Below are positions 1 through 64,000 of a DNA stretch of 64,000 bases, one piece after another. A model generated the notes under the pieces. That model had not been told where the DNA came from. It worked only from the letters and a program-made list of their open reading frames with translations, and searched no databases. Numbering within the stretch: position 1 is the stretch's first letter; each line of letters begins with the position of its first letter. The stretch is taken from positions 372,001-436,000 of the forward strand of contig NZ_JMCB01000003.1 of the NCBI RefSeq assembly GCF_000737315.1, given 5' to 3'. The position numbers were made by a program, and so were the translations under genes. The stretch comes from Hyalangium minutum. Lineage in GTDB: Bacteria > Myxococcota > Myxococcia > Myxococcales > Myxococcaceae.

Positions 1-384
1 ACGCTTCGTGGCCTGCTGATCCAGCTCCTGCCGCAGCGCGAGGAAGCGCTCCACCAGCGCCGTCATGTCCTCGAGCTGGAAGGGCTTGATCAGGACCGCA
101 TCCGGCTCCCAGGGGTGGAGCGCCCGCTGGAACTCCTCCTCAGCGGCCGCGCTGACGAGCGCCACCGGCTGCAGCCGCCGGCGGGCCATCTCGACGATGC
201 TCCGCCCGCCCTGCCCTCCTCCGGAGATGCGCAAGTCGGTGAGGATCAGCTCGAAGCGCTCCTGCCGGAGCACCGTCAGGGCCGAGTCCACCAGGCCCAG
301 GGCGCGCACCTCGGCCTGCTCGGAGATGATGTCGCTCATCCCCTCGCGCAGGCTCGCGTCATCCTCGACCAGCAGCACCTTCAT
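1..384 (-). CDS. Single-domain response regulator (receiver); runs off the left edge
   Basis: Manual translation from ATG at 384: MKVLLVEDDASLREGMSDII...FELILTDLRISGG...VALVSA...VLIKPFQLEDM. Acidic pocket, phospho-Asp and KP motif present; not in the ORF track. Confidence 0.85.
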   Translation of the reverse strand, partial: MKVLLVEDDASLREGMSDIISEQAEVRALGLVDSALTVLRQERFELILTDLRISGGGQGGRSIVEMARRRLQPVALVSAAAEEEFQRALHPWEPDAVLIKPFQLEDMTALVERFLALRQELDQQATKR

Positions 385-473
385 CGGGTTTCTCCCGCCG
401 GGGACGTTCCTTCCGCCCCCCCAGGACGCGCCCCCTCAGGGCCGCGCAACGCGCACTTCCGACCGTTTCGTAG

Positions 474-559
474 TGGCCCTCCCCGGACTCGAACCGGGAC
501 GCGGGGTCAGCCGCAGCGGATTTTGAGTCCGCCTCGTCTACCAATTTCGACAGAGGGCC
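474..559 (-). tRNA. tRNA-Leu (anticodon CAA)
   Basis: Reverse complement folds as GGCCCTC acceptor/GAGGGCC, D-arm with TGGTAGA, anticodon arm GCGGA-CTCAAAA-TCCGC, long variable arm, T-arm CCCGG-TTCGAGT-CCGGG. Discriminator A is followed by CTA, so CCA is not encoded. Confidence 0.95.
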
Positions 560-658
560 CTGTCTGCCACCGACAATCGGGCAGACGTATACCGCGCTCA
601 ACGCTCGCATGCACCCGGAGATTGCGGTGTTGCCTTCAAATGACTAGAGGGACCGCGC

Positions 659-1411
659 ATGTACAACCTTCTCATCTCCCTGGGCGTGGGGATCGCCGTA
701 GCTCTGGGCATCAAGCTGCTGGGCTACTCCCTGTGGGCCGGCCTCATTCCGGGCACCCTCGCCTTCGCCTTCACCTTCATTCTCCTGGCCCGCCGGGTGG
801 CCAAGCGCATCCAGGCCCTCATGGACTCCGTCCAGAAGGAGTTCGCCACCCAGGCCACCCACCAGAAGGAAGCCCAGCAGAAGGTGGAGCGCGCCGTGAA
901 GACCCTGGAGCAGGGTCTGGTCTACGACAAATGGCAGCTCATGGTCGGCCCCGAGCTCCACGCCCAGATCGGCATGCTCAAGTACATGGTGAAGGATCTG
1001 GACGGCGCCCAGGCCCACTTCGCCAAGTCCGGTCCTCGCAACTACATGGCCAAGGCCATGGAGGGCGCCCTTCACTACCAGCGCAAGAACTTCACTGCCA
1101 TGGAGGCCTCCTTCGAGGCGGCAGTGAAGACGGGCAAGAAGGAGTCCGTCATCTGGGCCGCCTACGCCTGGTGCCTGCTGCAGAACAAGGACAAGGACAA
1201 GGCGCTCAAGGTGCTCGCTCGCGCCGTGCAGACCAACCCCACGGATGAGAAGCTCAAGGGCAGCCTCACCCAACTGCAGAACGACAAGCGGCTGAAGATG
1301 AAGCCTTACGAGCCCACCTGGTGGCAGTTCGGTCTGGAGGCTCCTCCCATGCCCACGATGGGGGGCGGCGGAGGCGGCGGCCGTCGCGTGCAGTTCATTA
1401 ATCGACGTTGA
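659..1411 (+). CDS. Membrane-anchored TPR-like hypothetical protein
   Basis: 250-aa ORF with GAGG RBS upstream, two N-terminal hydrophobic helices, then helical TPR-like repeats (AQAHF, WAAYAWCL, ALKVLARAVQTNP). Confidence 0.75.
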   Translation: MYNLLISLGVGIAVALGIKLLGYSLWAGLIPGTLAFAFTFILLARRVAKRIQALMDSVQKEFATQATHQKEAQQKVERAVKTLEQGLVYDKWQLMVGPELHAQIGMLKYMVKDLDGAQAHFAKSGPRNYMAKAMEGALHYQRKNFTAMEASFEAAVKTGKKESVIWAAYAWCLLQNKDKDKALKVLARAVQTNPTDEKLKGSLTQLQNDKRLKMKPYEPTWWQFGLEAPPMPTMGGGGGGGRRVQFINRR

Positions 1412-1815
1412 AGACGTCCCTGGGTACAGGCATCCGTTCGCCGGAGCACGGGAATTCCTACCGATCGCGAGTTCCCATGCTGGTACGTCTTACGGATGAG
1501 CCAGACTCGTGGCGAATGAAGGGCGACGCAACCGCCTGAAAAAACACCGGCTGCCCCGTTTCGTCTCAGGGCATGGAGCTTGCTCCTATCCCCCTCACAC
1601 CTCCTCCGAGGAGGGGTGAGCAGCAAAGAAAAGAGACGGACGGACTTGGCAGCCGGAGGTCTCGGGTGAAGGTTGCGGAGGGAAGCGGGTGTCCGGAGTA
1701 CGGAGCGGCGGCGGCGGCGCGAGGGGCGCGAGGGCGTTGTGGGCACTCCGCAGGGCGTGGCGCTCGAGATCTTCGGCCTGCCATTTCGAGGCAGGCGTGC
1801 GCAACGGAGCGTTGC

Positions 1816-2778
1816 ATGGAACGGCGCGGCCGGGGCAGTGAGCGGGCCCAGATCCTCATCATCGAGGACGATGCAGGTGTTCGTGACAGCCTTTCGGATT
1901 TGTTGGTGGTGAAGTTCGAGGTGTTGACGGCCGCGGACGCGGGCGTGGGGGTGGAGCTGGCGCGAGAACACCACCCCGATCTGATCCTGCTGGATCGGTT
2001 CCTCCCCAGCGGCGACGGGCTGGGCGTGCTGGAGACCCTTCAAGGGGATGTCCGCACGGACTCCGTGCCCGTCATCTTCCTCACGGGCGACGCGGACGAG
2101 GCCACCCTGGAGAAGTGTCTGGAACGCGGCGCGGTGGACTTCATCCACAAGCCCGCCAGCGCCCGGGAGCTGATGGCGCGCATTGATCGCGCCCTGCGGC
2201 AGAGCGAGCAGCAGCACCGCCTGCGGGTGCTGGCCCAGACGGATGCGCTCACGGGGCTGGCCAACTTCCGGGCGCTCACCCTGCGCATGGAGGAGGAGTT
2301 CCGGCGCGCGGGCCGCTACCAGTATCCGCTGTCCGTGGTGGTGATCGATCTGGACCACCTCAAGGCCATCAATGACGGGATGGGCCATGATGTGGGCAAC
2401 CGGGCCATCCTGGCGCTGGCCGCCCACCTGAAGAACAACCTGCGCGAGTCAGACTTCGCCGCGCGCTTTGGCGGGGATGAGTTCGTCGCCCTGCTTCCCC
2501 ACCAGACGGCGGTGGAGGCTGCAGCCTTCGCCGAGCGCATCCGCGCCGGGCTGCGCAACGTGACGGTGCAGCGCAGCGATGGGCGCCCCGCCCCATTCGG
2601 GCTGAGCGTGAGCGTGGGCATCGCCGATCATTCCGAGGCCACCCCTCGGGAGAACACCGAAGCGCTGCTGAAGGCGGCCGACGCGGCGCTCTATGTCGCC
2701 AAGCGCGAGGGGCGTGACCGGGTGGTGGTGCACGGCGCCTCGATGGGGGCTCCGCCGGTATCGGCACAGCGGCATTAA
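1816..2778 (+). CDS. dmxB: REC-GGDEF diguanylate cyclase, probable DmxB orthologue
   Basis: REC domain (ILIIEDD, DLILLD, FIHKP) followed by GGDEF domain (D-ALTGLANFR, I-site RESD, intact RFGGDEF). Start moved to ATG 1816 with GGAG upstream. The symbol rests on architecture and the downstream REC-fusion partner recalled from M. xanthus. Confidence 0.8.
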   Translation: MERRGRGSERAQILIIEDDAGVRDSLSDLLVVKFEVLTAADAGVGVELAREHHPDLILLDRFLPSGDGLGVLETLQGDVRTDSVPVIFLTGDADEATLEKCLERGAVDFIHKPASARELMARIDRALRQSEQQHRLRVLAQTDALTGLANFRALTLRMEEEFRRAGRYQYPLSVVVIDLDHLKAINDGMGHDVGNRAILALAAHLKNNLRESDFAARFGGDEFVALLPHQTAVEAAAFAERIRAGLRNVTVQRSDGRPAPFGLSVSVGIADHSEATPRENTEALLKAADAALYVAKREGRDRVVVHGASMGAPPVSAQRH

Positions 2779-2823
2779 CGGATTCACCGGTTGCAGAGGC
2801 ACCGAGGGCGAGCGAGGGCGCGG

Positions 2824-4557
2824 ATGAGCGGAAGCAGACTGGTGGCGGGTTCGAGGGTAGCGATCATCGGCGGCGGCATCGCTGGTGCAGGGCTGGCGTC
2901 TTCGCTCCTGTTCAACGGGCGGGCCCGAGGCGTCTCGCTGGATGTCCGGGTGTATTCACACTCGGAGCCCAACACGGTGCCGCCCCCGGTGGTGCTGACG
3001 CCGGAGTGCCGCTCGCGCCTCGCCGCGCTGGGCTGCCGCGTCCCCATGGATTGGCGCGTGCATGAGCTCCGGGGCGTCGAAGTCCTCTCTCACGGCCGGC
3101 GGGATTTGCTACCGGCACCTCCGGGGGGCTTGTGGGTGGTGGATGGTTGGCCCAATGGCCCCTCCGGGCTCGAGGTGGTGCGCGAGGCGCTCGTGACGGC
3201 CGCCACGGCCCAGGGCGCACGGTTCATCTCCCGGCATGTGGATCGCGTGGAGCGCCATGCGCCTGCCCCGGATGCCCCCGAGGTGGTGCGCAACAGCGGC
3301 CCGCTGGTGGTCCGCGCCCAGGGCAGCGGCGATCGCTTCCATGCGGTGGCGCTGGCGACCGGCGCGGGTGGCTTGCTGGGCGACGCGTTCTTCCCGGGCT
3401 TCGAGCCCGCGCCCACGGTGGCGGCGGTGCAGGCGCGGCTGCGCCATGGGTCCTCACGGCTGACGCTGGCCCCGCTCGCTCGGCTGTGGATCGCTCCCCT
3501 TCCCACCGTGGATGGGCTGTTCCTGCTGCCGGGGGCGCACTCGGTCTACGCGCTGGCGTTCGGGCCAGCGGTGACTCCGGCGGATCTGTGTCAGGCGCTG
3601 ATGATGGCGGCCCGGGATGGGCTCGTGGACGAGGGCTTCGAGCTCTCCGCCCTGGAGACGACGCGGCTGCCGTTCGGGCCGGGCCGCTCGCTGGTGGCAC
3701 CCGGGCAGCTCGTGGTGGGGCCGGCGGCGCTCGGGCACCCGCTGCAGCTGGGGCTGTCCGAGACGCTGGCCACGTGCAGCCGGGCCGCCGTGGGGCTGCT
3801 CGATGGCGGGCTGGAGGCCTCCGCGCTGGAGCGCCGGTATGTCCGCGAGGGCCTCTCGGAGCTGATGGAGGATGCGGCGGCGGGGGCTCGGTCGATCGCG
3901 TGGCTGCGGCGCGCGGGCCGGCGGGCTCCCGAGGCGTTCCTGGCAGCGCGACGCAAGGGCTCGATGTGCGGAGTTTATAGCGGTGGAGTGCTCGGGCTGG
4001 CTGCGCCGACGCCGCTGTCGCTGTTGGCCGCGGCGCGCTGGGCGGGCCTGCGCGAGGTGGTGAGCTCGTGGCTGCGCACGGCGGTGGAGCCGGTGCCCAC
4101 CACGGTGCCCACGCTGGAGCCGGACCTGTACTACGTGGTGGATGATGATCCAGACGCTCGCGAGGCGATGACTCAGTTGCTGGAGTCCACGGGCGCCACG
4201 GTGGTGTCCTTCTCGGACGAGCTGGCGCTGTTCTGCGCGGTGGCGCGGCGGCCGCCCACGGCCATTTTGCTGGATGTGGTGCTGCACTGGGTGGACGGGC
4301 TGCGGTTGTGCGAGGGCCTCAAGCAGCACCCGCTGACGCGCAACACCCGGGTGGTGGTGATGAGTGGGCTCAACCGGCCGCACGTCCGCCAGCGTGCGCT
4401 GGAGGCGGGCGCCGAGGCCTTCCTGCCCAAGCCAGTGGAGCCGGAGCGGCTGCTGCAGCTGCTGATGGGACACGGGGCTCCCCTGCCCACCGTGTCGCCG
4501 CCGGTCCATGTCCCGGAGATCCCGGCGGACGCCGAGTCCGGGCGCTACGCCTCCTGA
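2824..4557 (+). CDS. FAD/NAD-binding-fold protein with C-terminal receiver domain
   Basis: N-terminal Rossmann motif VAIIGGGIAGAG. C-terminal REC (YVVDDD, ILLDVVL, VVVMSG, FLPKP). 577 aa from ATG 2824. Confidence 0.8.
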   Translation: MSGSRLVAGSRVAIIGGGIAGAGLASSLLFNGRARGVSLDVRVYSHSEPNTVPPPVVLTPECRSRLAALGCRVPMDWRVHELRGVEVLSHGRRDLLPAPPGGLWVVDGWPNGPSGLEVVREALVTAATAQGARFISRHVDRVERHAPAPDAPEVVRNSGPLVVRAQGSGDRFHAVALATGAGGLLGDAFFPGFEPAPTVAAVQARLRHGSSRLTLAPLARLWIAPLPTVDGLFLLPGAHSVYALAFGPAVTPADLCQALMMAARDGLVDEGFELSALETTRLPFGPGRSLVAPGQLVVGPAALGHPLQLGLSETLATCSRAAVGLLDGGLEASALERRYVREGLSELMEDAAAGARSIAWLRRAGRRAPEAFLAARRKGSMCGVYSGGVLGLAAPTPLSLLAAARWAGLREVVSSWLRTAVEPVPTTVPTLEPDLYYVVDDDPDAREAMTQLLESTGATVVSFSDELALFCAVARRPPTAILLDVVLHWVDGLRLCEGLKQHPLTRNTRVVVMSGLNRPHVRQRALEAGAEAFLPKPVEPERLLQLLMGHGAPLPTVSPPVHVPEIPADAESGRYAS

Positions 4558-4641
4558 GGCCGGGAGAGGCACAGGGGATGGCTCCCGGCCGCCTGTTCGG
4601 AAATGTCGGGGGTTTTGAAGTGGGCGCCTTCTGCTTCACGG

Positions 4642-5532
4642 TCAGAGGTTTCGCAGCGCTTCGTACGGAGGGGCCAGGTGCACGGCACCGGCCTCTTTGC
4701 GGAACCATGTGAGCTGTCGCTTGGCGTAGTGGCGCGTCTCGCGCGCCGTGTCCTGGATGGCCTCTTCTGGGGTCATCCGGCCTTCCACAACGGCTCGGGC
4801 TTGGACGTAGCCCACACTGCGCATGGGCGCGGCGTCCGCGTACCCGTGCGCCAGAAGCTCCCGGGTCTCCTCCACGAGCCCTCGCGCGAACATGGCCTCC
4901 GTGCGTGCGTTGATCGTGGCGTAGAGCTGCTCCCGAGGCGGCTCCAGCACGAACATCCGGAAGGGGTAGCGGTCCGGCGCGAAGGCGTGCTCCCGGCGCC
5001 ACTGTGAGGCGGGGATGCCGCTCTGGGCGTGGATCTCCAGGGCTCGGATGACGCGGACCAGATCCTGCGTGGGCAGCTTCGCGGCGGTCTCGGGATCCAC
5101 CTCGGCGAGTTTGCGGTGCACGGCCTCGCGGCCCTCTGCGGCGGCCATGGCCTCCAACGAGGCCCGAAGCGTGGGGTCTGCCCCAGGAGCCTCCACCACG
5201 CCGTGCAAAAGAACCCGCAGGTAGAGACCCGTGCCGCCCACGACGAACACGGGCTTCCCGCGCGAGGCGATGTCCGCGATCGCCGCATCCGCCCGGCGCT
5301 GGTACTCCGCCGCCGAGAACGTCTCGAGCGGATCCACCACCGAGATCAAATGATGCGGCACGGCAGCAAGCTCCTCGGGGGAGGGCTTGGCCGTGCCGAT
5401 ATCGAAGAGGCGGTACACCTGCTGCGAGTCCGCGTTCACGATCTCTCCCCCGGCCCGGCGGGCAAGCTCGACGGCGATGCCCGTCTTGCCCGAGGCCGTC
5501 GGGCCGGTGATGACAGTGAGCAGCGGGTTCAC
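4642..5532 (-). CDS. miaA: tRNA dimethylallyltransferase
   Basis: GPTASGKT P-loop, DSQQVY, GTAKP, VGGTGLY, YAKRQLTWFR motifs. Confidence 0.97.
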   Translation of the reverse strand: MNPLLTVITGPTASGKTGIAVELARRAGGEIVNADSQQVYRLFDIGTAKPSPEELAAVPHHLISVVDPLETFSAAEYQRRADAAIADIASRGKPVFVVGGTGLYLRVLLHGVVEAPGADPTLRASLEAMAAAEGREAVHRKLAEVDPETAAKLPTQDLVRVIRALEIHAQSGIPASQWRREHAFAPDRYPFRMFVLEPPREQLYATINARTEAMFARGLVEETRELLAHGYADAAPMRSVGYVQARAVVEGRMTPEEAIQDTARETRHYAKRQLTWFRKEAGAVHLAPPYEALRNL

Positions 5533-5607
5533 GCCCCTCCCCTCTCACTTCTCTCCGGCGGTCGCAACCCCGCTCACAAGGATAAGGGGCCGACGGTCAC
5601 GGGGCAC

Positions 5608-6111
5608 TCAGTCCGGGCAGCCGCCGCAGACCTTGGTCGAGGTGTACTCGTACTCCGTGCACGAGGCCCCCGCCGAGTTGAAGCAGACGCGGTAGCGGTT
5701 CTTGCCCTGGTTCTGTCCACCCAGGTAGGTGCACTCGACGGCGCCGATGTCCGGCGAGTATTGGCAGTCCCGGCAGGCCGTGTCGAACGTGTTGCACGTC
5801 GACAGGCTTCCGCAGTTGTAGGTCGCCGACCAGCTGCCGCAGGAGTTGTAGCCCAGGTTGGTACAGGTCTTCGCCGCCATGCAGGCCGCAGCCGGCTGCA
5901 GCATGTCTCCCTGCGGTTTCGGCACCTTCGCGAGCACGGCGCTCATCAGCTCCGGCGACATCACCGTGCCGTCGGGAATGGCCGCGAGGTTCTCGGGCGC
6001 AAGCTCCTCGATGGGGAGGTTCTCCTCCGCTTCCACCGGGCCACAGCCCACCAGAATACTCAGCACCACTGCGCCCACGGCCATCCATGCGTTCTTCATC
6101 ATGTGAGTCAT
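5608..6111 (-). CDS. Cysteine-rich putative lipoprotein
   Basis: Signal peptide with lipobox ILVGC, acidic linker, C-terminal domain of about 95 aa containing 12 Cys; AGGAG RBS upstream. Confidence 0.75.
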   Translation of the reverse strand: MTHMMKNAWMAVGAVVLSILVGCGPVEAEENLPIEELAPENLAAIPDGTVMSPELMSAVLAKVPKPQGDMLQPAAACMAAKTCTNLGYNSCGSWSATYNCGSLSTCNTFDTACRDCQYSPDIGAVECTYLGGQNQGKNRYRVCFNSAGASCTEYEYTSTKVCGGCPD

Positions 6112-6140
6112 CTCCTGAAACTTCGTTGCGAATGGAAGGA

Positions 6141-6167
6141 GGAGCCCGCCCCCTGAGTCCGGGCTCC
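6141..6167. terminator. Intergenic stem-loop
   Basis: GGAGCCCG (6141-6148) / CGGGCTCC (6160-6167) perfect 8-bp stem between two co-oriented genes; no U-tract. Confidence 0.45.
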
Positions 6168-6180
6168 CCCAAGGACATCA

Positions 6181-7071
6181 CTACTGGCCGACGACCACCG
6201 TGATCTGCTGGAGCGCGTTCAGTCCCTCGGGCTCATGCGCCACGCCGCCGAGCTCGATGTACTCGCCGGGGTTCAGCGCGCGATCCAGCCGCGCCTCAAG
6301 CAGCGCCTCGCGGAAGAAGCTGGCGTAGGGGTTGCCGGGATTGTGCGGATCCACGACGTCGTCCGGCCCCCAGTAGCCACCAGCGGAGCCGCTCGGGCCG
6401 TGGATGACCGAGATGGGAGTGCCCGCCTCGAGCACGGTGCGGCCCACGTTCTGGAGCACCAACGACACGCGGTTGGCCCGGTAGCCGTCCACCTCGGAGC
6501 GCACCGGCTCCACCTCGGACCTCACCAGCGCCAGCGCTCCCGGCGCCGAGCGCGGCGAGAGGATGCGCAGCCAGTACCAGGGCGCGGCCCGCGGATCGAG
6601 CGCCACCTGGACGCCATCATGGAAGATGACGGTGAGGATGTGGTTGGCGTCCCGCGTGAAGGACCGGGCCCGGGCTCGGACCTCGATGCTCTGCCCGGGC
6701 CGGAGGGTGGGCAGTGTGCCTCCGTTCAGGGCCTCCGTGCCCAGCAGCGAGCGCGCGGCCGGCAGCGCCAGGGCGGCGGGATCTCGATACCCCGCCGAAT
6801 CCACGGCCGCGTGGGAGAGCGTATAGGCCAGGCCTCCCTCCAGCGTCGCCGCGCCCACGTTGATCAGGGTGAAGGAGATGTCGAACGCATCCCCCACGGG
6901 CTGGATGTTCCAGTCCCTCACGGCGATGTCCACGCGCGGCCCATCGAAGCGCCACCACCAGGGATAAGGGGTTGGGCAGCGCTCGGTGTCCCAATCGCTG
7001 GCGGCGAGGGCCGAGACCGGCAGTTGAACGAGCACGAGCACCAACAGCAGCAAGGTGCGCTTGAAATTCAT
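6181..7071 (-). CDS. Secreted hypothetical protein with two CARDB/Ig-like beta modules
   Basis: Signal peptide MNFKRTLLLLVLVLVQLPVSALA. Two similar segments (ISFTLINVGAATL...TLRPGQSIEV and VSLVLQNVGRTVL...ALNPGEYIEL) suggest a duplicated Ig-like fold. Confidence 0.7.
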   Translation of the reverse strand: MNFKRTLLLLVLVLVQLPVSALAASDWDTERCPTPYPWWWRFDGPRVDIAVRDWNIQPVGDAFDISFTLINVGAATLEGGLAYTLSHAAVDSAGYRDPAALALPAARSLLGTEALNGGTLPTLRPGQSIEVRARARSFTRDANHILTVIFHDGVQVALDPRAAPWYWLRILSPRSAPGALALVRSEVEPVRSEVDGYRANRVSLVLQNVGRTVLEAGTPISVIHGPSGSAGGYWGPDDVVDPHNPGNPYASFFREALLEARLDRALNPGEYIELGGVAHEPEGLNALQQITVVVGQ

Positions 7072-7123
7072 GGTGAAGCCTCCGAGCAGTCCGGGTGAGT
7101 GGTCCGGTGATGCTCAGAGGCAT

Positions 7124-7139
7124 TGCAACGGAAGGGCCA
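7124..7139 (-). promoter_or_regulatory. Putative sigma54 (-24/-12) promoter
   Basis: Minus strand reads TGGCCCT-TCCG-TTGCA, matching TGGCACG-N4-TTGCW with the invariant GG and GC correctly spaced; about 50 bp upstream of the 7071 start. Confidence 0.65.
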
Positions 7140-7153
7140 ACGCCTGACGGCCC

Positions 7154-8548
7154 TCATCCCTCGTCGGAATCGCCTCCCGCAGAAGCGGAGATCGCATGGC
7201 GCTCCAGCAGCCGCCGGAGCTGAGTGCGGTGCATCCCCAGCGCGCGCGCCGTCGCCGCCACGTTGCCGCCGTTCTGCCGCAAGGCCTCCTCGATGCGGGC
7301 CTTCTCCTCCGGGGCCACGGGCTTCGCTCGGGACGTCTCCTCGCGAGGCGCTCGCCGCTCTTCGGAGCTCGGTGCGGGAGCCACGGCCGCGGGGCCAAAG
7401 GCCGTGCCCGCGCTCTGGCTCAAGTGGCGAGCCTCGACGCGCGTGGCGCCGTGCATGAGGGCCGCCTGGGCGGCGGTGCGCGCCTCTACCAGCAGCTCGC
7501 GGACGTTGCCCGGCCAGGGCCGCAGCAGGCAGGCCTCCACCAGCGTCACATGGAGCCCCAGCTGCGGAGAGATCTGCTGCACGGCGCGCTGGAGCAGCAG
7601 GGGCAGCTCCTCGGGACGCTGCCGCAGCGGGGGCAGCGTCACCTGGGGCCGGCCGATGCGGAAGTACAGGTCCTCCCGGAGCTTCCCCGAGGAGACGAGC
7701 GCCCGCAGATCCTTGTTGCTCGCCGAGCAGACCAGGATCTCCACCTTCTTCGCCTTCAAGGCGCCCAGGGGGAGCACCTCGCGCGTCTCCAACGCGCGCA
7801 GCAGCTTCGCCTGCACTGCCAGCTCGAGCTCCACCACCTCGTCGAGGAACAGCGTGCCGCCATGGGCCGTCTGCAGGTAGCCCTCGGCGTCATCGGCTCC
7901 CGAGTAGGCGCCGCGCCGAGCGCCGAACAAGAGCCGCTCGGCGAGCCCCTGAGGAATGGTGGCGCAGTTGACGGCCACGAAGGGGCCCTCGCTCTGGGGG
8001 CCGTGCTGGTGGAACGTGCGCGCCACGCCCTCCTTGCCCGCGCCGCTCTCGCCATGAATGTGCAGGGAAAACCCGAGCTTGGCCGCGCGTGTCACCTCGG
8101 CCAGCAGCTGCTGGAGCACCGGGCCCCGCACGAACCCATCCACGAGTGTCACGCCGCGCTTCTGCAGGGGGGCCACGTCCGGAGAGGGCACGAAGAGCGA
8201 GTCTCCCATGCGGAGGACCCGCCGCACCTCGCGTGGGGTATTGGCGGGGATCTGCTCCCCATCCACGAAGGTGCCGTTCTGGCTGCCCAGATCCGTGGCG
8301 TGGAAGTGCCGTCCGTCGAAGTGGACGCGCGCGTGGCGGCGCGACATGCGCGGGTCCTGCACCTCGCCGAGCAGAGCGCCGCGCCCCAGCTCCAGGGCCT
8401 CGCCGCTCAACGGAAGTGCCTGGGCCAACGGCGCCTCGCCGGTAAACAGCCGCAGCAAGCCCGGGACCCGCTCTCCCTCGGAGGTATTCCCACCGCTTGC
8501 GATCCCGCTGGGGCGCAGGGTGGATCCGTCCTCTCCCATGCGGTGCAT
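7154..8548 (-). CDS. FHA-domain sigma54-dependent transcriptional activator (bEBP)
   Basis: FHA (LGRGA...DPRMSRRHA...DLGSQNGTF), AAA+ (GESGAGKE, GAYSGA, LFLDEV, REDLYFRI, WPGNVREL), Fis-type HTH (NVAATARALGMHRTQLRRLL). Real start is ATG 8548 or 8539, not 9172. Confidence 0.92.
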   Translation of the reverse strand: MHRMGEDGSTLRPSGIASGGNTSEGERVPGLLRLFTGEAPLAQALPLSGEALELGRGALLGEVQDPRMSRRHARVHFDGRHFHATDLGSQNGTFVDGEQIPANTPREVRRVLRMGDSLFVPSPDVAPLQKRGVTLVDGFVRGPVLQQLLAEVTRAAKLGFSLHIHGESGAGKEGVARTFHQHGPQSEGPFVAVNCATIPQGLAERLLFGARRGAYSGADDAEGYLQTAHGGTLFLDEVVELELAVQAKLLRALETREVLPLGALKAKKVEILVCSASNKDLRALVSSGKLREDLYFRIGRPQVTLPPLRQRPEELPLLLQRAVQQISPQLGLHVTLVEACLLRPWPGNVRELLVEARTAAQAALMHGATRVEARHLSQSAGTAFGPAAVAPAPSSEERRAPREETSRAKPVAPEEKARIEEALRQNGGNVAATARALGMHRTQLRRLLERHAISASAGGDSDEG

Positions 8549-8613
8549 TCTAGGGGGCCGGCCGAGCCGCACCGTGAAAATGAGCGCGGGCGGCACACGA
8601 CACAGCCCCGCGC

Positions 8614-8639
8614 TGGCACAAGGCACAGCTCGCTGTGCC
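8614..8639. promoter_or_regulatory. Palindromic GGCACAGC-N2-GCTGTGCC element, copy 1
   Basis: TGGCACAAGGCACAGCTCGCTGTGCC upstream of the bEBP gene; near-identical copy at 11998-12023. Confidence 0.6.
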
Positions 8640-8700
8640 AGGGTCTGTGCCTGCGGGCACCGACGAAGTGTCCTGAGAGAACACTCGTGAATACATCTGT

Positions 8701-11700
8701 CTACGGATGCTCCTCGACGAGCGACTCCTGGGCCTCTCGGAGGAGTTCTTCGTACTCCCCGCGCACCAGCGGATTGAGCTCGACGGCCCGAGCGAGCGCG
8801 GCTCGGGCCTGAGGCAGAAGCTCGCGGCGCTCGGCCTCCTGGTCCGCCTTGCGCGCCTGGACCAGCAGCAGGGCCCCCCGTAGAGCGTAGGCCTGTGCCA
8901 GGGTGGGATCGATCTGGAGCGCCAGCTCCACGTGTTTCAGTCCCTCCACGATGGAGGCGCGCGCCACGCCAGGGTCCGAGCTCTCTGCCAGCAGCCAGTG
9001 GACGCGGGCCAGCACCAGGTGTGTCTCGTAGTAGGAGGAGAACAGCTCCACGGCGCGCTGCGCCTCGGAGAGCGCTCGCTGGAGAAGGTCTGCGCTGGCG
9101 CTCCCCTTCTGCTGGGCCCACGCTACCTCCAGCAGCCCGAGCCGCGCGGACTCGATCCGGCACTCGGCGCACCCGGCGTCATGCCCGAGCGCGCGCTCGA
9201 TGGACTGCCGACCCAGGCTCAGCGCGGTGCCCGGATCGAGCCGCTCCCGGAGCGCGTGCCGGGCCTCCAGGGAGAAGCCCATGGCTTGGTAGAGGTGCGT
9301 GCGCGCATGGGCCGGATTGATGCTCAAGGAGCGCTCGAGGTGCCGGCGCGCGCCCTCGAGCGCCGGACGCGGATCCCGGCCGGTCTGGAGGAGGTGGTTG
9401 GCGAGCACCAGCTCCGCCCCGGCGGCGGAGTTCAGGATCCAGTAATACCCGGCATCCAGCGCGAGGCCCTGCTCCGCGGCCTTGAGTGCTCGCTGGACAT
9501 CGGCCTCGGGGTTGAACCCTCGCAGGACGGAGTACTCCGCCAGCTCGTAGTACGCGGTGGTCTGGTTTGCGAGGGGGTAGAGGTAGGTCGGATCGGCTCG
9601 CTCCGCCTGCTCGAAGCGGCGGAGCGCCTCCTGGTAGGACTCGCGGGGATCCTGGCCGTGCTCGCCCTGGTAGCGGCCCTGAGCCAGGTACGCCGCCCCC
9701 AGATCATTGAGCGCCCACGGGTGGTTGGGCTGGAGCTGGAGCGCCCGGGACAGCTGGGCAATGGCCTCGCGGAACGAGGGGACGGGATCCCGGCCGTTGC
9801 GAGCCTCGTAGCCGCCGCGCTTGAGGTAGCCGATGCCCAGCGCGTCGTAGGCGGACACGTCCCCCGGGTCCAGCTCCACGGCGCGCCGGCCCGTGGCGAT
9901 CCACTCCATGAGCAGAGCGCTGACATCCTGATCCTTGGGTTGATGGACCGCCACCCAGTACCGGCGCATCAGCACATAGGCTTTCTGGGTGTAGCCCACC
10001 GAGCGCTGCGGCGCGGCCTGGATGCTCTTCTCGCTGGCCGCCAGCGCCCGCTCCAGGGCCTGCTCTTGCGGCTTGCCCTGCTTCTCGTCGAGCTCGGATT
10101 GGCGCAGCCACACCTCGGCCAGGGCCTCGTAGTTCACCGGAGCGCTGCCGCCCAGCGAGATGGCATTGTCGTAGAAGCTGGCGGCCTCCAGCAGCCCGGC
10201 CCTGGCCGTCTCGTAGCTGAGCCCGGGCTGCTCCACCGTCCGCACCCGTGTCACATCCCCCGCGAGCTTCCAGGCCTCGTGCATCCAGGGCGCTTCGGTG
10301 GAGGCCTGGGCCGCGGCCCGGAGCGCCACGTCATACTGGCGGCGGTAGAAGGCGATGAGCCCCTCCAGGTAGCGCGGCGACTCCAGCTCGACGCCCTGGC
10401 TGCGCTCGAGCGACTGGAGCGCGGGCTGGAGGTACTTCTCCTCGAGCTCCCGCTGCCGCGCGGCCAGCCACTCCTGGTTGCCGCTGCGCCGCGCATGCTC
10501 CAGAGCGCGGTGGTACAGCTCTCCGAGCACCCGGCCCAGGGCGTAGTGCAGCTCGGGCGAGTCGAGCCCCTGCTTCCGGGCGAGCAGCAGCTCCTCGTGA
10601 GCCTTGTCCAGCTCGTGCAGCGCCAGGTGGCCACGCCCCAGTGCGTAGTGGATGAGCGCCTCGCCCGTGGCTCCCAGCCCCGGCAGCAGGGCTGCGATCC
10701 GGTGCATGCGCTCGCGAACGAGCTCCTGCTCGCGGCGAGTGTCATGCAGGGGGAGCGCGGAGGCCAGGCGCATGAACCACTCGATCTCCTTCACCTCCTG
10801 CCCGAGCTTCTCGGCCAGCCGGGCGCGCTCCTCGGACTGTTGCCGGGTGTTCCGGGCCTCCAGCCACGCCCGCACGCCGAAGGTGGCCAGCACCAGGATG
10901 ATGGCCAGGGACAGCCCCGAGACGGCCACCAGGGCGCGGTGCTTGCGCGACACCCTCCTCAGCCGGTACTGCAGGCTCGGCCGCCGCCCGAGGATCGTCT
11001 CTCCGTCCAGGTACCGCGCGAGATCCTCGGACAGCGCGCGAGCGGACACGTAGCGCTGGTGAGGCTCCTTGCTGAGGCACTTGAGGACGATGATCTCCAG
11101 ATCGCGATCGATCTGGGGCATGCGCGAGTGCAGCGACGGAGGCTCCTCGTTGAGCACCTTGTCCAGGGTGCCGGCCAGCGTCGAAGCGGTGAAGGGAGCC
11201 GTGCCCACCAGCAGCTCATAGAGCGTGGCCCCCAGGCTGTAGACATCCGAGCGGCGATCGATGCTGGACAGCTCGCCTCGCGCCTGCTCCGGCGCCATGT
11301 ACGCGGGGGTGCCCAGCAGCGCGCCGGACAGGGTGAGCCCGTGACCGTGGCTGGCGTCGTAGGCCAGGCCAAAGTCCATGACGACGGGGAACCAGCGCCC
11401 GCTCTCGGTGCGCTCGACGGCGATGTTGGTCGGCTTCAGGTCCCGGTGGACGACGCCCTGACGGTGGGCCTCGTGGATGGCGGTGGCCACTTCCTGGAGG
11501 ATCCGGACCTTCTCGGCCTGCGACAGCGTGGAGGCGGCCCGATCCAGCCGCTGGCCCTCCACCAGCTGCATGGCGATGTACGCCTTCCCTTGAACTTCGC
11601 CGACCTCGTACACCTTGCAGATGTTGGGGTGATCGATGCGGGCCTGGGCGCGTGCCTCCTGGAGGAAGCGCATGACCAGCTCGGGATCCGAGCCGAGGAT

Positions 11701-11967
11701 GAACTTGAGGGCCACGGTGCGGCCCAGGCGCTTGTCGCGAGCCTTGTAGACCTCGCCCATGCCGCCGCGCCCCAGCAGCTCGAGGAACTCGTAGCGCTCC
11801 CACCCGGAGACCGGGAACGCCGGGCCTGAGGTGACCCCGGCCTGAGGGGGAGGCGCGCTGGCCCCATCCGTCCCGGGCAGCGTGGCGAGGTTCTCTTGCT
11901 CGGCAGCGGGCGTCGCTCGAACGAGGGTTGGTTCGAGGGCCGGCGCTGCATCACCAGGATCCGGCAT
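8701..11967 (-). CDS. Ser/Thr protein kinase with hydrophobic segment and long TPR region
   Basis: GRGGMGEVY, VALK, HRDLKPTN, DFGLA, YMAPE and DVYSLG are all intact; one hydrophobic helix, then TPR repeats; 1088 aa. Confidence 0.93.
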   Translation of the reverse strand: MPDPGDAAPALEPTLVRATPAAEQENLATLPGTDGASAPPPQAGVTSGPAFPVSGWERYEFLELLGRGGMGEVYKARDKRLGRTVALKFILGSDPELVMRFLQEARAQARIDHPNICKVYEVGEVQGKAYIAMQLVEGQRLDRAASTLSQAEKVRILQEVATAIHEAHRQGVVHRDLKPTNIAVERTESGRWFPVVMDFGLAYDASHGHGLTLSGALLGTPAYMAPEQARGELSSIDRRSDVYSLGATLYELLVGTAPFTASTLAGTLDKVLNEEPPSLHSRMPQIDRDLEIIVLKCLSKEPHQRYVSARALSEDLARYLDGETILGRRPSLQYRLRRVSRKHRALVAVSGLSLAIILVLATFGVRAWLEARNTRQQSEERARLAEKLGQEVKEIEWFMRLASALPLHDTRREQELVRERMHRIAALLPGLGATGEALIHYALGRGHLALHELDKAHEELLLARKQGLDSPELHYALGRVLGELYHRALEHARRSGNQEWLAARQRELEEKYLQPALQSLERSQGVELESPRYLEGLIAFYRRQYDVALRAAAQASTEAPWMHEAWKLAGDVTRVRTVEQPGLSYETARAGLLEAASFYDNAISLGGSAPVNYEALAEVWLRQSELDEKQGKPQEQALERALAASEKSIQAAPQRSVGYTQKAYVLMRRYWVAVHQPKDQDVSALLMEWIATGRRAVELDPGDVSAYDALGIGYLKRGGYEARNGRDPVPSFREAIAQLSRALQLQPNHPWALNDLGAAYLAQGRYQGEHGQDPRESYQEALRRFEQAERADPTYLYPLANQTTAYYELAEYSVLRGFNPEADVQRALKAAEQGLALDAGYYWILNSAAGAELVLANHLLQTGRDPRPALEGARRHLERSLSINPAHARTHLYQAMGFSLEARHALRERLDPGTALSLGRQSIERALGHDAGCAECRIESARLGLLEVAWAQQKGSASADLLQRALSEAQRAVELFSSYYETHLVLARVHWLLAESSDPGVARASIVEGLKHVELALQIDPTLAQAYALRGALLLVQARKADQEAERRELLPQARAALARAVELNPLVRGEYEELLREAQESLVEEHP

Positions 11968-11997
11968 GGGCCCTCCACACTATCAGTGCACAGGGGG

Positions 11998-12046
11998 TGG
12001 CACATGGCACAGCTCGGTGTGCCTGTGCCTGTGCCACCGCTGTGCC
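11998..12046. promoter_or_regulatory. GGCACA/TGTGCC repeat cluster, copy 2
   Basis: TGGCACATGGCACAGCTCGGTGTGCC followed by additional TGTGCC units, in the divergent intergenic region between the kinase and the ADYC gene. Confidence 0.6.
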
Positions 12047-12137
12047 CGGCCGCCCGGCTCCGCTCCGGGCATCCCTGAGCAAAGGCCAAACCCCTGAATT
12101 CATTCAAGAACCTTGCCGAAGCCTCTTCCCTCCCCGT

Positions 12138-12153
12138 TGGCACGAATCCTGGA
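12138..12153 (+). promoter_or_regulatory. Possible sigma54 promoter (perfect -24, imperfect -12)
   Basis: TGGCACG-AATC-CTGGA. The -24 box is consensus, but the -12 reads CTGG rather than TTGC. Confidence 0.4.
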
Positions 12154-12229
12154 AAGAACCTCCAACATCAGCGAAGCCGTACAATCTGAAAAAAAACGGG
12201 AAAACCGTCTTTCTGAGAAAGGACCCACC

Positions 12230-13402
12230 ATGAACCCCACCACCGACCGACCGTCCCTGAAGCCAGTGATGTCTTGGGTGAGCACCGCCGCGATGAGCCT
12301 GCTGGCACTCACGCTGACAGTGGGTTGCGGCGAGCCGCTGGAGGCTGAGGCGGAGGCCGAGGCCCTGGGCCAGCAGGAAGCTCCGATGGGCCGCCTGGAT
12401 ACCGGCTGCACCAGCGGCAACTGCTCGGATCCCACCAACGGCCAGGGCATCTACATCGCCAAGGGCTTCGGGTACTGCATCTGGCTCCACCGCGATATCT
12501 ACTTCTGCCCCGAGTACTTCTCGCAGTCCCAGAGCGGGCCCCAGCTCACGGGGCAGACCGTCAACTCCAAGGGGGAGTCGCTCACCCAGGCGGTGACGTT
12601 CCCGGTGGCGGGCCGGCGGCTGGGGCTGCCCGTGGATGTGCTCCGCATCGGACTGAACGCCCAGGATCTGGTCATCGCTTATAAGGATGCCAGCGGCTAC
12701 TACGAGCTGTCCGGGACCGATCTGGGGAACCTGGAGCTCGATCTCCAGAACTCCACCCTGGGCGCGTTCTCGCTGCGATTCCGCCCCGCGGCGCTGGACA
12801 AGGGCGTCATGCTGTACGAGGCCGAGTACATCCGCGCGTCGATGTCGGCGTGGGCGCCTACGTGCCAGGATAGTGCCGGGAAGGTGGCCTTCATTCCGGA
12901 GCGCAGGGTCGACCCGGTGACCGCCAAGGTGGCGAAGGACACGGATTCGGGGGTGGTCACCATGGCCTGCCGCACGGGCGCCATCGCGACGTGCATGGTC
13001 TGGGGGTACCGGCCGCACGAGGTGTCGGATCCGGAGCGGCAGTCCATGGCCGACACCGCCTATGCGACCTGCCTGCAGGCCAAGCGCGCCGCGTACTTCG
13101 TCCAATCGGGGGATTACGCCAGCTACACGACGGAGGGCACCCATATCGCGTTGCAGGACTTGTACGGGATCATGAACGTCTCGATGCCCGGAGTGGAGGC
13201 CGTGTGGGGCCCCGAGGGCGCTCGCTGCTTCAGCGAGTCGTACCGCCGCATCCCGAACCCGGGCGCGGTGCTGCCAGCGCTTCCCACTGTGATCCCGGTG
13301 CCGGCCTGTGATCAGCGGCTCCACACCGCGGCCCAGTCCGGAACGCTGCAGTCCGAGCTCCGGGAGGATGCGCCGCTGGCCACCGGGCCATATGTTCCCT
13401 GA
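12230..13402 (+). CDS. ADYC-domain-like lipoprotein
   Basis: RBS GAAAGGA before ATG 12230; lipobox LTVGC; C-terminal ACRTGAIATCMVWGYRP...TCLQAKRAAYF...YTTEGTHI...EAVWGPEGARC pattern typical of myxobacterial ADYC domains. Confidence 0.7.
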   Translation: MNPTTDRPSLKPVMSWVSTAAMSLLALTLTVGCGEPLEAEAEAEALGQQEAPMGRLDTGCTSGNCSDPTNGQGIYIAKGFGYCIWLHRDIYFCPEYFSQSQSGPQLTGQTVNSKGESLTQAVTFPVAGRRLGLPVDVLRIGLNAQDLVIAYKDASGYYELSGTDLGNLELDLQNSTLGAFSLRFRPAALDKGVMLYEAEYIRASMSAWAPTCQDSAGKVAFIPERRVDPVTAKVAKDTDSGVVTMACRTGAIATCMVWGYRPHEVSDPERQSMADTAYATCLQAKRAAYFVQSGDYASYTTEGTHIALQDLYGIMNVSMPGVEAVWGPEGARCFSESYRRIPNPGAVLPALPTVIPVPACDQRLHTAAQSGTLQSELREDAPLATGPYVP

Positions 13403-13465
13403 GAGCAGCTGAGCGAGGGGCTCCTCTCGCGTGCCTGAGGGGCTTCCGGTACCCTACCGCCCCTC

Positions 13466-16400
13466 ATGGTGAGTGCCTCTCCCCCGAGCGAAACGATTGC
13501 CCCTGGAACGGTCATCGCGGGCCGTTTCGCCCTGCAGCGTCTGGCGGGCCAGGGAGGCGTCGGTCTCGTCTACCAGGCTCGGGACACGCAGACGGGCGGC
13601 ACCGTAGCGCTCAAGCTGCTGCACACCATCGCGGATCCCGAGTCCGCCCGCCGCTTCGTCCGCGAGGCGGAGTTTCTCGCCGGGCTCCACCACCCCGGCA
13701 TCGTCTCGTATGTGGCCCATGGCCTGACGGAGGAGCACCAGCCCTTCCTCGCCATGGAGTGGCTGGAGGGAGAGGATGTGGCGCGGAGGCTGGCGCGCCA
13801 GCCCCTGGCGCTCTCGGAGACGCTGGGGCTGTTGCGCCGCGTGGCCGAGGTGCTCGCCATCACCCACGCGCGCGGCATCATCCACCGGGACATCAAGCCC
13901 TCGAATCTGTTCCTGCGCGGAGGGCGGGCCGAGGATGTGGTGCTGCTGGACTTCGGCCTGGCGCGCGTGTCGGCGGCCTCTCAGGCGTTGACGGGCAGCG
14001 CCATGGTGGTGGGCACTCCCGGCTACATGGCCCCCGAGCAGGCCTCCAGCAACCCGGAGCTCACGCCGGGCGCGGACATCTTCTCGCTGGGCTGCGTGCT
14101 CTACGAGTGTCTCTGCGGGCACCCACCCTTCCGGGCTCCGCACATCGCGGCGGTGTTGGCCAAGATTCTTTTTGCCGATCCGCCCTCGCTCCACACCTTC
14201 CGTGTCGAGCTGCCCATCTCGCTCCAGGTGCTGGTGGATCAGATGCTGGCCAAGGCGCCGGAGAAGCGGCTCAAGGACGGCCAGGAGCTACTGCGGACGC
14301 TCGAGAAGCTCGAGATGATGCCCGAGCTGCCACCGCCGGACTGGCAGGGCTCCGCCCCCGCGATGTCGCGCCTGACGAACACCGAGCAGCACCTGGTCAG
14401 CGTGGTGCTCGCCACACCCACGGTGTCCGCGCGCGAGACGCTCACGATGACCTCGGACGAGTCCCATCGGATGCAGCAGGTGCTGACCTCGCTGAAGAAG
14501 GAGCTGAAGAGCCATCAGGCGCGGGCGGCGGTCCTGGCGGATGGCTCGCTGCTGGCGACCTTCGTGCTGGAGCACGGCACGGCCACGGATCAGGCCGCCC
14601 TGGCCGCCCACTGCGCCCTGGTCGTGAAGGAGCGCTTGCCCGAGAGCTTCGTGGCGCTCACCACGGGACTGAGCCTGCGCAGCGCCCCCATGCCCGTGGG
14701 CGATGTGGCGGATCGCGCCGGGGAGCTGCTGCGCCAACTGGAGGGCATCTCGGACCCGGCCTCGGCCCAGGTGATGCTGGACGAGACGACGGCCGGGCTG
14801 TTGGGGCCGCGCTTTCAGCTCGACAAGGACAGCTCGGGCCGGTTCCTGCTGCGGGGCGAGCACCTGAGCGGCAGCTTCAGCCTGGACGAGTCCCGCCCGC
14901 TGCTGGGCCGCCCCACCCGTTGCGTGGGCCGCGAGCAGGAGCTCTCCCTGTTGGATCTGGCCTTCAACACGTGCATGGAGGACTCCACCGCGCGTGCGCT
15001 GCTGGTGACCGCGCCTGCCGGGACGGGCAAGTCCCGCCTGCGCTCGGAGTTCCTCCGCCGCCTGGAGCAGCGGGGCTATCAGATGCTCGCCCTGTTCGGG
15101 CGGGGGGATCCGATGAACGCGGGCTCCGCCTACGGGCTGCTGGGCCAGGCGTTGCGTGAGCTCTGCGGGGTCATGGATCGCGAGCCGGTGGAGGCCTGCC
15201 GCGAGAAGCTGCTCCAGCGGCTCACCCGGTACCTGATGCCCGAGCAGCGCAAGGACACCGTGGAGTTCCTGGGCGAGCTCTGCGAGGTCCCCTTCCCCGC
15301 CGAGGACAGCCCCAAGCTGCGCGCGGCGCGCGAGGACCCGCGGCTGATGCGCCTCCAGGTGGCGCGGGCCCTGGTGGCGTTCCTGCGGGCGGAGACGTCG
15401 CAGGGGCCGTTGCTCCTGGTGCTGGAGGATCTGCACTGGAGCGACGCGCCCACGGTGAAGCTGGTGGACGAGGTGCTGCGCGAGCTGAACGAGTGTCCGC
15501 TGATGGTGCTGGCGCTGGGGCGGCCGGAGGTGAAGGAGCTCTTCCCGGGGCTGTGGGGACAGAGCCTGCAGGAGGTGCCGCTGCGAGGGCTGACACCGCG
15601 GGCCAGCACTCAGTTGGCGCAAGAAGTGCTGGGGCGCCAGGTACCCGAGGCCGTCGTGGCCCGGCTGGTGGAGCAGGCCGCTGGCAACGCCCTCTTCCTG
15701 GAGGAGCTGATCCGAGGCGTGGCCGAGGGACGCGGCGAGGAGACACCGGGCACGGTGCTGGCGATCCTCCAATCCCGCCTGCAGCGGCTGGATCCGGGCC
15801 TGCGGCGTGTGCTGAGGGCGGCCAGCATCTTCGGAAGGACGTTCTGGACGGGCGGCGTGCAGGCCCTGCTGGAGGGCGAGTTCTCCACTGACGAGCTGGA
15901 GCGCAGCCTGCGGCACCTGATCGTGCTCGAGCTGGTGCAGCCCCAGCAGGAGAGCCGCTTCTCCGGGGAGTCGGAGTACCGCTTCCGGCACGCGCTGGCG
16001 CGGGATGCGGCATACGGGCTGGTGCCGGATGATCTCAAGCCGCTGGGGCATCGGCTGGCGGGCACGTGGCTGGAGCAGGCCGGCGAGCCGGAGCCCCTGG
16101 TGCTGGCGCGGCACTACCAGCTGGGCCACGAGCGGGCCAAGGCCGTGCAGTTCTCCACCCGTGCGGGCGAGCGGCTCTTCGAGCGGCATGACCTGAAGGC
16201 CGCGCAGCAGTGCCTGGAGTCCGCGCTGGCCTGTGCGCCGGAGGGCGCGGACCTGCTGCCGCTGCGGGCCCTGGAGGCGGCAATCGCCTTCTGGCGGGAG
16301 GACTTCGAGCGCTCGTTCACCGCGGGCAGCGAGATCCTGCCCCGGCTGACGGCGGGCAGTGCGCCGTGGAGCCGGGTGATCAGCGGCCTGCTGCTGGCGA

Positions 16401-17452
16401 GTGCGCAGAGCGGTCGGCACGGAGAGGTGGCGCGGCTGGGCCAGCAGCTCTTGGACACGGCACCGGATGCCCACGCGGGTCCTCTCTATGTCGCGGCGGC
16501 GTGCTTCCTGGCCGCGATGAATACCTGGAGCGGCCAGAAGGCGGGGGCGGCCTCTGTGCTGGATCGCATCCAGGCCGTGTCCGCCGGCTTCGCGACGCCC
16601 AGCCGGGTGGCGCAGGCGTGGACGGAATCGGCGCAGGGCTACTTCGATCACTTCCTGTCGAACCGGCCCTGGCAGGCCCTGGTGCACTCGCGGGAGTCGG
16701 AGCGGACGTTCCGCGAGGTGGGCTCGGATCTCAACGAGACGGCGGCCCAGGCCCTCATGGGGCTGACGCTGGAGGCCATGGGTGAGGCGGGGTCCGGCAT
16801 TGAGGTGCTGCGCAAGGCGCTCGCGGTCTGCCAGCAAGGGGAGCACCGGTATGCCGCGGCGGGGTCTCGCATGCACCTGGTGCTGGTGCTGTCGGGCAGC
16901 GCCGAGCCTGGGCACCAGGAGGAGGCGGGGTCTCTCGCGCGCCAGATCCTGGAGACGGAGAAGCCCAACCTGCTGCACCAGGGCGTCGCGCACGTCGCGC
17001 TGTCGAAGGTGGCTCTGGCCCAGGGCGATCTGACGGTGGCGGAGGGCCAGGCTCGCCGGGCGTGCGATCTGCTGGCGGTGCTCATGCCCTTCCACCTGCT
17101 CGCGAGCCGGAGCCTGTGCATGACGTTGCTGGCACAGGGGCACGTCCAGGAGGCGCGGGCGGTGGCGGAGCGAGGCGTCCTTGTGCTGGAGAAGCTGGGG
17201 GGAGAGGGCTCTGGGGCCGTGGGGACATGGCTGTCGCTCGTGGAGGCGTGCTTGGCGCAGGGGGAGACGGCGGCGGCGGAGAAGGCCTTGCGCAAGGCGC
17301 AACAAAGCCTGGCGGTGCGCGCGAGGGACATCCCGGATCCGGTGGCCCTCGAGCGCTTCCTGAGCCAGGTGCCCGAGAACGCCCGCACGCGGGAATGGGT
17401 GCGTCAGCGCTGGGGCACGGATTGGGATGGTGCCCATGCCCGAGTTCCATGA
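13466..17452 (+). CDS. Ser/Thr kinase + degenerate cyclase-like region + AAA/P-loop ATPase + TPR-like C-terminus
   Basis: [22 protein letters not shown]; Walker A APAGTGKS; Walker B LVLEDLHW; GNALFLEEL; helical C-terminus; 1328 aa. Confidence 0.92.
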
Positions 17453-20036
17453 GCTGGCCCCCGGCACGCACATTGCCGATCGCTTCACGGTGGAGGCCCT
17501 CGCGGGGCAAGGGGGGATGGGGGCCGTCTACCGGGCCCAGGACACGCTGACAGGGCGGCGGGTGGCGCTCAAGCTGCTGCACGCTGTCACGTCTCCGGAG
17601 GCGGTGTACCGGTTCAACCGGGAGGCCATCCTGCTGGCGGAGCTGCGCCACCCGGCCATCGTGTCCTACGTGGCGCATGGCAGCACACGGCGGAGCCAGC
17701 CTTTCCTGGCCATGGCGTGGATCGACGGGGAAGATCTGGCGCAGCGCTTGAGGACGAAGCCTCTGAGGCTGCCGGAGAGCGTGGCCCTGCTTCGCCGCAG
17801 CGCCGAGGCGCTCGCGTTCGCGCACCAGCAGGGCATCATCCACCGGGACATCAAGCCGTCGAACCTGTTCCTGCGCGGAGGGCGGGCCGACGACGTGGTC
17901 GTCCTGGACTTTGGCTTGGCGCGCTATGCGATGCCCACGCTGGTGGGGGTGACACGGCGACAGGGAGCGATTGGTTCGCCGGGGTACATGGCGCCGGAGC
18001 AGGCCTCGAACCAGCCGGAGATCCTCCCAGGCGCGGACATCTTCTCGCTGGGGTGCGTGCTGTACGAGTGCCTCACGGGCGAGTCTCCGTTCGCGGCCCC
18101 CACCTTCGCGGCGGCGCTGGACAGGCTGTTGTTCGGCCACCCTGCCCCACTGGAGGCGCTGCGTCCGGGGCTGCCTCCGGGCCTGCAGGTGTTGGTGGAT
18201 CGCATGCTGGACAAGGATCCGCGGCGGCGGCTGCCGGACGCTGCCAGCCTGCTGACCGCGCTCTCGGCGCTCGAGTCGATCCCGGATCTGTTGTTGCCGG
18301 ACTCCCGGATCGGAGTCGCGCAGTCGAGGGCTGCCGATCCGGAGCCCCAGCTCATGAGCCTCGTGCGCGTGGCCTTTCCGGTGGGGACGGCCTCTCCGGG
18401 GGCGGAGTCTCCACAGGAGCGGGCCACGCGTGACGCGGTACGAGCGACGCTCTTGTCCCACGGAGCGCAGGTGGAGGCACTGCCCGACGGCTCGCTCTTG
18501 GGCGTGGTGGAACTGGAGCGGGGCACGGCTGCGGACCAGTCCGCACTGGCCGCGCGCAGCGCGCTGGCGCTCAAGGCGCGTTGGCCCGAACTGCGCGTGG
18601 TGGCCGCCACGGGCGTCGGTGTCTTCCAGGGAGCACTGCTGGCAGGGCCTGCGCCGGACCGGGCGGAGTGGCTCCTGAGCCACTTGGAGAAGAACCCCGC
18701 CGCAGCTTCCCCCGCTTTGCTGGACGATGTGACGGCGGGACTGCTGGACGCGGGCTTCGAGCTCTCGAAGGTGGCCCGGGGACTCATCCGGCTCCAGGGA
18801 GAGAGGAGGGAGCGGGGCGGGCCTCGCTCACTGCTAGGGCGCCCTACCCCCTTCGTGGGCCGAGATCAGGAGCGGGCCCTATTGGAGCTCACGCTTACGA
18901 CGTGTGCGGATGAGCCTACCGCACGGGCCATGCTGGTGACGGGCTCGGTGGGAGCTGGAAAGTCCCGGCTCGTGGAGGAGTTCCTCCGCCGGGTCGAGCA
19001 CCGCGAGCCGCCGGTGCAAGTGCTCTGGAGCCAGGGGGATCCGCTGGAGGTGGGGACCTCGTATGGCCTGGCGAGCCGGGCGCTGCGGCACGTCTGCGGC
19101 ATCTCGAAGGCAGACGATCTGGAGACAAGCCGGGCGCGGCTCGCTGAGCGCGTGGGGAAACACCTGCCCGCCGATCAGGCGCGAGACGTGGCGATGTTCC
19201 TGGGGGAGCTGTGTGCCCTCCCCTTCCCAGAGGAGGACCACGCGCAACTCCGAGCGGCACGAAGCGATCCGCGGCGGATGAGTGAACAGGTGAGCCGGGC
19301 GCTGGTGAGCTTCCTTCGGGCCGAGTGCGCACAGGGCACGGTGCTGTGGGTGCTAGAGGATCTCCACTGGAGCGATGCGGCCACAATCCGGCTGCTCGAC
19401 GAGGTGCTGCGCGAGCTGGCGGAGCAGCCGCTGATGGTGCTCGCGGCGGCGAGGCCCGAGGTGAAGGAACTCTTCCCGGCTCTCTGGTCTCGTTTCCTGC
19501 AGGAACTGCCGTTGCGAGGGCTGAGCCCCAAGGCGGGCACGCGGCTGGTGCAGGAACTGCTGGGCACCAAGGCCGCACCGGACGAGGTGGCGCTGTTGGT
19601 GGATCGCTCCATGGGGAACGCATTGTTCCTGGAGGAGATGATCCGAAGCACAGCCGAGGGCTCCAGCGATCAGACACCCGGTTCAGTGCTGGCGATCCTG
19701 CTGTCTTCGTTGCAGCGGTTGAGCCCGAACCTTCGGAAGGTGCTGCGAGCCGCCAGCCTCTTCGGTCCCACCTTCTGGGTGGGAGGGTTGAAGGCGCTGT
19801 TGGAGAACCAGCTCTCCGAGGAAGAGCTGACACAGAGCCTGCGGCAGTTGGTGGATCTCGAGGTGGTGCAGCTACAGCCCACCAGCCGCTTCTCCGGAGA
19901 AACCGAGTACCGCTTCCGGCAGTTGGCGGTGCGTGACGCGGCCTACAGCCTGGTGCCCGACAGCCTGAGGCCGACATGGCAACGGCAGGCCAGCGCATGG
20001 GTGGACGGAGCCGGGACTGGGACGCGAGCCCGGTAG
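17427..20036 (+). CDS. Paralogous Ser/Thr kinase-AAA protein, C-terminally truncated
   Basis: Same motifs ([30 protein letters not shown]). Colinear with the upstream paralogue up to RDAAYSLVP, then stops about 450 aa earlier. Start is 17427 or 17436. Confidence 0.8.
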   Translation: MVPMPEFHELAPGTHIADRFTVEALAGQGGMGAVYRAQDTLTGRRVALKLLHAVTSPEAVYRFNREAILLAELRHPAIVSYVAHGSTRRSQPFLAMAWIDGEDLAQRLRTKPLRLPESVALLRRSAEALAFAHQQGIIHRDIKPSNLFLRGGRADDVVVLDFGLARYAMPTLVGVTRRQGAIGSPGYMAPEQASNQPEILPGADIFSLGCVLYECLTGESPFAAPTFAAALDRLLFGHPAPLEALRPGLPPGLQVLVDRMLDKDPRRRLPDAASLLTALSALESIPDLLLPDSRIGVAQSRAADPEPQLMSLVRVAFPVGTASPGAESPQERATRDAVRATLLSHGAQVEALPDGSLLGVVELERGTAADQSALAARSALALKARWPELRVVAATGVGVFQGALLAGPAPDRAEWLLSHLEKNPAAASPALLDDVTAGLLDAGFELSKVARGLIRLQGERRERGGPRSLLGRPTPFVGRDQERALLELTLTTCADEPTARAMLVTGSVGAGKSRLVEEFLRRVEHREPPVQVLWSQGDPLEVGTSYGLASRALRHVCGISKADDLETSRARLAERVGKHLPADQARDVAMFLGELCALPFPEEDHAQLRAARSDPRRMSEQVSRALVSFLRAECAQGTVLWVLEDLHWSDAATIRLLDEVLRELAEQPLMVLAAARPEVKELFPALWSRFLQELPLRGLSPKAGTRLVQELLGTKAAPDEVALLVDRSMGNALFLEEMIRSTAEGSSDQTPGSVLAILLSSLQRLSPNLRKVLRAASLFGPTFWVGGLKALLENQLSEEELTQSLRQLVDLEVVQLQPTSRFSGETEYRFRQLAVRDAAYSLVPDSLRPTWQRQASAWVDGAGTGTRAR

Positions 20037-20039
20037 TGA

Positions 20040-20606
<567 letters not shown>

Positions 20607-20624
20607 TCCACCGGGAGAAGCCCA

Positions 20625-21917
20625 TCAGGCCGGCGGCGCGGAGCGCACGGTCTGGACAATCTCGGACAGGGCCACCGGGAACTGCTGGCCGTCCGCCATC
20701 CGCTTGAGCTGACCCTTCCCGCTCTCCCGCTCCGCCTGTCCGAGCACCAGCGTGTAGCGCGCCTTCGTCTTGTCGGCCCGCTTCATCTGGCTCTTCAGGC
20801 TGCCGCCGCGCGTGTCGAACTCCACCTTGAGCCCCTCGCGCCGCAGCTTGCTCGCCAGCGCGAACGCCGCGTCTCCCGAGCCCTCGTCCGCCACCGCGAT
20901 GAACACGTCCGGAGGCGTGCTGAACTTCTGCCCGCTCTCCTTCAGCAGCAGCGTCAGCCGGTCCAGCCCCAGCCCGAACCCCACCGCCGGCAGGTCCGGC
21001 CCGCCCAGGCCCTTCAACAGCTTGTCGTACCGGCCGCCGCCGCCCACCGTGCTCGCCGTCCCCAGCGCCGGGTGCGCCGCGATGAACTCGAACGTCGTGC
21101 GCGTGTAGTAGTCCAGCCCGCGCACAATCTTCGGGTTGACCACGTACTTCACGCCCAGCGCGTCCAGCTTGCGCTTCACCTCGTCAAAGTGCGCCTTGCA
21201 CGGCTCACACAGGAACTGGAGGATGTTCGGCGCCGCCTGGACCACCGCCTGGCACTTCTCGTTCTTGCAGTCCAACACCCGCATCGGGTTGGTCTCGAGC
21301 CGCCGCTGGCAGTCCCCGCACAGCTCCTCCCGGTGCGCCGTCAGGTACTCCACCAGCTTCTGGTGGTACGCCGGCCGGCACGCGTCATCCCCGAGCGAGT
21401 TCAGGTTCAGCGACACCTCCTTCAGCCCCAGCGCCTCCAGCAACTGCACCACCATGTCCATCAGCTCCACGTCCTGCGCCGCCTCGCGCGAGCCGATGGC
21501 CTCCGCCCCAATCTGGAAGAACTGCCGGTAGCGGCCCGTCTTCATCCGCTCGTACCGGAACATCGGGCCGATGTAGTACCAGCGCGTCAGCGGCTCCTGG
21601 TTCGCCACCGAGTGCTCGATGAACGCCCGCACCGCCGGTGCCGTGCCCTCCGGACGCAGGGACAAGCTCCGCCCGCCCTTGTCCTCGAACGTGTACATCT
21701 CCTTGCCGACGATGTCCGTCTCCTCGCCCACGCTGCGCACGAAGAGCGCCGTGTCCTCCACCATCGGCGTGCGGATCTCGCCATAGCCGAACCGGGCAAA
21801 CAGCTCCCGAGTCGTGCGCTCCACGTGCTGCCACACCTCCACCGGTGCCATGTCGCCGCCCAGCTCCCCGGGCAGCAGATCATTCATCCCCTTCACACCG
21901 TTGATCTTCTGGCTCAC
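20625..21917 (-). CDS. hisS: Histidyl-tRNA synthetase
   Basis: VKGMNDLLP, LRPEGTAP, GPMFRYER, GRYRQFFQIGAE, VRGLDYY, GGGRYD, KSQMKRADK. GTG start at 21917 overlaps the psd stop. Confidence 0.97.
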   Translation of the reverse strand: MSQKINGVKGMNDLLPGELGGDMAPVEVWQHVERTTRELFARFGYGEIRTPMVEDTALFVRSVGEETDIVGKEMYTFEDKGGRSLSLRPEGTAPAVRAFIEHSVANQEPLTRWYYIGPMFRYERMKTGRYRQFFQIGAEAIGSREAAQDVELMDMVVQLLEALGLKEVSLNLNSLGDDACRPAYHQKLVEYLTAHREELCGDCQRRLETNPMRVLDCKNEKCQAVVQAAPNILQFLCEPCKAHFDEVKRKLDALGVKYVVNPKIVRGLDYYTRTTFEFIAAHPALGTASTVGGGGRYDKLLKGLGGPDLPAVGFGLGLDRLTLLLKESGQKFSTPPDVFIAVADEGSGDAAFALASKLRREGLKVEFDTRGGSLKSQMKRADKTKARYTLVLGQAERESGKGQLKRMADGQQFPVALSEIVQTVRSAPPA

Positions 21918-22756
21918 ACAATCTCCCCGATGCGCCGCCCCAGCCGCACCACTTCCTCCGGCTGCAGGCCGTCTTCCCACTTCACGCGCTTGGGCTCGAA
22001 CAGCAGGATCACCGTGGACCCCATCTCGAAGCGGCCCAGCTCCCCGCCCTTCTCCACCGGCAGGTGCGTCGAGTACGCGTGCACCTTCCCCGGCTTGCCC
22101 GCGTGGGTGATGACTTCGTCATACGCCGCCTTGATTCGCGACACGCACGTGGCGCCCACCTTCACCACGGCGCACTTGCCCGCCACGGTGTCCAGGTACG
22201 TCACCAGCCGCTCGTTCACGCAGAACAGCGACTGCTTGTTCTTCACGGACGCCGGGTTCACCGGCCAGAACTCGCCCGGAATGTACGCGTAGCCCGTGAT
22301 CATCCCGCCCAACGGCGCGTGGATGCGGTGGTAGTCCCGAGGCGACAGGTAGATCGTCGTCCAGGCGCCCCCGTGGAACGGCTTGGCGGCTTCCTTGTCC
22401 CCGAGCAGCTCGTCCACCGTGTACTCGATGCCCTTGGCCTGCAGGCACCGCCCGTTGTCCGAGTAGCCCACCTGGGACACCCGCCCGTCCACCGGAGACA
22501 CCACCACCTTCTCGCCCGCGTCGACCGGGCGCAAGCCCGGCTTCAGCCCGCGGGTGAAGAACTCCGCGAAGGTGGAGTACCGATCGAACGCGTGCTCCGC
22601 CTCGTCCATGTCCACGTTGTACGCCTTGGCGAAGGCCTTCATCGCCATCCGGTGCACCGGAGCCGGCGCCGGCAACCGCGTGGCCAGCCCCACCGCAGAC
22701 GAGAGGGCGGACTTGGGCAGGAGCTGCATCAACTTCATGAAAGTCTGTTCGTTCAT
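21914..22756 (-). CDS. psd: Phosphatidylserine decarboxylase proenzyme
   Basis: FFTRGLKPGLRP, SPVDG, YLSPRDYHRIHAP, NERL, and the GRFEMGSTVILLFE self-cleavage motif. Confidence 0.93.
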   Translation of the reverse strand: MNEQTFMKLMQLLPKSALSSAVGLATRLPAPAPVHRMAMKAFAKAYNVDMDEAEHAFDRYSTFAEFFTRGLKPGLRPVDAGEKVVVSPVDGRVSQVGYSDNGRCLQAKGIEYTVDELLGDKEAAKPFHGGAWTTIYLSPRDYHRIHAPLGGMITGYAYIPGEFWPVNPASVKNKQSLFCVNERLVTYLDTVAGKCAVVKVGATCVSRIKAAYDEVITHAGKPGKVHAYSTHLPVEKGGELGRFEMGSTVILLFEPKRVKWEDGLQPEEVVRLGRRIGEIV

Positions 22757-22795
22757 ACGTGCGGTATCTCGAATGTCCTGAAGGGAGCAGCCCGC

Positions 22796-23518
22796 TTACT
22801 GCTGAGGCTGGGGGGTGGCATCCCCCGTCGTCGTCCCGCCATCCTTCGTCTCGAAGGTAACGGTCACGGCGCTCTTCGGTAACACCGCGAACACCTTGTC
22901 GTCTTCGATGATGACCACCTGGCCCACGAAGCTCGGGAACTGCTGGCTGCACCGCGCCCGCTCGGCCATCTCCCAGGCATCCCTCTGCCCTCGGCCCGTC
23001 ACGGTGATCGACTTCATGCGCTGGAAGCACCCCAGGTAGCCGGCCGTGAGCTCGGACGCCGGAGAGCCCCTCACGGGACCCTGGATGTTCGGGCCCGCAT
23101 CCAGAGGAGCTGAAGGAGACGGAGGAGCCTGCTCCGGCTCGCCTGGCAGAGGAGTGGACGGGAACGAGTCCCTCTCATTCGCCGCGGCGATGGACGCCTC
23201 CGCTTCCCGGCGCCGCTTCTCCACCTTCGCCTTGCCGTCCTTGATGCGCTGCTGCAGCTCGCGCGCGGAGGACGCGTCCATGCTGTCCGGCGGAACCTGC
23301 GTCAGCAGCGCATCGATCTCGTCCATCTGCGGATCGGTGAACGCATCATCCAGCTGCTGCGCGTACAGCTTGCTGAAGCGCGTGTGGGCCTGCTCGTAGG
23401 CCTCGGACGGCGGGCCGGGCTTCTTGCTGCACCCCACGGGGGCCAGCGCGAGCAGGACGGTGGAGGCCAGGCCCACCAGGGGCCGACTCAGGGTCTTCAG
23501 GCGGGGGTTGCGCACCAT
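22796..23518 (-). CDS. Hypothetical lipoprotein
   Basis: Start ATG 23518 (MVRNPRLK), lipobox LAPVGC, helical region then Pro-rich linker. Confidence 0.7.
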   Translation of the reverse strand: MVRNPRLKTLSRPLVGLASTVLLALAPVGCSKKPGPPSEAYEQAHTRFSKLYAQQLDDAFTDPQMDEIDALLTQVPPDSMDASSARELQQRIKDGKAKVEKRRREAEASIAAANERDSFPSTPLPGEPEQAPPSPSAPLDAGPNIQGPVRGSPASELTAGYLGCFQRMKSITVTGRGQRDAWEMAERARCSQQFPSFVGQVVIIEDDKVFAVLPKSAVTVTFETKDGGTTTGDATPQPQQ

Positions 23519-23614
23519 GGGGCCGGTATATGCCACGGTTCCGGCCGCCCCGCCGCATTTCAACGGGGGGCCCAAGCGCCCTCAAAGGCCCCCCAGAGGG
23601 CCTCCCAGCGCGGC

Positions 23615-24346
23615 TCAGACGCCCAGGAACAGGCGCTTGCCGAAGTTCAGCGCCAGATCCGCGTCGAAGATCTTCTGCGCGGCCGTTTCAATGTCGTACT
23701 CCACGCGGGTGTACTCCACCGTGCGCGCGTCCGTGTCGCAGATGACGAAGCACGCCCGGTTGTCGTAGTCCCGAGGCTGCCCCACGCTGCCCACCGAGAT
23801 GATGTACTTGTAGCCCCGGCGGATGCCGAACTTCTGGGCCACCACGTCATTCACCTCGCCGTTGCCGATCGCGAACGCCTTGCACAGGTGGCTGTGGCCG
23901 ATGAACGTCACCTCCGGCAGCTCCGCCACGAAGGGCGTCAGCTCCCGGGCCTGCTCCAGCGCGAAGATGTACTCGTACGCCTTGGGCTCAATGGGCGAGC
24001 CGTGGCAGAAGCCCACCTCGCCAATGCGGTACGTGTACGGCAGGCTGCGCAGCCACGAGAGGTTCTCCTCCGCGAGCACGCTGGCGGACCAGTCCAGCGC
24101 GTGCCGGGCCGCGTCGTAGTAGTACGAGTAGTCCATCCGCCCGGCCACCGCGGCATCGTGGTTGCCCAGCAGCGTCACCTCCGTCACCGAGCGCACCAAG
24201 TCACAGCACTCGTTGGGCGAGGCCCCGTAGCCGACGATGTCTCCCAGCGAGACGATCCGGTCCACCTTGTGGCGGTCGGCCGTGCGGAGCACCTCGGTGA
24301 GCGCCTCGATGTTGGAGTGGATATCGGAGATGACTGCGATCCGCAT
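23615..24346 (-). CDS. Calcineurin-like metallophosphoesterase
   Basis: SDIHSN, LGDIVGYG, GNHD, HGSP, GHSH, SVGSVGQPRD motifs. Confidence 0.92.
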   Translation of the reverse strand: MRIAVISDIHSNIEALTEVLRTADRHKVDRIVSLGDIVGYGASPNECCDLVRSVTEVTLLGNHDAAVAGRMDYSYYYDAARHALDWSASVLAEENLSWLRSLPYTYRIGEVGFCHGSPIEPKAYEYIFALEQARELTPFVAELPEVTFIGHSHLCKAFAIGNGEVNDVVAQKFGIRRGYKYIISVGSVGQPRDYDNRACFVICDTDARTVEYTRVEYDIETAAQKIFDADLALNFGKRLFLGV

Positions 24347-24370
24347 GGGTTTGCCTCGGCCAGCCGCCTC

Positions 24371-24745
24371 TCAAGCCTCGGGCCAGCGCGCGCGCTCGTG
24401 GGAGATGATCTGCCTGAGCCGCTCCAGACTGGTAGCATCCAGCGGCTCGAACTGCAGCCCCATTCCAGGCGGCCACGACTTGCCATTCTGGCGCGTCCAG
24501 ACGACCTTGGCCATTGTCTGGAAAGCCTGCCCGCTCTCCTCCCCTGCCCCCAGACGGACCGCCGTCCGAGTCCCCTCTCGCATCGGGGTGCTCGTCCGCA
24601 GGAAGAGACCGCCCTCGCTCAGGTTGCCCACCCGCGAGTACAGGGTGACGTTGTCACCCTCGCACCAGCAGCGCATGCGGGATGTCACCCGTCCGGACTT
24701 CCGGTTGTCCATCGAAGCGAGGTCCTCCACAGCAGCGCCTTCCAT
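24371..24745 (-). CDS. Stand-alone PilZ-domain protein (myxobacterial TIGR02266-like)
   Basis: RKSGR (RxxxR) and NLSEGG (N/DxSxxG) c-di-GMP motifs, PPGMGLQF ending; start 24745 with GGGAGAGA RBS (alternative start 24712). Confidence 0.85.
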   Translation of the reverse strand: MEGAAVEDLASMDNRKSGRVTSRMRCWCEGDNVTLYSRVGNLSEGGLFLRTSTPMREGTRTAVRLGAGEESGQAFQTMAKVVWTRQNGKSWPPGMGLQFEPLDATSLERLRQIISHERARWPEA

Positions 24746-24842
24746 TCTCTCCCGGAGGCTTCCAGGAACTTGGAAAAAAGACAGCGTAGGCAGACAGTAC
24801 GCCCGTCTACCACACACCGTCAAGTCCGGGAGAACGGTTTTT

Positions 24843-25766
24843 TCAGGCCTGCAGGGCTGCCAGGTCTTCGAAGTGGGTCAACCGCTTGAATTCACTGAAG
24901 CGCTTGTGAATCTCGGGCTGGGTGAGATCGCGCAGGCGGTCCAGGCTGAAGCGCTCGACGGCGAACGAGGCCATGACGCTGCCCATGACCATGGCGCGGC
25001 GGATGACATCGGGCTCGAAGCGGCCGGCGGTGGCCAGGGTGCCCATGAAGCCGCCGGCGAAGGTGTCCCCCGCGCCGGTGGGATCGAACACGTCCTCCAG
25101 CGGGAAGGCGGGGCAGGCGAAGATGTGGTCCTTCTCGAAGAGGAGCGCGCCGTACTCGCCGCGCTTTACCACCACGCGCGAGGGGCCCATGGTGTGCACG
25201 GCGCGGGCGGCCTTGACGATGTTGTGCTCGCCGGAGAGCTGGCGGATCTCCGCGTCATTGACGAAGAGCAGGTTCACCCGCTTGAGCGTCTTGAGCAGGG
25301 CCTCGCGGGTGCCGTTGATCCAGAAGTTCATGGTGTCGGCGGCCACCAGCTTCGGGCCCTTCACCTGATCCAGCACCTGGGACTGGAGCTCCGGGTGGAT
25401 GTTGCCCAGGAAGACGTAGGGGGCGCCCTTGTAGGCCTCGGGCAGCTTGGGGGCGAAGTCCTGGAAGACGTTGAGCTGGGTGTCCAGCGTCTGGGCCTCG
25501 TTCAGCTGGAAGCCGTACTTGCCCTTCCAGCGGAAGGTGCGGCCCTTCTCCCGGGTGAGGCCGTCCAGGCCGATGCCGCGGGCCTTGAGGAACTGGACGT
25601 GGGCCTCGGGGAAGTCCTCACCCACCACGGCGACCAGCTGCACGGGGTTGAAGAAGGAGGCAGCGGTGGAGAAGAAGGTGGCCGAGCCACCCAGCACCTC
25701 TTCCTTCTTACCGAAAGGGGTTTCCACCGAATCCAGCGCGACCGAGCCGACGACGAGCAGAGACAT
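24843..25766 (-). CDS. PfkB-family carbohydrate/nucleoside kinase
   Basis: GSVALD, GGSA, VKRGEYGA, DPTGAGDTFAGG signature. Confidence 0.92.
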   Translation of the reverse strand: MSLLVVGSVALDSVETPFGKKEEVLGGSATFFSTAASFFNPVQLVAVVGEDFPEAHVQFLKARGIGLDGLTREKGRTFRWKGKYGFQLNEAQTLDTQLNVFQDFAPKLPEAYKGAPYVFLGNIHPELQSQVLDQVKGPKLVAADTMNFWINGTREALLKTLKRVNLLFVNDAEIRQLSGEHNIVKAARAVHTMGPSRVVVKRGEYGALLFEKDHIFACPAFPLEDVFDPTGAGDTFAGGFMGTLATAGRFEPDVIRRAMVMGSVMASFAVERFSLDRLRDLTQPEIHKRFSEFKRLTHFEDLAALQA

Positions 25767-25877
25767 GAGGCTTCCTGGGAGAGAAGGCAGGAGTTGAGAC
25801 TCTCGGCACGGCGCGTCAGGGCAAGACCCGTGCCGCAGCGGGGTACTTCGTTCCCGCGCTCAGGTCAAGACGCCCGC

Positions 25878-27401
25878 TCAAGGAGAGGGCACGGACGGAA
25901 GAAGGGCCTTCAGGTCATCATCCGTGAAGAAGAGGCCGCCGCCGAAGAAGAAGTCCCGGCCGGCGATCAGGCGCTGGGTGGCCGTGTCGCGCTGCTGGGC
26001 GTTGAGGATGTCATCCATGCCGGCCATGACGAACAGGTGCTCGAAGGCCTGGGCGCGCAGGGTGGCGCGCAGCCGGGGGTAGCGCAGCTCCTCGGCGGAG
26101 AAGTTGAAGGCGTCCAGCTTCAGCTCCAGCGCGTCCTTGAGGAAGTGCAAGTCCGCGCCCACGCCACCGGTGGACTCGATGAGGCCGAAGCGCAGGGTGG
26201 TGAAGTAGTAGCGCTTCGCGAACTGGGCGCTGATCTTGTACGTCTCTTTGATGATCTTCTGCGTCTGCACCACCGGCTCGCCGGAGGCGGGCGGGTTGTT
26301 CTGGACCACCTGCACCTCTACGAGGCCCCGGGGATCGTCGATGATCTCGAGCAGGTAGTACTTGTCCGGCTTGGGGATGAGGCGCAGGGACACGCCGTTC
26401 TTGGCGCGGCCCTGGGACAGCAGGTACGAGGCGTTCAACCCCACCTCGGTCTGCATGCCGGTGAGCCGGTTGGCGTAGTCCGTCACGTCCGAGACGGCCT
26501 CGGTGAGCTTCTGGCCCAGCTGCTTGTCGGCCAGCAGCGCGCCCACGGTGCCCTCCCCTTCGCGCACCGTCTGGGTGATCTGCTCCAGGTTGCCCAGGGT
26601 CCGGTCCAGCTTCTGGATCGTGTCCTTCAGGCTGGAGACGCCTTCCTTCAGGTCTCCCTCGTTGGTGCCCACCACGTGCTTCACGGTGGCCAACACCTCG
26701 CGCACGTCCTTGGTGATGCCCTCGATGTTGTTGACGATGCGGGTGACTTCCGCCTCGTTCTCGGCGGTCAGCCCGCGCACGTCCGCGGAGACGCCCTCGA
26801 AGTTGGTGAGGATGGCGTTGAGCTTCTCGCCGCTGGTGCGCACCGTGTTGTCCACGGACTCGGACAGGTGGATGAGGTTCTCCACAATCCGCTGCAGCGA
26901 GCCCGCGCCGCGCTCTCCACCGAGCACGTCCCGCAGCGCCGCCGTCACCTGTTGGATGTCCGCGGTGATCTGGCTGAGGGACTGGAAGACGGCTTCCATG
27001 CCCTGGGTGTCGATCACCCGTTTGATCTGCCCGCCCTCCTCCATGGTAGCGCCCTGCTCGGTGCCAGGGTTCAAGTCGAGCAGGTAGTCGCCCAGCAGGG
27101 ACTCGGAGCGCTTGGTGAGGATGGCGTCCTGGCGCAGCTCCACGTCATTGCGGATGCGCAGCCACACCTTGGCGCGAGTGCCCTCCAGGGAGATGGCGGT
27201 GATCTCTCCCACGGCGATACCGGCGATCTGCACGCGGCTCTTCGCGCTCAGGCCCGAGGCGTCCCGGAAGTACGCGAAGACGTTGATGGACTCCTTCTCG
27301 CTCAAACCTCCCTTCTTCGCGAACACGAAGAACGCGAAGAAGAAGGCCCCAGCGGCGAGCACCAGCAGTCCTACACGGAACGGCGTGACGAGCTTCTTCA
27401 C
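25878..27401 (-). CDS. mlaD: Long MlaD/MCE protein with helical stalk and C-terminal beta-rich domain
   Basis: N-terminal TM, MCE domain (DASGL...V.IAGIAVGEI, LLGDYLLDLNPG), long heptad region, GEGTVGALL, alternating beta-strand C-terminus ending in GGGLFF. Confidence 0.85.
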   Translation of the reverse strand: MKKLVTPFRVGLLVLAAGAFFFAFFVFAKKGGLSEKESINVFAYFRDASGLSAKSRVQIAGIAVGEITAISLEGTRAKVWLRIRNDVELRQDAILTKRSESLLGDYLLDLNPGTEQGATMEEGGQIKRVIDTQGMEAVFQSLSQITADIQQVTAALRDVLGGERGAGSLQRIVENLIHLSESVDNTVRTSGEKLNAILTNFEGVSADVRGLTAENEAEVTRIVNNIEGITKDVREVLATVKHVVGTNEGDLKEGVSSLKDTIQKLDRTLGNLEQITQTVREGEGTVGALLADKQLGQKLTEAVSDVTDYANRLTGMQTEVGLNASYLLSQGRAKNGVSLRLIPKPDKYYLLEIIDDPRGLVEVQVVQNNPPASGEPVVQTQKIIKETYKISAQFAKRYYFTTLRFGLIESTGGVGADLHFLKDALELKLDAFNFSAEELRYPRLRATLRAQAFEHLFVMAGMDDILNAQQRDTATQRLIAGRDFFFGGGLFFTDDDLKALLPSVPSP

Positions 27402-27480
27402 CAGGGGTGACTCCGAGGGGGTCCGGCCGGGGCGACTCTAGCGGTTTGCCGTCCGCGTGCCACCTTTTCCAACCCGAGTG

Positions 27481-28260
27481 TCAGTTCTTGTCGAACCACG
27501 TCTGTAGGAAATTCTTGACCACGGGGTTCTCGGAGTTGCGCAACTGCTCGGGCGGGCCGAACTCGATGATGAGCCCCTTGGACAGGAAGGCGATGTAGTC
27601 CCCTACGTTGAAGGCCGAGGCGATGTCGTGGCTGATGACCACGCTCGTGACTTTGAGCTTGGCCTGGGCCTCCAGGATCATCTCGTCCACGTAGGCGGTG
27701 GTGATGGGGTCCAGGCCCGTGGTGGGCTCGTCATAGAGGACGATCTTCGGCTCGAGCACCACGGCGCGGGCCAGGCCCACGCGCTTGCGCATGCCGCCGG
27801 ACAGATCCGCCGGGAACTTGGACTCCACGGACACCGGCAGGCCCATGATGTCCAGCTTGGCGCGGACAGCGGCGCGCACCTGCTCCTCGCTCCAGCCCTT
27901 GCGGTGCTCGCGCAGGGGGAAGGCCACGTTCTCGAACACGTTCATCGAGTCGAAGAGCGCCGCGGCCTGGAACACCATGCCGAACTTGCGCCGCACCCGC
28001 TCTATCTCCGAGTCGCCCAGGGGGACGATGTCCTCCCCGTCCACGAAGACCTGGCCCTGGTCCGGCTTGAGCAGGCCGATCATGTGCTTCATCAGCACCG
28101 TCTTCCCGGAGCCCGAGCCCCCCAGGATGACGCACGTCTTGCCCTCGGGGACCGTCACATTGATGCCGGTGAGCACCTTCTGGGCCCCAAACGTCTTGTG
28201 GAGATCGACGACCTGAATCATCGGCCGCTCGGCGGCCGTCTCTGGGGCGGCGGTGGCCAT
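27481..28260 (-). CDS. mlaF: Mla-type ABC transporter ATPase
   Basis: GGSGSGKT, FQAAALFDS, LSGGMRKRVGLARA, YDEPTTGLDP, SHD. Confidence 0.9.
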   Translation of the reverse strand: MATAAPETAAERPMIQVVDLHKTFGAQKVLTGINVTVPEGKTCVILGGSGSGKTVLMKHMIGLLKPDQGQVFVDGEDIVPLGDSEIERVRRKFGMVFQAAALFDSMNVFENVAFPLREHRKGWSEEQVRAAVRAKLDIMGLPVSVESKFPADLSGGMRKRVGLARAVVLEPKIVLYDEPTTGLDPITTAYVDEMILEAQAKLKVTSVVISHDIASAFNVGDYIAFLSKGLIIEFGPPEQLRNSENPVVKNFLQTWFDKN

Positions 28261-28263
28261 GCG

Positions 28264-38428: not shown

Positions 38429-39085
38429 CTACAGGTCGACGATGCCAGCTCGCAGGGCCAACACTACGGCCTCCACGTGTGAGTTGACGCCCATCTTCCG
38501 ATAGATATGGGACAGATGGGTGCGCACCGTGCGGCGCTCCATCGTCATCACCTGCCCCACCTCGGCGTTGGACAGGCCCTTGGCCACGTAGCGCAGCACC
38601 TCGAACTCCATGGGGCTCAGGTCCCAGGGGTTCTCCTTCTTCTCGGGCGGCTTGGCCTGGATGGACTGGAAGTAGTTCCAGAACTTCTTGGCGATGATGG
38701 GCTCGAGCACCGTGCCGCCCTCCATCACGTCTTTGATGCCCGAGCGGATCTTCTCCGGCCCCACCCGCTTCACCAGGTAGCCCGAGGCCCCGGCCTGGAT
38801 GGCCTCGTACACCTTCTGCTCGTCCTCGAACGAGGTGAGGATGAGGATCTCCACCTCGGGGGCCCGGCGCTTCACCCGCTGGGTGACTTGGATGCCGTTG
38901 ATCCCCGGCAGCTCCAGATCCAGCAGGACGATCTGGGGCCGCACGTTGACGATGTCCGTGACGGCCTCCTCGCCATCCTGCGAGGTGCCCACCACCTCCA
39001 GCTCCGGGAACGTCCCCAGGACCTTCACCAGGTTCTTGAGGAGTTGGGGCTGATCCTCGACGACGTAGACGCGCGTCCGCTCCAT
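38429..39085 (-). CDS. NarL/LuxR-family response regulator
   Basis: REC (VVED, LLDLELP, LTS, YLVK) + LuxR HTH (LSPMEFEVL...GLSNAEV...TVRTHLSHIYRKMGV). Confidence 0.93.
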   Translation of the reverse strand: MERTRVYVVEDQPQLLKNLVKVLGTFPELEVVGTSQDGEEAVTDIVNVRPQIVLLDLELPGINGIQVTQRVKRRAPEVEILILTSFEDEQKVYEAIQAGASGYLVKRVGPEKIRSGIKDVMEGGTVLEPIIAKKFWNYFQSIQAKPPEKKENPWDLSPMEFEVLRYVAKGLSNAEVGQVMTMERRTVRTHLSHIYRKMGVNSHVEAVVLALRAGIVDL

Positions 39086-39087
39086 GT

Positions 39088-41496
39088 TCAGCGCCTCGGG
39101 GCCGTTTCGAACCGTTGATCGATGGTCCGGTGCTGCCCACGCTCGAAGCGCAGGCTGAAGTCCACCCGCTCCTTTGTCCCAATCGCCTCCAGCGTGAAGT
39201 TCCGGGTGCCGGCCTTCACCGGATACTTGATGAGCGGCGTCCGCTTGCGGATGGGATTGCCATCGATGATGACGCGCGCCGGAGCGTTGGTCCGCAGGGT
39301 GATGAAGGCGGAGTTGGCATCGGGCCTGGGCGTGTCGGAGCTGTCCTCCCGCTCGTCCGGCACGGTGGCCGAGGGCGGCCGGGGCAGCTCGGGCGCCGGA
39401 GGCTGCTTCAAGGGCATCCCGTATTGGTCCATTGCCCCGCTGAGGGCGGACGCGCGCGGATCAATGGGCGCCGGAGGGGGTGGCTTGGCGGGCTGCGCCG
39501 GAGCAGGAGGCGTATCGTCCCCGAACCGCCACACCGCGAAGGCAAAGGCGACGAAGCCCACCGTGGCGATCGACAGCGCGAGCGCCAAGGCCTTGTGGCG
39601 GCGCTGCGCCATGGACAGCAGGTTGCGCTCTTCGGTGAGCAGGCGCCGCCCGTCGCTGGTACGAGGGACGTTGTCACTCGTCGGCGGGGGCATGGGGATC
39701 TCGGGCCGATCCCGGGAGACGTAGACGGAGGTGGGCTCCTCGGGCGGAGGCGCACGCACCAGCGAGGGGGGCGGCCGCTCGGGGGCCGAGGGCGGCAGCG
39801 CGGCTCGGGAGCCCGTTCCTTTCTTGATGGGCGCGGGCGGAGGTGGCGACTCCTCTTGGGCTTTGACGTCGTCGGCGAGGCGCGTCTTCTCGTCGGAAAA
39901 GTCCTCCACCCACTTCATGCGCGGGTTGCGGCCGACGTGCGTGCCCTCGCGGCCGACGTGCGTACCCTCGCGGCCATTGCCCGCGCCTCCGGGCAGGATG
40001 ACCTGCTTGCGCGGCTTGGGTGGCGCGGCACCCGGTGGTGCATCCCAGCCCTGTTCCAGCGGCCCCACCCGGCTGGGCTCCGTGTCCTCCTTCGCCGTGG
40101 TGGCCACGGGCGGCTGCTGGCCCACGCGGGTGGGCTCCAGCGGAGCGTAGGTCTCCGGACGAGGCGGAGTGTCGACAGGCGTGGTGTCCAGCGTGGGCTC
40201 CGCCAGCGGCGGGCGGATGACGGTGGGCGCCTGCGTGGGCTCTGGCTCCGCCGGGGATGGGCGGATCACCGTTGGAGACAGTGCGGGCTCCATCGCGGTC
40301 GGACGGCTGTGGGCCGGAGCTGCCTGCTCCTGAGCGGGCGGGCCGAGCTGGGTGGGCTCCTGGGCGGGCCAAGCCCCTGCAGGAGCCTTGGGCGCCGTGA
40401 GCAGGGTGGCCTCCTTGGCGGCCCACTGCTCCGGCTTGAACTCCTCGAAGAGGGGGGCTGCCTCGGTGGTTTCGGCGGAGGACTCTTCCTCGCTGAGTGC
40501 GCGGCTGAACGAGGGGCGCGCCACCACGGAGAGCTCCAGGGGCTCGGCGCGCACGTGGGCGATCTCCGCCCCGGAGACGGGGGTGAGCGTGAAGGGCTCG
40601 GAGAACGGCACGGGCCCGAGCGTGGAGAGGTTCACCTCGTTGGGGACGAGATCGCGCACGAAGCGGCGCATGTCCTCGTGGCCCGGCATGCCGCCTTGCG
40701 AGGTGAAGAAGTTGCGCAGCGCGCCCGCGAAGTCCGCAGCCGAGCGGAAGCGGCGGTTCGGGAACGGCTCCAGCGCCCGGAGGATGATTGGATCCAGCCG
40801 TGAGTTGATGCGGCGATCCAGGCGGCTGGGCGGCGGCAGGCCGCCGCTGCGGGTGCTGAGGTTGCCGGTGGCGACGACGGCCTCGCGCAGGGTGAGCAGC
40901 TCGTAGGCAATGGCGCCCAGGGAGTACACGTCCGAGGCGGCGGTGGGCTCCTCTCCTCGGCCGACTTCGGGAGCGCGGTAGGCGCTGCGGCCGCGAGTGG
41001 CGAAGCCCCGCTTGAGCTCGGGCACGGCCATCAGCGCTTTGAGCGCGCCGAAGTCACAGATGCCCGGCGAGCCCTCGCGCGACAACAGCAGGTTGCCGGG
41101 GGTGATGGCGCCGTGGATGACGCCCGCGTCGTGCGCCTTCTGCACCATCTCCAGCAACTGGATGATGAGATAGATCGCGAGCGCGGACGGGAGGATGACC
41201 TCCTTGGTGTTGAGCCGCTGGAGCGCGATGCCCAGCGTGTAGCCGTCCACATTCTCGCGGACGACGGCGAGGCGCTGCTTCACGAAGCCGATGTCCACGG
41301 TGTGGACGATGCCCACGTGGTGCAGCGGGTTGAGCACGCGCGAGGTCTCCGCCAGCACCCGTGCGTAGGCCGGATCCGAAGTCTTCGGGTGGAACAGCTT
41401 CACCACCACGTCGCCGTCGGAGTCCTCCGAAGCCTTGTAGAGCTCGGCCAGGTCTCCCGTCTCGATGCGGCCGGTGAGCCGATAGTTGGCCGTCAT
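39088..41496 (-). CDS. Membrane Ser/Thr pseudokinase with Pro-rich linker and C-terminal PEGA-like domain
   Basis: Start ATG 41496 (MTANYRL). Kinase fold keeps VVVK, DFG, YRAPE and DVYSLG, but HRD is replaced by HGA and the Gly-loop is degenerate. TM ALALSIATVGFVAFAFAVW. Confidence 0.8.
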   Translation of the reverse strand: MTANYRLTGRIETGDLAELYKASEDSDGDVVVKLFHPKTSDPAYARVLAETSRVLNPLHHVGIVHTVDIGFVKQRLAVVRENVDGYTLGIALQRLNTKEVILPSALAIYLIIQLLEMVQKAHDAGVIHGAITPGNLLLSREGSPGICDFGALKALMAVPELKRGFATRGRSAYRAPEVGRGEEPTAASDVYSLGAIAYELLTLREAVVATGNLSTRSGGLPPPSRLDRRINSRLDPIILRALEPFPNRRFRSAADFAGALRNFFTSQGGMPGHEDMRRFVRDLVPNEVNLSTLGPVPFSEPFTLTPVSGAEIAHVRAEPLELSVVARPSFSRALSEEESSAETTEAAPLFEEFKPEQWAAKEATLLTAPKAPAGAWPAQEPTQLGPPAQEQAAPAHSRPTAMEPALSPTVIRPSPAEPEPTQAPTVIRPPLAEPTLDTTPVDTPPRPETYAPLEPTRVGQQPPVATTAKEDTEPSRVGPLEQGWDAPPGAAPPKPRKQVILPGGAGNGREGTHVGREGTHVGRNPRMKWVEDFSDEKTRLADDVKAQEESPPPPAPIKKGTGSRAALPPSAPERPPPSLVRAPPPEEPTSVYVSRDRPEIPMPPPTSDNVPRTSDGRRLLTEERNLLSMAQRRHKALALALSIATVGFVAFAFAVWRFGDDTPPAPAQPAKPPPPAPIDPRASALSGAMDQYGMPLKQPPAPELPRPPSATVPDEREDSSDTPRPDANSAFITLRTNAPARVIIDGNPIRKRTPLIKYPVKAGTRNFTLEAIGTKERVDFSLRFERGQHRTIDQRFETAPRR
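39928..39975 (-). repeat. 21-bp coding tandem duplication (GREGTHV x2)
   Basis: gcggccgacgtgcgtgccctc / gcggccgacgtgcgtaccctc / gcggcc. Confidence 0.8.
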
Positions 41497-41792
41497 CCCT
41501 TGCCCGCCCGGCGCCGGACGGCGGAGAAGTGGAAGCCGCACCACACGCACGTCTCGCCCTTGCGGCCCCGAGGCAGCTCCAGCGTGCACCCAGGGCAGCG
41601 CGGCAGCGGGCGGGCGGAGCGGACCTGGCGGGCGGGCTTGCTGGCCTTCGTGCGGACCTGACCGGAGGATGACGCGGCGCGCCGCACGTGCACCTCGAGC
41701 CGACGCACCCGGTCCTCCAGGGCTTCGATTCGGGCGGACAGCCGCGCGTGGATCTCGGCGTCCGAGGGCTGGCGTCTGTCGGGAGACCGCAT
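41493..41792 (-). CDS. Small coiled-coil + zinc-ribbon protein
   Basis: 99-aa tail of the long antisense ORF: MRSPDRR...LSARIEALEDRVRRLE...CPGC...CVWC. Its stop overlaps the pseudokinase start (ATGA). Confidence 0.65.
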   Translation of the reverse strand: MRSPDRRQPSDAEIHARLSARIEALEDRVRRLEVHVRRAASSSGQVRTKASKPARQVRSARPLPRCPGCTLELPRGRKGETCVWCGFHFSAVRRRAGKG

Positions 41793-41888
41793 CTGGCTGG
41801 GAGCGTGCCACGCTCCCTTGGATGCCCGCAAGGAGGACTCGCCGTCCGGGTGCCTCCCACCGAGGGCCGTGTTAAGACTTGGGATCCC

Positions 41889-43580
41889 TTGGCACCGACA
41901 GTCCCCGCGAACGCACCCATCCCCGGCGGTCCCTTGCCGGATCCCCTGCACGGAAGCTTCCGCTCCTCGCTGAACCGCGCCCATGCGGAGAATGCCGCCC
42001 GGCGCGCCCACGAGCTGCTGACGGACGAGGCGCTTGGCCGCCTGCTCACGGCCCCGCGTGAGGGCGAGGACACCCCGCGAGCGCGGGACGTGTTCGTCAA
42101 CCGCAACCTGCGCATGTCGTCCGTCGAGCTGATTGGCTTCGACATGGACTACACGCTGGCCATCTACCACATGCGCCGGCTCGAGCAGCTGTCGTTCGAC
42201 ATGACGCTGGCGAAGCTGGTGGGCCAGTACGGGTACAACCCGGTGATTGGCCACCTGCTCTACGACCACCACTTCGTGATGCGCGGGCTGGCGGTGGATC
42301 GGGTGCACGGCAACATCCTGAAGATGGACCGGTTCGGGCACGTGGGGCGCGCGTGGCACGGGCTGCGGCCGCTGAAGCCGGAGGTGCGGCGCGAGCTGTA
42401 CCGCAACAAGCTGGTCCGCCCGAAGGATCCTCGGTTTGCGTGGAATGACACGCTGTTCGCGCTGCCGGAGACGTGCCTGTACGCGGGCATCATCGAGCTG
42501 CTGGAGTCGCTGGGCGAGCGCGTGGACTACGGCAGGCTCTACGACAACATCCGCGAGGCGATCGACACGGTGCACCGGGACAACTCGCTCAAGCGCGAGG
42601 TGCGCAAGGACATCTCCCGGTACATCTTCCAGGATCCGGAGCTGGGGCACGCGCTGCACAAACTGCGCTCGGGCCACAAGAAGCTGTTCCTGCTGACGAA
42701 CTCGGCGTGGGACTACACGGACGCGGTGATGCGCTACCTGCTGGACGGGCAGCTGCCGGAGTACACGAGCTGGCGCAACTACTTCGACTTCGTGGTGACG
42801 GCGGCGGGCAAGCCGGGGTTCTTCTCGGATCAGCGCCCGTTCCTGGAGCTGGACTCCACCTCCGAGGAGGGCCGCGTGGTGGGCCAGGCCAAGATCCTGG
42901 AGCGCGGCAAGGTGTACTCGGGTGGCAACCTGGCGCAGTTCGAGGAGTTCACCGGTCACCGGGGCGAGAACATCCTCTACGTGGGAGACCACATCTACGG
43001 CGACATCCTCAAGTCGAAGAAGTCCTCGCTGTGGCGCACGTGCATGGTGGTCCAGGAGCTGGAGGACGAGATCGCCTACACGGACTCGCGGCGGGAGGAC
43101 ATCGCCCGGCTCTCCGAGATCGAGATCACGCGGGCGCGGCTGGACGACGAGGTGAACGCCATCAAGACAGCGCTCAACGCGGTGGAGCGCCGTCTGGAGC
43201 GTGACACGCTGAGTGCGGCCGAGCGCGCGCACGAAGAAGAGGAGCGCAAGAAGCTCAAGGGTGAGCTGGATCTGGTGCGCCGGGCGCTGAAGGAGGCGAC
43301 GGGGATCGCGGACACGCTGGAGCAGGACGTGGAGGAAGGCTTCAACCCGTACTGGGGCTTGCTGTTCAAGGAGGGCAACGAGAACAGCCGCTTCGGGTAC
43401 CAGGTGGAGCAGTACGCGTGCCTCTACACGAGCCGCGTGTCGAACTTCCTGCACTACTCGCCCATGCAGTACCACCGCTCGCCTCGGGATCAGATGCCGC
43501 ACGAGCAAGCCGGAGCGCTGTCCGGGAAGCTGTCGCCGCTGGGCAGCGAGGGCCCCCCCAAGGGTTCCAGCAAAGAGTGA
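41889..43580 (+). CDS. HAD-IG family 5'-nucleotidase (cN-II-like)
   Basis: GFDMDYTL, LLTNS, KPGFF, YVGDHIYGDIL, FNPYWG, YACLYTSRVSN. Start uncertain (TTG 41889 chosen). Confidence 0.88.
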   Translation: MAPTVPANAPIPGGPLPDPLHGSFRSSLNRAHAENAARRAHELLTDEALGRLLTAPREGEDTPRARDVFVNRNLRMSSVELIGFDMDYTLAIYHMRRLEQLSFDMTLAKLVGQYGYNPVIGHLLYDHHFVMRGLAVDRVHGNILKMDRFGHVGRAWHGLRPLKPEVRRELYRNKLVRPKDPRFAWNDTLFALPETCLYAGIIELLESLGERVDYGRLYDNIREAIDTVHRDNSLKREVRKDISRYIFQDPELGHALHKLRSGHKKLFLLTNSAWDYTDAVMRYLLDGQLPEYTSWRNYFDFVVTAAGKPGFFSDQRPFLELDSTSEEGRVVGQAKILERGKVYSGGNLAQFEEFTGHRGENILYVGDHIYGDILKSKKSSLWRTCMVVQELEDEIAYTDSRREDIARLSEIEITRARLDDEVNAIKTALNAVERRLERDTLSAAERAHEEEERKKLKGELDLVRRALKEATGIADTLEQDVEEGFNPYWGLLFKEGNENSRFGYQVEQYACLYTSRVSNFLHYSPMQYHRSPRDQMPHEQAGALSGKLSPLGSEGPPKGSSKE

Positions 43581-43591
43581 AATGCGAGAGT

Positions 43592-43972
43592 TTATTCGAG
43601 TTTTGGAGGGCCTAACTCCTCAGGAAGTGGCGTGCGCAGAAAACTCAGCCCTTTCGGCAACCGAATGACTTGAAAGCCTTGGCCGGAGATCTTGACGAGT
43701 TCACCGTCAGAGGCGGTACCGGTGGCCAGCCATTCGTCCGCCTCTTGCCGCGTCGAGAACACCCGCGAGACGGTCACCTGAAACGAAGGATCAAAGAATT
43801 CGCGATAGTACTTCAGGAAGTCATCCAACTTCTTGATCCGCCGGACATACAGCAGGGATATCGCAGCGAGTTGAATAGAGCCTTCCTCCTGCGAGCCCTC
43901 CGGGTAGTTCTTGCTCACTTCATCGAGGACTCGCAAGACGCGGTCCATCTCAAAGTCCTTGATCTGTGACAT
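43592..43972 (-). CDS. Small hypothetical protein, possible orphan immunity gene
   Basis: 126 aa, visibly lower GC and different codon usage than neighbours; preceded by a decayed partner gene. Confidence 0.65.
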   Translation of the reverse strand: MSQIKDFEMDRVLRVLDEVSKNYPEGSQEEGSIQLAAISLLYVRRIKKLDDFLKYYREFFDPSFQVTVSRVFSTRQEADEWLATGTASDGELVKISGQGFQVIRLPKGLSFLRTPLPEELGPPKLE

Positions 43973-43995
43973 CTCAGCGCCAAACCTTTCGCAGC

Positions 43996-44172
43996 CTACA
44001 ACGCGAGCGGAGCTAGAAGCAGCGCACCTGAACCGCCCGTCGCGACCACGAAAGCAACACCCGCGACGACAACGACGGTCCCGATGGCCACCTCGGTCTT
44101 ATGCTCTCTGAGCCAAGTGAGCGCCCTTTCGATGTTTGAGAACTCAAGGCGCTTCTTATCCTTTTCAACTCC
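43996..44172 (-). pseudogene. C-terminal remnant of a small myxobacterial membrane/toxin-like protein
   Basis: Manual translation: GVEKDKKRLEFSNIERALTWLREHKTEVAIGTVVVVAGVAFVVATGGSGALLLAPLAL*. No ATG before an upstream in-frame TGA at 44278-44280. Confidence 0.55.
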
Positions 44173-44602
44173 GAGCTGTACGTCATCTCCCAGATCGTCG
44201 AGAGCACCACCTCCTCGACGGATTCCTCCTCCAGTTCGTGGTCCTCCAGCTCCTCGGACTCGTCCTGGTCCTCGTCCTCAGAGTCCTCCTGGCCCTCGTC
44301 GAGCTCCGACTCCAGCTCCAGCTCGTCCTCGGACAGCTCGGGAGGCGGCGGCTCCGACTGGTAGCGCTCCGGGCTCCGAGGCTCGAGTCGCTGCCTCCTT
44401 CCGAGCCGCGGCTGAGGGCGTCCGTATGGACTGGAGCTTTGAGGGCTGCACCCGCGCACGTGTCTCGACAGTGACGCACCTTGGGAGCCGCTGCGTTCGA
44501 CAGGCGGCGACACCCTCGGAGATCCCGAAAAACCCGGCCGGCTCAATCTCCACCGAAGAACCGGTCGGCAGGCGCATGCCCGGAAGCGGAAGGAGATGCG
44601 AC

Positions 44603-46912
44603 ATGGGGTACGGACGCGGCAGTCACGAGCCTACAGGTGACGCAAGTTCTCGGCGAAAGCGGATCTTTGCAGCTCTGGTGGCGCTGGCCTTGGGAGGCGC
44701 ATGTAACACGGCGGGCTCGGACGAGGATGCGCGAGCCCGGCGCGAGGGGAACCTGGGCGACGAGGTGTGCGAGGTTCCCCCCTACACGCCTCACTTCGAG
44801 CCCGCGCTGCAGTGGGCGTGGACGGGCAGCCCCGTCCTCCCCGAGTACAACCAGGTGATGATGACGCCGGCCGTCGCCGACGTGAACCAGGACGGCACGC
44901 CCGACATCATCTTCAGCTCCTTCCGGGACATCCCGAACGATGACTTCGACTGGCGCGAGGGCGTGCTGCGCGCCATCAGCGGCAACGACGGGCACGACCT
45001 GTGGACCGTCACGGATCCGGCCTACCGCATCAAGGCTGCGGCCAGCATCGCGGTGGGCGACATCGACAATGACGGCAAGGTGGAGATCTGCGGCATCCCG
45101 ACGGATGGCCGCGGCATCATCTGCTACGAGAACGACGGCACCTTCAAGTTCCGCACGGCACCGGACGCGTTCGATTACAACGAGTGGGGCGGGCCTTCGC
45201 TGGCGGACCTCGACGGTGATGGCACCGTGGAGATCCTCGACGGCAATCGGGTGTACAGCAACACGGGCGCGCTGAAGTGGGTGGGCTCGGATGGCATGGG
45301 CGGCGCGCAGTACACCGGCCCGGTATCCTTCGCGGCAGACATCGATGGGGATGGCATCCAGGAACTTGTCAACGGCCGCGCCATTTACCGGGCCGATGGC
45401 ACCCTCAAGTGCGCCAACACGAACATCCCGCAGGGGCTCGCGGCGGTGGGCAACTTCGACGGTGACACGAAGGGCGAGATCGTCATCTCGGGCTACGGCA
45501 AGGTGAGCCTGTTGGATGATGACTGCTCGTTGGAGTGGAGCGTGAACATCCCGGGCGGCTGCGTGAACGGCTGCGGCGGCGCACCGACGCTGGCGGATGT
45601 GGACAACGATGGCCTGCCGGAGATCGGCGTGGCGGGCGAGAACTCCTTCACCGTCTTCGAGACGGACGGCAGCGTGAAGTGGACGAGCCCCATTCAGGAC
45701 TGGAGCTCGGGCAAGGCGGGCGCGACGGCGTTCGACTTCGAGGACGACGGCCACATCGAGTTCGTCTTCGCGGACGAGGTGTCGCTGCGCATCTACAACG
45801 GTGCCACCGGTGCCATCCGCTGGCAGACGCGGCACAGTTCGGGGACGACGCACGAGAACCCGGTCATCGCGGACGTGGATGGCGACCTGGCCGCGGAGCT
45901 GGTGGTGGCCACCAACGACCTGGCGTATCCGCCGTACCACGGCATCCGCGTGTACCACGACACGCAGGAGGGCTGGGCGCGCACGCGGCCGATCTGGAAC
46001 CAGCACGCCTACTCGGTCACGAACGTCAACGACAACGGCACCATCCCGGCGCATCCGGGGAAGCACTGGCAGTTGCCGAAGCTCAACACCTTCCGCGCCA
46101 ACGTGGCGGGCTACCTGAACGAGTGCCTGCCGCCGCCTCCTCCTCCTCCCCCGCCCCCGCCCCCGCCTCCTCCTCCCCCGCCGCCTGAGAACGAGCAGCC
46201 CGTGGCTGTTTGCAAGAACGTCACTGTCATCGCGGATGCGCAGTGCCAGGGCAGCGCCAGCGTGGACAACGGCAGCCATGATCCGGACCACCAGCCTGGG
46301 CCGTTCACCGTCTCCGAGTCGCCCACCGGTCCGTTCGGCCGGGGTACGCACAACGTGACGCTGACGGCCACCGATGGGGAGGACACGGCGCAGTGCGTGG
46401 GCCAGGTCACTGTGGTGGATGAGACGGATCCTGCGGTGAGCTGCCCTGCTCCGATCACGGTCCAGACCTGCTCGCCGGCGGGGAAGCAAGTCTCCTTCGC
46501 GGCGTCGGCTACGGACAACTGCGGCCCGGCGCAGGTCACCTGCACGCGCGCGTCTGGGTCTACCTTCCCGGTGGGCCAGACGGCGGTGAGCTGCGCGGCG
46601 GTGGACGGTTCGGAGAACAGCGCCTCGTGTGGCTTCTCCGTGACGGTCGAGGGCGACGAGACGCCGCCCTCCATCACCTGCCCCATCGCGGTCAACGCGT
46701 CGATCAGCCTGGGACAGATCTCCGCGCTCGTGCAGTTCACGGTGTCGGCCAATGACACCTGTGGCCCGGCGCAGGTCACCTGCAGCCATCCGCCCGGCTC
46801 GCTCTTCATCCCGGGGCTGACGCCCGTGACGTGCACGGCTCGGGATGCCTCGGGCAACACGGCCTCATGCAACTTCGGGATCTACGTGAGCCTGGACCTC
46901 TCCCTGCCGTAG
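44603..46912 (+). CDS. Lipoprotein: FG-GAP/VCBS propeller + poly-Pro linker + HYR domains
   Basis: AGGAG RBS before ATG 44603; lipobox LGGAC; repeats homologous to 32137-34761; C-terminal HYR-like units (CPAPITV...ATDNCG...FPVGQTAVSC). Confidence 0.85.
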   Translation: MGYGRGSHEPTGDASSRRKRIFAALVALALGGACNTAGSDEDARARREGNLGDEVCEVPPYTPHFEPALQWAWTGSPVLPEYNQVMMTPAVADVNQDGTPDIIFSSFRDIPNDDFDWREGVLRAISGNDGHDLWTVTDPAYRIKAAASIAVGDIDNDGKVEICGIPTDGRGIICYENDGTFKFRTAPDAFDYNEWGGPSLADLDGDGTVEILDGNRVYSNTGALKWVGSDGMGGAQYTGPVSFAADIDGDGIQELVNGRAIYRADGTLKCANTNIPQGLAAVGNFDGDTKGEIVISGYGKVSLLDDDCSLEWSVNIPGGCVNGCGGAPTLADVDNDGLPEIGVAGENSFTVFETDGSVKWTSPIQDWSSGKAGATAFDFEDDGHIEFVFADEVSLRIYNGATGAIRWQTRHSSGTTHENPVIADVDGDLAAELVVATNDLAYPPYHGIRVYHDTQEGWARTRPIWNQHAYSVTNVNDNGTIPAHPGKHWQLPKLNTFRANVAGYLNECLPPPPPPPPPPPPPPPPPPPENEQPVAVCKNVTVIADAQCQGSASVDNGSHDPDHQPGPFTVSESPTGPFGRGTHNVTLTATDGEDTAQCVGQVTVVDETDPAVSCPAPITVQTCSPAGKQVSFAASATDNCGPAQVTCTRASGSTFPVGQTAVSCAAVDGSENSASCGFSVTVEGDETPPSITCPIAVNASISLGQISALVQFTVSANDTCGPAQVTCSHPPGSLFIPGLTPVTCTARDASGNTASCNFGIYVSLDLSLP
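46130..46186 (+). repeat. Poly-proline tract (19 codons)
   Basis: Uninterrupted CCN codons between ECL and ENEQ. Confidence 0.85.
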
Positions 46913-46933
46913 TCTGAGGTGAGGGAGTTCTCC

Positions 46934-46968
46934 GAGGCGGAGCCGAGCTGGGTGCTCGGCTTCGCCTC
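46934..46968. terminator. 15-bp stem-loop between convergent genes
   Basis: GAGGCGGAGCCGAGC-TGGGT-GCTCGGCTTCGCCTC (one G-U wobble). Confidence 0.7.
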
Positions 46969-46999
46969 ATGGCTTTTCCAGGGCATCTGCCGTTCCTCG

Positions 47000-47257
47000 C
47001 TACTCCTTGTCGGGGTCTGCTGGAGCGGGGCGCTCGCCCGGCTCGGGGCGCCATTCCAGAGGAGTGTCCTGGCCACTGGCAGAAACAAGAAGCGCCACCA
47101 CCAGCCCACGAATATGGGGGAACCGCCGAGGAACCTCGAGGTACGCCTCGATGAGAGCATCCATCGACCCTGATGCGCGAATTCTGCGGGCCTGCTCGTT
47201 CACCCAGTCCACGACCTCCCGAGTGATCGCCTTGGGCGTCTCAGTCGTCATCGACAT
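47000..47257 (-). CDS. Small hypothetical protein
   Basis: 85 aa; its start overlaps the end of the upstream interrupted ORF, suggesting coupling. Confidence 0.5.
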   Translation of the reverse strand: MSMTTETPKAITREVVDWVNEQARRIRASGSMDALIEAYLEVPRRFPHIRGLVVALLVSASGQDTPLEWRPEPGERPAPADPDKE

Positions 47258-47405
47258 CCCGATCCTTCATGGTGCGTCGCCACAACTTTGCCACCTTCTT
47301 GAACAGCGCCTCTGTCGCGGGGTCGTCCACAACCCCGTCGCAGAAGGGGCACGGAGTGGCGTGAGGCTATCCCAGAGCGGGAGTGTTGCTGAGGAGCAGT
47401 CTCAT
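47241..47405 (-). pseudogene. Small CxxC protein with in-frame TAG
   Basis: MRLLLSNTPALG*PHATPCPFCDGVVDDPATEALFKKVAKLWRRTMKDRDVDDD*. ATG overlaps the kinase TGA; internal TAG at 47367-47369. Confidence 0.5.
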
Positions 47406-48901
47406 GGCGTTCCTGAGGTGGGCTGAGGGGACTGGTCGTAGGAGGCCACGAAGCACGCCCCCTGGTAGTCGAACATCCGCTCGCCGCACGGAGGCTCCTG
47501 GTCCTTGAAGGGCCCCATCCAGCAACCACCCACAATCTCTCTTTCGATGCGCGGAACACATGGCGGACGACGCTGTCCAGGGAAGGGTTTGGAGGGCATC
47601 GGCCGCCCAAGAGAAAGCAGCGTGGGCACCACCGCCTTGGGAACATCCTGGACGTTCGTCAGCGCCTCATCCCCCACTCCTGCATCTGGCGCGAACTGGG
47701 CGATCTCCTCCGGCGTCGCGAGCCAGGGAACTGGCTGAGGAGTGGATGGAGTGTCTTGGTGCGTGGGGGAAGAGGCTTTGAGAAACGGGAGCAGCACGAG
47801 CGCCACCACGAGGCCGCCAATCATGGACGCGCTGGCCCAGGTGAACCACACGGGAACTGTATGACGTGAGGGCCGAGGTTCCTCCTTAGTCGCAGGGGCG
47901 GGCTGGCGTGAGGCGATCGGTCCTGGGCTGGGCGAGTCTTCGCTCAAGGGCTCGGAGCTGTACGGTGGGGGTTCGGAGCTGAACCTGTCGCCGGCCTCCG
48001 TCGGCATGGCGCTCGGAGTGGGGACAATGGTCCTGTCCAGCTCGCTATTCTCCGCCTGTGCCAGCAGCGCACACTCCCGCGCCAGTTGCTCCGCTGAGCC
48101 CCGTGCTCTCCGGTTCTCGGAGAGCAGCCGAAGGATGATCGCCTCCAGTTCCGGGCAGACCGTGGCCAGCGCTGACGGAGCAGGCACCTCGAGCTGGTCC
48201 ATGGGCTCTCCACCATCCGTGAGAGGCGGTAGATACTTGCCCGTCACCAGCCGATAGAGCGCCACGCCGAGGGAATAGAGATCATCCGAGACGCTGGACT
48301 GCCAGCGGGCCTCCATGTCCATGCGGAAGCAATAGGAGAAGCGCCGTTGCTCCGGAGAGCGATAGGCCGTCGTGCCCGGAGGTGCAGGGGTGTCCGTGAG
48401 TGGCTCCGCGCCAGCGAACCAACCCGAGCCCCAGTCCAGAAGGACGGCCCGGCCTTCCGCAGTGACACGGATGTTGCCTCCTTTTATATCCCGGTGGATG
48501 GCGCCGCGAGCATGGGCCGTGGCCAGGGCATCCGCGAGCTGGGCTGTGACTTTCAGCACATCCCGGTTGGAGCGCTGCCGCTCCTGGAACCAGTCGTACA
48601 GACTTCGGCCTCGCACTGCCTCCATGACCAGGTAGGGGTACTGGCAGTCGTCCGACCCCGTCCACAGGCCCGTGTCCTCGAAGCGAGGGATGCTCGGATG
48701 CGGGCAGCGCTGGAGTAACTCGGCCTCTCGCTCGAAGCGAGCATCGTTGGGCATCTTCGCCGTCTTGAGCGCCACGGGAGGGGACTCAGGGGCTTCGGAA
48801 CGACGCGCCAGGAACACCACGCCAAAGCTCCCCGAGTCCATGCGCTCAAGAATGAGCCAGGAGCCCACGGTGGAGCCGACAGCGGGGACTTCTCGGGCCA
48901 T
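47402..48901 (-). CDS. Ser/Thr protein kinase (DWG subtype) with TM and C-terminal Cys-containing domain
   Basis: GSFGVVF, VALK, HRDIKGGN, LDWGSG, YRSPEQ, DDLYSLG; TM; PGQRRPPC...GGCW...CF tail. Confidence 0.88.
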   Translation of the reverse strand: MAREVPAVGSTVGSWLILERMDSGSFGVVFLARRSEAPESPPVALKTAKMPNDARFEREAELLQRCPHPSIPRFEDTGLWTGSDDCQYPYLVMEAVRGRSLYDWFQERQRSNRDVLKVTAQLADALATAHARGAIHRDIKGGNIRVTAEGRAVLLDWGSGWFAGAEPLTDTPAPPGTTAYRSPEQRRFSYCFRMDMEARWQSSVSDDLYSLGVALYRLVTGKYLPPLTDGGEPMDQLEVPAPSALATVCPELEAIILRLLSENRRARGSAEQLARECALLAQAENSELDRTIVPTPSAMPTEAGDRFSSEPPPYSSEPLSEDSPSPGPIASRQPAPATKEEPRPSRHTVPVWFTWASASMIGGLVVALVLLPFLKASSPTHQDTPSTPQPVPWLATPEEIAQFAPDAGVGDEALTNVQDVPKAVVPTLLSLGRPMPSKPFPGQRRPPCVPRIEREIVGGCWMGPFKDQEPPCGERMFDYQGACFVASYDQSPQPTSGTP

Positions 48902-49063
48902 GTAGCGCCTCCATGAGACGGATGAGGTCGTGCGTTTTCGACCCTACCTCATGAGGCATGTCCCCGCTACCGGTGGAGTCCACCCTGAAGGGCTACGCGC
49001 TCGGTAGGCTTCATCAAGGCCCTGGCAGCGACCCGCGCCGCGGAACTCGCTAATCTCCCCTCC

Positions 49064-50866
49064 ATGCGTCTCATCTCCCGCCTTGGGGCGGTCGTGCTGT
49101 GCCTCCTGCTTCTCCCCCTGCTCTCCGCCCGTGCGGAGGGCTCAGAGCCCAAGCGCGTCGTCGCCGTCCTCTACTTCGACAACAACACCGGGGACTCCTC
49201 GCTCAACGTCCTGCAGAAGGGCTTCGCGGACATGATGGTGACGGACCTGTCCGCCGTCGAGCAGCTCCAGCTCGTCGAGCGCGAGAAGCTCCAGGCGATC
49301 ATCGATGAGCAGAAGCTCCAGCGCAGCAAGTACTTCGATGCAAAGACCGCGGTGAAGCTCGGCAAGCTCGTTGGCGCCCAGTACGCCGTGTCCGGCTCCT
49401 TTCAAGCCATGGAGCCGCAGCTGCGCATCGATATCAAGATGTTCGATCTCCAGACCGGCAATGTCCTCGTCACCGGCCAGGTCGTCGGCCTCAAGAACAA
49501 GCTCTTTGAACTCCAGCAGCAGCTGGTGACCCGCTTCGTCACCGGCCTCGCGCTCAAGCTCCCCGGCCCTCCCCGCCTCAAGAGCCGTACCCCCGACGTC
49601 GATACCCTGCTGAGCTACTCCAAGGGCATCGATCTCGTGGACCAGGGCAAGCTCGAAGAAGCCCGCGTGCAGCTCGCCGCCGTGGTTAGCAAGGCTCCCA
49701 CCTTCCTGCTCGCGCGCGAGCGCCATGAGCAGCTCCTCGCCCGGCTGAAGGCCTCGGAGGCGAAGCGGGGGGAGGTGCTCTCCGACGTCAGCGAAGCGCT
49801 CGGACGAAGCGCCGAGGAGTTCCTCCGCTCCACCCCGGCTGAGGGCCTCGATGAAAAAGGCTCCCTCATGCGCCTGGGCTACCGATCGGTCCGGTTGCAG
49901 TACCTGCTGCGCCAGCTCAAGCCGCACCTGGGCACTGAGCACCCGAATGTCATCCTGCCCGGCCACGAGGCCCAGGTCCTCGCCCTGCTGCGGCTCTGGC
50001 ACGAGCAAGGCATCGCCTACGTCCAGGAGAACCGCGAGCACTTCCGCCGCTTCCACAAGGTCATCGAGGGGGCCCCCTACCTCTCGTCCATGAGCCTGAC
50101 GCTCCAACCCGAGGACGAGGAGCGCCTGCGCCAGGCAAAGTATGGCTCCCTCGCCTACGAGGACGACGCGCCCGTCTCCGTGGCGGAGTTTCTCCTCATG
50201 GGCCGGTACCGGACCAGCTCCGAGTCCTTCCAGATGGCTCCCACGCTCGCGGACCAGGATCCCTCCGTTCTCAAGGAGGGCTTTCAGTTGCTGGACGAGG
50301 CCCTCCAGGAGGCCGAGGCCACCATTCCGCGGTTGCAGGAAGCCCGCGCCCGTCAGGTTCTGGAGCTGTATGGAGACGCCCTCATGCTTCGAGGCCATGT
50401 GGAAGAGGCGGTCGCCAAGTGGCAGCTGTTCCTCGATCGCTTCCCGTCCGCGAGGGCCTTCCCGTGGATCAGCAACAAGATCAAGACAGCGCTGGGCGTG
50501 GGCCCCAACCTCCGCGAGAACGCGGGCACGCAATACAACGTGGCCCTGGCTTCGTGCGACATGCCCGCCGCCCGCGAGGGCTACCACCACGAGCTGAACC
50601 GGCGCCTGCAGACCCAGGGCTACAAGGCCGCTCGCGCCATGTTCGAAGAGCTGGACGCGAAGTGCAGTGGCGCGAAGGACGCCAAGTTCGTCATCCGTGG
50701 CGTCCTCGTCTCGACCGCCTTGTCTGCCGGGCGCGCGGGAGACTGCGCCACCTTTCACTCGCTCTCCCCGCGCTTCTTGGAGCTGGGCGGCAGCAAGGGC
50801 GATCTCGCGGGGTACCTGAAGAACTACGTGCCCCACTGCCTCCCTGCCCCGGCCACGAGCCCCTGA
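49064..50866 (+). CDS. Exported CsgG/FlgO-like (TolB_N-like) domain protein with TPR-like extension
   Basis: Signal peptide; VAVLYFDN...KGFADMMVTDLS...LVEREKLQAIIDEQKL...KLGKLVGAQYAVSGS...LRID...TG; helical C-terminal region with Cys pairs. Confidence 0.75.
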   Translation: MRLISRLGAVVLCLLLLPLLSARAEGSEPKRVVAVLYFDNNTGDSSLNVLQKGFADMMVTDLSAVEQLQLVEREKLQAIIDEQKLQRSKYFDAKTAVKLGKLVGAQYAVSGSFQAMEPQLRIDIKMFDLQTGNVLVTGQVVGLKNKLFELQQQLVTRFVTGLALKLPGPPRLKSRTPDVDTLLSYSKGIDLVDQGKLEEARVQLAAVVSKAPTFLLARERHEQLLARLKASEAKRGEVLSDVSEALGRSAEEFLRSTPAEGLDEKGSLMRLGYRSVRLQYLLRQLKPHLGTEHPNVILPGHEAQVLALLRLWHEQGIAYVQENREHFRRFHKVIEGAPYLSSMSLTLQPEDEERLRQAKYGSLAYEDDAPVSVAEFLLMGRYRTSSESFQMAPTLADQDPSVLKEGFQLLDEALQEAEATIPRLQEARARQVLELYGDALMLRGHVEEAVAKWQLFLDRFPSARAFPWISNKIKTALGVGPNLRENAGTQYNVALASCDMPAAREGYHHELNRRLQTQGYKAARAMFEELDAKCSGAKDAKFVIRGVLVSTALSAGRAGDCATFHSLSPRFLELGGSKGDLAGYLKNYVPHCLPAPATSP

Positions 50867-50870
50867 GCCC

Positions 50871-53177
50871 TCAGCGCCGGCGCCAGCTGAGCAGCCGCGC
50901 CGCCGCCACCGTGCCGAACACGAGCACCGTGAAGGCCGCCGTGTACCCGAGGAAGACGATCCACCCCGTTGTCGTCCCCGGGATGCCCACCGAGGGGCTG
51001 AGATCCTGGAACTGCGCTCCCGAGAAGAAGCCACACGCCAGGCTCACCGGCAGGAAGACGAACACCAGCAAGCCCACCATCCGGTCGAACTGGTCCCGCT
51101 TGTACTGGTCCAGCTCCGAGGCCTGATCCCTCATCGCCGCCACGGTCTCCTGCATGCCGTGGAGCGAGTGCCACGCCAGGTAGCGCGCGTTGAGATCCGG
51201 ATCCTCGCCGATACGTGAGTGCCACAGCGAGTTGGTGAACAGCATCACGTCCGAGCGCACGCTGCGCGCCGGCCGCAGGCTCTGCCAACGCGAGGTGCGG
51301 TAGCGCTGCTCCACCTCGGCCATCCTCCGGCTGATCTCGAAGGCCGAGTAGCGCTGTCCGGTGGTGAGCAGGAACAGGAGGAAGTCCTGATCGCACCGCA
51401 GCGGCGCGCCCTCCTCCGCCTCGAGCAGAATCTCCACCCGGGCCCCTCCCGTGGGGGTGAGCCAGTGCTCCGTCTCTCCAGCCGCGTCCTTCAGCACCCG
51501 GCGGCTCTCCGCCGCGGCCTCCGAGGGCAGCCGCTCCAGCGTGGGCGCCGTCCCCGAGGCCAGCGCGTGAAAGAGTCCCTGCATGGAGCGCGAGTCATCC
51601 AGCATGGACGAGCGGCCTCGGGAGATCCGGTAGGCGCCGTAGACGAGCCACCGCTCCGGGCCCAGCGGCTCGAGCGAGGGCCTCAGCTCCTTCAGGGGTG
51701 TCAGCTCCCAGAGTGCCCGCCCCTCGGCGAGCGCCGCCTGTTCCTGGGCGAGCGCGTACAGCGAGATCTCCTCCTTCCGAGGCTGCTCGATCCACACCAC
51801 GACGAGCTGGTTCGGGTAGACGGAGACGTGCACGGTCTGCCCTTCGGAGGGCTGCTCGTAGTGCGCCACATCCGCCTCCGAGGAGCTCCCGAGGAAGGAC
51901 TGGGTGACGGCCGGGTGGAAGGTTCCCGCCTGCTCCGAGAAGTCACGGCGGCGGAAGCCTCGTGCCAGGAGTTCGGTGTGCGGCATTCCGCCCTTCCACA
52001 GGAAGGGCCGGGCAAAGACGGTGTGGGCCCGGAGGATGGGGACGTTGCGGCCCACGTTGTACCGACTCCAGAGCGCCTCCCACAGCGATCGGCGTGTCAG
52101 GCGTGTGCCCGCATACGGTGGGGCTACCAGCGTGGCTCGGCTCGTGGAGCTCGTGTAGCCATCCGTGTACCAGGGATCGGAGTAGTCGTTGGGCTGGTGC
52201 TCGAAGCGCTTGGGCCCTCGCGCCCGAGGGCCACCCTTCGGCAGCTGATCTCCCTCCAGCGTGTCCAGCCACTCGGCGAGGCCTGCCAGAGTGCCTGCGC
52301 GCTCGGGGGCCAGCGAGAGGGTGTGCCGGTAATAGGCCGTCTCCACGTGGGGGGCGTGGACGGCCATGAAGTCGAAGCCCTGCCCATAGTGTGTGTACTC
52401 CGTGTCGGAGCGGGCCAGGAGCTTGAGGACGGTGACGTCCTGGAACGACGAGAGGAAGAGTGCATCCACCCGGCGCACCGGGGCGTCCTTGGCCTCGGCC
52501 AGGGGGATGTCCAGCTGCACCCGCTGCGCGCGCGACAGCTCCGCCTTGTACAGCAGGCCGTCCGCCTTCAGGCGCCGGGTGACCGGCGGAGGCACGAGGG
52601 ACTCCGGGAGCCTCGTCAGCTCGGAGCGATCACGCACCACCGCCATCGCGGCGGCCAGCAGCTCGAGCACCGGACGGGCCGGCCGGCCCAGCTGCGAGGG
52701 CCAGAGGCGCAGCGCCGCGTAGAACACCGGCCCCAACGCCCGTTCGTACTCTCCGGCCAGCTCGGTCTGGCCCTGCTCCCACGCGCTGATGTACTCGCTG
52801 AAGGCCTCGGCGCCCTCGGGGAACTGGCCGTGGAGGATCCGGTAGATGGCGAGCAGCGCCGCCGTGGTCGCATCGAGGGTCGCCTCGTGGATGCGCAGCC
52901 GGATGGGCCCGGAGGAGCCCTCGGCGGCGAAGGCATCCAGCTCCGCTCCGGCCATCAGCACCGCGCCCGTGGACGCGTGCATCCCGCGACGCACCCACTG
53001 CGGCAGCTTCCACGACAGCATGCGCGGATGGGCAGGCAAGGACTCGCTTCGGGCGCCCACGCTGATGAACAGCTCTCTCGGGCCGGGCTCGGCCCCGGGG
53101 GCGGGTTTCTCGGTGCTCCACTCGACCTGATCTTCTCGGGACAGCAGCTCAACGCTCTGCCGGAACCTGGCATCCAT
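50871..53177 (-). CDS. Fusion of degenerate DHH/NrN-like domain and CorA-like two-TM domain
   Basis: 768 aa from ATG 53177. N-terminal IHEATLDATTAALL and YSDPWYTDG...VAPPYAGTRLT segments; C-terminal helical region (GQRYSAFEIS...FTNSLWHSRI...MRDQASELDQY) followed by two TMs with LPVSLACGFFSG. Confidence 0.6.
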   Translation of the reverse strand: MDARFRQSVELLSREDQVEWSTEKPAPGAEPGPRELFISVGARSESLPAHPRMLSWKLPQWVRRGMHASTGAVLMAGAELDAFAAEGSSGPIRLRIHEATLDATTAALLAIYRILHGQFPEGAEAFSEYISAWEQGQTELAGEYERALGPVFYAALRLWPSQLGRPARPVLELLAAAMAVVRDRSELTRLPESLVPPPVTRRLKADGLLYKAELSRAQRVQLDIPLAEAKDAPVRRVDALFLSSFQDVTVLKLLARSDTEYTHYGQGFDFMAVHAPHVETAYYRHTLSLAPERAGTLAGLAEWLDTLEGDQLPKGGPRARGPKRFEHQPNDYSDPWYTDGYTSSTSRATLVAPPYAGTRLTRRSLWEALWSRYNVGRNVPILRAHTVFARPFLWKGGMPHTELLARGFRRRDFSEQAGTFHPAVTQSFLGSSSEADVAHYEQPSEGQTVHVSVYPNQLVVVWIEQPRKEEISLYALAQEQAALAEGRALWELTPLKELRPSLEPLGPERWLVYGAYRISRGRSSMLDDSRSMQGLFHALASGTAPTLERLPSEAAAESRRVLKDAAGETEHWLTPTGGARVEILLEAEEGAPLRCDQDFLLFLLTTGQRYSAFEISRRMAEVEQRYRTSRWQSLRPARSVRSDVMLFTNSLWHSRIGEDPDLNARYLAWHSLHGMQETVAAMRDQASELDQYKRDQFDRMVGLLVFVFLPVSLACGFFSGAQFQDLSPSVGIPGTTTGWIVFLGYTAAFTVLVFGTVAAARLLSWRRR

Positions 53178-53220
53178 CGGGTTGCAGCATACAGGTGCCT
53201 CCGTGCCAGAATCCTGATTC

Positions 53221-53952
53221 GTGCGTTCCTTTTCTTCGCTTCCGGTGCGTTTTCTGTGTCTGTTCCTCGGGCTGCTGGCACTGCCCGCCCCCGCCGCCGA
53301 GCAGCCCACCGTCGCGGTCCTCTACTTCGGCTACGGCGGGAAGACGCCGGAGCTGGAGGTGCTCCGCAAGGGGCTGGCCCAGATGCTGATCTCGGATCTG
53401 TCGGGCTTCGGGACGGTGAAGCTGGTGGAGCGGGAGCGGCTCCAGGAGATTCTGGACGAGCTGGAGCTGGGCCAGTCCTCCAAGTTCGATGCGGACACCG
53501 TGGCCAAGCTCGGCAAGCTGCTGGGCGCCCAGTATTTGGTGATGGGCGACTACTTCGATCTGCTGAACAGCCTCCGCGTGGATGCCCGAGTCATCGAGGT
53601 GAAGACGGGCCAGATTCTCCGCTCTCTGGGAGCCCGGGGCAGCGCGGAAGACTTCTTCACGCTCGAACAGAAGCTGTCGCAGGACATCAACAAGGTGCTC
53701 GAGGAGCTCGTCGCCAAGGCCACCGCTCCGTCCAAGGAGCCCGCTCCCGGGCCCTCTGGCGGTTCCCATGGGTCCACGCCCTCTCGCATGGCGCGGCGGC
53801 TCACCACGAAGACGGCGCTGCGCTATTCCAAAGCCCTGGACGCGAAGGATCGCAAGGACGTGGAGACCGCGAAGAAGGAGCTGAAGGCGGTGCTCGAGGA
53901 GCAGCCGGACTTCGTGCTCGCCTCCGCGGATCTGGCCCGCCTGATGAAGTGA
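53221..53952 (+). CDS. Exported CsgG/FlgO-like domain protein (short paralogue)
   Basis: GTG start, signal peptide, VAVLYFGY...KGLAQMLISDLS...LVERERLQEILDELEL...KLGKLLGAQYLVMG...LRVDARVIEVKTG. Confidence 0.78.
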   Translation: MRSFSSLPVRFLCLFLGLLALPAPAAEQPTVAVLYFGYGGKTPELEVLRKGLAQMLISDLSGFGTVKLVERERLQEILDELELGQSSKFDADTVAKLGKLLGAQYLVMGDYFDLLNSLRVDARVIEVKTGQILRSLGARGSAEDFFTLEQKLSQDINKVLEELVAKATAPSKEPAPGPSGGSHGSTPSRMARRLTTKTALRYSKALDAKDRKDVETAKKELKAVLEEQPDFVLASADLARLMK

Positions 53953-53959
53953 GTCCGCC

Positions 53960-55228
53960 CTACTTGCAGAAGAACTCGGCCTGACGGGATCCCTTCTGCC
54001 GGGCGCGGCACCACGCGGCCTTGGCGCGATCCCGATCCGCCACGGTCTCCTCCTGCTTTCCAGCGGACTGGGAGGCCTGAGCCCTCGCGGCGTAGGCATG
54101 CCCCAGGAAGAGGGAGACCTCCGGGATCTCCGGGGCCAGCTCCGTCGCGCGCTCCAGGAACTGCACGGCCTCCTCCACGCGCTGCTTCTGCAGGGCGAGG
54201 AGCCCCAGGTTGAAGCGCGGCTTCCAGAACCGGGCGTCCAGCTCCGCGGCCCGCTGGTAGTGCTCCGCGCTCTCCAGCCAGTCATTGGCGAGCGCCGCCA
54301 TCCTCCCGGCGAGGTTCTCGGCCGCCGCGAAGTCCTTGCACTCGAGCGCCGCGCTCATGGCCGCGGCATCCGGGTGGCCCGTCAGGAAGCTCGCCTTGGC
54401 CACGAAGAAGGAACCCTCCGGGCCCCAGCGCTGGCTCTGGGCACGAAGCGTCTCGAGGGCTGCGTTGGCCTCCTGGGGACGTGACGCCTCGGGGAGCTGA
54501 TCCGAGAGCTTGGGCACCACGGCCACCAGGGCCTCGACCGCGGAGGCATCCTTTTCCTTGCAGGCGGCCGGGACTGGAGGCTCGCCGCTCTCCGTCACGA
54601 GCACGTCCAGCTGCTTCCGGAGCTGAGCGGCTCTCTCGGAGGCATGGAGCGAGAAGAGCCCCAGCGCCACGACGAGGATCGCGAGGAGCGCTCCACCCAC
54701 GAGCGCCAGCCGCCGGTTGTTGGCAGGGCTGGCCTTCGGGGGAGCCGCCGTGGAAGCCACCGGCTCGGAGGGGGCGGCGGGCACGGGGCTCTCGGGCTCC
54801 TGGGCGTAGCGCTCCTTATACCAGGACAGGATCGCGACCAGGGAGTTGAGGGCCGTGAGCGCATCCTCGAGGCCCACCTTCACACCGGCCTCGTGGAGGC
54901 CGCCCGCGTGATCGTGCGAGCTGAGGTTCCCCCAGGCCTGCACCGTGCCCATGTGCGCCAGGATGTTGGTGGGAATGACGCTGGCGTGGGCCTGCTGCCG
55001 GAACTTGGAGAGCAGCTCGTCCAGCATCGCCTTGCCCGGCGTGTGCTTGAGCTCGGTGGTGGCCAGCGAGCGGAGGATCATCTCCACCACCAGCCGCGCG
55101 TTCTGCAGCGCCCCCTTGTAGTCCTGGTGCCGGGCCCGGGTGGTGAGCGCCGTGAGATCGTCGCGGGCCCTCCCGAAGTACGGCGTGAGCTGCTCGATGC
55201 GCTTGAGCAGTGGCTCCAGCTCGGTCAT
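53960..55228 (-). CDS. DUF4145 (HEPN-like) domain + TM + TPR protein
   Basis: N-terminal ARLVVEMIL...LDELL...IPTNI...WGNLSSH...ALNSLVAILSWY; single TM LALVGGALLAILVVALGLFSL; C-terminal TPRs (HYQRAAELD...RFNLGLL...FLERATELAP). Confidence 0.7.
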   Translation of the reverse strand: MTELEPLLKRIEQLTPYFGRARDDLTALTTRARHQDYKGALQNARLVVEMILRSLATTELKHTPGKAMLDELLSKFRQQAHASVIPTNILAHMGTVQAWGNLSSHDHAGGLHEAGVKVGLEDALTALNSLVAILSWYKERYAQEPESPVPAAPSEPVASTAAPPKASPANNRRLALVGGALLAILVVALGLFSLHASERAAQLRKQLDVLVTESGEPPVPAACKEKDASAVEALVAVVPKLSDQLPEASRPQEANAALETLRAQSQRWGPEGSFFVAKASFLTGHPDAAAMSAALECKDFAAAENLAGRMAALANDWLESAEHYQRAAELDARFWKPRFNLGLLALQKQRVEEAVQFLERATELAPEIPEVSLFLGHAYAARAQASQSAGKQEETVADRDRAKAAWCRARQKGSRQAEFFCK

Positions 55229-55265
55229 CAGTCTCCTCGTGGGAGCACCCTACCACCGCCCTCGC

Positions 55266-56753
55266 CTACTTCGAGCCCGGCTTGGGCGGAGCGTTCGGCT
55301 TGCGATCGTCCTTCGTGCCGGGGGTGGCGGTGGGGCCCTCGGGCGGAGGCCCGGGATCCTTGGCCCGGGGATCGCGCTTGTCCTCGGGCTGCGCCTGGGC
55401 CTGCTGGGCCTTGTACTGCGCATTGAGCTCCGCGAACTTCCCCTGGCGCTCCAGGGCCCACAGATCCTCGTCCGTCACATAGGGCCGGTTGAGGATCTTC
55501 CGCGCCGCGAGGATCTTCGCCTTCAGCAGCGGGTCCGCCACCGGGTTGTTGTTCTCCTTGGTGGGCTTGGCCGGCGGGCGCATCACCGAGAACGCGCCCC
55601 GCGCGGGCCGGCCCTCGGAGTCCTTGCCCTCCACGTAGTACTCCAGGGAGAAGACGTCCGGATCCTTATGAGTGTCGAGCTTCACGTCGAACTCGATGCC
55701 CTTACCCGGCGGGACGATGCTGGTGCCCAGCAGCGACGAGGGATCCACCACCTGCTCCGGGGACGGCGCTGTGGGGGCCATCAGGTGCCGGAATCTCACC
55801 GTGTTGTGGACGAACACGGGCCGGTCCTGCGTGTGGAACATCCGGACCTTCTGCCGCACCACCCCATCGCTGCCCAGCTCCGGGAAGCGCGGCGTGAGCT
55901 GCACCAGCAGCGTCACCACGCCCTTGGTGGCCAGATCCTCGTAGGCCGGGTTGAGCAACTGCAGCGAGGTGCGCCCCACCACCGGCTCTTCCCCGCTGCT
56001 GCCATGCACCTTCACCTGGATCAGGAGGTTCGAGTACATCGCCTCCTGCTTGCGGCCCTCGTAGCTGTGGGTGACGTGCGGCACGTCCGTGGTGATCGTC
56101 TCCCCGTCCCCGAAGGTCCACTCGTACGAGCGTGGCTTGAACGGCACCACTGAGACGTTCCCGGGCGGAGGGTTCTCCACGAGCTTCACGTCGAAGTCGT
56201 ACTCGCCCCAGGTGTTTGCCCGGAGGTTGAAGGTGATCAGCGCCATGCGCGGGGGCTTGCACGGCTTCACCGTGAAGGTAGGCACCTCCACCCGCGTGGT
56301 GACGTTGTCCTTGCCGAAGACCAGCACCTCCAGCTTCGGCTGCTCGCCGTCATCCGCGATCCACGAGCGTACCGGTGCCCGCTGCCCCTGCCGCCCACCG
56401 ATCGTGTAGTGCAGGAAGGCATCCGATCCATCCGGGGTGTGGGCCCGGACAGTGATCAGGTTCTCCTCGCCCTCGCACACCTCGGGCTTCTCCACGGTGA
56501 TCTCGTCGATCACCGGAGCGGCCGGGTCCGCCTTCGCCTCGGCGGGCGGAGGCGGTGCCTCGGGGGCGGTGGGCTCGGGCTTCGGAGCAGGAGCCGGGGG
56601 GGCCTCCGCCACCTTCGGACCGGGCATGGCCGGCGGCGGCGGAGTGGCCACGGCGGGAGGGGTGTCCCCCGGCCAGAGCCAGACAACCAGCGCCACCACC
56701 ACGCACGCCCCGACCGCGGCGATTCCCGCCTTCCGTCTCCTGCTCTCGCTCAC
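55266..56753 (-). CDS. Membrane-anchored PKD-domain protein
   Basis: N-terminal TM, Pro-rich linker, YEWTFGDGETITTDVPHVTHSY PKD signature. Confidence 0.75.
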   Translation of the reverse strand: MSESRRRKAGIAAVGACVVVALVVWLWPGDTPPAVATPPPPAMPGPKVAEAPPAPAPKPEPTAPEAPPPPAEAKADPAAPVIDEITVEKPEVCEGEENLITVRAHTPDGSDAFLHYTIGGRQGQRAPVRSWIADDGEQPKLEVLVFGKDNVTTRVEVPTFTVKPCKPPRMALITFNLRANTWGEYDFDVKLVENPPPGNVSVVPFKPRSYEWTFGDGETITTDVPHVTHSYEGRKQEAMYSNLLIQVKVHGSSGEEPVVGRTSLQLLNPAYEDLATKGVVTLLVQLTPRFPELGSDGVVRQKVRMFHTQDRPVFVHNTVRFRHLMAPTAPSPEQVVDPSSLLGTSIVPPGKGIEFDVKLDTHKDPDVFSLEYYVEGKDSEGRPARGAFSVMRPPAKPTKENNNPVADPLLKAKILAARKILNRPYVTDEDLWALERQGKFAELNAQYKAQQAQAQPEDKRDPRAKDPGPPPEGPTATPGTKDDRKPNAPPKPGSK

Positions 56754-56763
56754 TGCTCCGTCC

Positions 56764-57843
56764 TTAGAACCAGCACCCGTAAACGTTGCCGCCGGAGTTC
56801 CACTGGATCGTGTTGGTGGTGTCGTACGCCCACACGCTCACGCCTGTGCCGGTGTACGGGTGGCCGCTCCAGCCACCGAGCCGATCCGGGCTGATGGACC
56901 GCGACACCGTGGCCCCATTGTTGGAGATGTTGTTCCAGACGTTGGCGTCGTCCGTGTCGCACCGGCCCGCGGCCATACAGTTGCGCACTTGGCGGCCCGC
57001 GTCGTCACAGATGTTCTCGAAGCAGGTGATGGTGGAGCCCACGCTGGACCAGAAGCCCAGGCCCGTGTTGCACTCGTTCTGCACCGAGTTGTAGAGCGAG
57101 TTGCCCGCCGTCTGCAGCTTGCCGTGATCGTACGTGTACGCGTCGACCACGCCGAGGCCCGCCTTGTACTGCGCGTGGGCGAGCATCGTGGAGCACACCA
57201 TGCCGTTGTTCCAGCCGGCGCCGCCATAGTTCACCGACTCGAGGTCGCGGTACTGATAGAGCACGTAGTTCAGCGGCGCGCCGTTGGGGCCCAGGTAGCG
57301 CTGCAGCGTCACGCCGCCGTTCTGCTTGGACGTGGCCGCCACCGTCGGCATGGAGCTGAGGAGCCAGTTGGAGACGCTCTCCCCGTTGGTGTTGTAGCCC
57401 GCGGAGTTGCGGCTGCGCTGATAGCCGAGGTACTGGAGGCTGCCACTGCCGCCGTAGAGGTACTGATAGATGGCGCCCTGGTTGATGCGGCCCGCGCCCG
57501 GATAGCCCGAGGTCAGCTCGCCGGCCTTCAGCGGCGTGCTGCAGTAGGTAGGCCAGCCGTTGGTGCCCGGCGTGTACATCGTCTCGTGCGTCACATCGCC
57601 GCCGGGGCCGTGAGAGAACATCGAGTGCGTCCGGTACTCGCCTACCGCATCCAGCACCGCGGCCACTGGGCCACCGCCACCGCCACGGCTGAGCACGAGC
57701 GCGCCGTTGGGGGCGCTCCAGCCAGCGGCGGTGCTGCCGCACGCGGCGTCGCCGGTACCAGAGGAGCCAGCGAAGGCAACAGGCGCGGTCATCGCAGCAG
57801 CCACGAGGGCCGCGTTGCGGAAGGTCTTCACTGCATTCGACAT
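56764..57843 (-). CDS. Secreted protein, probable permuted papain-like (YiiX/NlpC-P60 type) fold
   Basis: Start ATG 57843 with signal peptide; His (RTHSM) well upstream of Cys (MVCSTMLA), the order seen in permuted NlpC/P60 enzymes; several Cys in the C-terminal half. Confidence 0.55.
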   Translation of the reverse strand: MSNAVKTFRNAALVAAAMTAPVAFAGSSGTGDAACGSTAAGWSAPNGALVLSRGGGGGPVAAVLDAVGEYRTHSMFSHGPGGDVTHETMYTPGTNGWPTYCSTPLKAGELTSGYPGAGRINQGAIYQYLYGGSGSLQYLGYQRSRNSAGYNTNGESVSNWLLSSMPTVAATSKQNGGVTLQRYLGPNGAPLNYVLYQYRDLESVNYGGAGWNNGMVCSTMLAHAQYKAGLGVVDAYTYDHGKLQTAGNSLYNSVQNECNTGLGFWSSVGSTITCFENICDDAGRQVRNCMAAGRCDTDDANVWNNISNNGATVSRSISPDRLGGWSGHPYTGTGVSVWAYDTTNTIQWNSGGNVYGCWF

Positions 57844-58014
57844 AGGGTCTTCCTTCACGGGACAGGGGAAAGCCGGGCACTGGAAGAAAATCGAAGAACA
57901 CGGATTGTGTCCCCTCTGAAGACTCCCTGGCAAGGAGGCGCTCAGCGCCGCGTTGAGTCAACCTGTCCCCTCTGTCCGTTATCACGGACGCTTGTCTGTG
58001 TTTCATCCAACCAG

Positions 58015-58284
58015 TCATGGTGAGACATGATCCAAGAGCACGCGCCGCAAGGCTTCAGCCTGCCGCCGCCGCTCGGGATCTGTGTCTCGGAGTGCTTTCT
58101 CTGTATGACTTAGCGCGCGCCCCGGTGCTGTCTTTGCCAGTGCCATGGCCATGAGCAGATGCACCTGCGGATGTTCGGGATGAGCCTCCAGCAGCGGTGC
58201 AAGAATCTGCTCAGCTTGCGCATCCTCCTGGTGCTCCAGGTGGAGCATGGCGCGCTCCAACTCCCGGTAAACGTCTGTTTCCAC
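58015..58284 (-). CDS. Small TPR-like protein or fragment
   Basis: 89 aa (LLEAHPEHPQVHLLMAMAL...ALSHTEKAL) in a lower-GC patch; GTG start. Confidence 0.4.
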   Translation of the reverse strand: METDVYRELERAMLHLEHQEDAQAEQILAPLLEAHPEHPQVHLLMAMALAKTAPGRALSHTEKALRDTDPERRRQAEALRRVLLDHVSP

Positions 58285-58383
58285 AGGCGATCCTTTCGCT
58301 CCGCGCCTCGCGGTGTACGGGACGAAGCAACTTTAGGCCTACATTTTACGACAATTTAAGAAAGCCATCCCCCAGAGCCCACC

Positions 58384-58971
58384 ATGATCTCTCGCACGGA
58401 ACGCGTCGCCCCCCGTCTCCCGCTGGCCTCTACCCCTGAGGTGAGCACCCCGAACCGGCCCACGGTGGCCGAGGCTCCCAAGCCCTTCGCGCGTGACACG
58501 TTCGAGGGCGCATCCGCGGTGCAGCGCACGGCGCAGGTGGCCGCGGCGCCCGCCGGGGATCACGGCAAGCTGATGAGCGAGTACCTCACGGGCGCGCGTC
58601 CTCCTCCGGCGGACTTCAAGCAGGTGATGGGCTACGAGCCCTACCAGATCCAGACGAAGCACGGGCCTCGGATGCAGGATCCGTTCGGTGATGCCTCGGC
58701 GCCTGGGAAGATCGGCCCGGACAAGGAGTTCGACCCGGCGGCCAAGACGCACGACTACGGGTACGATCTGCTCCGGTACTACGCGAAGAAGGGCACGCCG
58801 CTGGCGCCCGAGGCGCGCAAGGCCGCCGATGCGCAGTTCCGCAAGGACCTGTTCGACTACGCCAACGATCAGAAGGGCTTCGGGGACAAGTGGAAGTTCA
58901 AGACGTGGGCACAGATCTACGCCACGGCGGTGGAGCTGAACTCGCTCCGCCAGGGCTACGGGCCTCCGTGA
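58384..58971 (+). CDS. Prokaryotic phospholipase A2-like protein
   Basis: FDPAAKTHDYGYDLL...RKAADAQFRKDL resembles the prokaryotic PLA2 His-Asp motif (xCxxHDxGY...D..F..D). Confidence 0.6.
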   Translation: MISRTERVAPRLPLASTPEVSTPNRPTVAEAPKPFARDTFEGASAVQRTAQVAAAPAGDHGKLMSEYLTGARPPPADFKQVMGYEPYQIQTKHGPRMQDPFGDASAPGKIGPDKEFDPAAKTHDYGYDLLRYYAKKGTPLAPEARKAADAQFRKDLFDYANDQKGFGDKWKFKTWAQIYATAVELNSLRQGYGPP

Positions 58972-58981
58972 TCGGACGGCG

Positions 58982-59911
58982 TTACGCCTGACGCGAGCGG
59001 GGCACCACCTCGCTCGCGATGTGCGCGATCTGATCGCGGACGAAGCGGCAAGCCTCGTCGTCATCCACGGCCGCCGGCCAGAGCAGCTCCATGGGCGCGC
59101 CGAGGAGACCGAACGGGAGCGTCGCGGTCTTCAAGTGCGGACGCACAGTGCGGAGCTGCTGCGCCACGAGCGCCGGCACCGTCGCCAGGAGCGCCGAGCC
59201 GTCGATGAGCGCGCCGAGGTTGGCGAAGCTCGACACGGAGCAGCGGACGCGCCGCGACTTCTGGAGCACGTCCTCGACGACGCCCCGGAGATCTCCGTTG
59301 TACGAGACGACCACGTGCTCGTGGCCGAAGTAAACGTCCTCGGTGAGGGTGCGCTTGAGCCGGGCGTGCCGGGGATCGAAGAGGCAGACGAAGCCGCCCC
59401 AGAAGAGCTCTTGGCGGTGGATGCTGCCGGGGAGCTCGTCGGCGACGGTGATCGCCGCATCGATGGAGCCGGACGTGAGCGTGGCGGCGACGTTGCGGAA
59501 CTGCACGGGGATCGAGATCACCCTCATGCGTGGCGCTTCTCTCTCGAGCACCCGCAGCAGCGCGGGGAGCAGCCACAGCTCGGCGGCATCCGAGAGCCCC
59601 AGGCGGAGCGTGCGCTCGCTCGTCCGAGGATCGAATGTGGGCGGCTCGAGCGCCGCGTCCACGAGGGCCTGCAGGTGCGGACGGATGCTCGCCAGCAGCC
59701 GCTCGCCTCGGGCGGTGAGCGTGAGCCCCCTGCCCTGCCGGACGAAGAGCGGCGCGCCGACAGCGGTGTTCAACCGGCGCAGCGCCGCGCTGACCGCGGG
59801 TTGGGTGAGGTAGAGCCGCGCGGCGGCCTGGGTGACGCTCCTGTTCTCCGCGACGACGGCGAACACTCGAAGCAGGTTGAGATCGAGGTTTCGCCCATAA
59901 ATCTCAGGCAT
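58982..59911 (-). CDS. LysR-family transcriptional regulator
   Basis: LDLNLLRVF...SVTQAAARLYLTQPAVSAALRRL...LFVRQGRGLTLT HTH plus substrate-binding domain. Confidence 0.95.
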   Translation of the reverse strand: MPEIYGRNLDLNLLRVFAVVAENRSVTQAAARLYLTQPAVSAALRRLNTAVGAPLFVRQGRGLTLTARGERLLASIRPHLQALVDAALEPPTFDPRTSERTLRLGLSDAAELWLLPALLRVLEREAPRMRVISIPVQFRNVAATLTSGSIDAAITVADELPGSIHRQELFWGGFVCLFDPRHARLKRTLTEDVYFGHEHVVVSYNGDLRGVVEDVLQKSRRVRCSVSSFANLGALIDGSALLATVPALVAQQLRTVRPHLKTATLPFGLLGAPMELLWPAAVDDDEACRFVRDQIAHIASEVVPRSRQA

Positions 59912-59913
59912 GT

Positions 59914-59933
59914 GTGAAATCCATCCTATTCAC
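59914..59933. promoter_or_regulatory. Putative LysR-type binding site
   Basis: GTGAA-N10-TTCAC inverted repeat containing T-N11-A in the 57-bp divergent lysR/AKR gap. Confidence 0.5.
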
Positions 59934-59968
59934 TGGTTTCATGCGAAGGCCCTGCGTACCTTGAAGCC

Positions 59969-60916
59969 ATGACAAGAGCAATCTCACTGGGCTGCATGGG
60001 CATGTCGGGCATGTACGGGGACTCCGACGAGAACGAGAGCATCGCCACGATCCACGCCGCGCTGGATCGAGGTGTCACGCTGCTGGACACCGGCGACTTC
60101 TACGGAATGGGGCACAACGAGCTGCTGATTGGCCGCGCGCTGAAGGACCGCAAGGGCAAGGCGCAGCTCTCCGTGAAGTTCGGCGCGCTGCGTGGGCCGG
60201 AGGGCTCGTTCATTGGCTTCGACGCGCGCCCCGCTTCCGTGAAGACCTTCCTCTCCTACAGCCTGGTCCGGCTGGGAGTGGACCACATCGACATCTACCG
60301 CCCAGCGCGGCTGGATCCCACGGTGCCCATCGAGGACACGATCGGTGCGATCGCGGACCTGGTGAAGGCCGGCTACGTGCGCAAGATTGGACTCTCCGAG
60401 GTGGGACCGGAGACGATCCGCCGGGCCAACGCGGTCCACCCCATCGTGGATCTGCAAATCGAGTACTCGATCATCAGCCGAGGCCCCGAGGAGAAGATCT
60501 TCCCGCTCCTGAAGGAGCTCGGCATCGCCGTGACGGCTTATGGCGTGCTGGCGCGAGGGCTGCTCACCGGCGTGAAGCCGACGGGCCCGGGGGACTTCCG
60601 CGCACACATGCCGCGCTTCAGCGGCGAGAACCTGGAGCGAAACCAGCCGCTGATCGATGCGCTGGCGCGGATCGCCGCGGAGAAGGGCGTGAAGCCGGCC
60701 CAGCTCGCCATCGCCTGGGCGCTCGCGAAGGGCGAGAACATCATCCCGGTGATCGGCGCTCGCAAGCGCAGCCAGCTCGAGGACGCGCTCGGGGCGCTCG
60801 AGATCAAGCTGTCTCCCGACGAACTCGCCCACCTCGAGAAGGCAGTGCCCGCCTCGGCGGTGGCGGGCACGCGCTACCAGGCGCAGCAGATGGCGCACCT
60901 GGACAGCGAGCGCTAG
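59969..60916 (+). CDS. Aldo/keto reductase
   Basis: LGCMGMS, LDTGDFYG, SVKFG, IDIYRP, IGLSE, QIEYS, IPVIG motifs. Confidence 0.93.
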   Translation: MTRAISLGCMGMSGMYGDSDENESIATIHAALDRGVTLLDTGDFYGMGHNELLIGRALKDRKGKAQLSVKFGALRGPEGSFIGFDARPASVKTFLSYSLVRLGVDHIDIYRPARLDPTVPIEDTIGAIADLVKAGYVRKIGLSEVGPETIRRANAVHPIVDLQIEYSIISRGPEEKIFPLLKELGIAVTAYGVLARGLLTGVKPTGPGDFRAHMPRFSGENLERNQPLIDALARIAAEKGVKPAQLAIAWALAKGENIIPVIGARKRSQLEDALGALEIKLSPDELAHLEKAVPASAVAGTRYQAQQMAHLDSER

Positions 60917-60952
60917 TGTGAGGCCTCTTCCAGCCACGCAGAGGTCCCTCGC

Positions 60953-62368
60953 ATGCGGTCCCTTCTTCTCACCCTCCTCCTGCCGGGCGTCGCAGCCGCG
61001 GGCGAGTTCCATCGCCTCTACGCGGAGGAGGCCTCGGCCAGCAGCTTCCTCAAGAGCAACTGGAACAAGTACGAGGAGAACTACCACCCGAGCTACGTGC
61101 TCGATGACGATCCGAAGACGGCCTGGGTCGAGGGTGCCGAGGGCGACGGGATCGGCGAGTCGCTGACGATCCCCGTGTCGGATCTCCGCTCGGCGCGAGC
61201 CATTCGCCTGGTCATCTTCAATGGCTACCAGAAGTCTTCCAACCTCCTGAGCGCCAACGCCGCCGCCAAGCAGCTCACCGTCACCGTGGCGGGGCCCGGC
61301 GGCCAGCCGTCCGCGAAGAAGCAGCTCACCCTGGAGCGGAAGATGGGGCCTCAGTCCTTCGACATCCCCGTCACGGCGGGTGTTGCCGAGGTGGTGCTCA
61401 CCCTCGACAGTGTCCACCCCGGCTCGAAGTACCGCGACACCTGCATCTCCGATGTGCAGGTGTTCGTGGACAGCGACGTGCCCTACAACCCCACCGTCGA
61501 GAAGGGCAAGCGGGAGCGCATGCTCCAGTGGAAGAAGGGCCGCGTGGCCACGGCGAAGTACTTCGCCTCCCTTCCGAAGACTTACCCCTACGCCTCCACG
61601 CAGTTCGAGCGGAAGTGGGAGAACGAGTTCCTCTCGAGTCGCTTCTCCAAGGTCGAGGACAAGGACGACGACGGAGAGTACGAAACGAAGGTGCTCTCGG
61701 AGGAATACGTTCCGCTCCTGAAGCAGGTCCAGCAAGGGAAGATCCAGGGGCCCCTGTCCGCGGAGGAGCAGGCGCTGTTGAAGGAGCTCGAGGCGCTCTC
61801 GCGAGCGGGTCCCCCCAAGACTGGGAAGTGGTACTCGGTGGTCAAGCAGAAGCCCACCGTCCAGCCCGAGGGCCTTTATTTCTCCCGGTTGCTCGAGCCC
61901 CTGCTCCACCCGGCGGACATGACGCTCTTCGAAGCCCAGGGACAGGGCTCACTCACGCCGGAACCGGTCCCGGGCATGGAGTACGCCTCGGGCTCCGAGG
62001 AGGAGGTCCTCTCCAACTTGCTGCTGCTCGAGGGCTCGGCCACGGACCCGAAGAAGGTGTTCTTCACCTACAAGCAGATCGTCAGCGAGCGCACCACGAG
62101 CACCACCACCCTGCAAGGCGTGGCCCTCATTTCGGAGGGGAAGCTCCAGCGGCTGGTGACCTTTGAAACGTCCCAGCATGAGATCGGTGAGGGCACGAGC
62201 GAGGAAGTGGCCGTCAGTGTGCTGGTCCCTACTTACACCGGGGGCAAGGTGTCGAAGCTGGTGACCACCCGCCTCGAGGATGCCGAGCCCGTGTATGACA
62301 TCTCGGAGGACACCCCCGGCGTCGAGCTGAAGGTGACGACACTGGTGCCTCCCCTCTCCGGTTCATGA
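60953..62368 (+). CDS. Exported protein with N-terminal discoidin/NADase-type glycan-binding-like domain
   Basis: Signal peptide; ASASSFL...YHPSYVLDDDPKTAWVEG..GDGIGESL...IFNGYQKS...DTCISDV. Confidence 0.7.
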   Translation: MRSLLLTLLLPGVAAAGEFHRLYAEEASASSFLKSNWNKYEENYHPSYVLDDDPKTAWVEGAEGDGIGESLTIPVSDLRSARAIRLVIFNGYQKSSNLLSANAAAKQLTVTVAGPGGQPSAKKQLTLERKMGPQSFDIPVTAGVAEVVLTLDSVHPGSKYRDTCISDVQVFVDSDVPYNPTVEKGKRERMLQWKKGRVATAKYFASLPKTYPYASTQFERKWENEFLSSRFSKVEDKDDDGEYETKVLSEEYVPLLKQVQQGKIQGPLSAEEQALLKELEALSRAGPPKTGKWYSVVKQKPTVQPEGLYFSRLLEPLLHPADMTLFEAQGQGSLTPEPVPGMEYASGSEEEVLSNLLLLEGSATDPKKVFFTYKQIVSERTTSTTTLQGVALISEGKLQRLVTFETSQHEIGEGTSEEVAVSVLVPTYTGGKVSKLVTTRLEDAEPVYDISEDTPGVELKVTTLVPPLSGS

Positions 62369-63405
62369 GGATCGCGGTGCTTTGGGCGCTGCTGCTCCCA
62401 GCGGCAGCGGGAGCCGAGCCGCCCTGGAACTTCGGCGCGTTCATGGATCCGGTGCGCATGCCCGCCACCTCGGCGGAGACGTGCGAGCCGTGCCACACCG
62501 AGCAGTACGCCGCGTGGAGCCAGTCGCGCCACCGGCACAGCATGGGCAACGCCATCTTCCTGGATGGCTTCGCCGCAGAGCCCCATGCCCGCTGCGTCTA
62601 CTGCCACGCGCCGCTCGAGTCCCAGGCGAAGGCGGTGCTCCGGTGGCGCCCCAAGGTGGTGCGCGAGCGCAGCCTGGCCTCGGTGCCCGAGGCCTCTCTG
62701 GCGCACGAGGGCATCACCTGTGTGACGTGCCACGTCCGTGACGGCGTGGTGATGTCGCCCAACGCTGGAGCCTCTTCGGACGCCCACCCTGTGCGGTTCG
62801 AGCCGAAGCTGCGGGAGGCCTCCTTCTGCTCGAACTGCCACGAGTTCATGGGGCACGACCTCGTGAACGGCAAGACCGTGCTCACGGATGAGAAGATGCA
62901 GACGACCTGGAGCGAGTGGCTCGCGTGGCGCGCCCAGGGCGGCGAGGGCTCGTGCCAGGACTGTCACATGCCGGGCAAGTCGCACGCGTTCCGGGGGGCG
63001 TATGATCGAGACTACCTGCGTGGCGCGCTGTCTCTAAGCGTGGAGCGGGTGCAGGGAAAGCTCGTCGCGGTGGTCGCGTCTCGCGGGGTCGGACACGCGT
63101 TCCCTACGGGCGACGTGTTCCGCCACCTCATGTTGTGGGCCGATGACACGCTGGTGGCGCGCTTCGGGCAGACCTTCAAGCTCCAGACGACGGCCAGTGG
63201 CGAGCTCGGGCTGCGCCGGACCGGGAACACCAGCCTCCAGCCCTTCGAGCCCGCGCGGGTGGCTCTCCCCGCAGGGACGCGGCGGGTCCGGGTCACGTAC
63301 CACTTCGCCGATGACCGGCACGAGCAGCGTGGAACCGTCCCCTTGGATGACCTCATCGTCGAGCTGGCTGCCCTGGATGTGCCCGCGGCTCCCGAGATGC
63401 AGTGA
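62365..63405 (+). CDS. Pentaheme c-type cytochrome (c554/c552-like)
   Basis: Signal peptide; five CxxCH motifs (CEPCH, CVYCH, CVTCH, CSNCH, CQDCH); start overlaps the upstream stop (ATGA). Confidence 0.85.
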   Translation: MRIAVLWALLLPAAAGAEPPWNFGAFMDPVRMPATSAETCEPCHTEQYAAWSQSRHRHSMGNAIFLDGFAAEPHARCVYCHAPLESQAKAVLRWRPKVVRERSLASVPEASLAHEGITCVTCHVRDGVVMSPNAGASSDAHPVRFEPKLREASFCSNCHEFMGHDLVNGKTVLTDEKMQTTWSEWLAWRAQGGEGSCQDCHMPGKSHAFRGAYDRDYLRGALSLSVERVQGKLVAVVASRGVGHAFPTGDVFRHLMLWADDTLVARFGQTFKLQTTASGELGLRRTGNTSLQPFEPARVALPAGTRRVRVTYHFADDRHEQRGTVPLDDLIVELAALDVPAAPEMQ

Positions 63406-63418
63406 GGCCCTGGCCTCC

Positions 63419-64000
63419 TCAGGGGGCACGTTCCGTGGGACGCAGGCAGTCCAGCTCCAGCTCCCGCAGGAAGGTCAGGAAGGTGTTGTCTCCCACCGCC
63501 GCGCGAGCCTGCTCGACAGAGGCTCGCGCCGCCTCCCAGTCCCTGTCCATCTTGAAGCGCGTGGACTCCAACACGTGCTGGTTCGCCTCGCGCTCTCGGG
63601 CCAGGCGCTGGGCCTCCAGACCCTCGGCCGGCGCCAGCCGCGCGCCCAGGGGCTCTCCCACCGCGAGCAGCTCCTCTGGGTGGAAGGGCCGGTCCGAGTT
63701 GAAGAGGAAGTACTCCACCCGAGGGTGGTCATCCGTCATCGCCGGGTAGCCCTGAGCGTAGCGGCGCAGGGCCTCCGTGCCCGCCACGTAGGTGCCCAGC
63801 AGGCCGTAGGGGCTGGTGAAGCCCACGTCCGCCAGCGAGCGCTCCACGGAAGGCTTGGCCCACTCTTGCTGCCAGCGCGCCCAGTCCACCGTGAGCGGCC
63901 GATCCGAGGCCACGAGGATCGCCTCGTAGTCGGAGGGAATCCACAACGTCACCTCGGAGAAGGCCTCCAGCAGCGAGGTGATCATCCCCCGCGTGAGGTT
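63419..64000 (-). CDS. C-terminal part of a spermidine-synthase-like protein; runs off the right edge
   Basis: ...LLEAFSEVTLW...AILVASDRPL...AMTDDHPRVEY pattern typical of the C-terminus of fused MFS/spermidine synthases. The frame stays open to 64000. Confidence 0.55.
   Translation of the reverse strand, partial: NLTRGMITSLLEAFSEVTLWIPSDYEAILVASDRPLTVDWARWQQEWAKPSVERSLADVGFTSPYGLLGTYVAGTEALRRYAQGYPAMTDDHPRVEYFLFNSDRPFHPEELLAVGEPLGARLAPAEGLEAQRLAREREANQHVLESTRFKMDRDWEAARASVEQARAAVGDNTFLTFLRELELDCLRPTERAP

Follow-up and report, generated by a model that had tools for sequence, protein, structure and literature searches.

Type III CRISPR systems have proven effectors of the CorA family that are paired or fused with the DHH nuclease NrN (PMC10600005). 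In the type III-B systems that carry CorA and NrN, including the fused NrN-CorA (Aliarcobacter butzleri; Chi et al. 2023, PMC10600005), the CorA part is not a classical Mg2+ channel, NrN needs the His-His of its DHH motif, and PggH is the closest match reported for NrN. Membrane-associated DUF4145 proteins of the HEPN superfamily, in which an N-terminal WP-signature TM helix tethers a cytoplasmic DUF4145 domain to the inner membrane and an external domain is the putative sensor, have been proposed as stimulus-dependent RNases, and the same survey found the Rx4-6H motif conserved in only ~80% of DUF4145 members (Anantharaman et al. 2013, PMC3710099). A further layout, an alpha/beta domain followed by helical repeats, is found in E. 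coli CadC (PDB 3LY7-3LY9) and involves the TolB-N/LpoB/CsgG-N/FlgO module. Here we describe a four-gene cassette of Hyalangium minutum that is a new combination of such known parts; an earlier note on this DNA, which knew of no described system of this composition, is borne out by a literature search that found none either.

The cassette lies in a 64,000-nucleotide stretch (“the window”) of a genome of 68% GC. Its four open reading frames occupy positions 49064-55228 in the order g1 (+), g2 (-), g3 (+), g4 (-), with intergenic gaps of 4 bp (g1/g2, 50867-50870), 43 bp (g2/g3, 53178-53220) and 7 bp (g3/g4, 53953-53959), so that the order and spacing claimed earlier are confirmed by coordinates as well as by codon-position GC, which identifies all four as real coding genes (GC3 0.87-0.92, low GC2) and gives a shadow pattern for the opposite-strand ORFs that overlap them. 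The exported proteins are encoded by g1 (49064..50866, + strand, 600 aa, GC3 0.887) and g3 (53221..53952, + strand, 243 aa, GC3 0.873), the inner-membrane proteins by g2 (50871..53177, - strand, 768 aa, GC3 0.888) and g4 (53960..55228, - strand, 422 aa, bitopic, GC3 0.915). The g2 start is the ATG at 53177 (MDARF...), in agreement with the N-termini of its homologues, and g3 has an alternative GTG start at 53245. A terminator scan found none at the 4-bp and 7-bp convergent junctions, and NCBIfam gave no family above cut-off for g1, g2, g3 or g4. Domain and hydropathy analysis supports the proposed composition, with two of the proteins exported and the other two anchored in the inner membrane and carrying cytoplasmic domains; the individual domain calls were essentially right, but “CsgG-like” applies to a small N-terminal module only and “DHH” to a domain without the motif III His-His.

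Both g1 and g3 have N-terminal signal peptides by hydropathy. In g1 the signal peptide is followed by a CsgG-N/LpoB/TolB-N-like alpha/beta domain (~28-136), a TPR-like hairpin (~180-225) and a helical C-terminal domain of roughly 370 aa with four conserved Cys, and g3, which corresponds to the first ~230 aa of g1, consists of a signal peptide, a CsgG-N/LpoB-like alpha/beta domain, a linker and a C-terminal TPR-like hairpin. Pfam matched g1 to CsgG PF03783 (E=1.1e-14, profile positions 7-103 of 210), LpoB (1.6e-9) and weakly to TPR, and g3 to CsgG (3.3e-16, profile positions 33-96 of 210), LpoB (7e-6) and TPR_Slam (5e-4). The earlier description of both as CsgG-like exported proteins thus stands as regards export and the CsgG N-terminal module, but the barrel-forming half of CsgG is absent from g1 and g3, in which a domain of ~110 aa gives way to helices, and neither has the lipobox found in LpoB and CsgG: their signal peptides end ...SARA/EG and ...APA/AE, and the sole Cys of the signal region, with Leu in front of it, sits within the hydrophobic core. 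We rejected the candidate reading of g1 and g3 as CsgG beta-barrel channels, as they hold only the N-terminal alpha/beta module and TPR-like helices. Compared with the PDB, the profile of g3 and the N-terminal part of g1 matched CadC (3LY7-9) at a marginal E=2.6e-3, CsgG at 0.11 and LpoB at 0.7; the CadC match covers query positions 113-222, across the alpha/beta-helical junction, so the CadC-type periplasmic layout of an alpha/beta domain followed by TPR-like helices is present in both proteins at marginal significance. Unlike CadC, g1 and g3 stand alone, are secreted and have no TM-linked DNA-binding domain. Judging from these sequence features, they are predicted to be Sec-exported soluble periplasmic proteins with a CadC-type sensor layout.

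The g2 protein comprises an N-terminal DHH-derived region of ~380 aa, a CorA-like alpha/beta domain, a stalk helix and two C-terminal TM helices (700-718 and 740-758 by hydropathy). Its AF2 model (pLDDT 85, pTM 0.79) has the alpha/beta domain at 380-590 and helices at 597-628 and 675-720. A Pfam search with the window protein gave no match, and the evidence for its CorA-like and DHH-like nature is weaker but convergent, coming from Foldseek, PADLOC, Pfam matches of homologues, and motifs. The top Foldseek matches of the full-length model were NrnA, PggH and CorA (E = 2e-3 to 3e-2), namely NrnA 4LS9 (1.7e-3), PggH 7D62 (2.4e-2, prob 0.89) and CorA 4I0U and 8TMB (E = 7e-3 to 6e-2), with PPX1 and family II PPase also matched; PggH is therefore among the best fold matches of g2, as it is for NrN. 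The PADLOC CorA-effector model matched the stalk/TM1 region weakly (E=3.7e-4), the likeness to CRISPR CorA being limited to ~120 residues, and Pfam CorA PF01544 matched 3/14 g2 homologues (best E=1.2e-3), all below the gathering score.

The CorA/MIT Mg2+ channels (Thermotoga maritima CorA, 4I0U, 8TMB) resemble g2 in combining a cytoplasmic alpha/beta domain with a long stalk helix and a C-terminal pair of TM helices, and g2 shares with them FLP...G..G..F at the end of TM1, with all sequence scores to CorA/MIT below the Pfam threshold. Unlike them, g2 reads S-G-A-Q for GMN; its conserved periplasmic loop is longer, and 380 additional residues form a domain at its N-terminus. The GMN motif of CorA is Mg-selective; at the periplasmic end of TM1 the GMN signature is absent from g2 and its place is taken by FLPVSLACGFFSGAQF, within which F717-F718-S719-G720-x-Q722-F723 is invariant in 68 homologues. 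We consider g2 probably not to be a Mg2+ importer, and its most likely role to be that of a putative pentameric channel or pore with a DHH-like domain that would bind or turn over the gating ligand.

The DHH-like residues of g2 are H97-x-x-T100-x-D102, D238, D258 without His-His, and E305/E308. Where DHH motif I, the DxD after strand 1, would have H-x-x-P-D-x-D, g2 reads H97-E-A-T100-L-D102; D102 is kept in 118/118 remote homologues, about half of which have the canonical H..PDxD, and Pfam DHH matches at motif I of three of them (P0160, 8.4e-6; P0223; P0166) all fall below cut-off. By spacing, motif III is D258 (96% conserved), followed by T-E in the window protein, and no conserved His follows it anywhere in the g2 superfamily. 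Like the CRISPR fusion, g2 joins a DHH-type domain to a divergent CorA that is not a classical Mg2+ channel, but it lacks the His-His that NrN needs, has no CRISPR-Cas or Cas10 nearby, and has exported CadC-like proteins and a DUF4145-TM-TPR protein as its cassette partners. The Foldseek E-values of the full-length model are marginal, a model of the isolated N-domain (pLDDT 81) gave no DHH match in Foldseek (best E=0.2), and we therefore take the DHH assignment as a weak one, a homology at motif level with the fold not proven. Searches against the PDB with the g2 profile, the g4 N-domain and a remote g2-like protein returned nothing usable. We collected 114 full-length homologues of g2, together with remote g2-like proteins in 427 clusters from several phyla, Myxococcota to Spirochaetota and Bacillota, in which the g2-type N-domain is sometimes fused or adjacent to Ser/Thr kinases.

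In g4, a cytoplasmic DUF4145 domain (1-140) of the HEPN superfamily is followed by a TM helix (174-192) and a periplasmic TPR region with conserved Cys. The match to Pfam DUF4145 PF13643 passes by a narrow margin (24.1 bits vs a 23.1 cut-off) and is accompanied by TPR families; the g4 homologue of locus L021 scores 23.1 bits for DUF4145, and PF13643 is precomputed on several other homologues. With its cytoplasmic DUF4145, inner-membrane tether and external putative sensor, g4 resembles the membrane-associated DUF4145 proteins introduced above, in reversed order (DUF4145, TM, periplasmic TPR) and, unlike them, without the catalytic Arg. This Arg is missing from the segment TVQAWGNLSSHDH, and in 46 homologues the 8 residues that precede the conserved His include no Arg; the segment T-V-Q-A-W-G-N-L-S-x-H-D-H is invariant. 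The suggestion that g4 is a HEPN-like effector is weakened by this, the Arg of Rx4-6H being absent in all 46, and the DUF4145/HEPN-fold domain appears very conserved and probably non-catalytic. The 213 homologues of g4 come from the same taxa as those of g2. Across the deepest split of the family, the N-domain of g4 is 64% identical and its periplasmic part 27%, and the stalk and TM region of g2 is 60% identical; periplasmic parts of the cassette proteins generally evolve fast (23-44% identity), and the combination of fast periplasmic with conserved cytoplasmic and membrane parts is as would be expected of sensors.

The 43-bp region between g2 and g3 (53178-53220) contains a -10-like TATGCT that ends 9 nt before the g2 ATG and an opposite-strand CAGAAT located 8 nt ahead of the GTG of g3. 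It is strongly conserved in Hyalangium and Archangium, and across relatives a TA[TAC][GA][GC]T ends 6-20 nt before the g2 ATG in 51/58 loci (background 0.2%), and a g3-side hexamer is present in 25/43, where g3/g2 gaps are mostly 35-47 bp. The promoters of g2 and g3 probably overlap, and their mRNAs are probably leaderless or near-leaderless. A scan for consensus sigma-70 elements found no promoter in this region, and a sigma-54 (-24/-12) promoter in the conserved intergenic TGGCAC was rejected, as its GG-N10-GC register misfits.

We counted linkage over 55 species-level loci from one bacterial family (Archangiaceae) with mostly vertical inheritance, and these counts therefore amount to few independent observations. 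Both g3 and g4 stand beside g2 at 44/55 loci, and all four genes, with g1 counted as a full-length homologue, at 33/55. The linkage spans three unrelated flanking contexts that have no other genes in common; across the deepest split, where g2 is ~50% identical, g2 keeps its three immediate neighbours, whereas of 11 further genes of the window that were tested none is kept if mere kinase similarity is disregarded. Between clades g4 is inverted and still adjacent. Wherever g1 is at the locus g3/g4 are too (33/33), and where g3/g4 were lost, g1 is missing as well from the opposite flank of g2, which happened up to five times on an NJ tree. The four-gene linkage that the earlier note put up for testing is thus largely conserved, but the parts are separable: g2 stands alone and intact in 10/55 loci after several independent losses, one lineage (L072/L073) has g4 with a g3-like gene and no g2 within 8 kb, g1 and g2 are 35 kb apart in Hyalangium versicolor, and L080/L081 have g1-like genes on their own. 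Independently occurring homologues, which the earlier note had named as counting against its proposal, were to this extent found. At partnerless loci g2 keeps its own -10-like element, and its periplasmic loop shows no divergence there, hence no sign of a lost partner. Among nine loci examined with remote g2-like genes, none has g1, g3 or g4 as neighbours and other partners are found instead.

We tentatively interpret the locus as a lineage-specific Archangiaceae neighbourhood in which an envelope sensing module is loosely coupled to a ligand-gated CorA-type channel, with g2 as one module and g3 and g4 (plus g1) as the other. In this scheme g3 and g1 would sense or scaffold something periplasmic and dock on the TPR domain of g4, which may relay the signal across the membrane through its DUF4145 domain; where g2 lies next to these genes, it would be the likely target or an output regulated jointly with them, given that one compact divergent control region serves both g2 and g3. 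A response to envelope state or stress seems a more likely physiological role than phage defence. It is possible, though on the whole doubtful, that the linkage is synteny only, with g2 and g3/g4/g1 functionally unrelated and kept together by vertical descent in one family. The many ways in which the parts separate (solitary g2, g4 with a g3-like gene but no g2, g1 displaced or by itself), the unchanged loop and promoter-like element of g2 after partner loss, and the other partners of remote g2-like genes all fit such an account. However, it does not readily explain why the three neighbours of g2 stayed when every other flanking gene was exchanged from one of the three contexts to the next, why g4 was inverted without leaving the locus, why g1 and g3/g4 are repeatedly absent together from opposite sides of g2, or why the divergent control region and its spacing are conserved.

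Other genomic contexts raise the unlikely alternative that g3/g4/g1 control or scaffold periplasmic caspase-like and trypsin-like proteolysis, having drifted from the peptidase genes in the window's lineage, and that g2 is a bystander. In the deep-branching clade, g3-g4 lead a tight operon with genes for an exported caspase-like peptidase, a cNMP-binding protein, an exported unknown and a DedA/VTT protein, a context that is envelope-related. In this clade and at L072-L075, with or without g2, a caspase-like gene with a signal peptide directly follows g4, and genes for a trypsin-like lipoprotein and a TM-anchored caspase-like protein directly precede g1 or the g3-like gene. Yet only some members of the deep clade have the caspase gene behind g4 (cluster 17, 11 loci), no such peptidase gene lies beside the cassette in Hyalangium and Archangium contexts, and the 64-kb window holds none of the genes that neighbour the cassette in the deep clade (VTT, cNMP-binding, caspase-like, trypsin-like, MiaB-like). 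Defence by abortive infection, in which periplasmic sensors would trigger a g2 CorA-like pore and/or a g4 HEPN RNase and so kill or arrest the cell, is very unlikely, even though g2 parallels the proven CRISPR fusion in architecture, membrane-tethered DUF4145 proteins have been proposed as RNases, and one remote g2-like gene (L068) lies among RM, toxin-antitoxin and transposase genes. PADLOC-DB v2 gave nothing below E=0.005 for g1, g3 and g4 and only the weak CorA match for g2; there is no Cas, cyclase or other signal generator near the cassette and no defence island, the flanks in the window being ordinary (kinases, nucleotidase, LysR, reductase, cytochromes); the cassette family is vertically inherited at a fixed chromosomal place, with no plasmid or phage relatives found; and the catalytic residues are lacking in g4 (Rx4-6H Arg, all homologues) and g2 (DHH His-His). 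The defence check that the earlier note had proposed is accordingly negative. As regards kin discrimination, no polymorphic-toxin or immunity features were seen. The abortive-defence and kin-discrimination roles are pure conjecture.

Were the modules to cooperate as in our preferred interpretation, a CorA-type pore would be gated by events in the periplasm with no need of CRISPR or of a cyclic-nucleotide synthase, and a catalytically dead HEPN fold would have gained a role as a transmembrane adaptor. If the linkage is synteny only, the finding shrinks to four better-annotated hypothetical genes. The DHH-derived/CorA-like family matters regardless of coupling, being large, present in several phyla and without annotation, and the parallel between g2 and the CRISPR NrN-CorA effector leads to a concrete hypothesis of ligand-gated membrane permeabilisation. 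A bolder proposal, which we regard as distinctly unlikely, is that this widespread and undescribed family joins a DHH-derived sensor domain to a CorA-like pore as ligand-gated membrane effectors and is wired to the periplasm in Archangiaceae by CadC-like secreted sensors and a non-catalytic HEPN-fold TM adaptor, which would amount to a trans-envelope signalling or suicide system of a new kind.

Two features next to the cassette concern its boundaries. The upstream Ser/Thr kinase gene (47402-48901) was a candidate fifth component, since kinases are fused to, or encoded next to, remote g2-like domains, but it was rejected, its conservation at the locus being generic kinase similarity only. On the other side, g6 (56764 to ~57843, - strand, GC3 0.88; listed with g5 as one entry, 55266..57933) encodes a secreted, Cys-rich protein with no Pfam match, and g5 (55266-56753, - strand, GC3 0.91) a protein with a TM anchor, a Pro-rich linker and a weak Pfam PKD match. 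Both lie directly upstream of g4 on the same strand, separated by gaps of 10 and 37 bp, so that in the window g6, g5 and g4 probably form one transcription unit that ends with g4; g5 and g6 are conserved only in the Hyalangium-like clade (L001, L003-L005, L016) and are context, outside the conserved core.

The four cassette genes, called g1 to g4 from left to right, appear in the ORF listing at 49064-50866 (+, g1), 50871-53309 (-, g2), 53221-53952 (+, g3) and 53960-55228 (-, g4). The GC content of the window is 64-72%, and by codon-position GC all four ORFs have a GC3 of 0.87-0.92 with low GC2, antisense ORFs overlapping them giving a shadow pattern. The g2 gene starts at the ATG at 53177 (MDARF...), the same start as in g2 homologues, of which the closest outside this genome are Hyalangium proteins; the gaps in the cassette are therefore 4, 43 and 7 bp. 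The compact arrangement described in the earlier note is thus confirmed by the coding GC pattern and the homologue-matched start, with its annotation refined. The convergent pairs end 4 bp (50867-50870) and 7 bp (53953-53959) apart, with no terminator-like hairpin between the ends at either place, so the 3' ends of each pair must either overlap or run on into one another; antisense interference is possible there. To the right of g4, first g5 and then g6 share its strand, the gaps being 37 bp and 10 bp, and because the three are co-oriented and tightly spaced, g4 is probably the final gene of a g6-g5-g4 unit in this genome.

A scan of one genome per species gave 64 loci with a g2 homologue, in Archangiaceae/Myxococcaceae only, and linkage was counted by tblastn and ORF clustering in the 55 of them flanked on each side by 2.5 kb or more. 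All four genes were present in 33 of the 55, g3 and g4 without g1 in 11, g4 only in 1 and g2 alone in 10; g1 without g3/g4 was never seen (0/55). The cassette lies in three flanking contexts that share no genes other than its own: a Hyalangium type (g7, g6, g5, then the cassette), an Archangium/Vitiosangium type (deoxyhypusine synthase, OsmC, a 192-aa gene, then the cassette), also found in the A. gephyra assembly GCA_003387095.1, and that of a deep clade whose g2 is about 50% identical to the window's. Deep-clade g3 and g4 share a strand; relative to this, the g4 of the window's clade is inverted, with its adjacency kept. Between the deepest clades, identity is 64% for the g4 DUF4145 domain and 60% for the stalk and TM part of g2, and only 23-44% for the periplasmic parts. 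Linkage is thus largely conserved, g3 and g4 accompanying g2 in 44 of the 55 loci, with g2 alone in ten.

How a 43-bp gap could accommodate two promoters, a difficulty raised previously, finds an answer, short of proof, in conserved hexamers. The intergenic DNA between g3 and g2 shows almost no variation across Hyalangium and Archangium. A -10-like hexamer, TA[TAC][GA][GC]T, precedes the g2 ATG in 51/58 loci, ending 6-20 nt away from it, deep-clade and g2-alone loci included; this pattern was defined after the data were seen and has a background of 0.2% per window. On the other side, [TC]A[GC]AA[GAT] lies 5-11 nt before a g3 start in 25 of 43 loci, which mostly have start-to-start gaps of 35-47 bp. 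A consensus scan returned no sigma-70 site. The hexamers fit putative overlapping divergent promoters with near-leaderless mRNAs.

The genes are also separable. The g2-alone state occurs in up to five places on the g2 tree (NJ), and in Archangium such loci are interleaved with full cassettes. In one case inside the Hyalangium clade (L016, ~7300-10000), nothing separates g2 from a shortened g5 (299 aa, 60% coverage). This points to a deletion with one end within g5 and the other at the g2 promoter; it looks like a single event that took the end of g5 along with the whole of g4 and g3 and spared the -10-like element of g2. All g2-alone loci also lack g1, which lies across g2 from g3/g4, and this argues that g1 depends on g3/g4; g2 is intact with an unchanged periplasmic loop. 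In two further loci (L072 and L073), caspase-like and trypsin-like peptidase genes flank g4 and a g3-like gene of 223 aa, g2 being absent within 8 kb; solitary g1-like genes occur in L080 and L081, and the H. versicolor g1 orthologue lies ~35 kb from g2, yet adjoins the window's left-flank genes. Pure synteny would accommodate these separations, and has to be set against the 33 full cassettes in three contexts; we regard it as a possible but doubtful account.

Both g1 and g3 have a cleavable signal peptide lacking a lipobox, and both match Pfam CsgG (1e-14 at model positions 7-103 of 210 for g1; 3e-16 at 33-96 of 210 for g3) and LpoB. Their description as exported and CsgG-like thus survives for export and for the first half of the CsgG model only. 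Family alignments make g3 the equivalent of the first ~230 residues of g1 (g1-N), with a common layout of alpha/beta module, linker and TPR-like hairpin, beyond which g1 continues for ~370 residues, helical and with four conserved Cys. The g3/g1-N profile matches the CadC periplasmic sensor domain of E. coli (3LY7-9) at E=2.6e-3, across the alpha/beta-helical junction, ahead of CsgG (0.11), LpoB (0.7) and FlgO (1.2). Judged from these profiles, g1 and g3 are therefore predicted to be secreted proteins of sensor or adaptor type; outer-membrane channels were rejected because only half of the CsgG model is matched and the CadC match is better.

In g4, a DUF4145 domain narrowly passes the Pfam threshold (24.1 bits versus 23.1), followed by a single TM helix (174-192) and TPR repeats (314-385, Pfam). 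DUF4145 belongs to the HEPN superfamily (PMC3710099). The invariant segment of the family, TVQAWGNLSxHDH, lacks the Arg of the Rx4-6H dyad in 46/46 homologues, so that of the proposed HEPN-like effector the domain assignment holds and the catalytic dyad does not.

Searches with g2 found no Pfam, NCBIfam or, by sequence, PDB match. Its AlphaFold model, built from 68 homologues, is confident (pLDDT 85, pTM 0.79), and its best Foldseek PDB matches, all marginal in value, are DHH-family enzymes (NrnA 1.7e-3, PggH 2.4e-2, PPX1, family II pyrophosphatase) and CorA (7e-3 to 6e-2). These are consistent with a PADLOC CorA-effector match at residues 601-723 (3.7e-4), Pfam CorA matches in 3/14 homologues and a CorA-like FLP...G..G..F segment; GMN is replaced by S-G-A-Q. 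A profile search of 1.84 billion representatives returned 427 relatives (177 at E≤1e-10), all annotated hypothetical, from sources including Leptospiraceae and Evansella (Bacillota). About half have retained the N-domain together with the CorA-like end, and in three (P0166, P0207, P0223) the N-domain is fused to a Ser/Thr kinase. Pfam DHH matches fall exactly at motif I in three remote members (best 8.4e-6, just under threshold), and the canonical H-x-x-P-D-x-D occurs in about half of the superfamily; window g2 reads H97-E-A-T100-L-D102, with D102 universally conserved. The conserved D238, D258 and E305/E308 lie at DHH-like spacings and may map onto DHH motifs; no His follows D258 anywhere in the superfamily, so the motif III His-His has been lost. 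Against a DHH assignment, the isolated model of residues 1-386 (pLDDT 81) has no DHH fold match. We conclude that the N-domain is DHH-derived, probably with a ligand-binding or atypical hydrolytic role; the label DHH-CorA was right at the level of homology.

Neighbours of remote g2-like genes are quite different from the Archangiaceae cassette: the g1/g3/g4 family HMMs found nothing in six loci (L065-L070), and the gene tables of L076-L078 contain no g1/g3/g4-type domains. One neighbourhood is a restriction-modification, toxin-antitoxin and transposase island (L068, 3936-14996), its g2-like gene lying between PIN/MazE, an IS91-type transposase and a type IIG RM enzyme. Elsewhere the gene stands in an operon behind Tubulin_2, an unknown of 869 aa and a Peptidase_M90 protein of 1304 aa (L077, 1-9475), or overlaps a 1117-aa kinase gene and is translationally coupled to it (L069, 1-6452).

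The closest characterised system to g2 is the type III CRISPR CorA effector with the NrN DHH phosphodiesterase, fused in Aliarcobacter (PMC10600005); unlike there, no Cas10 or other signal generator is present at the window locus. That likeness and the L068 island are what abortive defence could draw on. PADLOC found nothing in the cassette beyond the weak CorA match of g2, no g2 relatives were found on plasmids or phages, and the chromosomal position of the family is fixed, so the defence role proposed earlier was not borne out and we consider it very unlikely. Flanking genes in the window code for kinases, a 5'-nucleotidase, an FG-GAP/HYR protein, a LysR regulator, an aldo-keto reductase and cytochromes. 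The reading we favour, tentatively, is a lineage-specific envelope module (g3/g1 and g4) loosely coupled to g2: g3 and g1 would act as periplasmic CadC-like sensors or adaptors, g4, its HEPN fold non-catalytic, as a relay across the membrane, and g2 as a DHH-derived/CorA-like ligand-gated channel, the coupling being probably shared regulation and possibly contact. The cassette combines known parts in a new way, and its functional role is putative.

A link to periplasmic peptidases, which we hold improbable, would draw on the deep clade. There a tight operon (gaps -14 to 63 bp) begins with g3-g4. Next come, in some loci only, a caspase-like peptidase with a signal peptide, then a stand-alone cNMP-binding protein of 150 aa, an unknown exported protein of 340 aa and a DedA/VTT membrane protein. 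The last gene is g1, behind a MiaB/RimO-like gene and one for a small exported protein; in part of the clade it is also preceded by genes for a lipoprotein of trypsin-like type and a caspase-like protein with a TM anchor. None of these genes lies within the window. Operons of deep-branching relatives that join g3-g4/g1 to exported C14 caspase-like and trypsin-like peptidases (L021 4343-9872, L029 5847-9969, L072 4432-14448, L074 1-12814) look undescribed and may form a periplasmic proteolytic system.

Around the cassette, the region 55266-57933 (-) holds g5, with a TM anchor, Pro-rich linker and weak PKD match, and g6, secreted, Cys-rich and without a family; g7 (58384-58971, +) weakly matches prokaryotic phospholipase A2 (E=2.8e-4). 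This block is conserved only in the Hyalangium-like clade. Divergent from g1 and 162 bp upstream, a Ser/Thr kinase with a TM segment and Cys-rich extracytoplasmic tail (47402-48901, -) matches many PADLOC PD-T4-6 kinase models (best 2.6e-39), which looks like generic kinase similarity; it is not conserved at the cassette locus. The secreted FG-GAP/HYR protein (44084-46912, +) has a run of about 20 prolines, and since its first ~170 codons are low-complexity, Pro/Arg-rich and lower in GC3 (0.82), the true start is probably further downstream. At 60953-63405 (+), the gene of a protein with the NAD-glycohydrolase translocation F5/8 type C domain (2.5e-21) overlaps by 4 bp the next gene, which encodes a multi-haem MtrC/MtrF-like cytochrome.

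Follow-up and report, generated by a model that had tools for sequence, protein, structure and literature searches.

Introduction

Few outputs of type III CRISPR systems are understood as poorly as CorA effectors: how their ligand opens them, and why a degrading enzyme is needed, have not been explained (PMC10600005, PMC12255297). In the type III-B system of Bacteroides fragilis a CorA effector activated by SAM-AMP works with NrN, and in Aliarcobacter butzleri the two are fused as nrn-corA (Chi et al. 2023, PMC10600005). NrN activity (D85/H86/H87) is needed for immunity (PMC10600005), and CRISPR-linked CorA has been reported only inside type III loci, together with an active degrading enzyme (PMC10600005, PMC11229360).

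The protein analysed here is encoded in Hyalangium minutum, in a stretch of DNA of 64 kb that we call, as a whole, the window. Like the CRISPR CorA–NrN pair, it begins with a large soluble part and ends in a stalk and two transmembrane (TM) helices distantly related to CorA, and, as in the NrN-CorA fusion, a DHH-type domain is physically linked to the channel-type tail. In contrast to that system, it lies neither in nor near a CRISPR-cas locus, DHH, DxD and the remaining signatures are missing from its DHH-like domain, the motif order of its family is reversed, and its clade appears to be inherited vertically among other conserved neighbours. With CorA (T. maritima; 2iub, 4i0u, 8tm*) and CmaX (7nh9) it shares a long stalk helix, two C-terminal TMs with both termini cytoplasmic and a TM1 that carries a conserved (F/M)-P-L and, where it reaches the periplasm, a second conserved motif, whereas it has SGAQ in place of GMN, about 375 extra N-terminal residues, and falls below the Pfam CorA model. 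Its N-terminal module may have the two-lobed alpha/beta fold of NrnA (4ls9), PggH (7d62) and GdpP (5xsp), its top, though weak, fold matches (TM score at most 0.41), and the best PDB matches, PggH and GdpP, are the same as those reported for NrN. Relatives of the protein keep H.PDxD, DHH and a GRGH-type motif, with sub-threshold Pfam DHH matches, whereas the protein itself has no catalytic motif. CARF-domain effectors with intrinsic ring-nuclease activity, the self-limiting sensor-effector fusions of type III CRISPR signalling, offer a functional analogy and not a homology: a constant ligand-handling domain is joined to swappable effectors and exists in active and inactive versions, although the folds are unrelated.

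The original prediction, made by eye from the sequence, was of a stand-alone DHH/NrN-like and CorA-like fusion with a catalytically dead sensor domain. Here we describe the architecture, homology, motif states, taxonomic restriction and gene neighbourhood of this protein and its relatives.

Results

Gene and protein

The open reading frame (Table 1) is confirmed as a real, conserved gene. In the window it starts at an ATG (MDARFRQ...) and translates to 768 aa, its GC3 of 0.89, from GC by codon position, is consistent with a real gene, and a chance ORF is ruled out by 114 database homologues at 46–98% identity, each either full-length or a fragment of this protein. An 812-aa version from an upstream in-frame GTG at 53309 was rejected; the MDA... 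N-terminus is common to all homologues.

Table 1. Features of the gene and its surroundings, in window coordinates
Feature	Coordinates	Strand	Evidence
Whole gene, 768-aa inner-membrane protein	50871..53177, stop codon included	-	ORF list and translation, 114 homologues, AF2 model
Residues 1-375, discrete DHH/DHHA1-like module, catalytically remodelled	52053..53177	-	AF2 model, fold matches, module HMM
Residues 35-57, ELFISVG...RMLSWK; columns are DVG...(I/L)DHH in motif-intact relatives	53007..53075	-	alignments, motif table
Residues 92-102, IRLRIHEATLD, equivalent of DHH motif I; H.PDxD in relatives	52872..52904	-	Pfam DHH positions 1-41 match
Residues 133-136, WEQG; NDQG in intact relatives; D-to-E switch tracks DHH loss	52770..52781	-	motif table
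Residues 329-360, PNDYSDPWYTDGY...APPYAGTRL; most conserved motif of the superfamily	52098..52193	-	81-sequence alignment, motif table
Residues 380-595, alpha/beta middle domain; possible, tentative counterpart of the CorA cytoplasmic domain	51393..52040	-	model secondary structure
Residues 597-768, CorA-type helices, stalk and two TM helices	50874..51389	-	PADLOC, Pfam, profile, fold matches
Residues 695-723, TM1 ending FLPVSLACGFFSGAQF in place of CorA ...YGMNF; GMN absent	51009..51095	-	HMM alignment, hydropathy
Residues 724-768, conserved periplasmic loop, TM2, basic C-terminus	50874..51008	-	alignment, model, hydropathy
Intergenic region, divergent, 43 bp, shared with N2; GGATTCTGGCACGG...CCT(G/A)TA(T/A)G	53178..53220	.	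10-species alignment
N1, secreted 600-aa CsgG/LpoB-like + TPR, convergent with the target, 4-bp gap	49064..50866	+	Pfam
N2, secreted 243-aa CsgG/LpoB-like, divergent from the target	53221..53952	+	Pfam CsgG E 3e-16
N3, DUF4145 (HEPN-like) + TM + TPR, 422 aa	53960..55228	-	Pfam

The full-length AF2 model has a pLDDT of 82.6 and a pTM of 0.76. The helical segment and two terminal TMs described in the original prediction are recovered: the segment falls within the model's helices 597-628, 638-651, 660-673 and 675-720, and hydropathy over the whole protein finds just two hydrophobic stretches, both C-terminal (697-723 and 736-765), followed by WRRR. Pfam and NCBIfam searches with the query, and phmmer and clade-profile searches against PDB sequences, gave no useful identification. 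De novo TIM-barrel and MetAP2 matches in the PDB sequence search were set aside as chance, and Pfam DUF4271, matched in 11 of 41 clade members, always at E >= 6.7e-4, was treated as TM-segment noise.

The CorA-type tail

The predicted CorA-like C-terminus is borne out by several kinds of search. Against the query, the PADLOC CRISPR CorA-like model PDLC01043 gives E 3.7e-4 over residues 601-723 only, and PADLOC CorA models match 26 of the 47 superfamily members, mainly over the tail (best 2.9e-28). Pfam CorA (PF01544) matches 9/41 clade members (best E 7e-6), the match of P0125 lies under the Pfam gathering threshold (16.6 versus 27 bits), and the query itself has none even at E <= 1. A superfamily profile aligns to T. 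maritima CorA at E 2.4e-4, with FFP..GFFSG on FMP..GIYGMN and LPVSLACGFFSGAQ on CorA MPLTFIAGIYGMN, and the top PDB fold matches of the full-length model are CorA and CmaX (CorA at E >= 4e-3). In the model, helices 675-720 and 737-767, with the basic C-terminus, form the CorA-type pair of C-terminal TM helices after a long stalk. The CorA fold matches span 300-400 columns, and it is by this length only that an equivalence of the middle domain to the CorA alpha-beta-alpha domain is suggested; the PADLOC CorA model extends into the middle domain in P0129 and P0166 only.

Loss of GMN had also been noted by eye, and the profile alignment places GFFSGAQF at the YGMNF position, GFFSGxQF being invariant or nearly so in the clade, while one distant relative, P0210, retains GFFGMN. 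In the periplasmic loop, G731, P733, T736, G738 and W739 are invariant in the clade.

This tail could belong to an ordinary CorA/ZntB/CmaX (MIT) divalent-cation transporter with an added regulatory N-terminal domain. Its fold and sequence do resemble CorA and CmaX, a UniRef entry names one homologue 'CorA-like Mg2+ transporter protein', and in the MIT family the M of GMN can vary, ZntB being an example; however, SGAQ stands in place of GMN throughout the clade, and the aligned position holds no Asn. The lack of any Pfam CorA match in the query, the better scores of the tail with CorA models of CRISPR effectors than with those of transporters, and the presence of TIR or HD effectors in the place of the tail in sister proteins also make a transporter distinctly unlikely.

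The N-terminal module

As a multi-domain query diluted the full-length fold search, the N-domain was remodelled alone with a deeper alignment. Residues 1-380 have a pLDDT of 95.2 in the AF2 model. The top seven PDB fold matches of the module are all DHH/DHHA1 phosphodiesterases, at a weak level (E >= 0.018), and its named viral fold matches are DHH hydrolases (best E 3.3e-4), so that the DHH matches in these two sets range from E 3.3e-4 to 0.4 with TM scores of 0.41 or less. At the level of sequence, the query has no Pfam DHH match even at E <= 1, nor any match to a solved DHH protein in PDB sequence and profile searches. Among relatives, Pfam DHH is the most frequent match (8/41, best E 8.4e-6), and it is the sole consistent match on isolated modules; the scores inspected in both groups are 15-26 bits against a cut-off of 28.1 and cover motif I only. 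The module HMM matches as a single unit in many other architectures. In this family DVG...DHH stands ahead of H.PDxD, that is, motifs II/III precede motif I, the reverse of canonical DHH proteins, and an in-silico swap of the segments (permutation) lengthened the Pfam DHH match in 3 of 5 cases, with no gain in score. The module (residues 1-375) is a separate family, without a Pfam or NCBIfam model, and is not demonstrably NrN. Of the predicted DHH/NrN-like N-terminus, then, the DHH/DHHA1-like part stands, through the ranking of DHH/DHHA1 first, if weakly, among fold matches and through Pfam DHH and the DHH and DxD motifs in relatives.

The states of the motifs were tabulated from a 162-sequence alignment made by MAFFT in its faster mode. 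In 63 of 156 remote representatives DVG/DHH/PDxD is retained, and in 64 there are coordinated, query-like replacements (SVG, SWK, TLD, WE). In the query clade DVG has become S/G-V-G, DHH S-W-K, PDxD x-T-L-D, ND W-E and GRGH DGY, the DHH and DxD columns of the query itself being S55-W56-K57 and T100-L-D102; every catalytic signature is gone, in agreement with the earlier reading of a DxD reduced to xLD with no DHH triad. What took their place is constrained: the clade shows no variation at G41, K57, T100, D102, W133 or E134 and conserves W56 at >=90%, and D102 is fixed throughout the superfamily. Position 134 is D in 61/63 intact and E in 61/64 remodelled representatives. Two segments had been picked out by eye as DHH-like. 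The first, IHEATLD, coincides with the motif I match of Pfam DHH (model positions 1-41) in remote relatives; the second, DPWY...APP.AGTRL, is the top conserved motif of the superfamily, with P335, W336 and P354 invariant over 81 sequences. The counterpart of the second in intact relatives is PWYDGRGH..TI.D.P..GS.L, in which GRGH is a putative equivalent of the DHHA1 GGGH motif. Judged by the 63 intact and 64 remodelled forms, the co-varying D134E change and the invariance of K57, T100, D102, W133 and E134, the module would seem to have been remodelled and not decayed.

Could the module still be an enzyme, with an altered metal-independent or Lys-dependent chemistry whose hydrolysis is coupled to channel gating? 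Conservation of the replacements, with K57, E134 and D102 invariant, speaks against random change, and one substitution pattern repeated in 64 representatives could mean a new active site. Yet the Asp/His positions coordinate two metals in DHH enzymes (NrnA, GdpP, RecJ), and by alignment most of them have been lost here (the motif II Asp, D55 and H57 of DHH, the first Asp of DxD); to our knowledge there is no precedent for a metal-free DHH hydrolase. We regard an altered enzyme as very unlikely.

Relation to CRISPR

Scans of the 64-kb window gave no CRISPR array, no cas gene and no Rfam RNA, in line with the earlier statement that no CRISPR was in view. There was no array within +/-10 kb in 70 myxobacterial loci and no Cas Pfam family in three Pfam-annotated clade loci. 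Near the query-clade gene there is no conserved candidate for a separate SAM-AMP-degrading enzyme (NrN, DEDD or lyase). Next to the query gene there is no ligand synthase or cyclase; a GGDEF response regulator, at a distance of 48 kb, is the only cyclase of the window. Fixed in its lineage and not linked to CRISPR, the query appears to be related to a CRISPR immune effector.

The homology of the tail to CRISPR-associated CorA would also suit a protein that serves, as an accessory effector, a type III CRISPR or other signalling system encoded at another site of the genome and that SAM-AMP or cyclic oligoadenylate activates in trans; the window covers 64 kb of that genome, and at one locus, L006, a stand-alone intact module lies beside a CRISPR array and RT-Cas1/Cas2. 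Given the absence of arrays and Cas families just described, and a gene that is fixed, with conserved synteny, in different genera, unlike CRISPR-linked CorA, for which reports name type III loci only (PMC10600005, PMC11229360), we find activation in trans highly improbable. Moreover, an active degrading enzyme accompanies CRISPR CorA, and its counterpart in the query is dead.

Distribution and gene neighbourhood

The query clade is limited to Archangiaceae/Myxococcaceae (70 loci). Neighbours were counted by position over 49 loci; a count of best HSPs only is confounded by cross-matches between the two CsgG-like queries. The upstream divergent gene N2 is present in 38/49 loci and N3 in the same 38, never without N2 and in either orientation; a downstream convergent homologue of the N1 type, and all three neighbours together, are found in 31/49. 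The target is intact without any of N1-N3 in 11/49 loci, and the three therefore cannot be obligatory partners. Neither the query nor P0129 has plasmid matches, and the query clade has none on viral contigs. It looks vertically inherited, single-copy and syntenic with envelope-protein genes, unlike a mobile defence island, and this inheritance makes the label of immune effector less secure than the architecture. The 43-bp intergenic region has 76% mean identity across 10 species, and no sigma-70 or terminator consensus was found in it. A sigma-54 reading of its TGGCAC was rejected; a -12 GC at canonical spacing is present in the Archangium subgroup only, not in the window.

These conserved flanks (the upstream pair in 38/49 loci, all three neighbours in 31/49), the highly conserved divergent intergenic region and the five invariant positions of the periplasmic loop could be explained if the protein were no channel but a scaffold or a signal-transducing part of an envelope complex with the CsgG/LpoB-like and DUF4145-TM-TPR proteins, its pseudo-enzyme serving as a protein-interaction platform only. 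This seems to us rather unlikely, given the 11/49 loci that keep an intact target without the neighbours, the placement of the neighbours on opposite strands with an N3 whose orientation flips, the related clades E, F and C, which lack N1-N3-type neighbours, and the strong constraint on pocket-forming columns of the N-module, beyond what a scaffold needs. In Archangiaceae the gene is fixed on the chromosome and, because of the usual company of the two periplasmic CsgG/LpoB-like and the DUF4145-TM-TPR proteins, probably belongs to an envelope-associated stress, signalling or cell-fate pathway and is not a mobile defence cassette. An abortive-infection effector would not usually be inherited vertically as a single copy in conserved synteny, and a structural or housekeeping role fits such inheritance equally.

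Discussion

We propose, with a probability of about 50%, that the protein acts in the membrane as a ligand-gated channel or effector, its ligand being a phosphorylated small molecule held by the dead phosphodiesterase. Its large N-terminus and its C-terminus are cytoplasmic, and its three parts are the DHH/DHHA1-like module, the alpha/beta middle domain and the CorA-type stalk with two TMs. As in CorA and the CRISPR CorA effector, several copies, probably five, may assemble into a pore. A phosphate-bearing molecule (a nucleotide or derivative) may bind to the pseudo-phosphodiesterase, by itself or together with the middle domain, and not be cleaved, and this binding would control the opening of the pore, with ion flux or membrane depolarisation, and not Mg2+ uptake, as the outcome. 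Across the fold, sequence and context checks we found none of the results that the original prediction had named as contrary to it, namely an N-terminus unlike DHH folds, a C-terminus unlike CorA, or homologues confined to metabolic contexts with an intact transport motif.

If the dead domain is a ligand sensor, it would add a new case to the pseudo-enzymes that have taken on the role of receptor, and would point to a small-molecule signal in myxobacteria; were the protein only a divergent transporter or a scaffold, its interest would be local. For CRISPR CorA effectors the family offers natural experiments, with a covalently attached phosphodiesterase-like domain, about equal numbers of intact and remodelled forms, and a clade without a CRISPR system.

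What are the roles of the module elsewhere? The relatives reveal a large, apparently unnamed protein family, in which the module is also fused to TIR, STK (kinase), HD-CE, TCAD9, cyclase and TIR-NACHT. From this range of partners, it would seem to behave as a sensor or processor unit. The intact form occurs in the TIR, kinase, TCAD9 and cyclase fusions, and the remodelled form was not found in any enzyme fusion of the TIR, kinase, HD-CE, TCAD9 or cyclase type. The finding of the intact module with TIR, HD-CE, kinase, TCAD9, cyclase and NACHT domains, and beside STAND NTPases, suggests sizeable uncatalogued conflict systems, which current annotation would miss because the module has no Pfam or NCBIfam model and PADLOC matches the tail only. 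A broader hypothesis, which we offer tentatively and hold to be possible but doubtful, is that this ~350-aa module is an unnamed, widespread signal-handling domain of prokaryotic conflict systems with a role like that of CARF or SAVED. Its intact form would bind and hydrolyse a nucleotide-derived messenger, fused to TIR, kinase, HD, cyclase, NACHT or CorA-type effectors and often beside STAND NTPases; the remodelled, non-hydrolysing form would be dedicated to membrane-tailed proteins, and in the Archangiaceae clade, social and multicellular bacteria would have domesticated such an effector, of the immune type, into a fixed pathway linked to the envelope.

In clade A, STAND NTPases are present in 3/3 loci. 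The other remote-clade contexts comprise an island with restriction-modification, toxin-antitoxin and IS genes, and sugar-transport, OmpA/MlaD and kinase-WD40 genes, and no cas10 was seen in the remote-clade loci inspected. A large search seeded with clade C, in which the published Aliarcobacter NrN-CorA fusion was not identified, returned Bacillota proteins and many non-CorA fusions.

Architecture of the target protein

Our results show that the 768-aa protein very probably has the architecture put forward in the original prediction, a dead DHH-like domain joined to a CorA-type tail that lacks GMN and lies outside CRISPR, as motif columns, CorA profile and fold matches, and array-free loci all indicate. 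The gene is real and strongly constrained, because it has 114 homologues in a large protein database (identity 46-98%, almost all full-length) and a 41-sequence alignment has a mean column identity of 65%, with long invariant stretches along the whole length. Its codon-position GC is consistent with a real gene; the window has a G+C content of ~68%, and its closest database relatives are Hyalangium, Archangium, Cystobacter and Vitiosangium, which places it in a myxobacterium of the Archangiaceae/Myxococcaceae. An in-frame GTG at 53309, which would add 44 residues, was ruled out as the start, since all homologues begin at MDA. Hydropathy reveals just two hydrophobic stretches, at residues 697-723 and 736-765, followed by WRRR; the predicted topology places the large N-terminal part and the C-terminus in the cytoplasm, with a short periplasmic loop between the two stretches. 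The sequence features quoted in the prediction were all recovered at the positions it gives.

A remodelled DHH-like module

With moderate-to-good confidence, from sequence and structural modelling, the N-terminal module (residues 1-375) is assigned to the DHH superfamily. An exhaustive profile search gave 420 cluster representatives at E <= 1e-3, mostly of 650-900 aa and aligned to target residues ~30-440. Pfam DHH is the commonest family among the remote relatives (8/41, best E = 8.4e-6) and the sole consistent one in isolated modules, where its matches are always sub-threshold (15-26 bits, cut-off 28.1) and always fall on the H.PDxD segment; no Pfam model spans the ~350-aa module. The best seven PDB matches of a model of residues 1-380, made with an alignment deepened with remote relatives (pLDDT 95.2, pTM 0.91), are all two-domain DHH/DHHA1 phosphodiesterases, over ~290 columns; they include NrnA 4ls9, PggH 7d62, GdpP 5xsp, 5xt3 and 5xsi, and are weak (E 0.018-0.4, TM <= 0.41). 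In a viral structure library the best match of the module has E = 3.3e-4, and the named fold matches are "exopolyphosphatase", "DHH superfamily phosphohydrolase" and "DHD superfamily phosphohydrolase". For the CRISPR enzyme NrN, too, Chi et al. (PMC10600005) report PggH and GdpP, which are among the top matches of the module, as the nearest structures. In the module family DVG...DHH precedes H.PDxD, whereas canonical DHH enzymes have the opposite order. As a test for circular permutation, the two segments were exchanged in five relatives with intact motifs and rescored with Pfam DHH; in three of them the match lengthened, reaching model position 98 of 125 at most, with no gain in score.

The metal-binding positions of DHH enzymes are established. 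We scored the key alignment columns in 162 representatives, 156 of which lie outside the target's own clade of close myxobacterial homologues. Among these 156, the D of DVG, DHH and DxD are retained in 63 (intact), 64 have Lys as the final residue of DHH and a residue other than Asp at the start of DxD (remodelled), and the remainder are mixed (21) or partial (8). Position 134 tracks the motif state, being Asp in 61/63 intact sequences (NDQG) and Glu in 61/64 remodelled ones (WExG). The target carries S39-V-G, S55-W56-K57, T100-L-D102 and W133-E134, with PWYTDGY in place of the PWYDGRGH of intact relatives, and K57, T100, D102, W133 and E134 are invariant within its clade. Because most metal-binding positions are lost, these columns argue strongly against DHH-type catalysis by the target; because the replacement residues are themselves conserved, they suggest that the pocket has been re-purposed and is not decaying. 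The rival reading that remains for this module is that of a novel hydrolase.

A CorA-type tail without GMN

Profile and fold comparisons assign the C-terminal part (residues 597-768) to the CorA type, as in CRISPR effectors. Pfam gives no family match on the target even at E <= 1; residues 601-723 match the PADLOC CRISPR-derived "CorA-like" model (E = 3.7e-4), and Pfam CorA is matched by 9/41 clade members (best E = 7e-6). Two PADLOC CRISPR-CorA models match 26/47 and 22/47 superfamily members (best E = 2.9e-28), mainly on the tail (profile positions ~275-450). The top PDB fold matches of the full-length AlphaFold model (pLDDT 82.6, pTM 0.76) are T. maritima CorA and CmaX (E 4e-3 to 1e-2, probability 0.9-0.96), and the remote-relative profile finds T. 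maritima CorA by sequence (E = 2.4e-4) across the stalk helix, TM1 and TM2, setting ...FFPlvlvaGFFSG-tF opposite ...FMPLTFIAGIYGMNF. The motif FLP(V/I)(S/T)(L/I)ACGFFSGAQF is invariant or almost so in the 41-sequence alignment; since the near-invariant GFFSGAQF stands there, GMN is, as aligned, absent from the clade. One distant relative, P0210, retains GFFGMN, which would fit a CorA-like ancestor of the tail. A divergent metal transporter remains as another explanation of the same alignments.

The module in other proteins and genomic contexts

Other architectures were recovered with the profile of a Bacillota clade. The ~350-aa module is N-terminal to TIR in 17 proteins and C-terminal to a Ser/Thr kinase in about 32, and it is also found with HD-CE, TCAD9, adenylate/guanylate cyclase domains, TIR-NACHT, NAD kinase and ABC units; in each fusion type, positions ~10-356 of the module HMM (target numbering) match as a single unit. 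The DHH triad is variant in both HD-CE fusions. The module is intact in 48/56 enzyme fusions and remodelled in none, and all 62 remodelled sequences of the fusion set come from proteins that have no annotated partner domain, the group to which clades E, F and G with their membrane tails belong. Judged by its domain partners, the module is a mobile unit accompanying putative immune-type effectors.

Remote clade A, intact and membrane-tailed, shares operons with STAND-type NTPases (AAA_16/TPR and NACHT) of ~1300 aa at 3/3 loci, one of them directly behind a CRISPR array accompanied by RT-Cas1 and Cas2. The apparent operons at loci L004 and L005 suggest an undescribed STAND-associated system. At L006, the start of the stand-alone module overlaps the end of the preceding gene. 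Remodelled clade E sits in an island of restriction-modification, toxin-antitoxin and IS genes, a TIR fusion adjoins kinase-WD40 giants, and other sampled contexts hold sugar-transport or OmpA/MlaD genes; cas10 was seen in none of the sampled remote-relative contexts. The window itself has kinase/AAA_16 and kinase-TPR proteins ~31 kb from the target, a partner class that adjoins intact DHH-like/CorA-like proteins in other phyla.

Coordinates or identifiers of the features discussed (window positions unless a locus is named)
Feature	Position or identifier	Strand	Remarks
Target ORF	50871-53177	-	768 aa, N-terminus MDARFRQ
Intergenic region	53178-53220		43 bp between divergent start codons of target and small CsgG-like gene; highly conserved, almost invariant, across ten species
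Response-regulator-GGDEF diguanylate cyclase	1573-2778	+	sole nucleotide cyclase found in window; 48 kb from target
Kinase-TPR protein	8701-11967	-	
Ser/Thr kinase + AAA_16 (STAND-like) giants	13466-17452 and 17427-20036	+	two, adjacent
Cytosolic 5'-nucleotidase family	41688-43580	+	PF05761, E 5e-153
Large FG-GAP/HYR surface protein	44084-46912	+	tandem DNA repeat at 46129-46186
Phospholipase A2-like protein	58384-58971	+	195 aa; weak prokaryotic phospholipase A2 match
NADase_transloc domain protein	60953-62368	+	NAD-glycohydrolase translocation
L001, extended block	4603-5907, 14659-16488, 16485-18286		
L004; L005	10001-21599; 6090-18307		intact DHH-like/CorA-like proteins with several 850-1500-aa AAA_16/NACHT/TPR NTPases
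L006 (non-myxobacterial genome)	4212-5602 and 5880-11182		CRISPR array + RT-Cas1 + Cas2, then at once 1374-aa AAA_16-TPR protein and 393-aa stand-alone intact module
Module fusions with TIR, Ser/Thr kinase, TCAD9, cyclase, TIR-NACHT, HD-CE	P0316-P0336, P0322-P0363, P0308-P0309, P0366-P0374, P0369, P0352		DHH/DxD intact; triad variant in both HD-CE fusions

Distribution and neighbourhood of the target's clade

A scan of species-representative genomes located the clade at 70 loci, all in Archangiaceae/Myxococcaceae, with no second full-length copy in any scanned genome and no plasmid or viral-contig matches. The target does not resemble a mobile cassette for abortive infection. No CRISPR-like array was found in the window or at any of the 70 loci, and no Cas families are recorded in the three Pfam-annotated ones; a CRISPR effector acting in trans remains as an alternative to a function outside CRISPR. 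The rest of the window consists of typical myxobacterial genes, including kinases, response regulators, adhesins and HisRS.

Synteny was counted at the 49 loci where both flanks extend for 4.5 kb or more. At 31 of them the upstream side carries a small CsgG/LpoB-like gene in divergent orientation together with a DUF4145-TM-TPR gene, and a large CsgG/LpoB-like gene converges on the target from downstream; seven have the upstream pair alone, whose members always occur together, and 11, A. gephyra and C. fuscus among them, lack all three neighbours with the target still intact (at one of these, L041, the pair is present but shifted by ~2.4 kb). Other window neighbours are not conserved across the clade loci, and the CsgG/LpoB-like and DUF4145-TM-TPR partners are absent from the remote clades. 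The 43-bp intergenic region has the core GGATTCTGGCACGG...CCT(G/A)TA(T/A)G, with no sigma-70 or terminator consensus; it includes a TGGCAC hexamer, and the window lacks a -12 GC at sigma-54 spacing. At L001, the locus of a 53%-identical relative, the conserved CsgG-like/TPR block is enlarged by a further CsgG-like gene, a trypsin-like protease and two genes of the caspase-like type (Peptidase_C14), and both L001 and L003 have a gene for a 149-aa cNMP-binding protein upstream.

Because the periplasmic neighbours are conserved and inheritance is vertical, our data suggest that the target is built into an envelope-related pathway. A scaffold in an envelope complex remains as a competing reading of this neighbourhood. 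We propose, with a probability of about 0.5 for the explanation as a whole, a ligand-gated CorA-type pore with a remodelled phosphodiesterase pocket: by analogy with CorA and the SAM-AMP-activated CRISPR CorA the target would form an oligomeric pore, which, as in sensor-effector fusions, could be gated by a ligand held in the remodelled pocket, the whole having been incorporated into an envelope-related pathway of social bacteria.

In type III CRISPR systems, CorA-type membrane effectors fused to DHH enzymes are already known. The literature on these systems describes the CorA effector solely within CRISPR loci, and the comparative-genomics papers searched on such conflict systems name neither DHH nor the CorA protein; within the literature searched, the module family appears undescribed and unnamed. 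Unlike the type III fusions, the target is non-CRISPR, catalytically remodelled, lineage-fixed and has new partners. It would thus be a new, non-CRISPR form of a known CorA/DHH fusion, inside a larger, apparently unnamed family.

Other genes of the window

Elsewhere in the window, the NADase_transloc and phospholipase A2-like proteins may be secreted and toxin-like. The 5'-nucleotidase belongs to a family better known from eukaryotes, and the tandem repeat in the FG-GAP/HYR surface protein encodes a poly-proline tract of ~20 residues.
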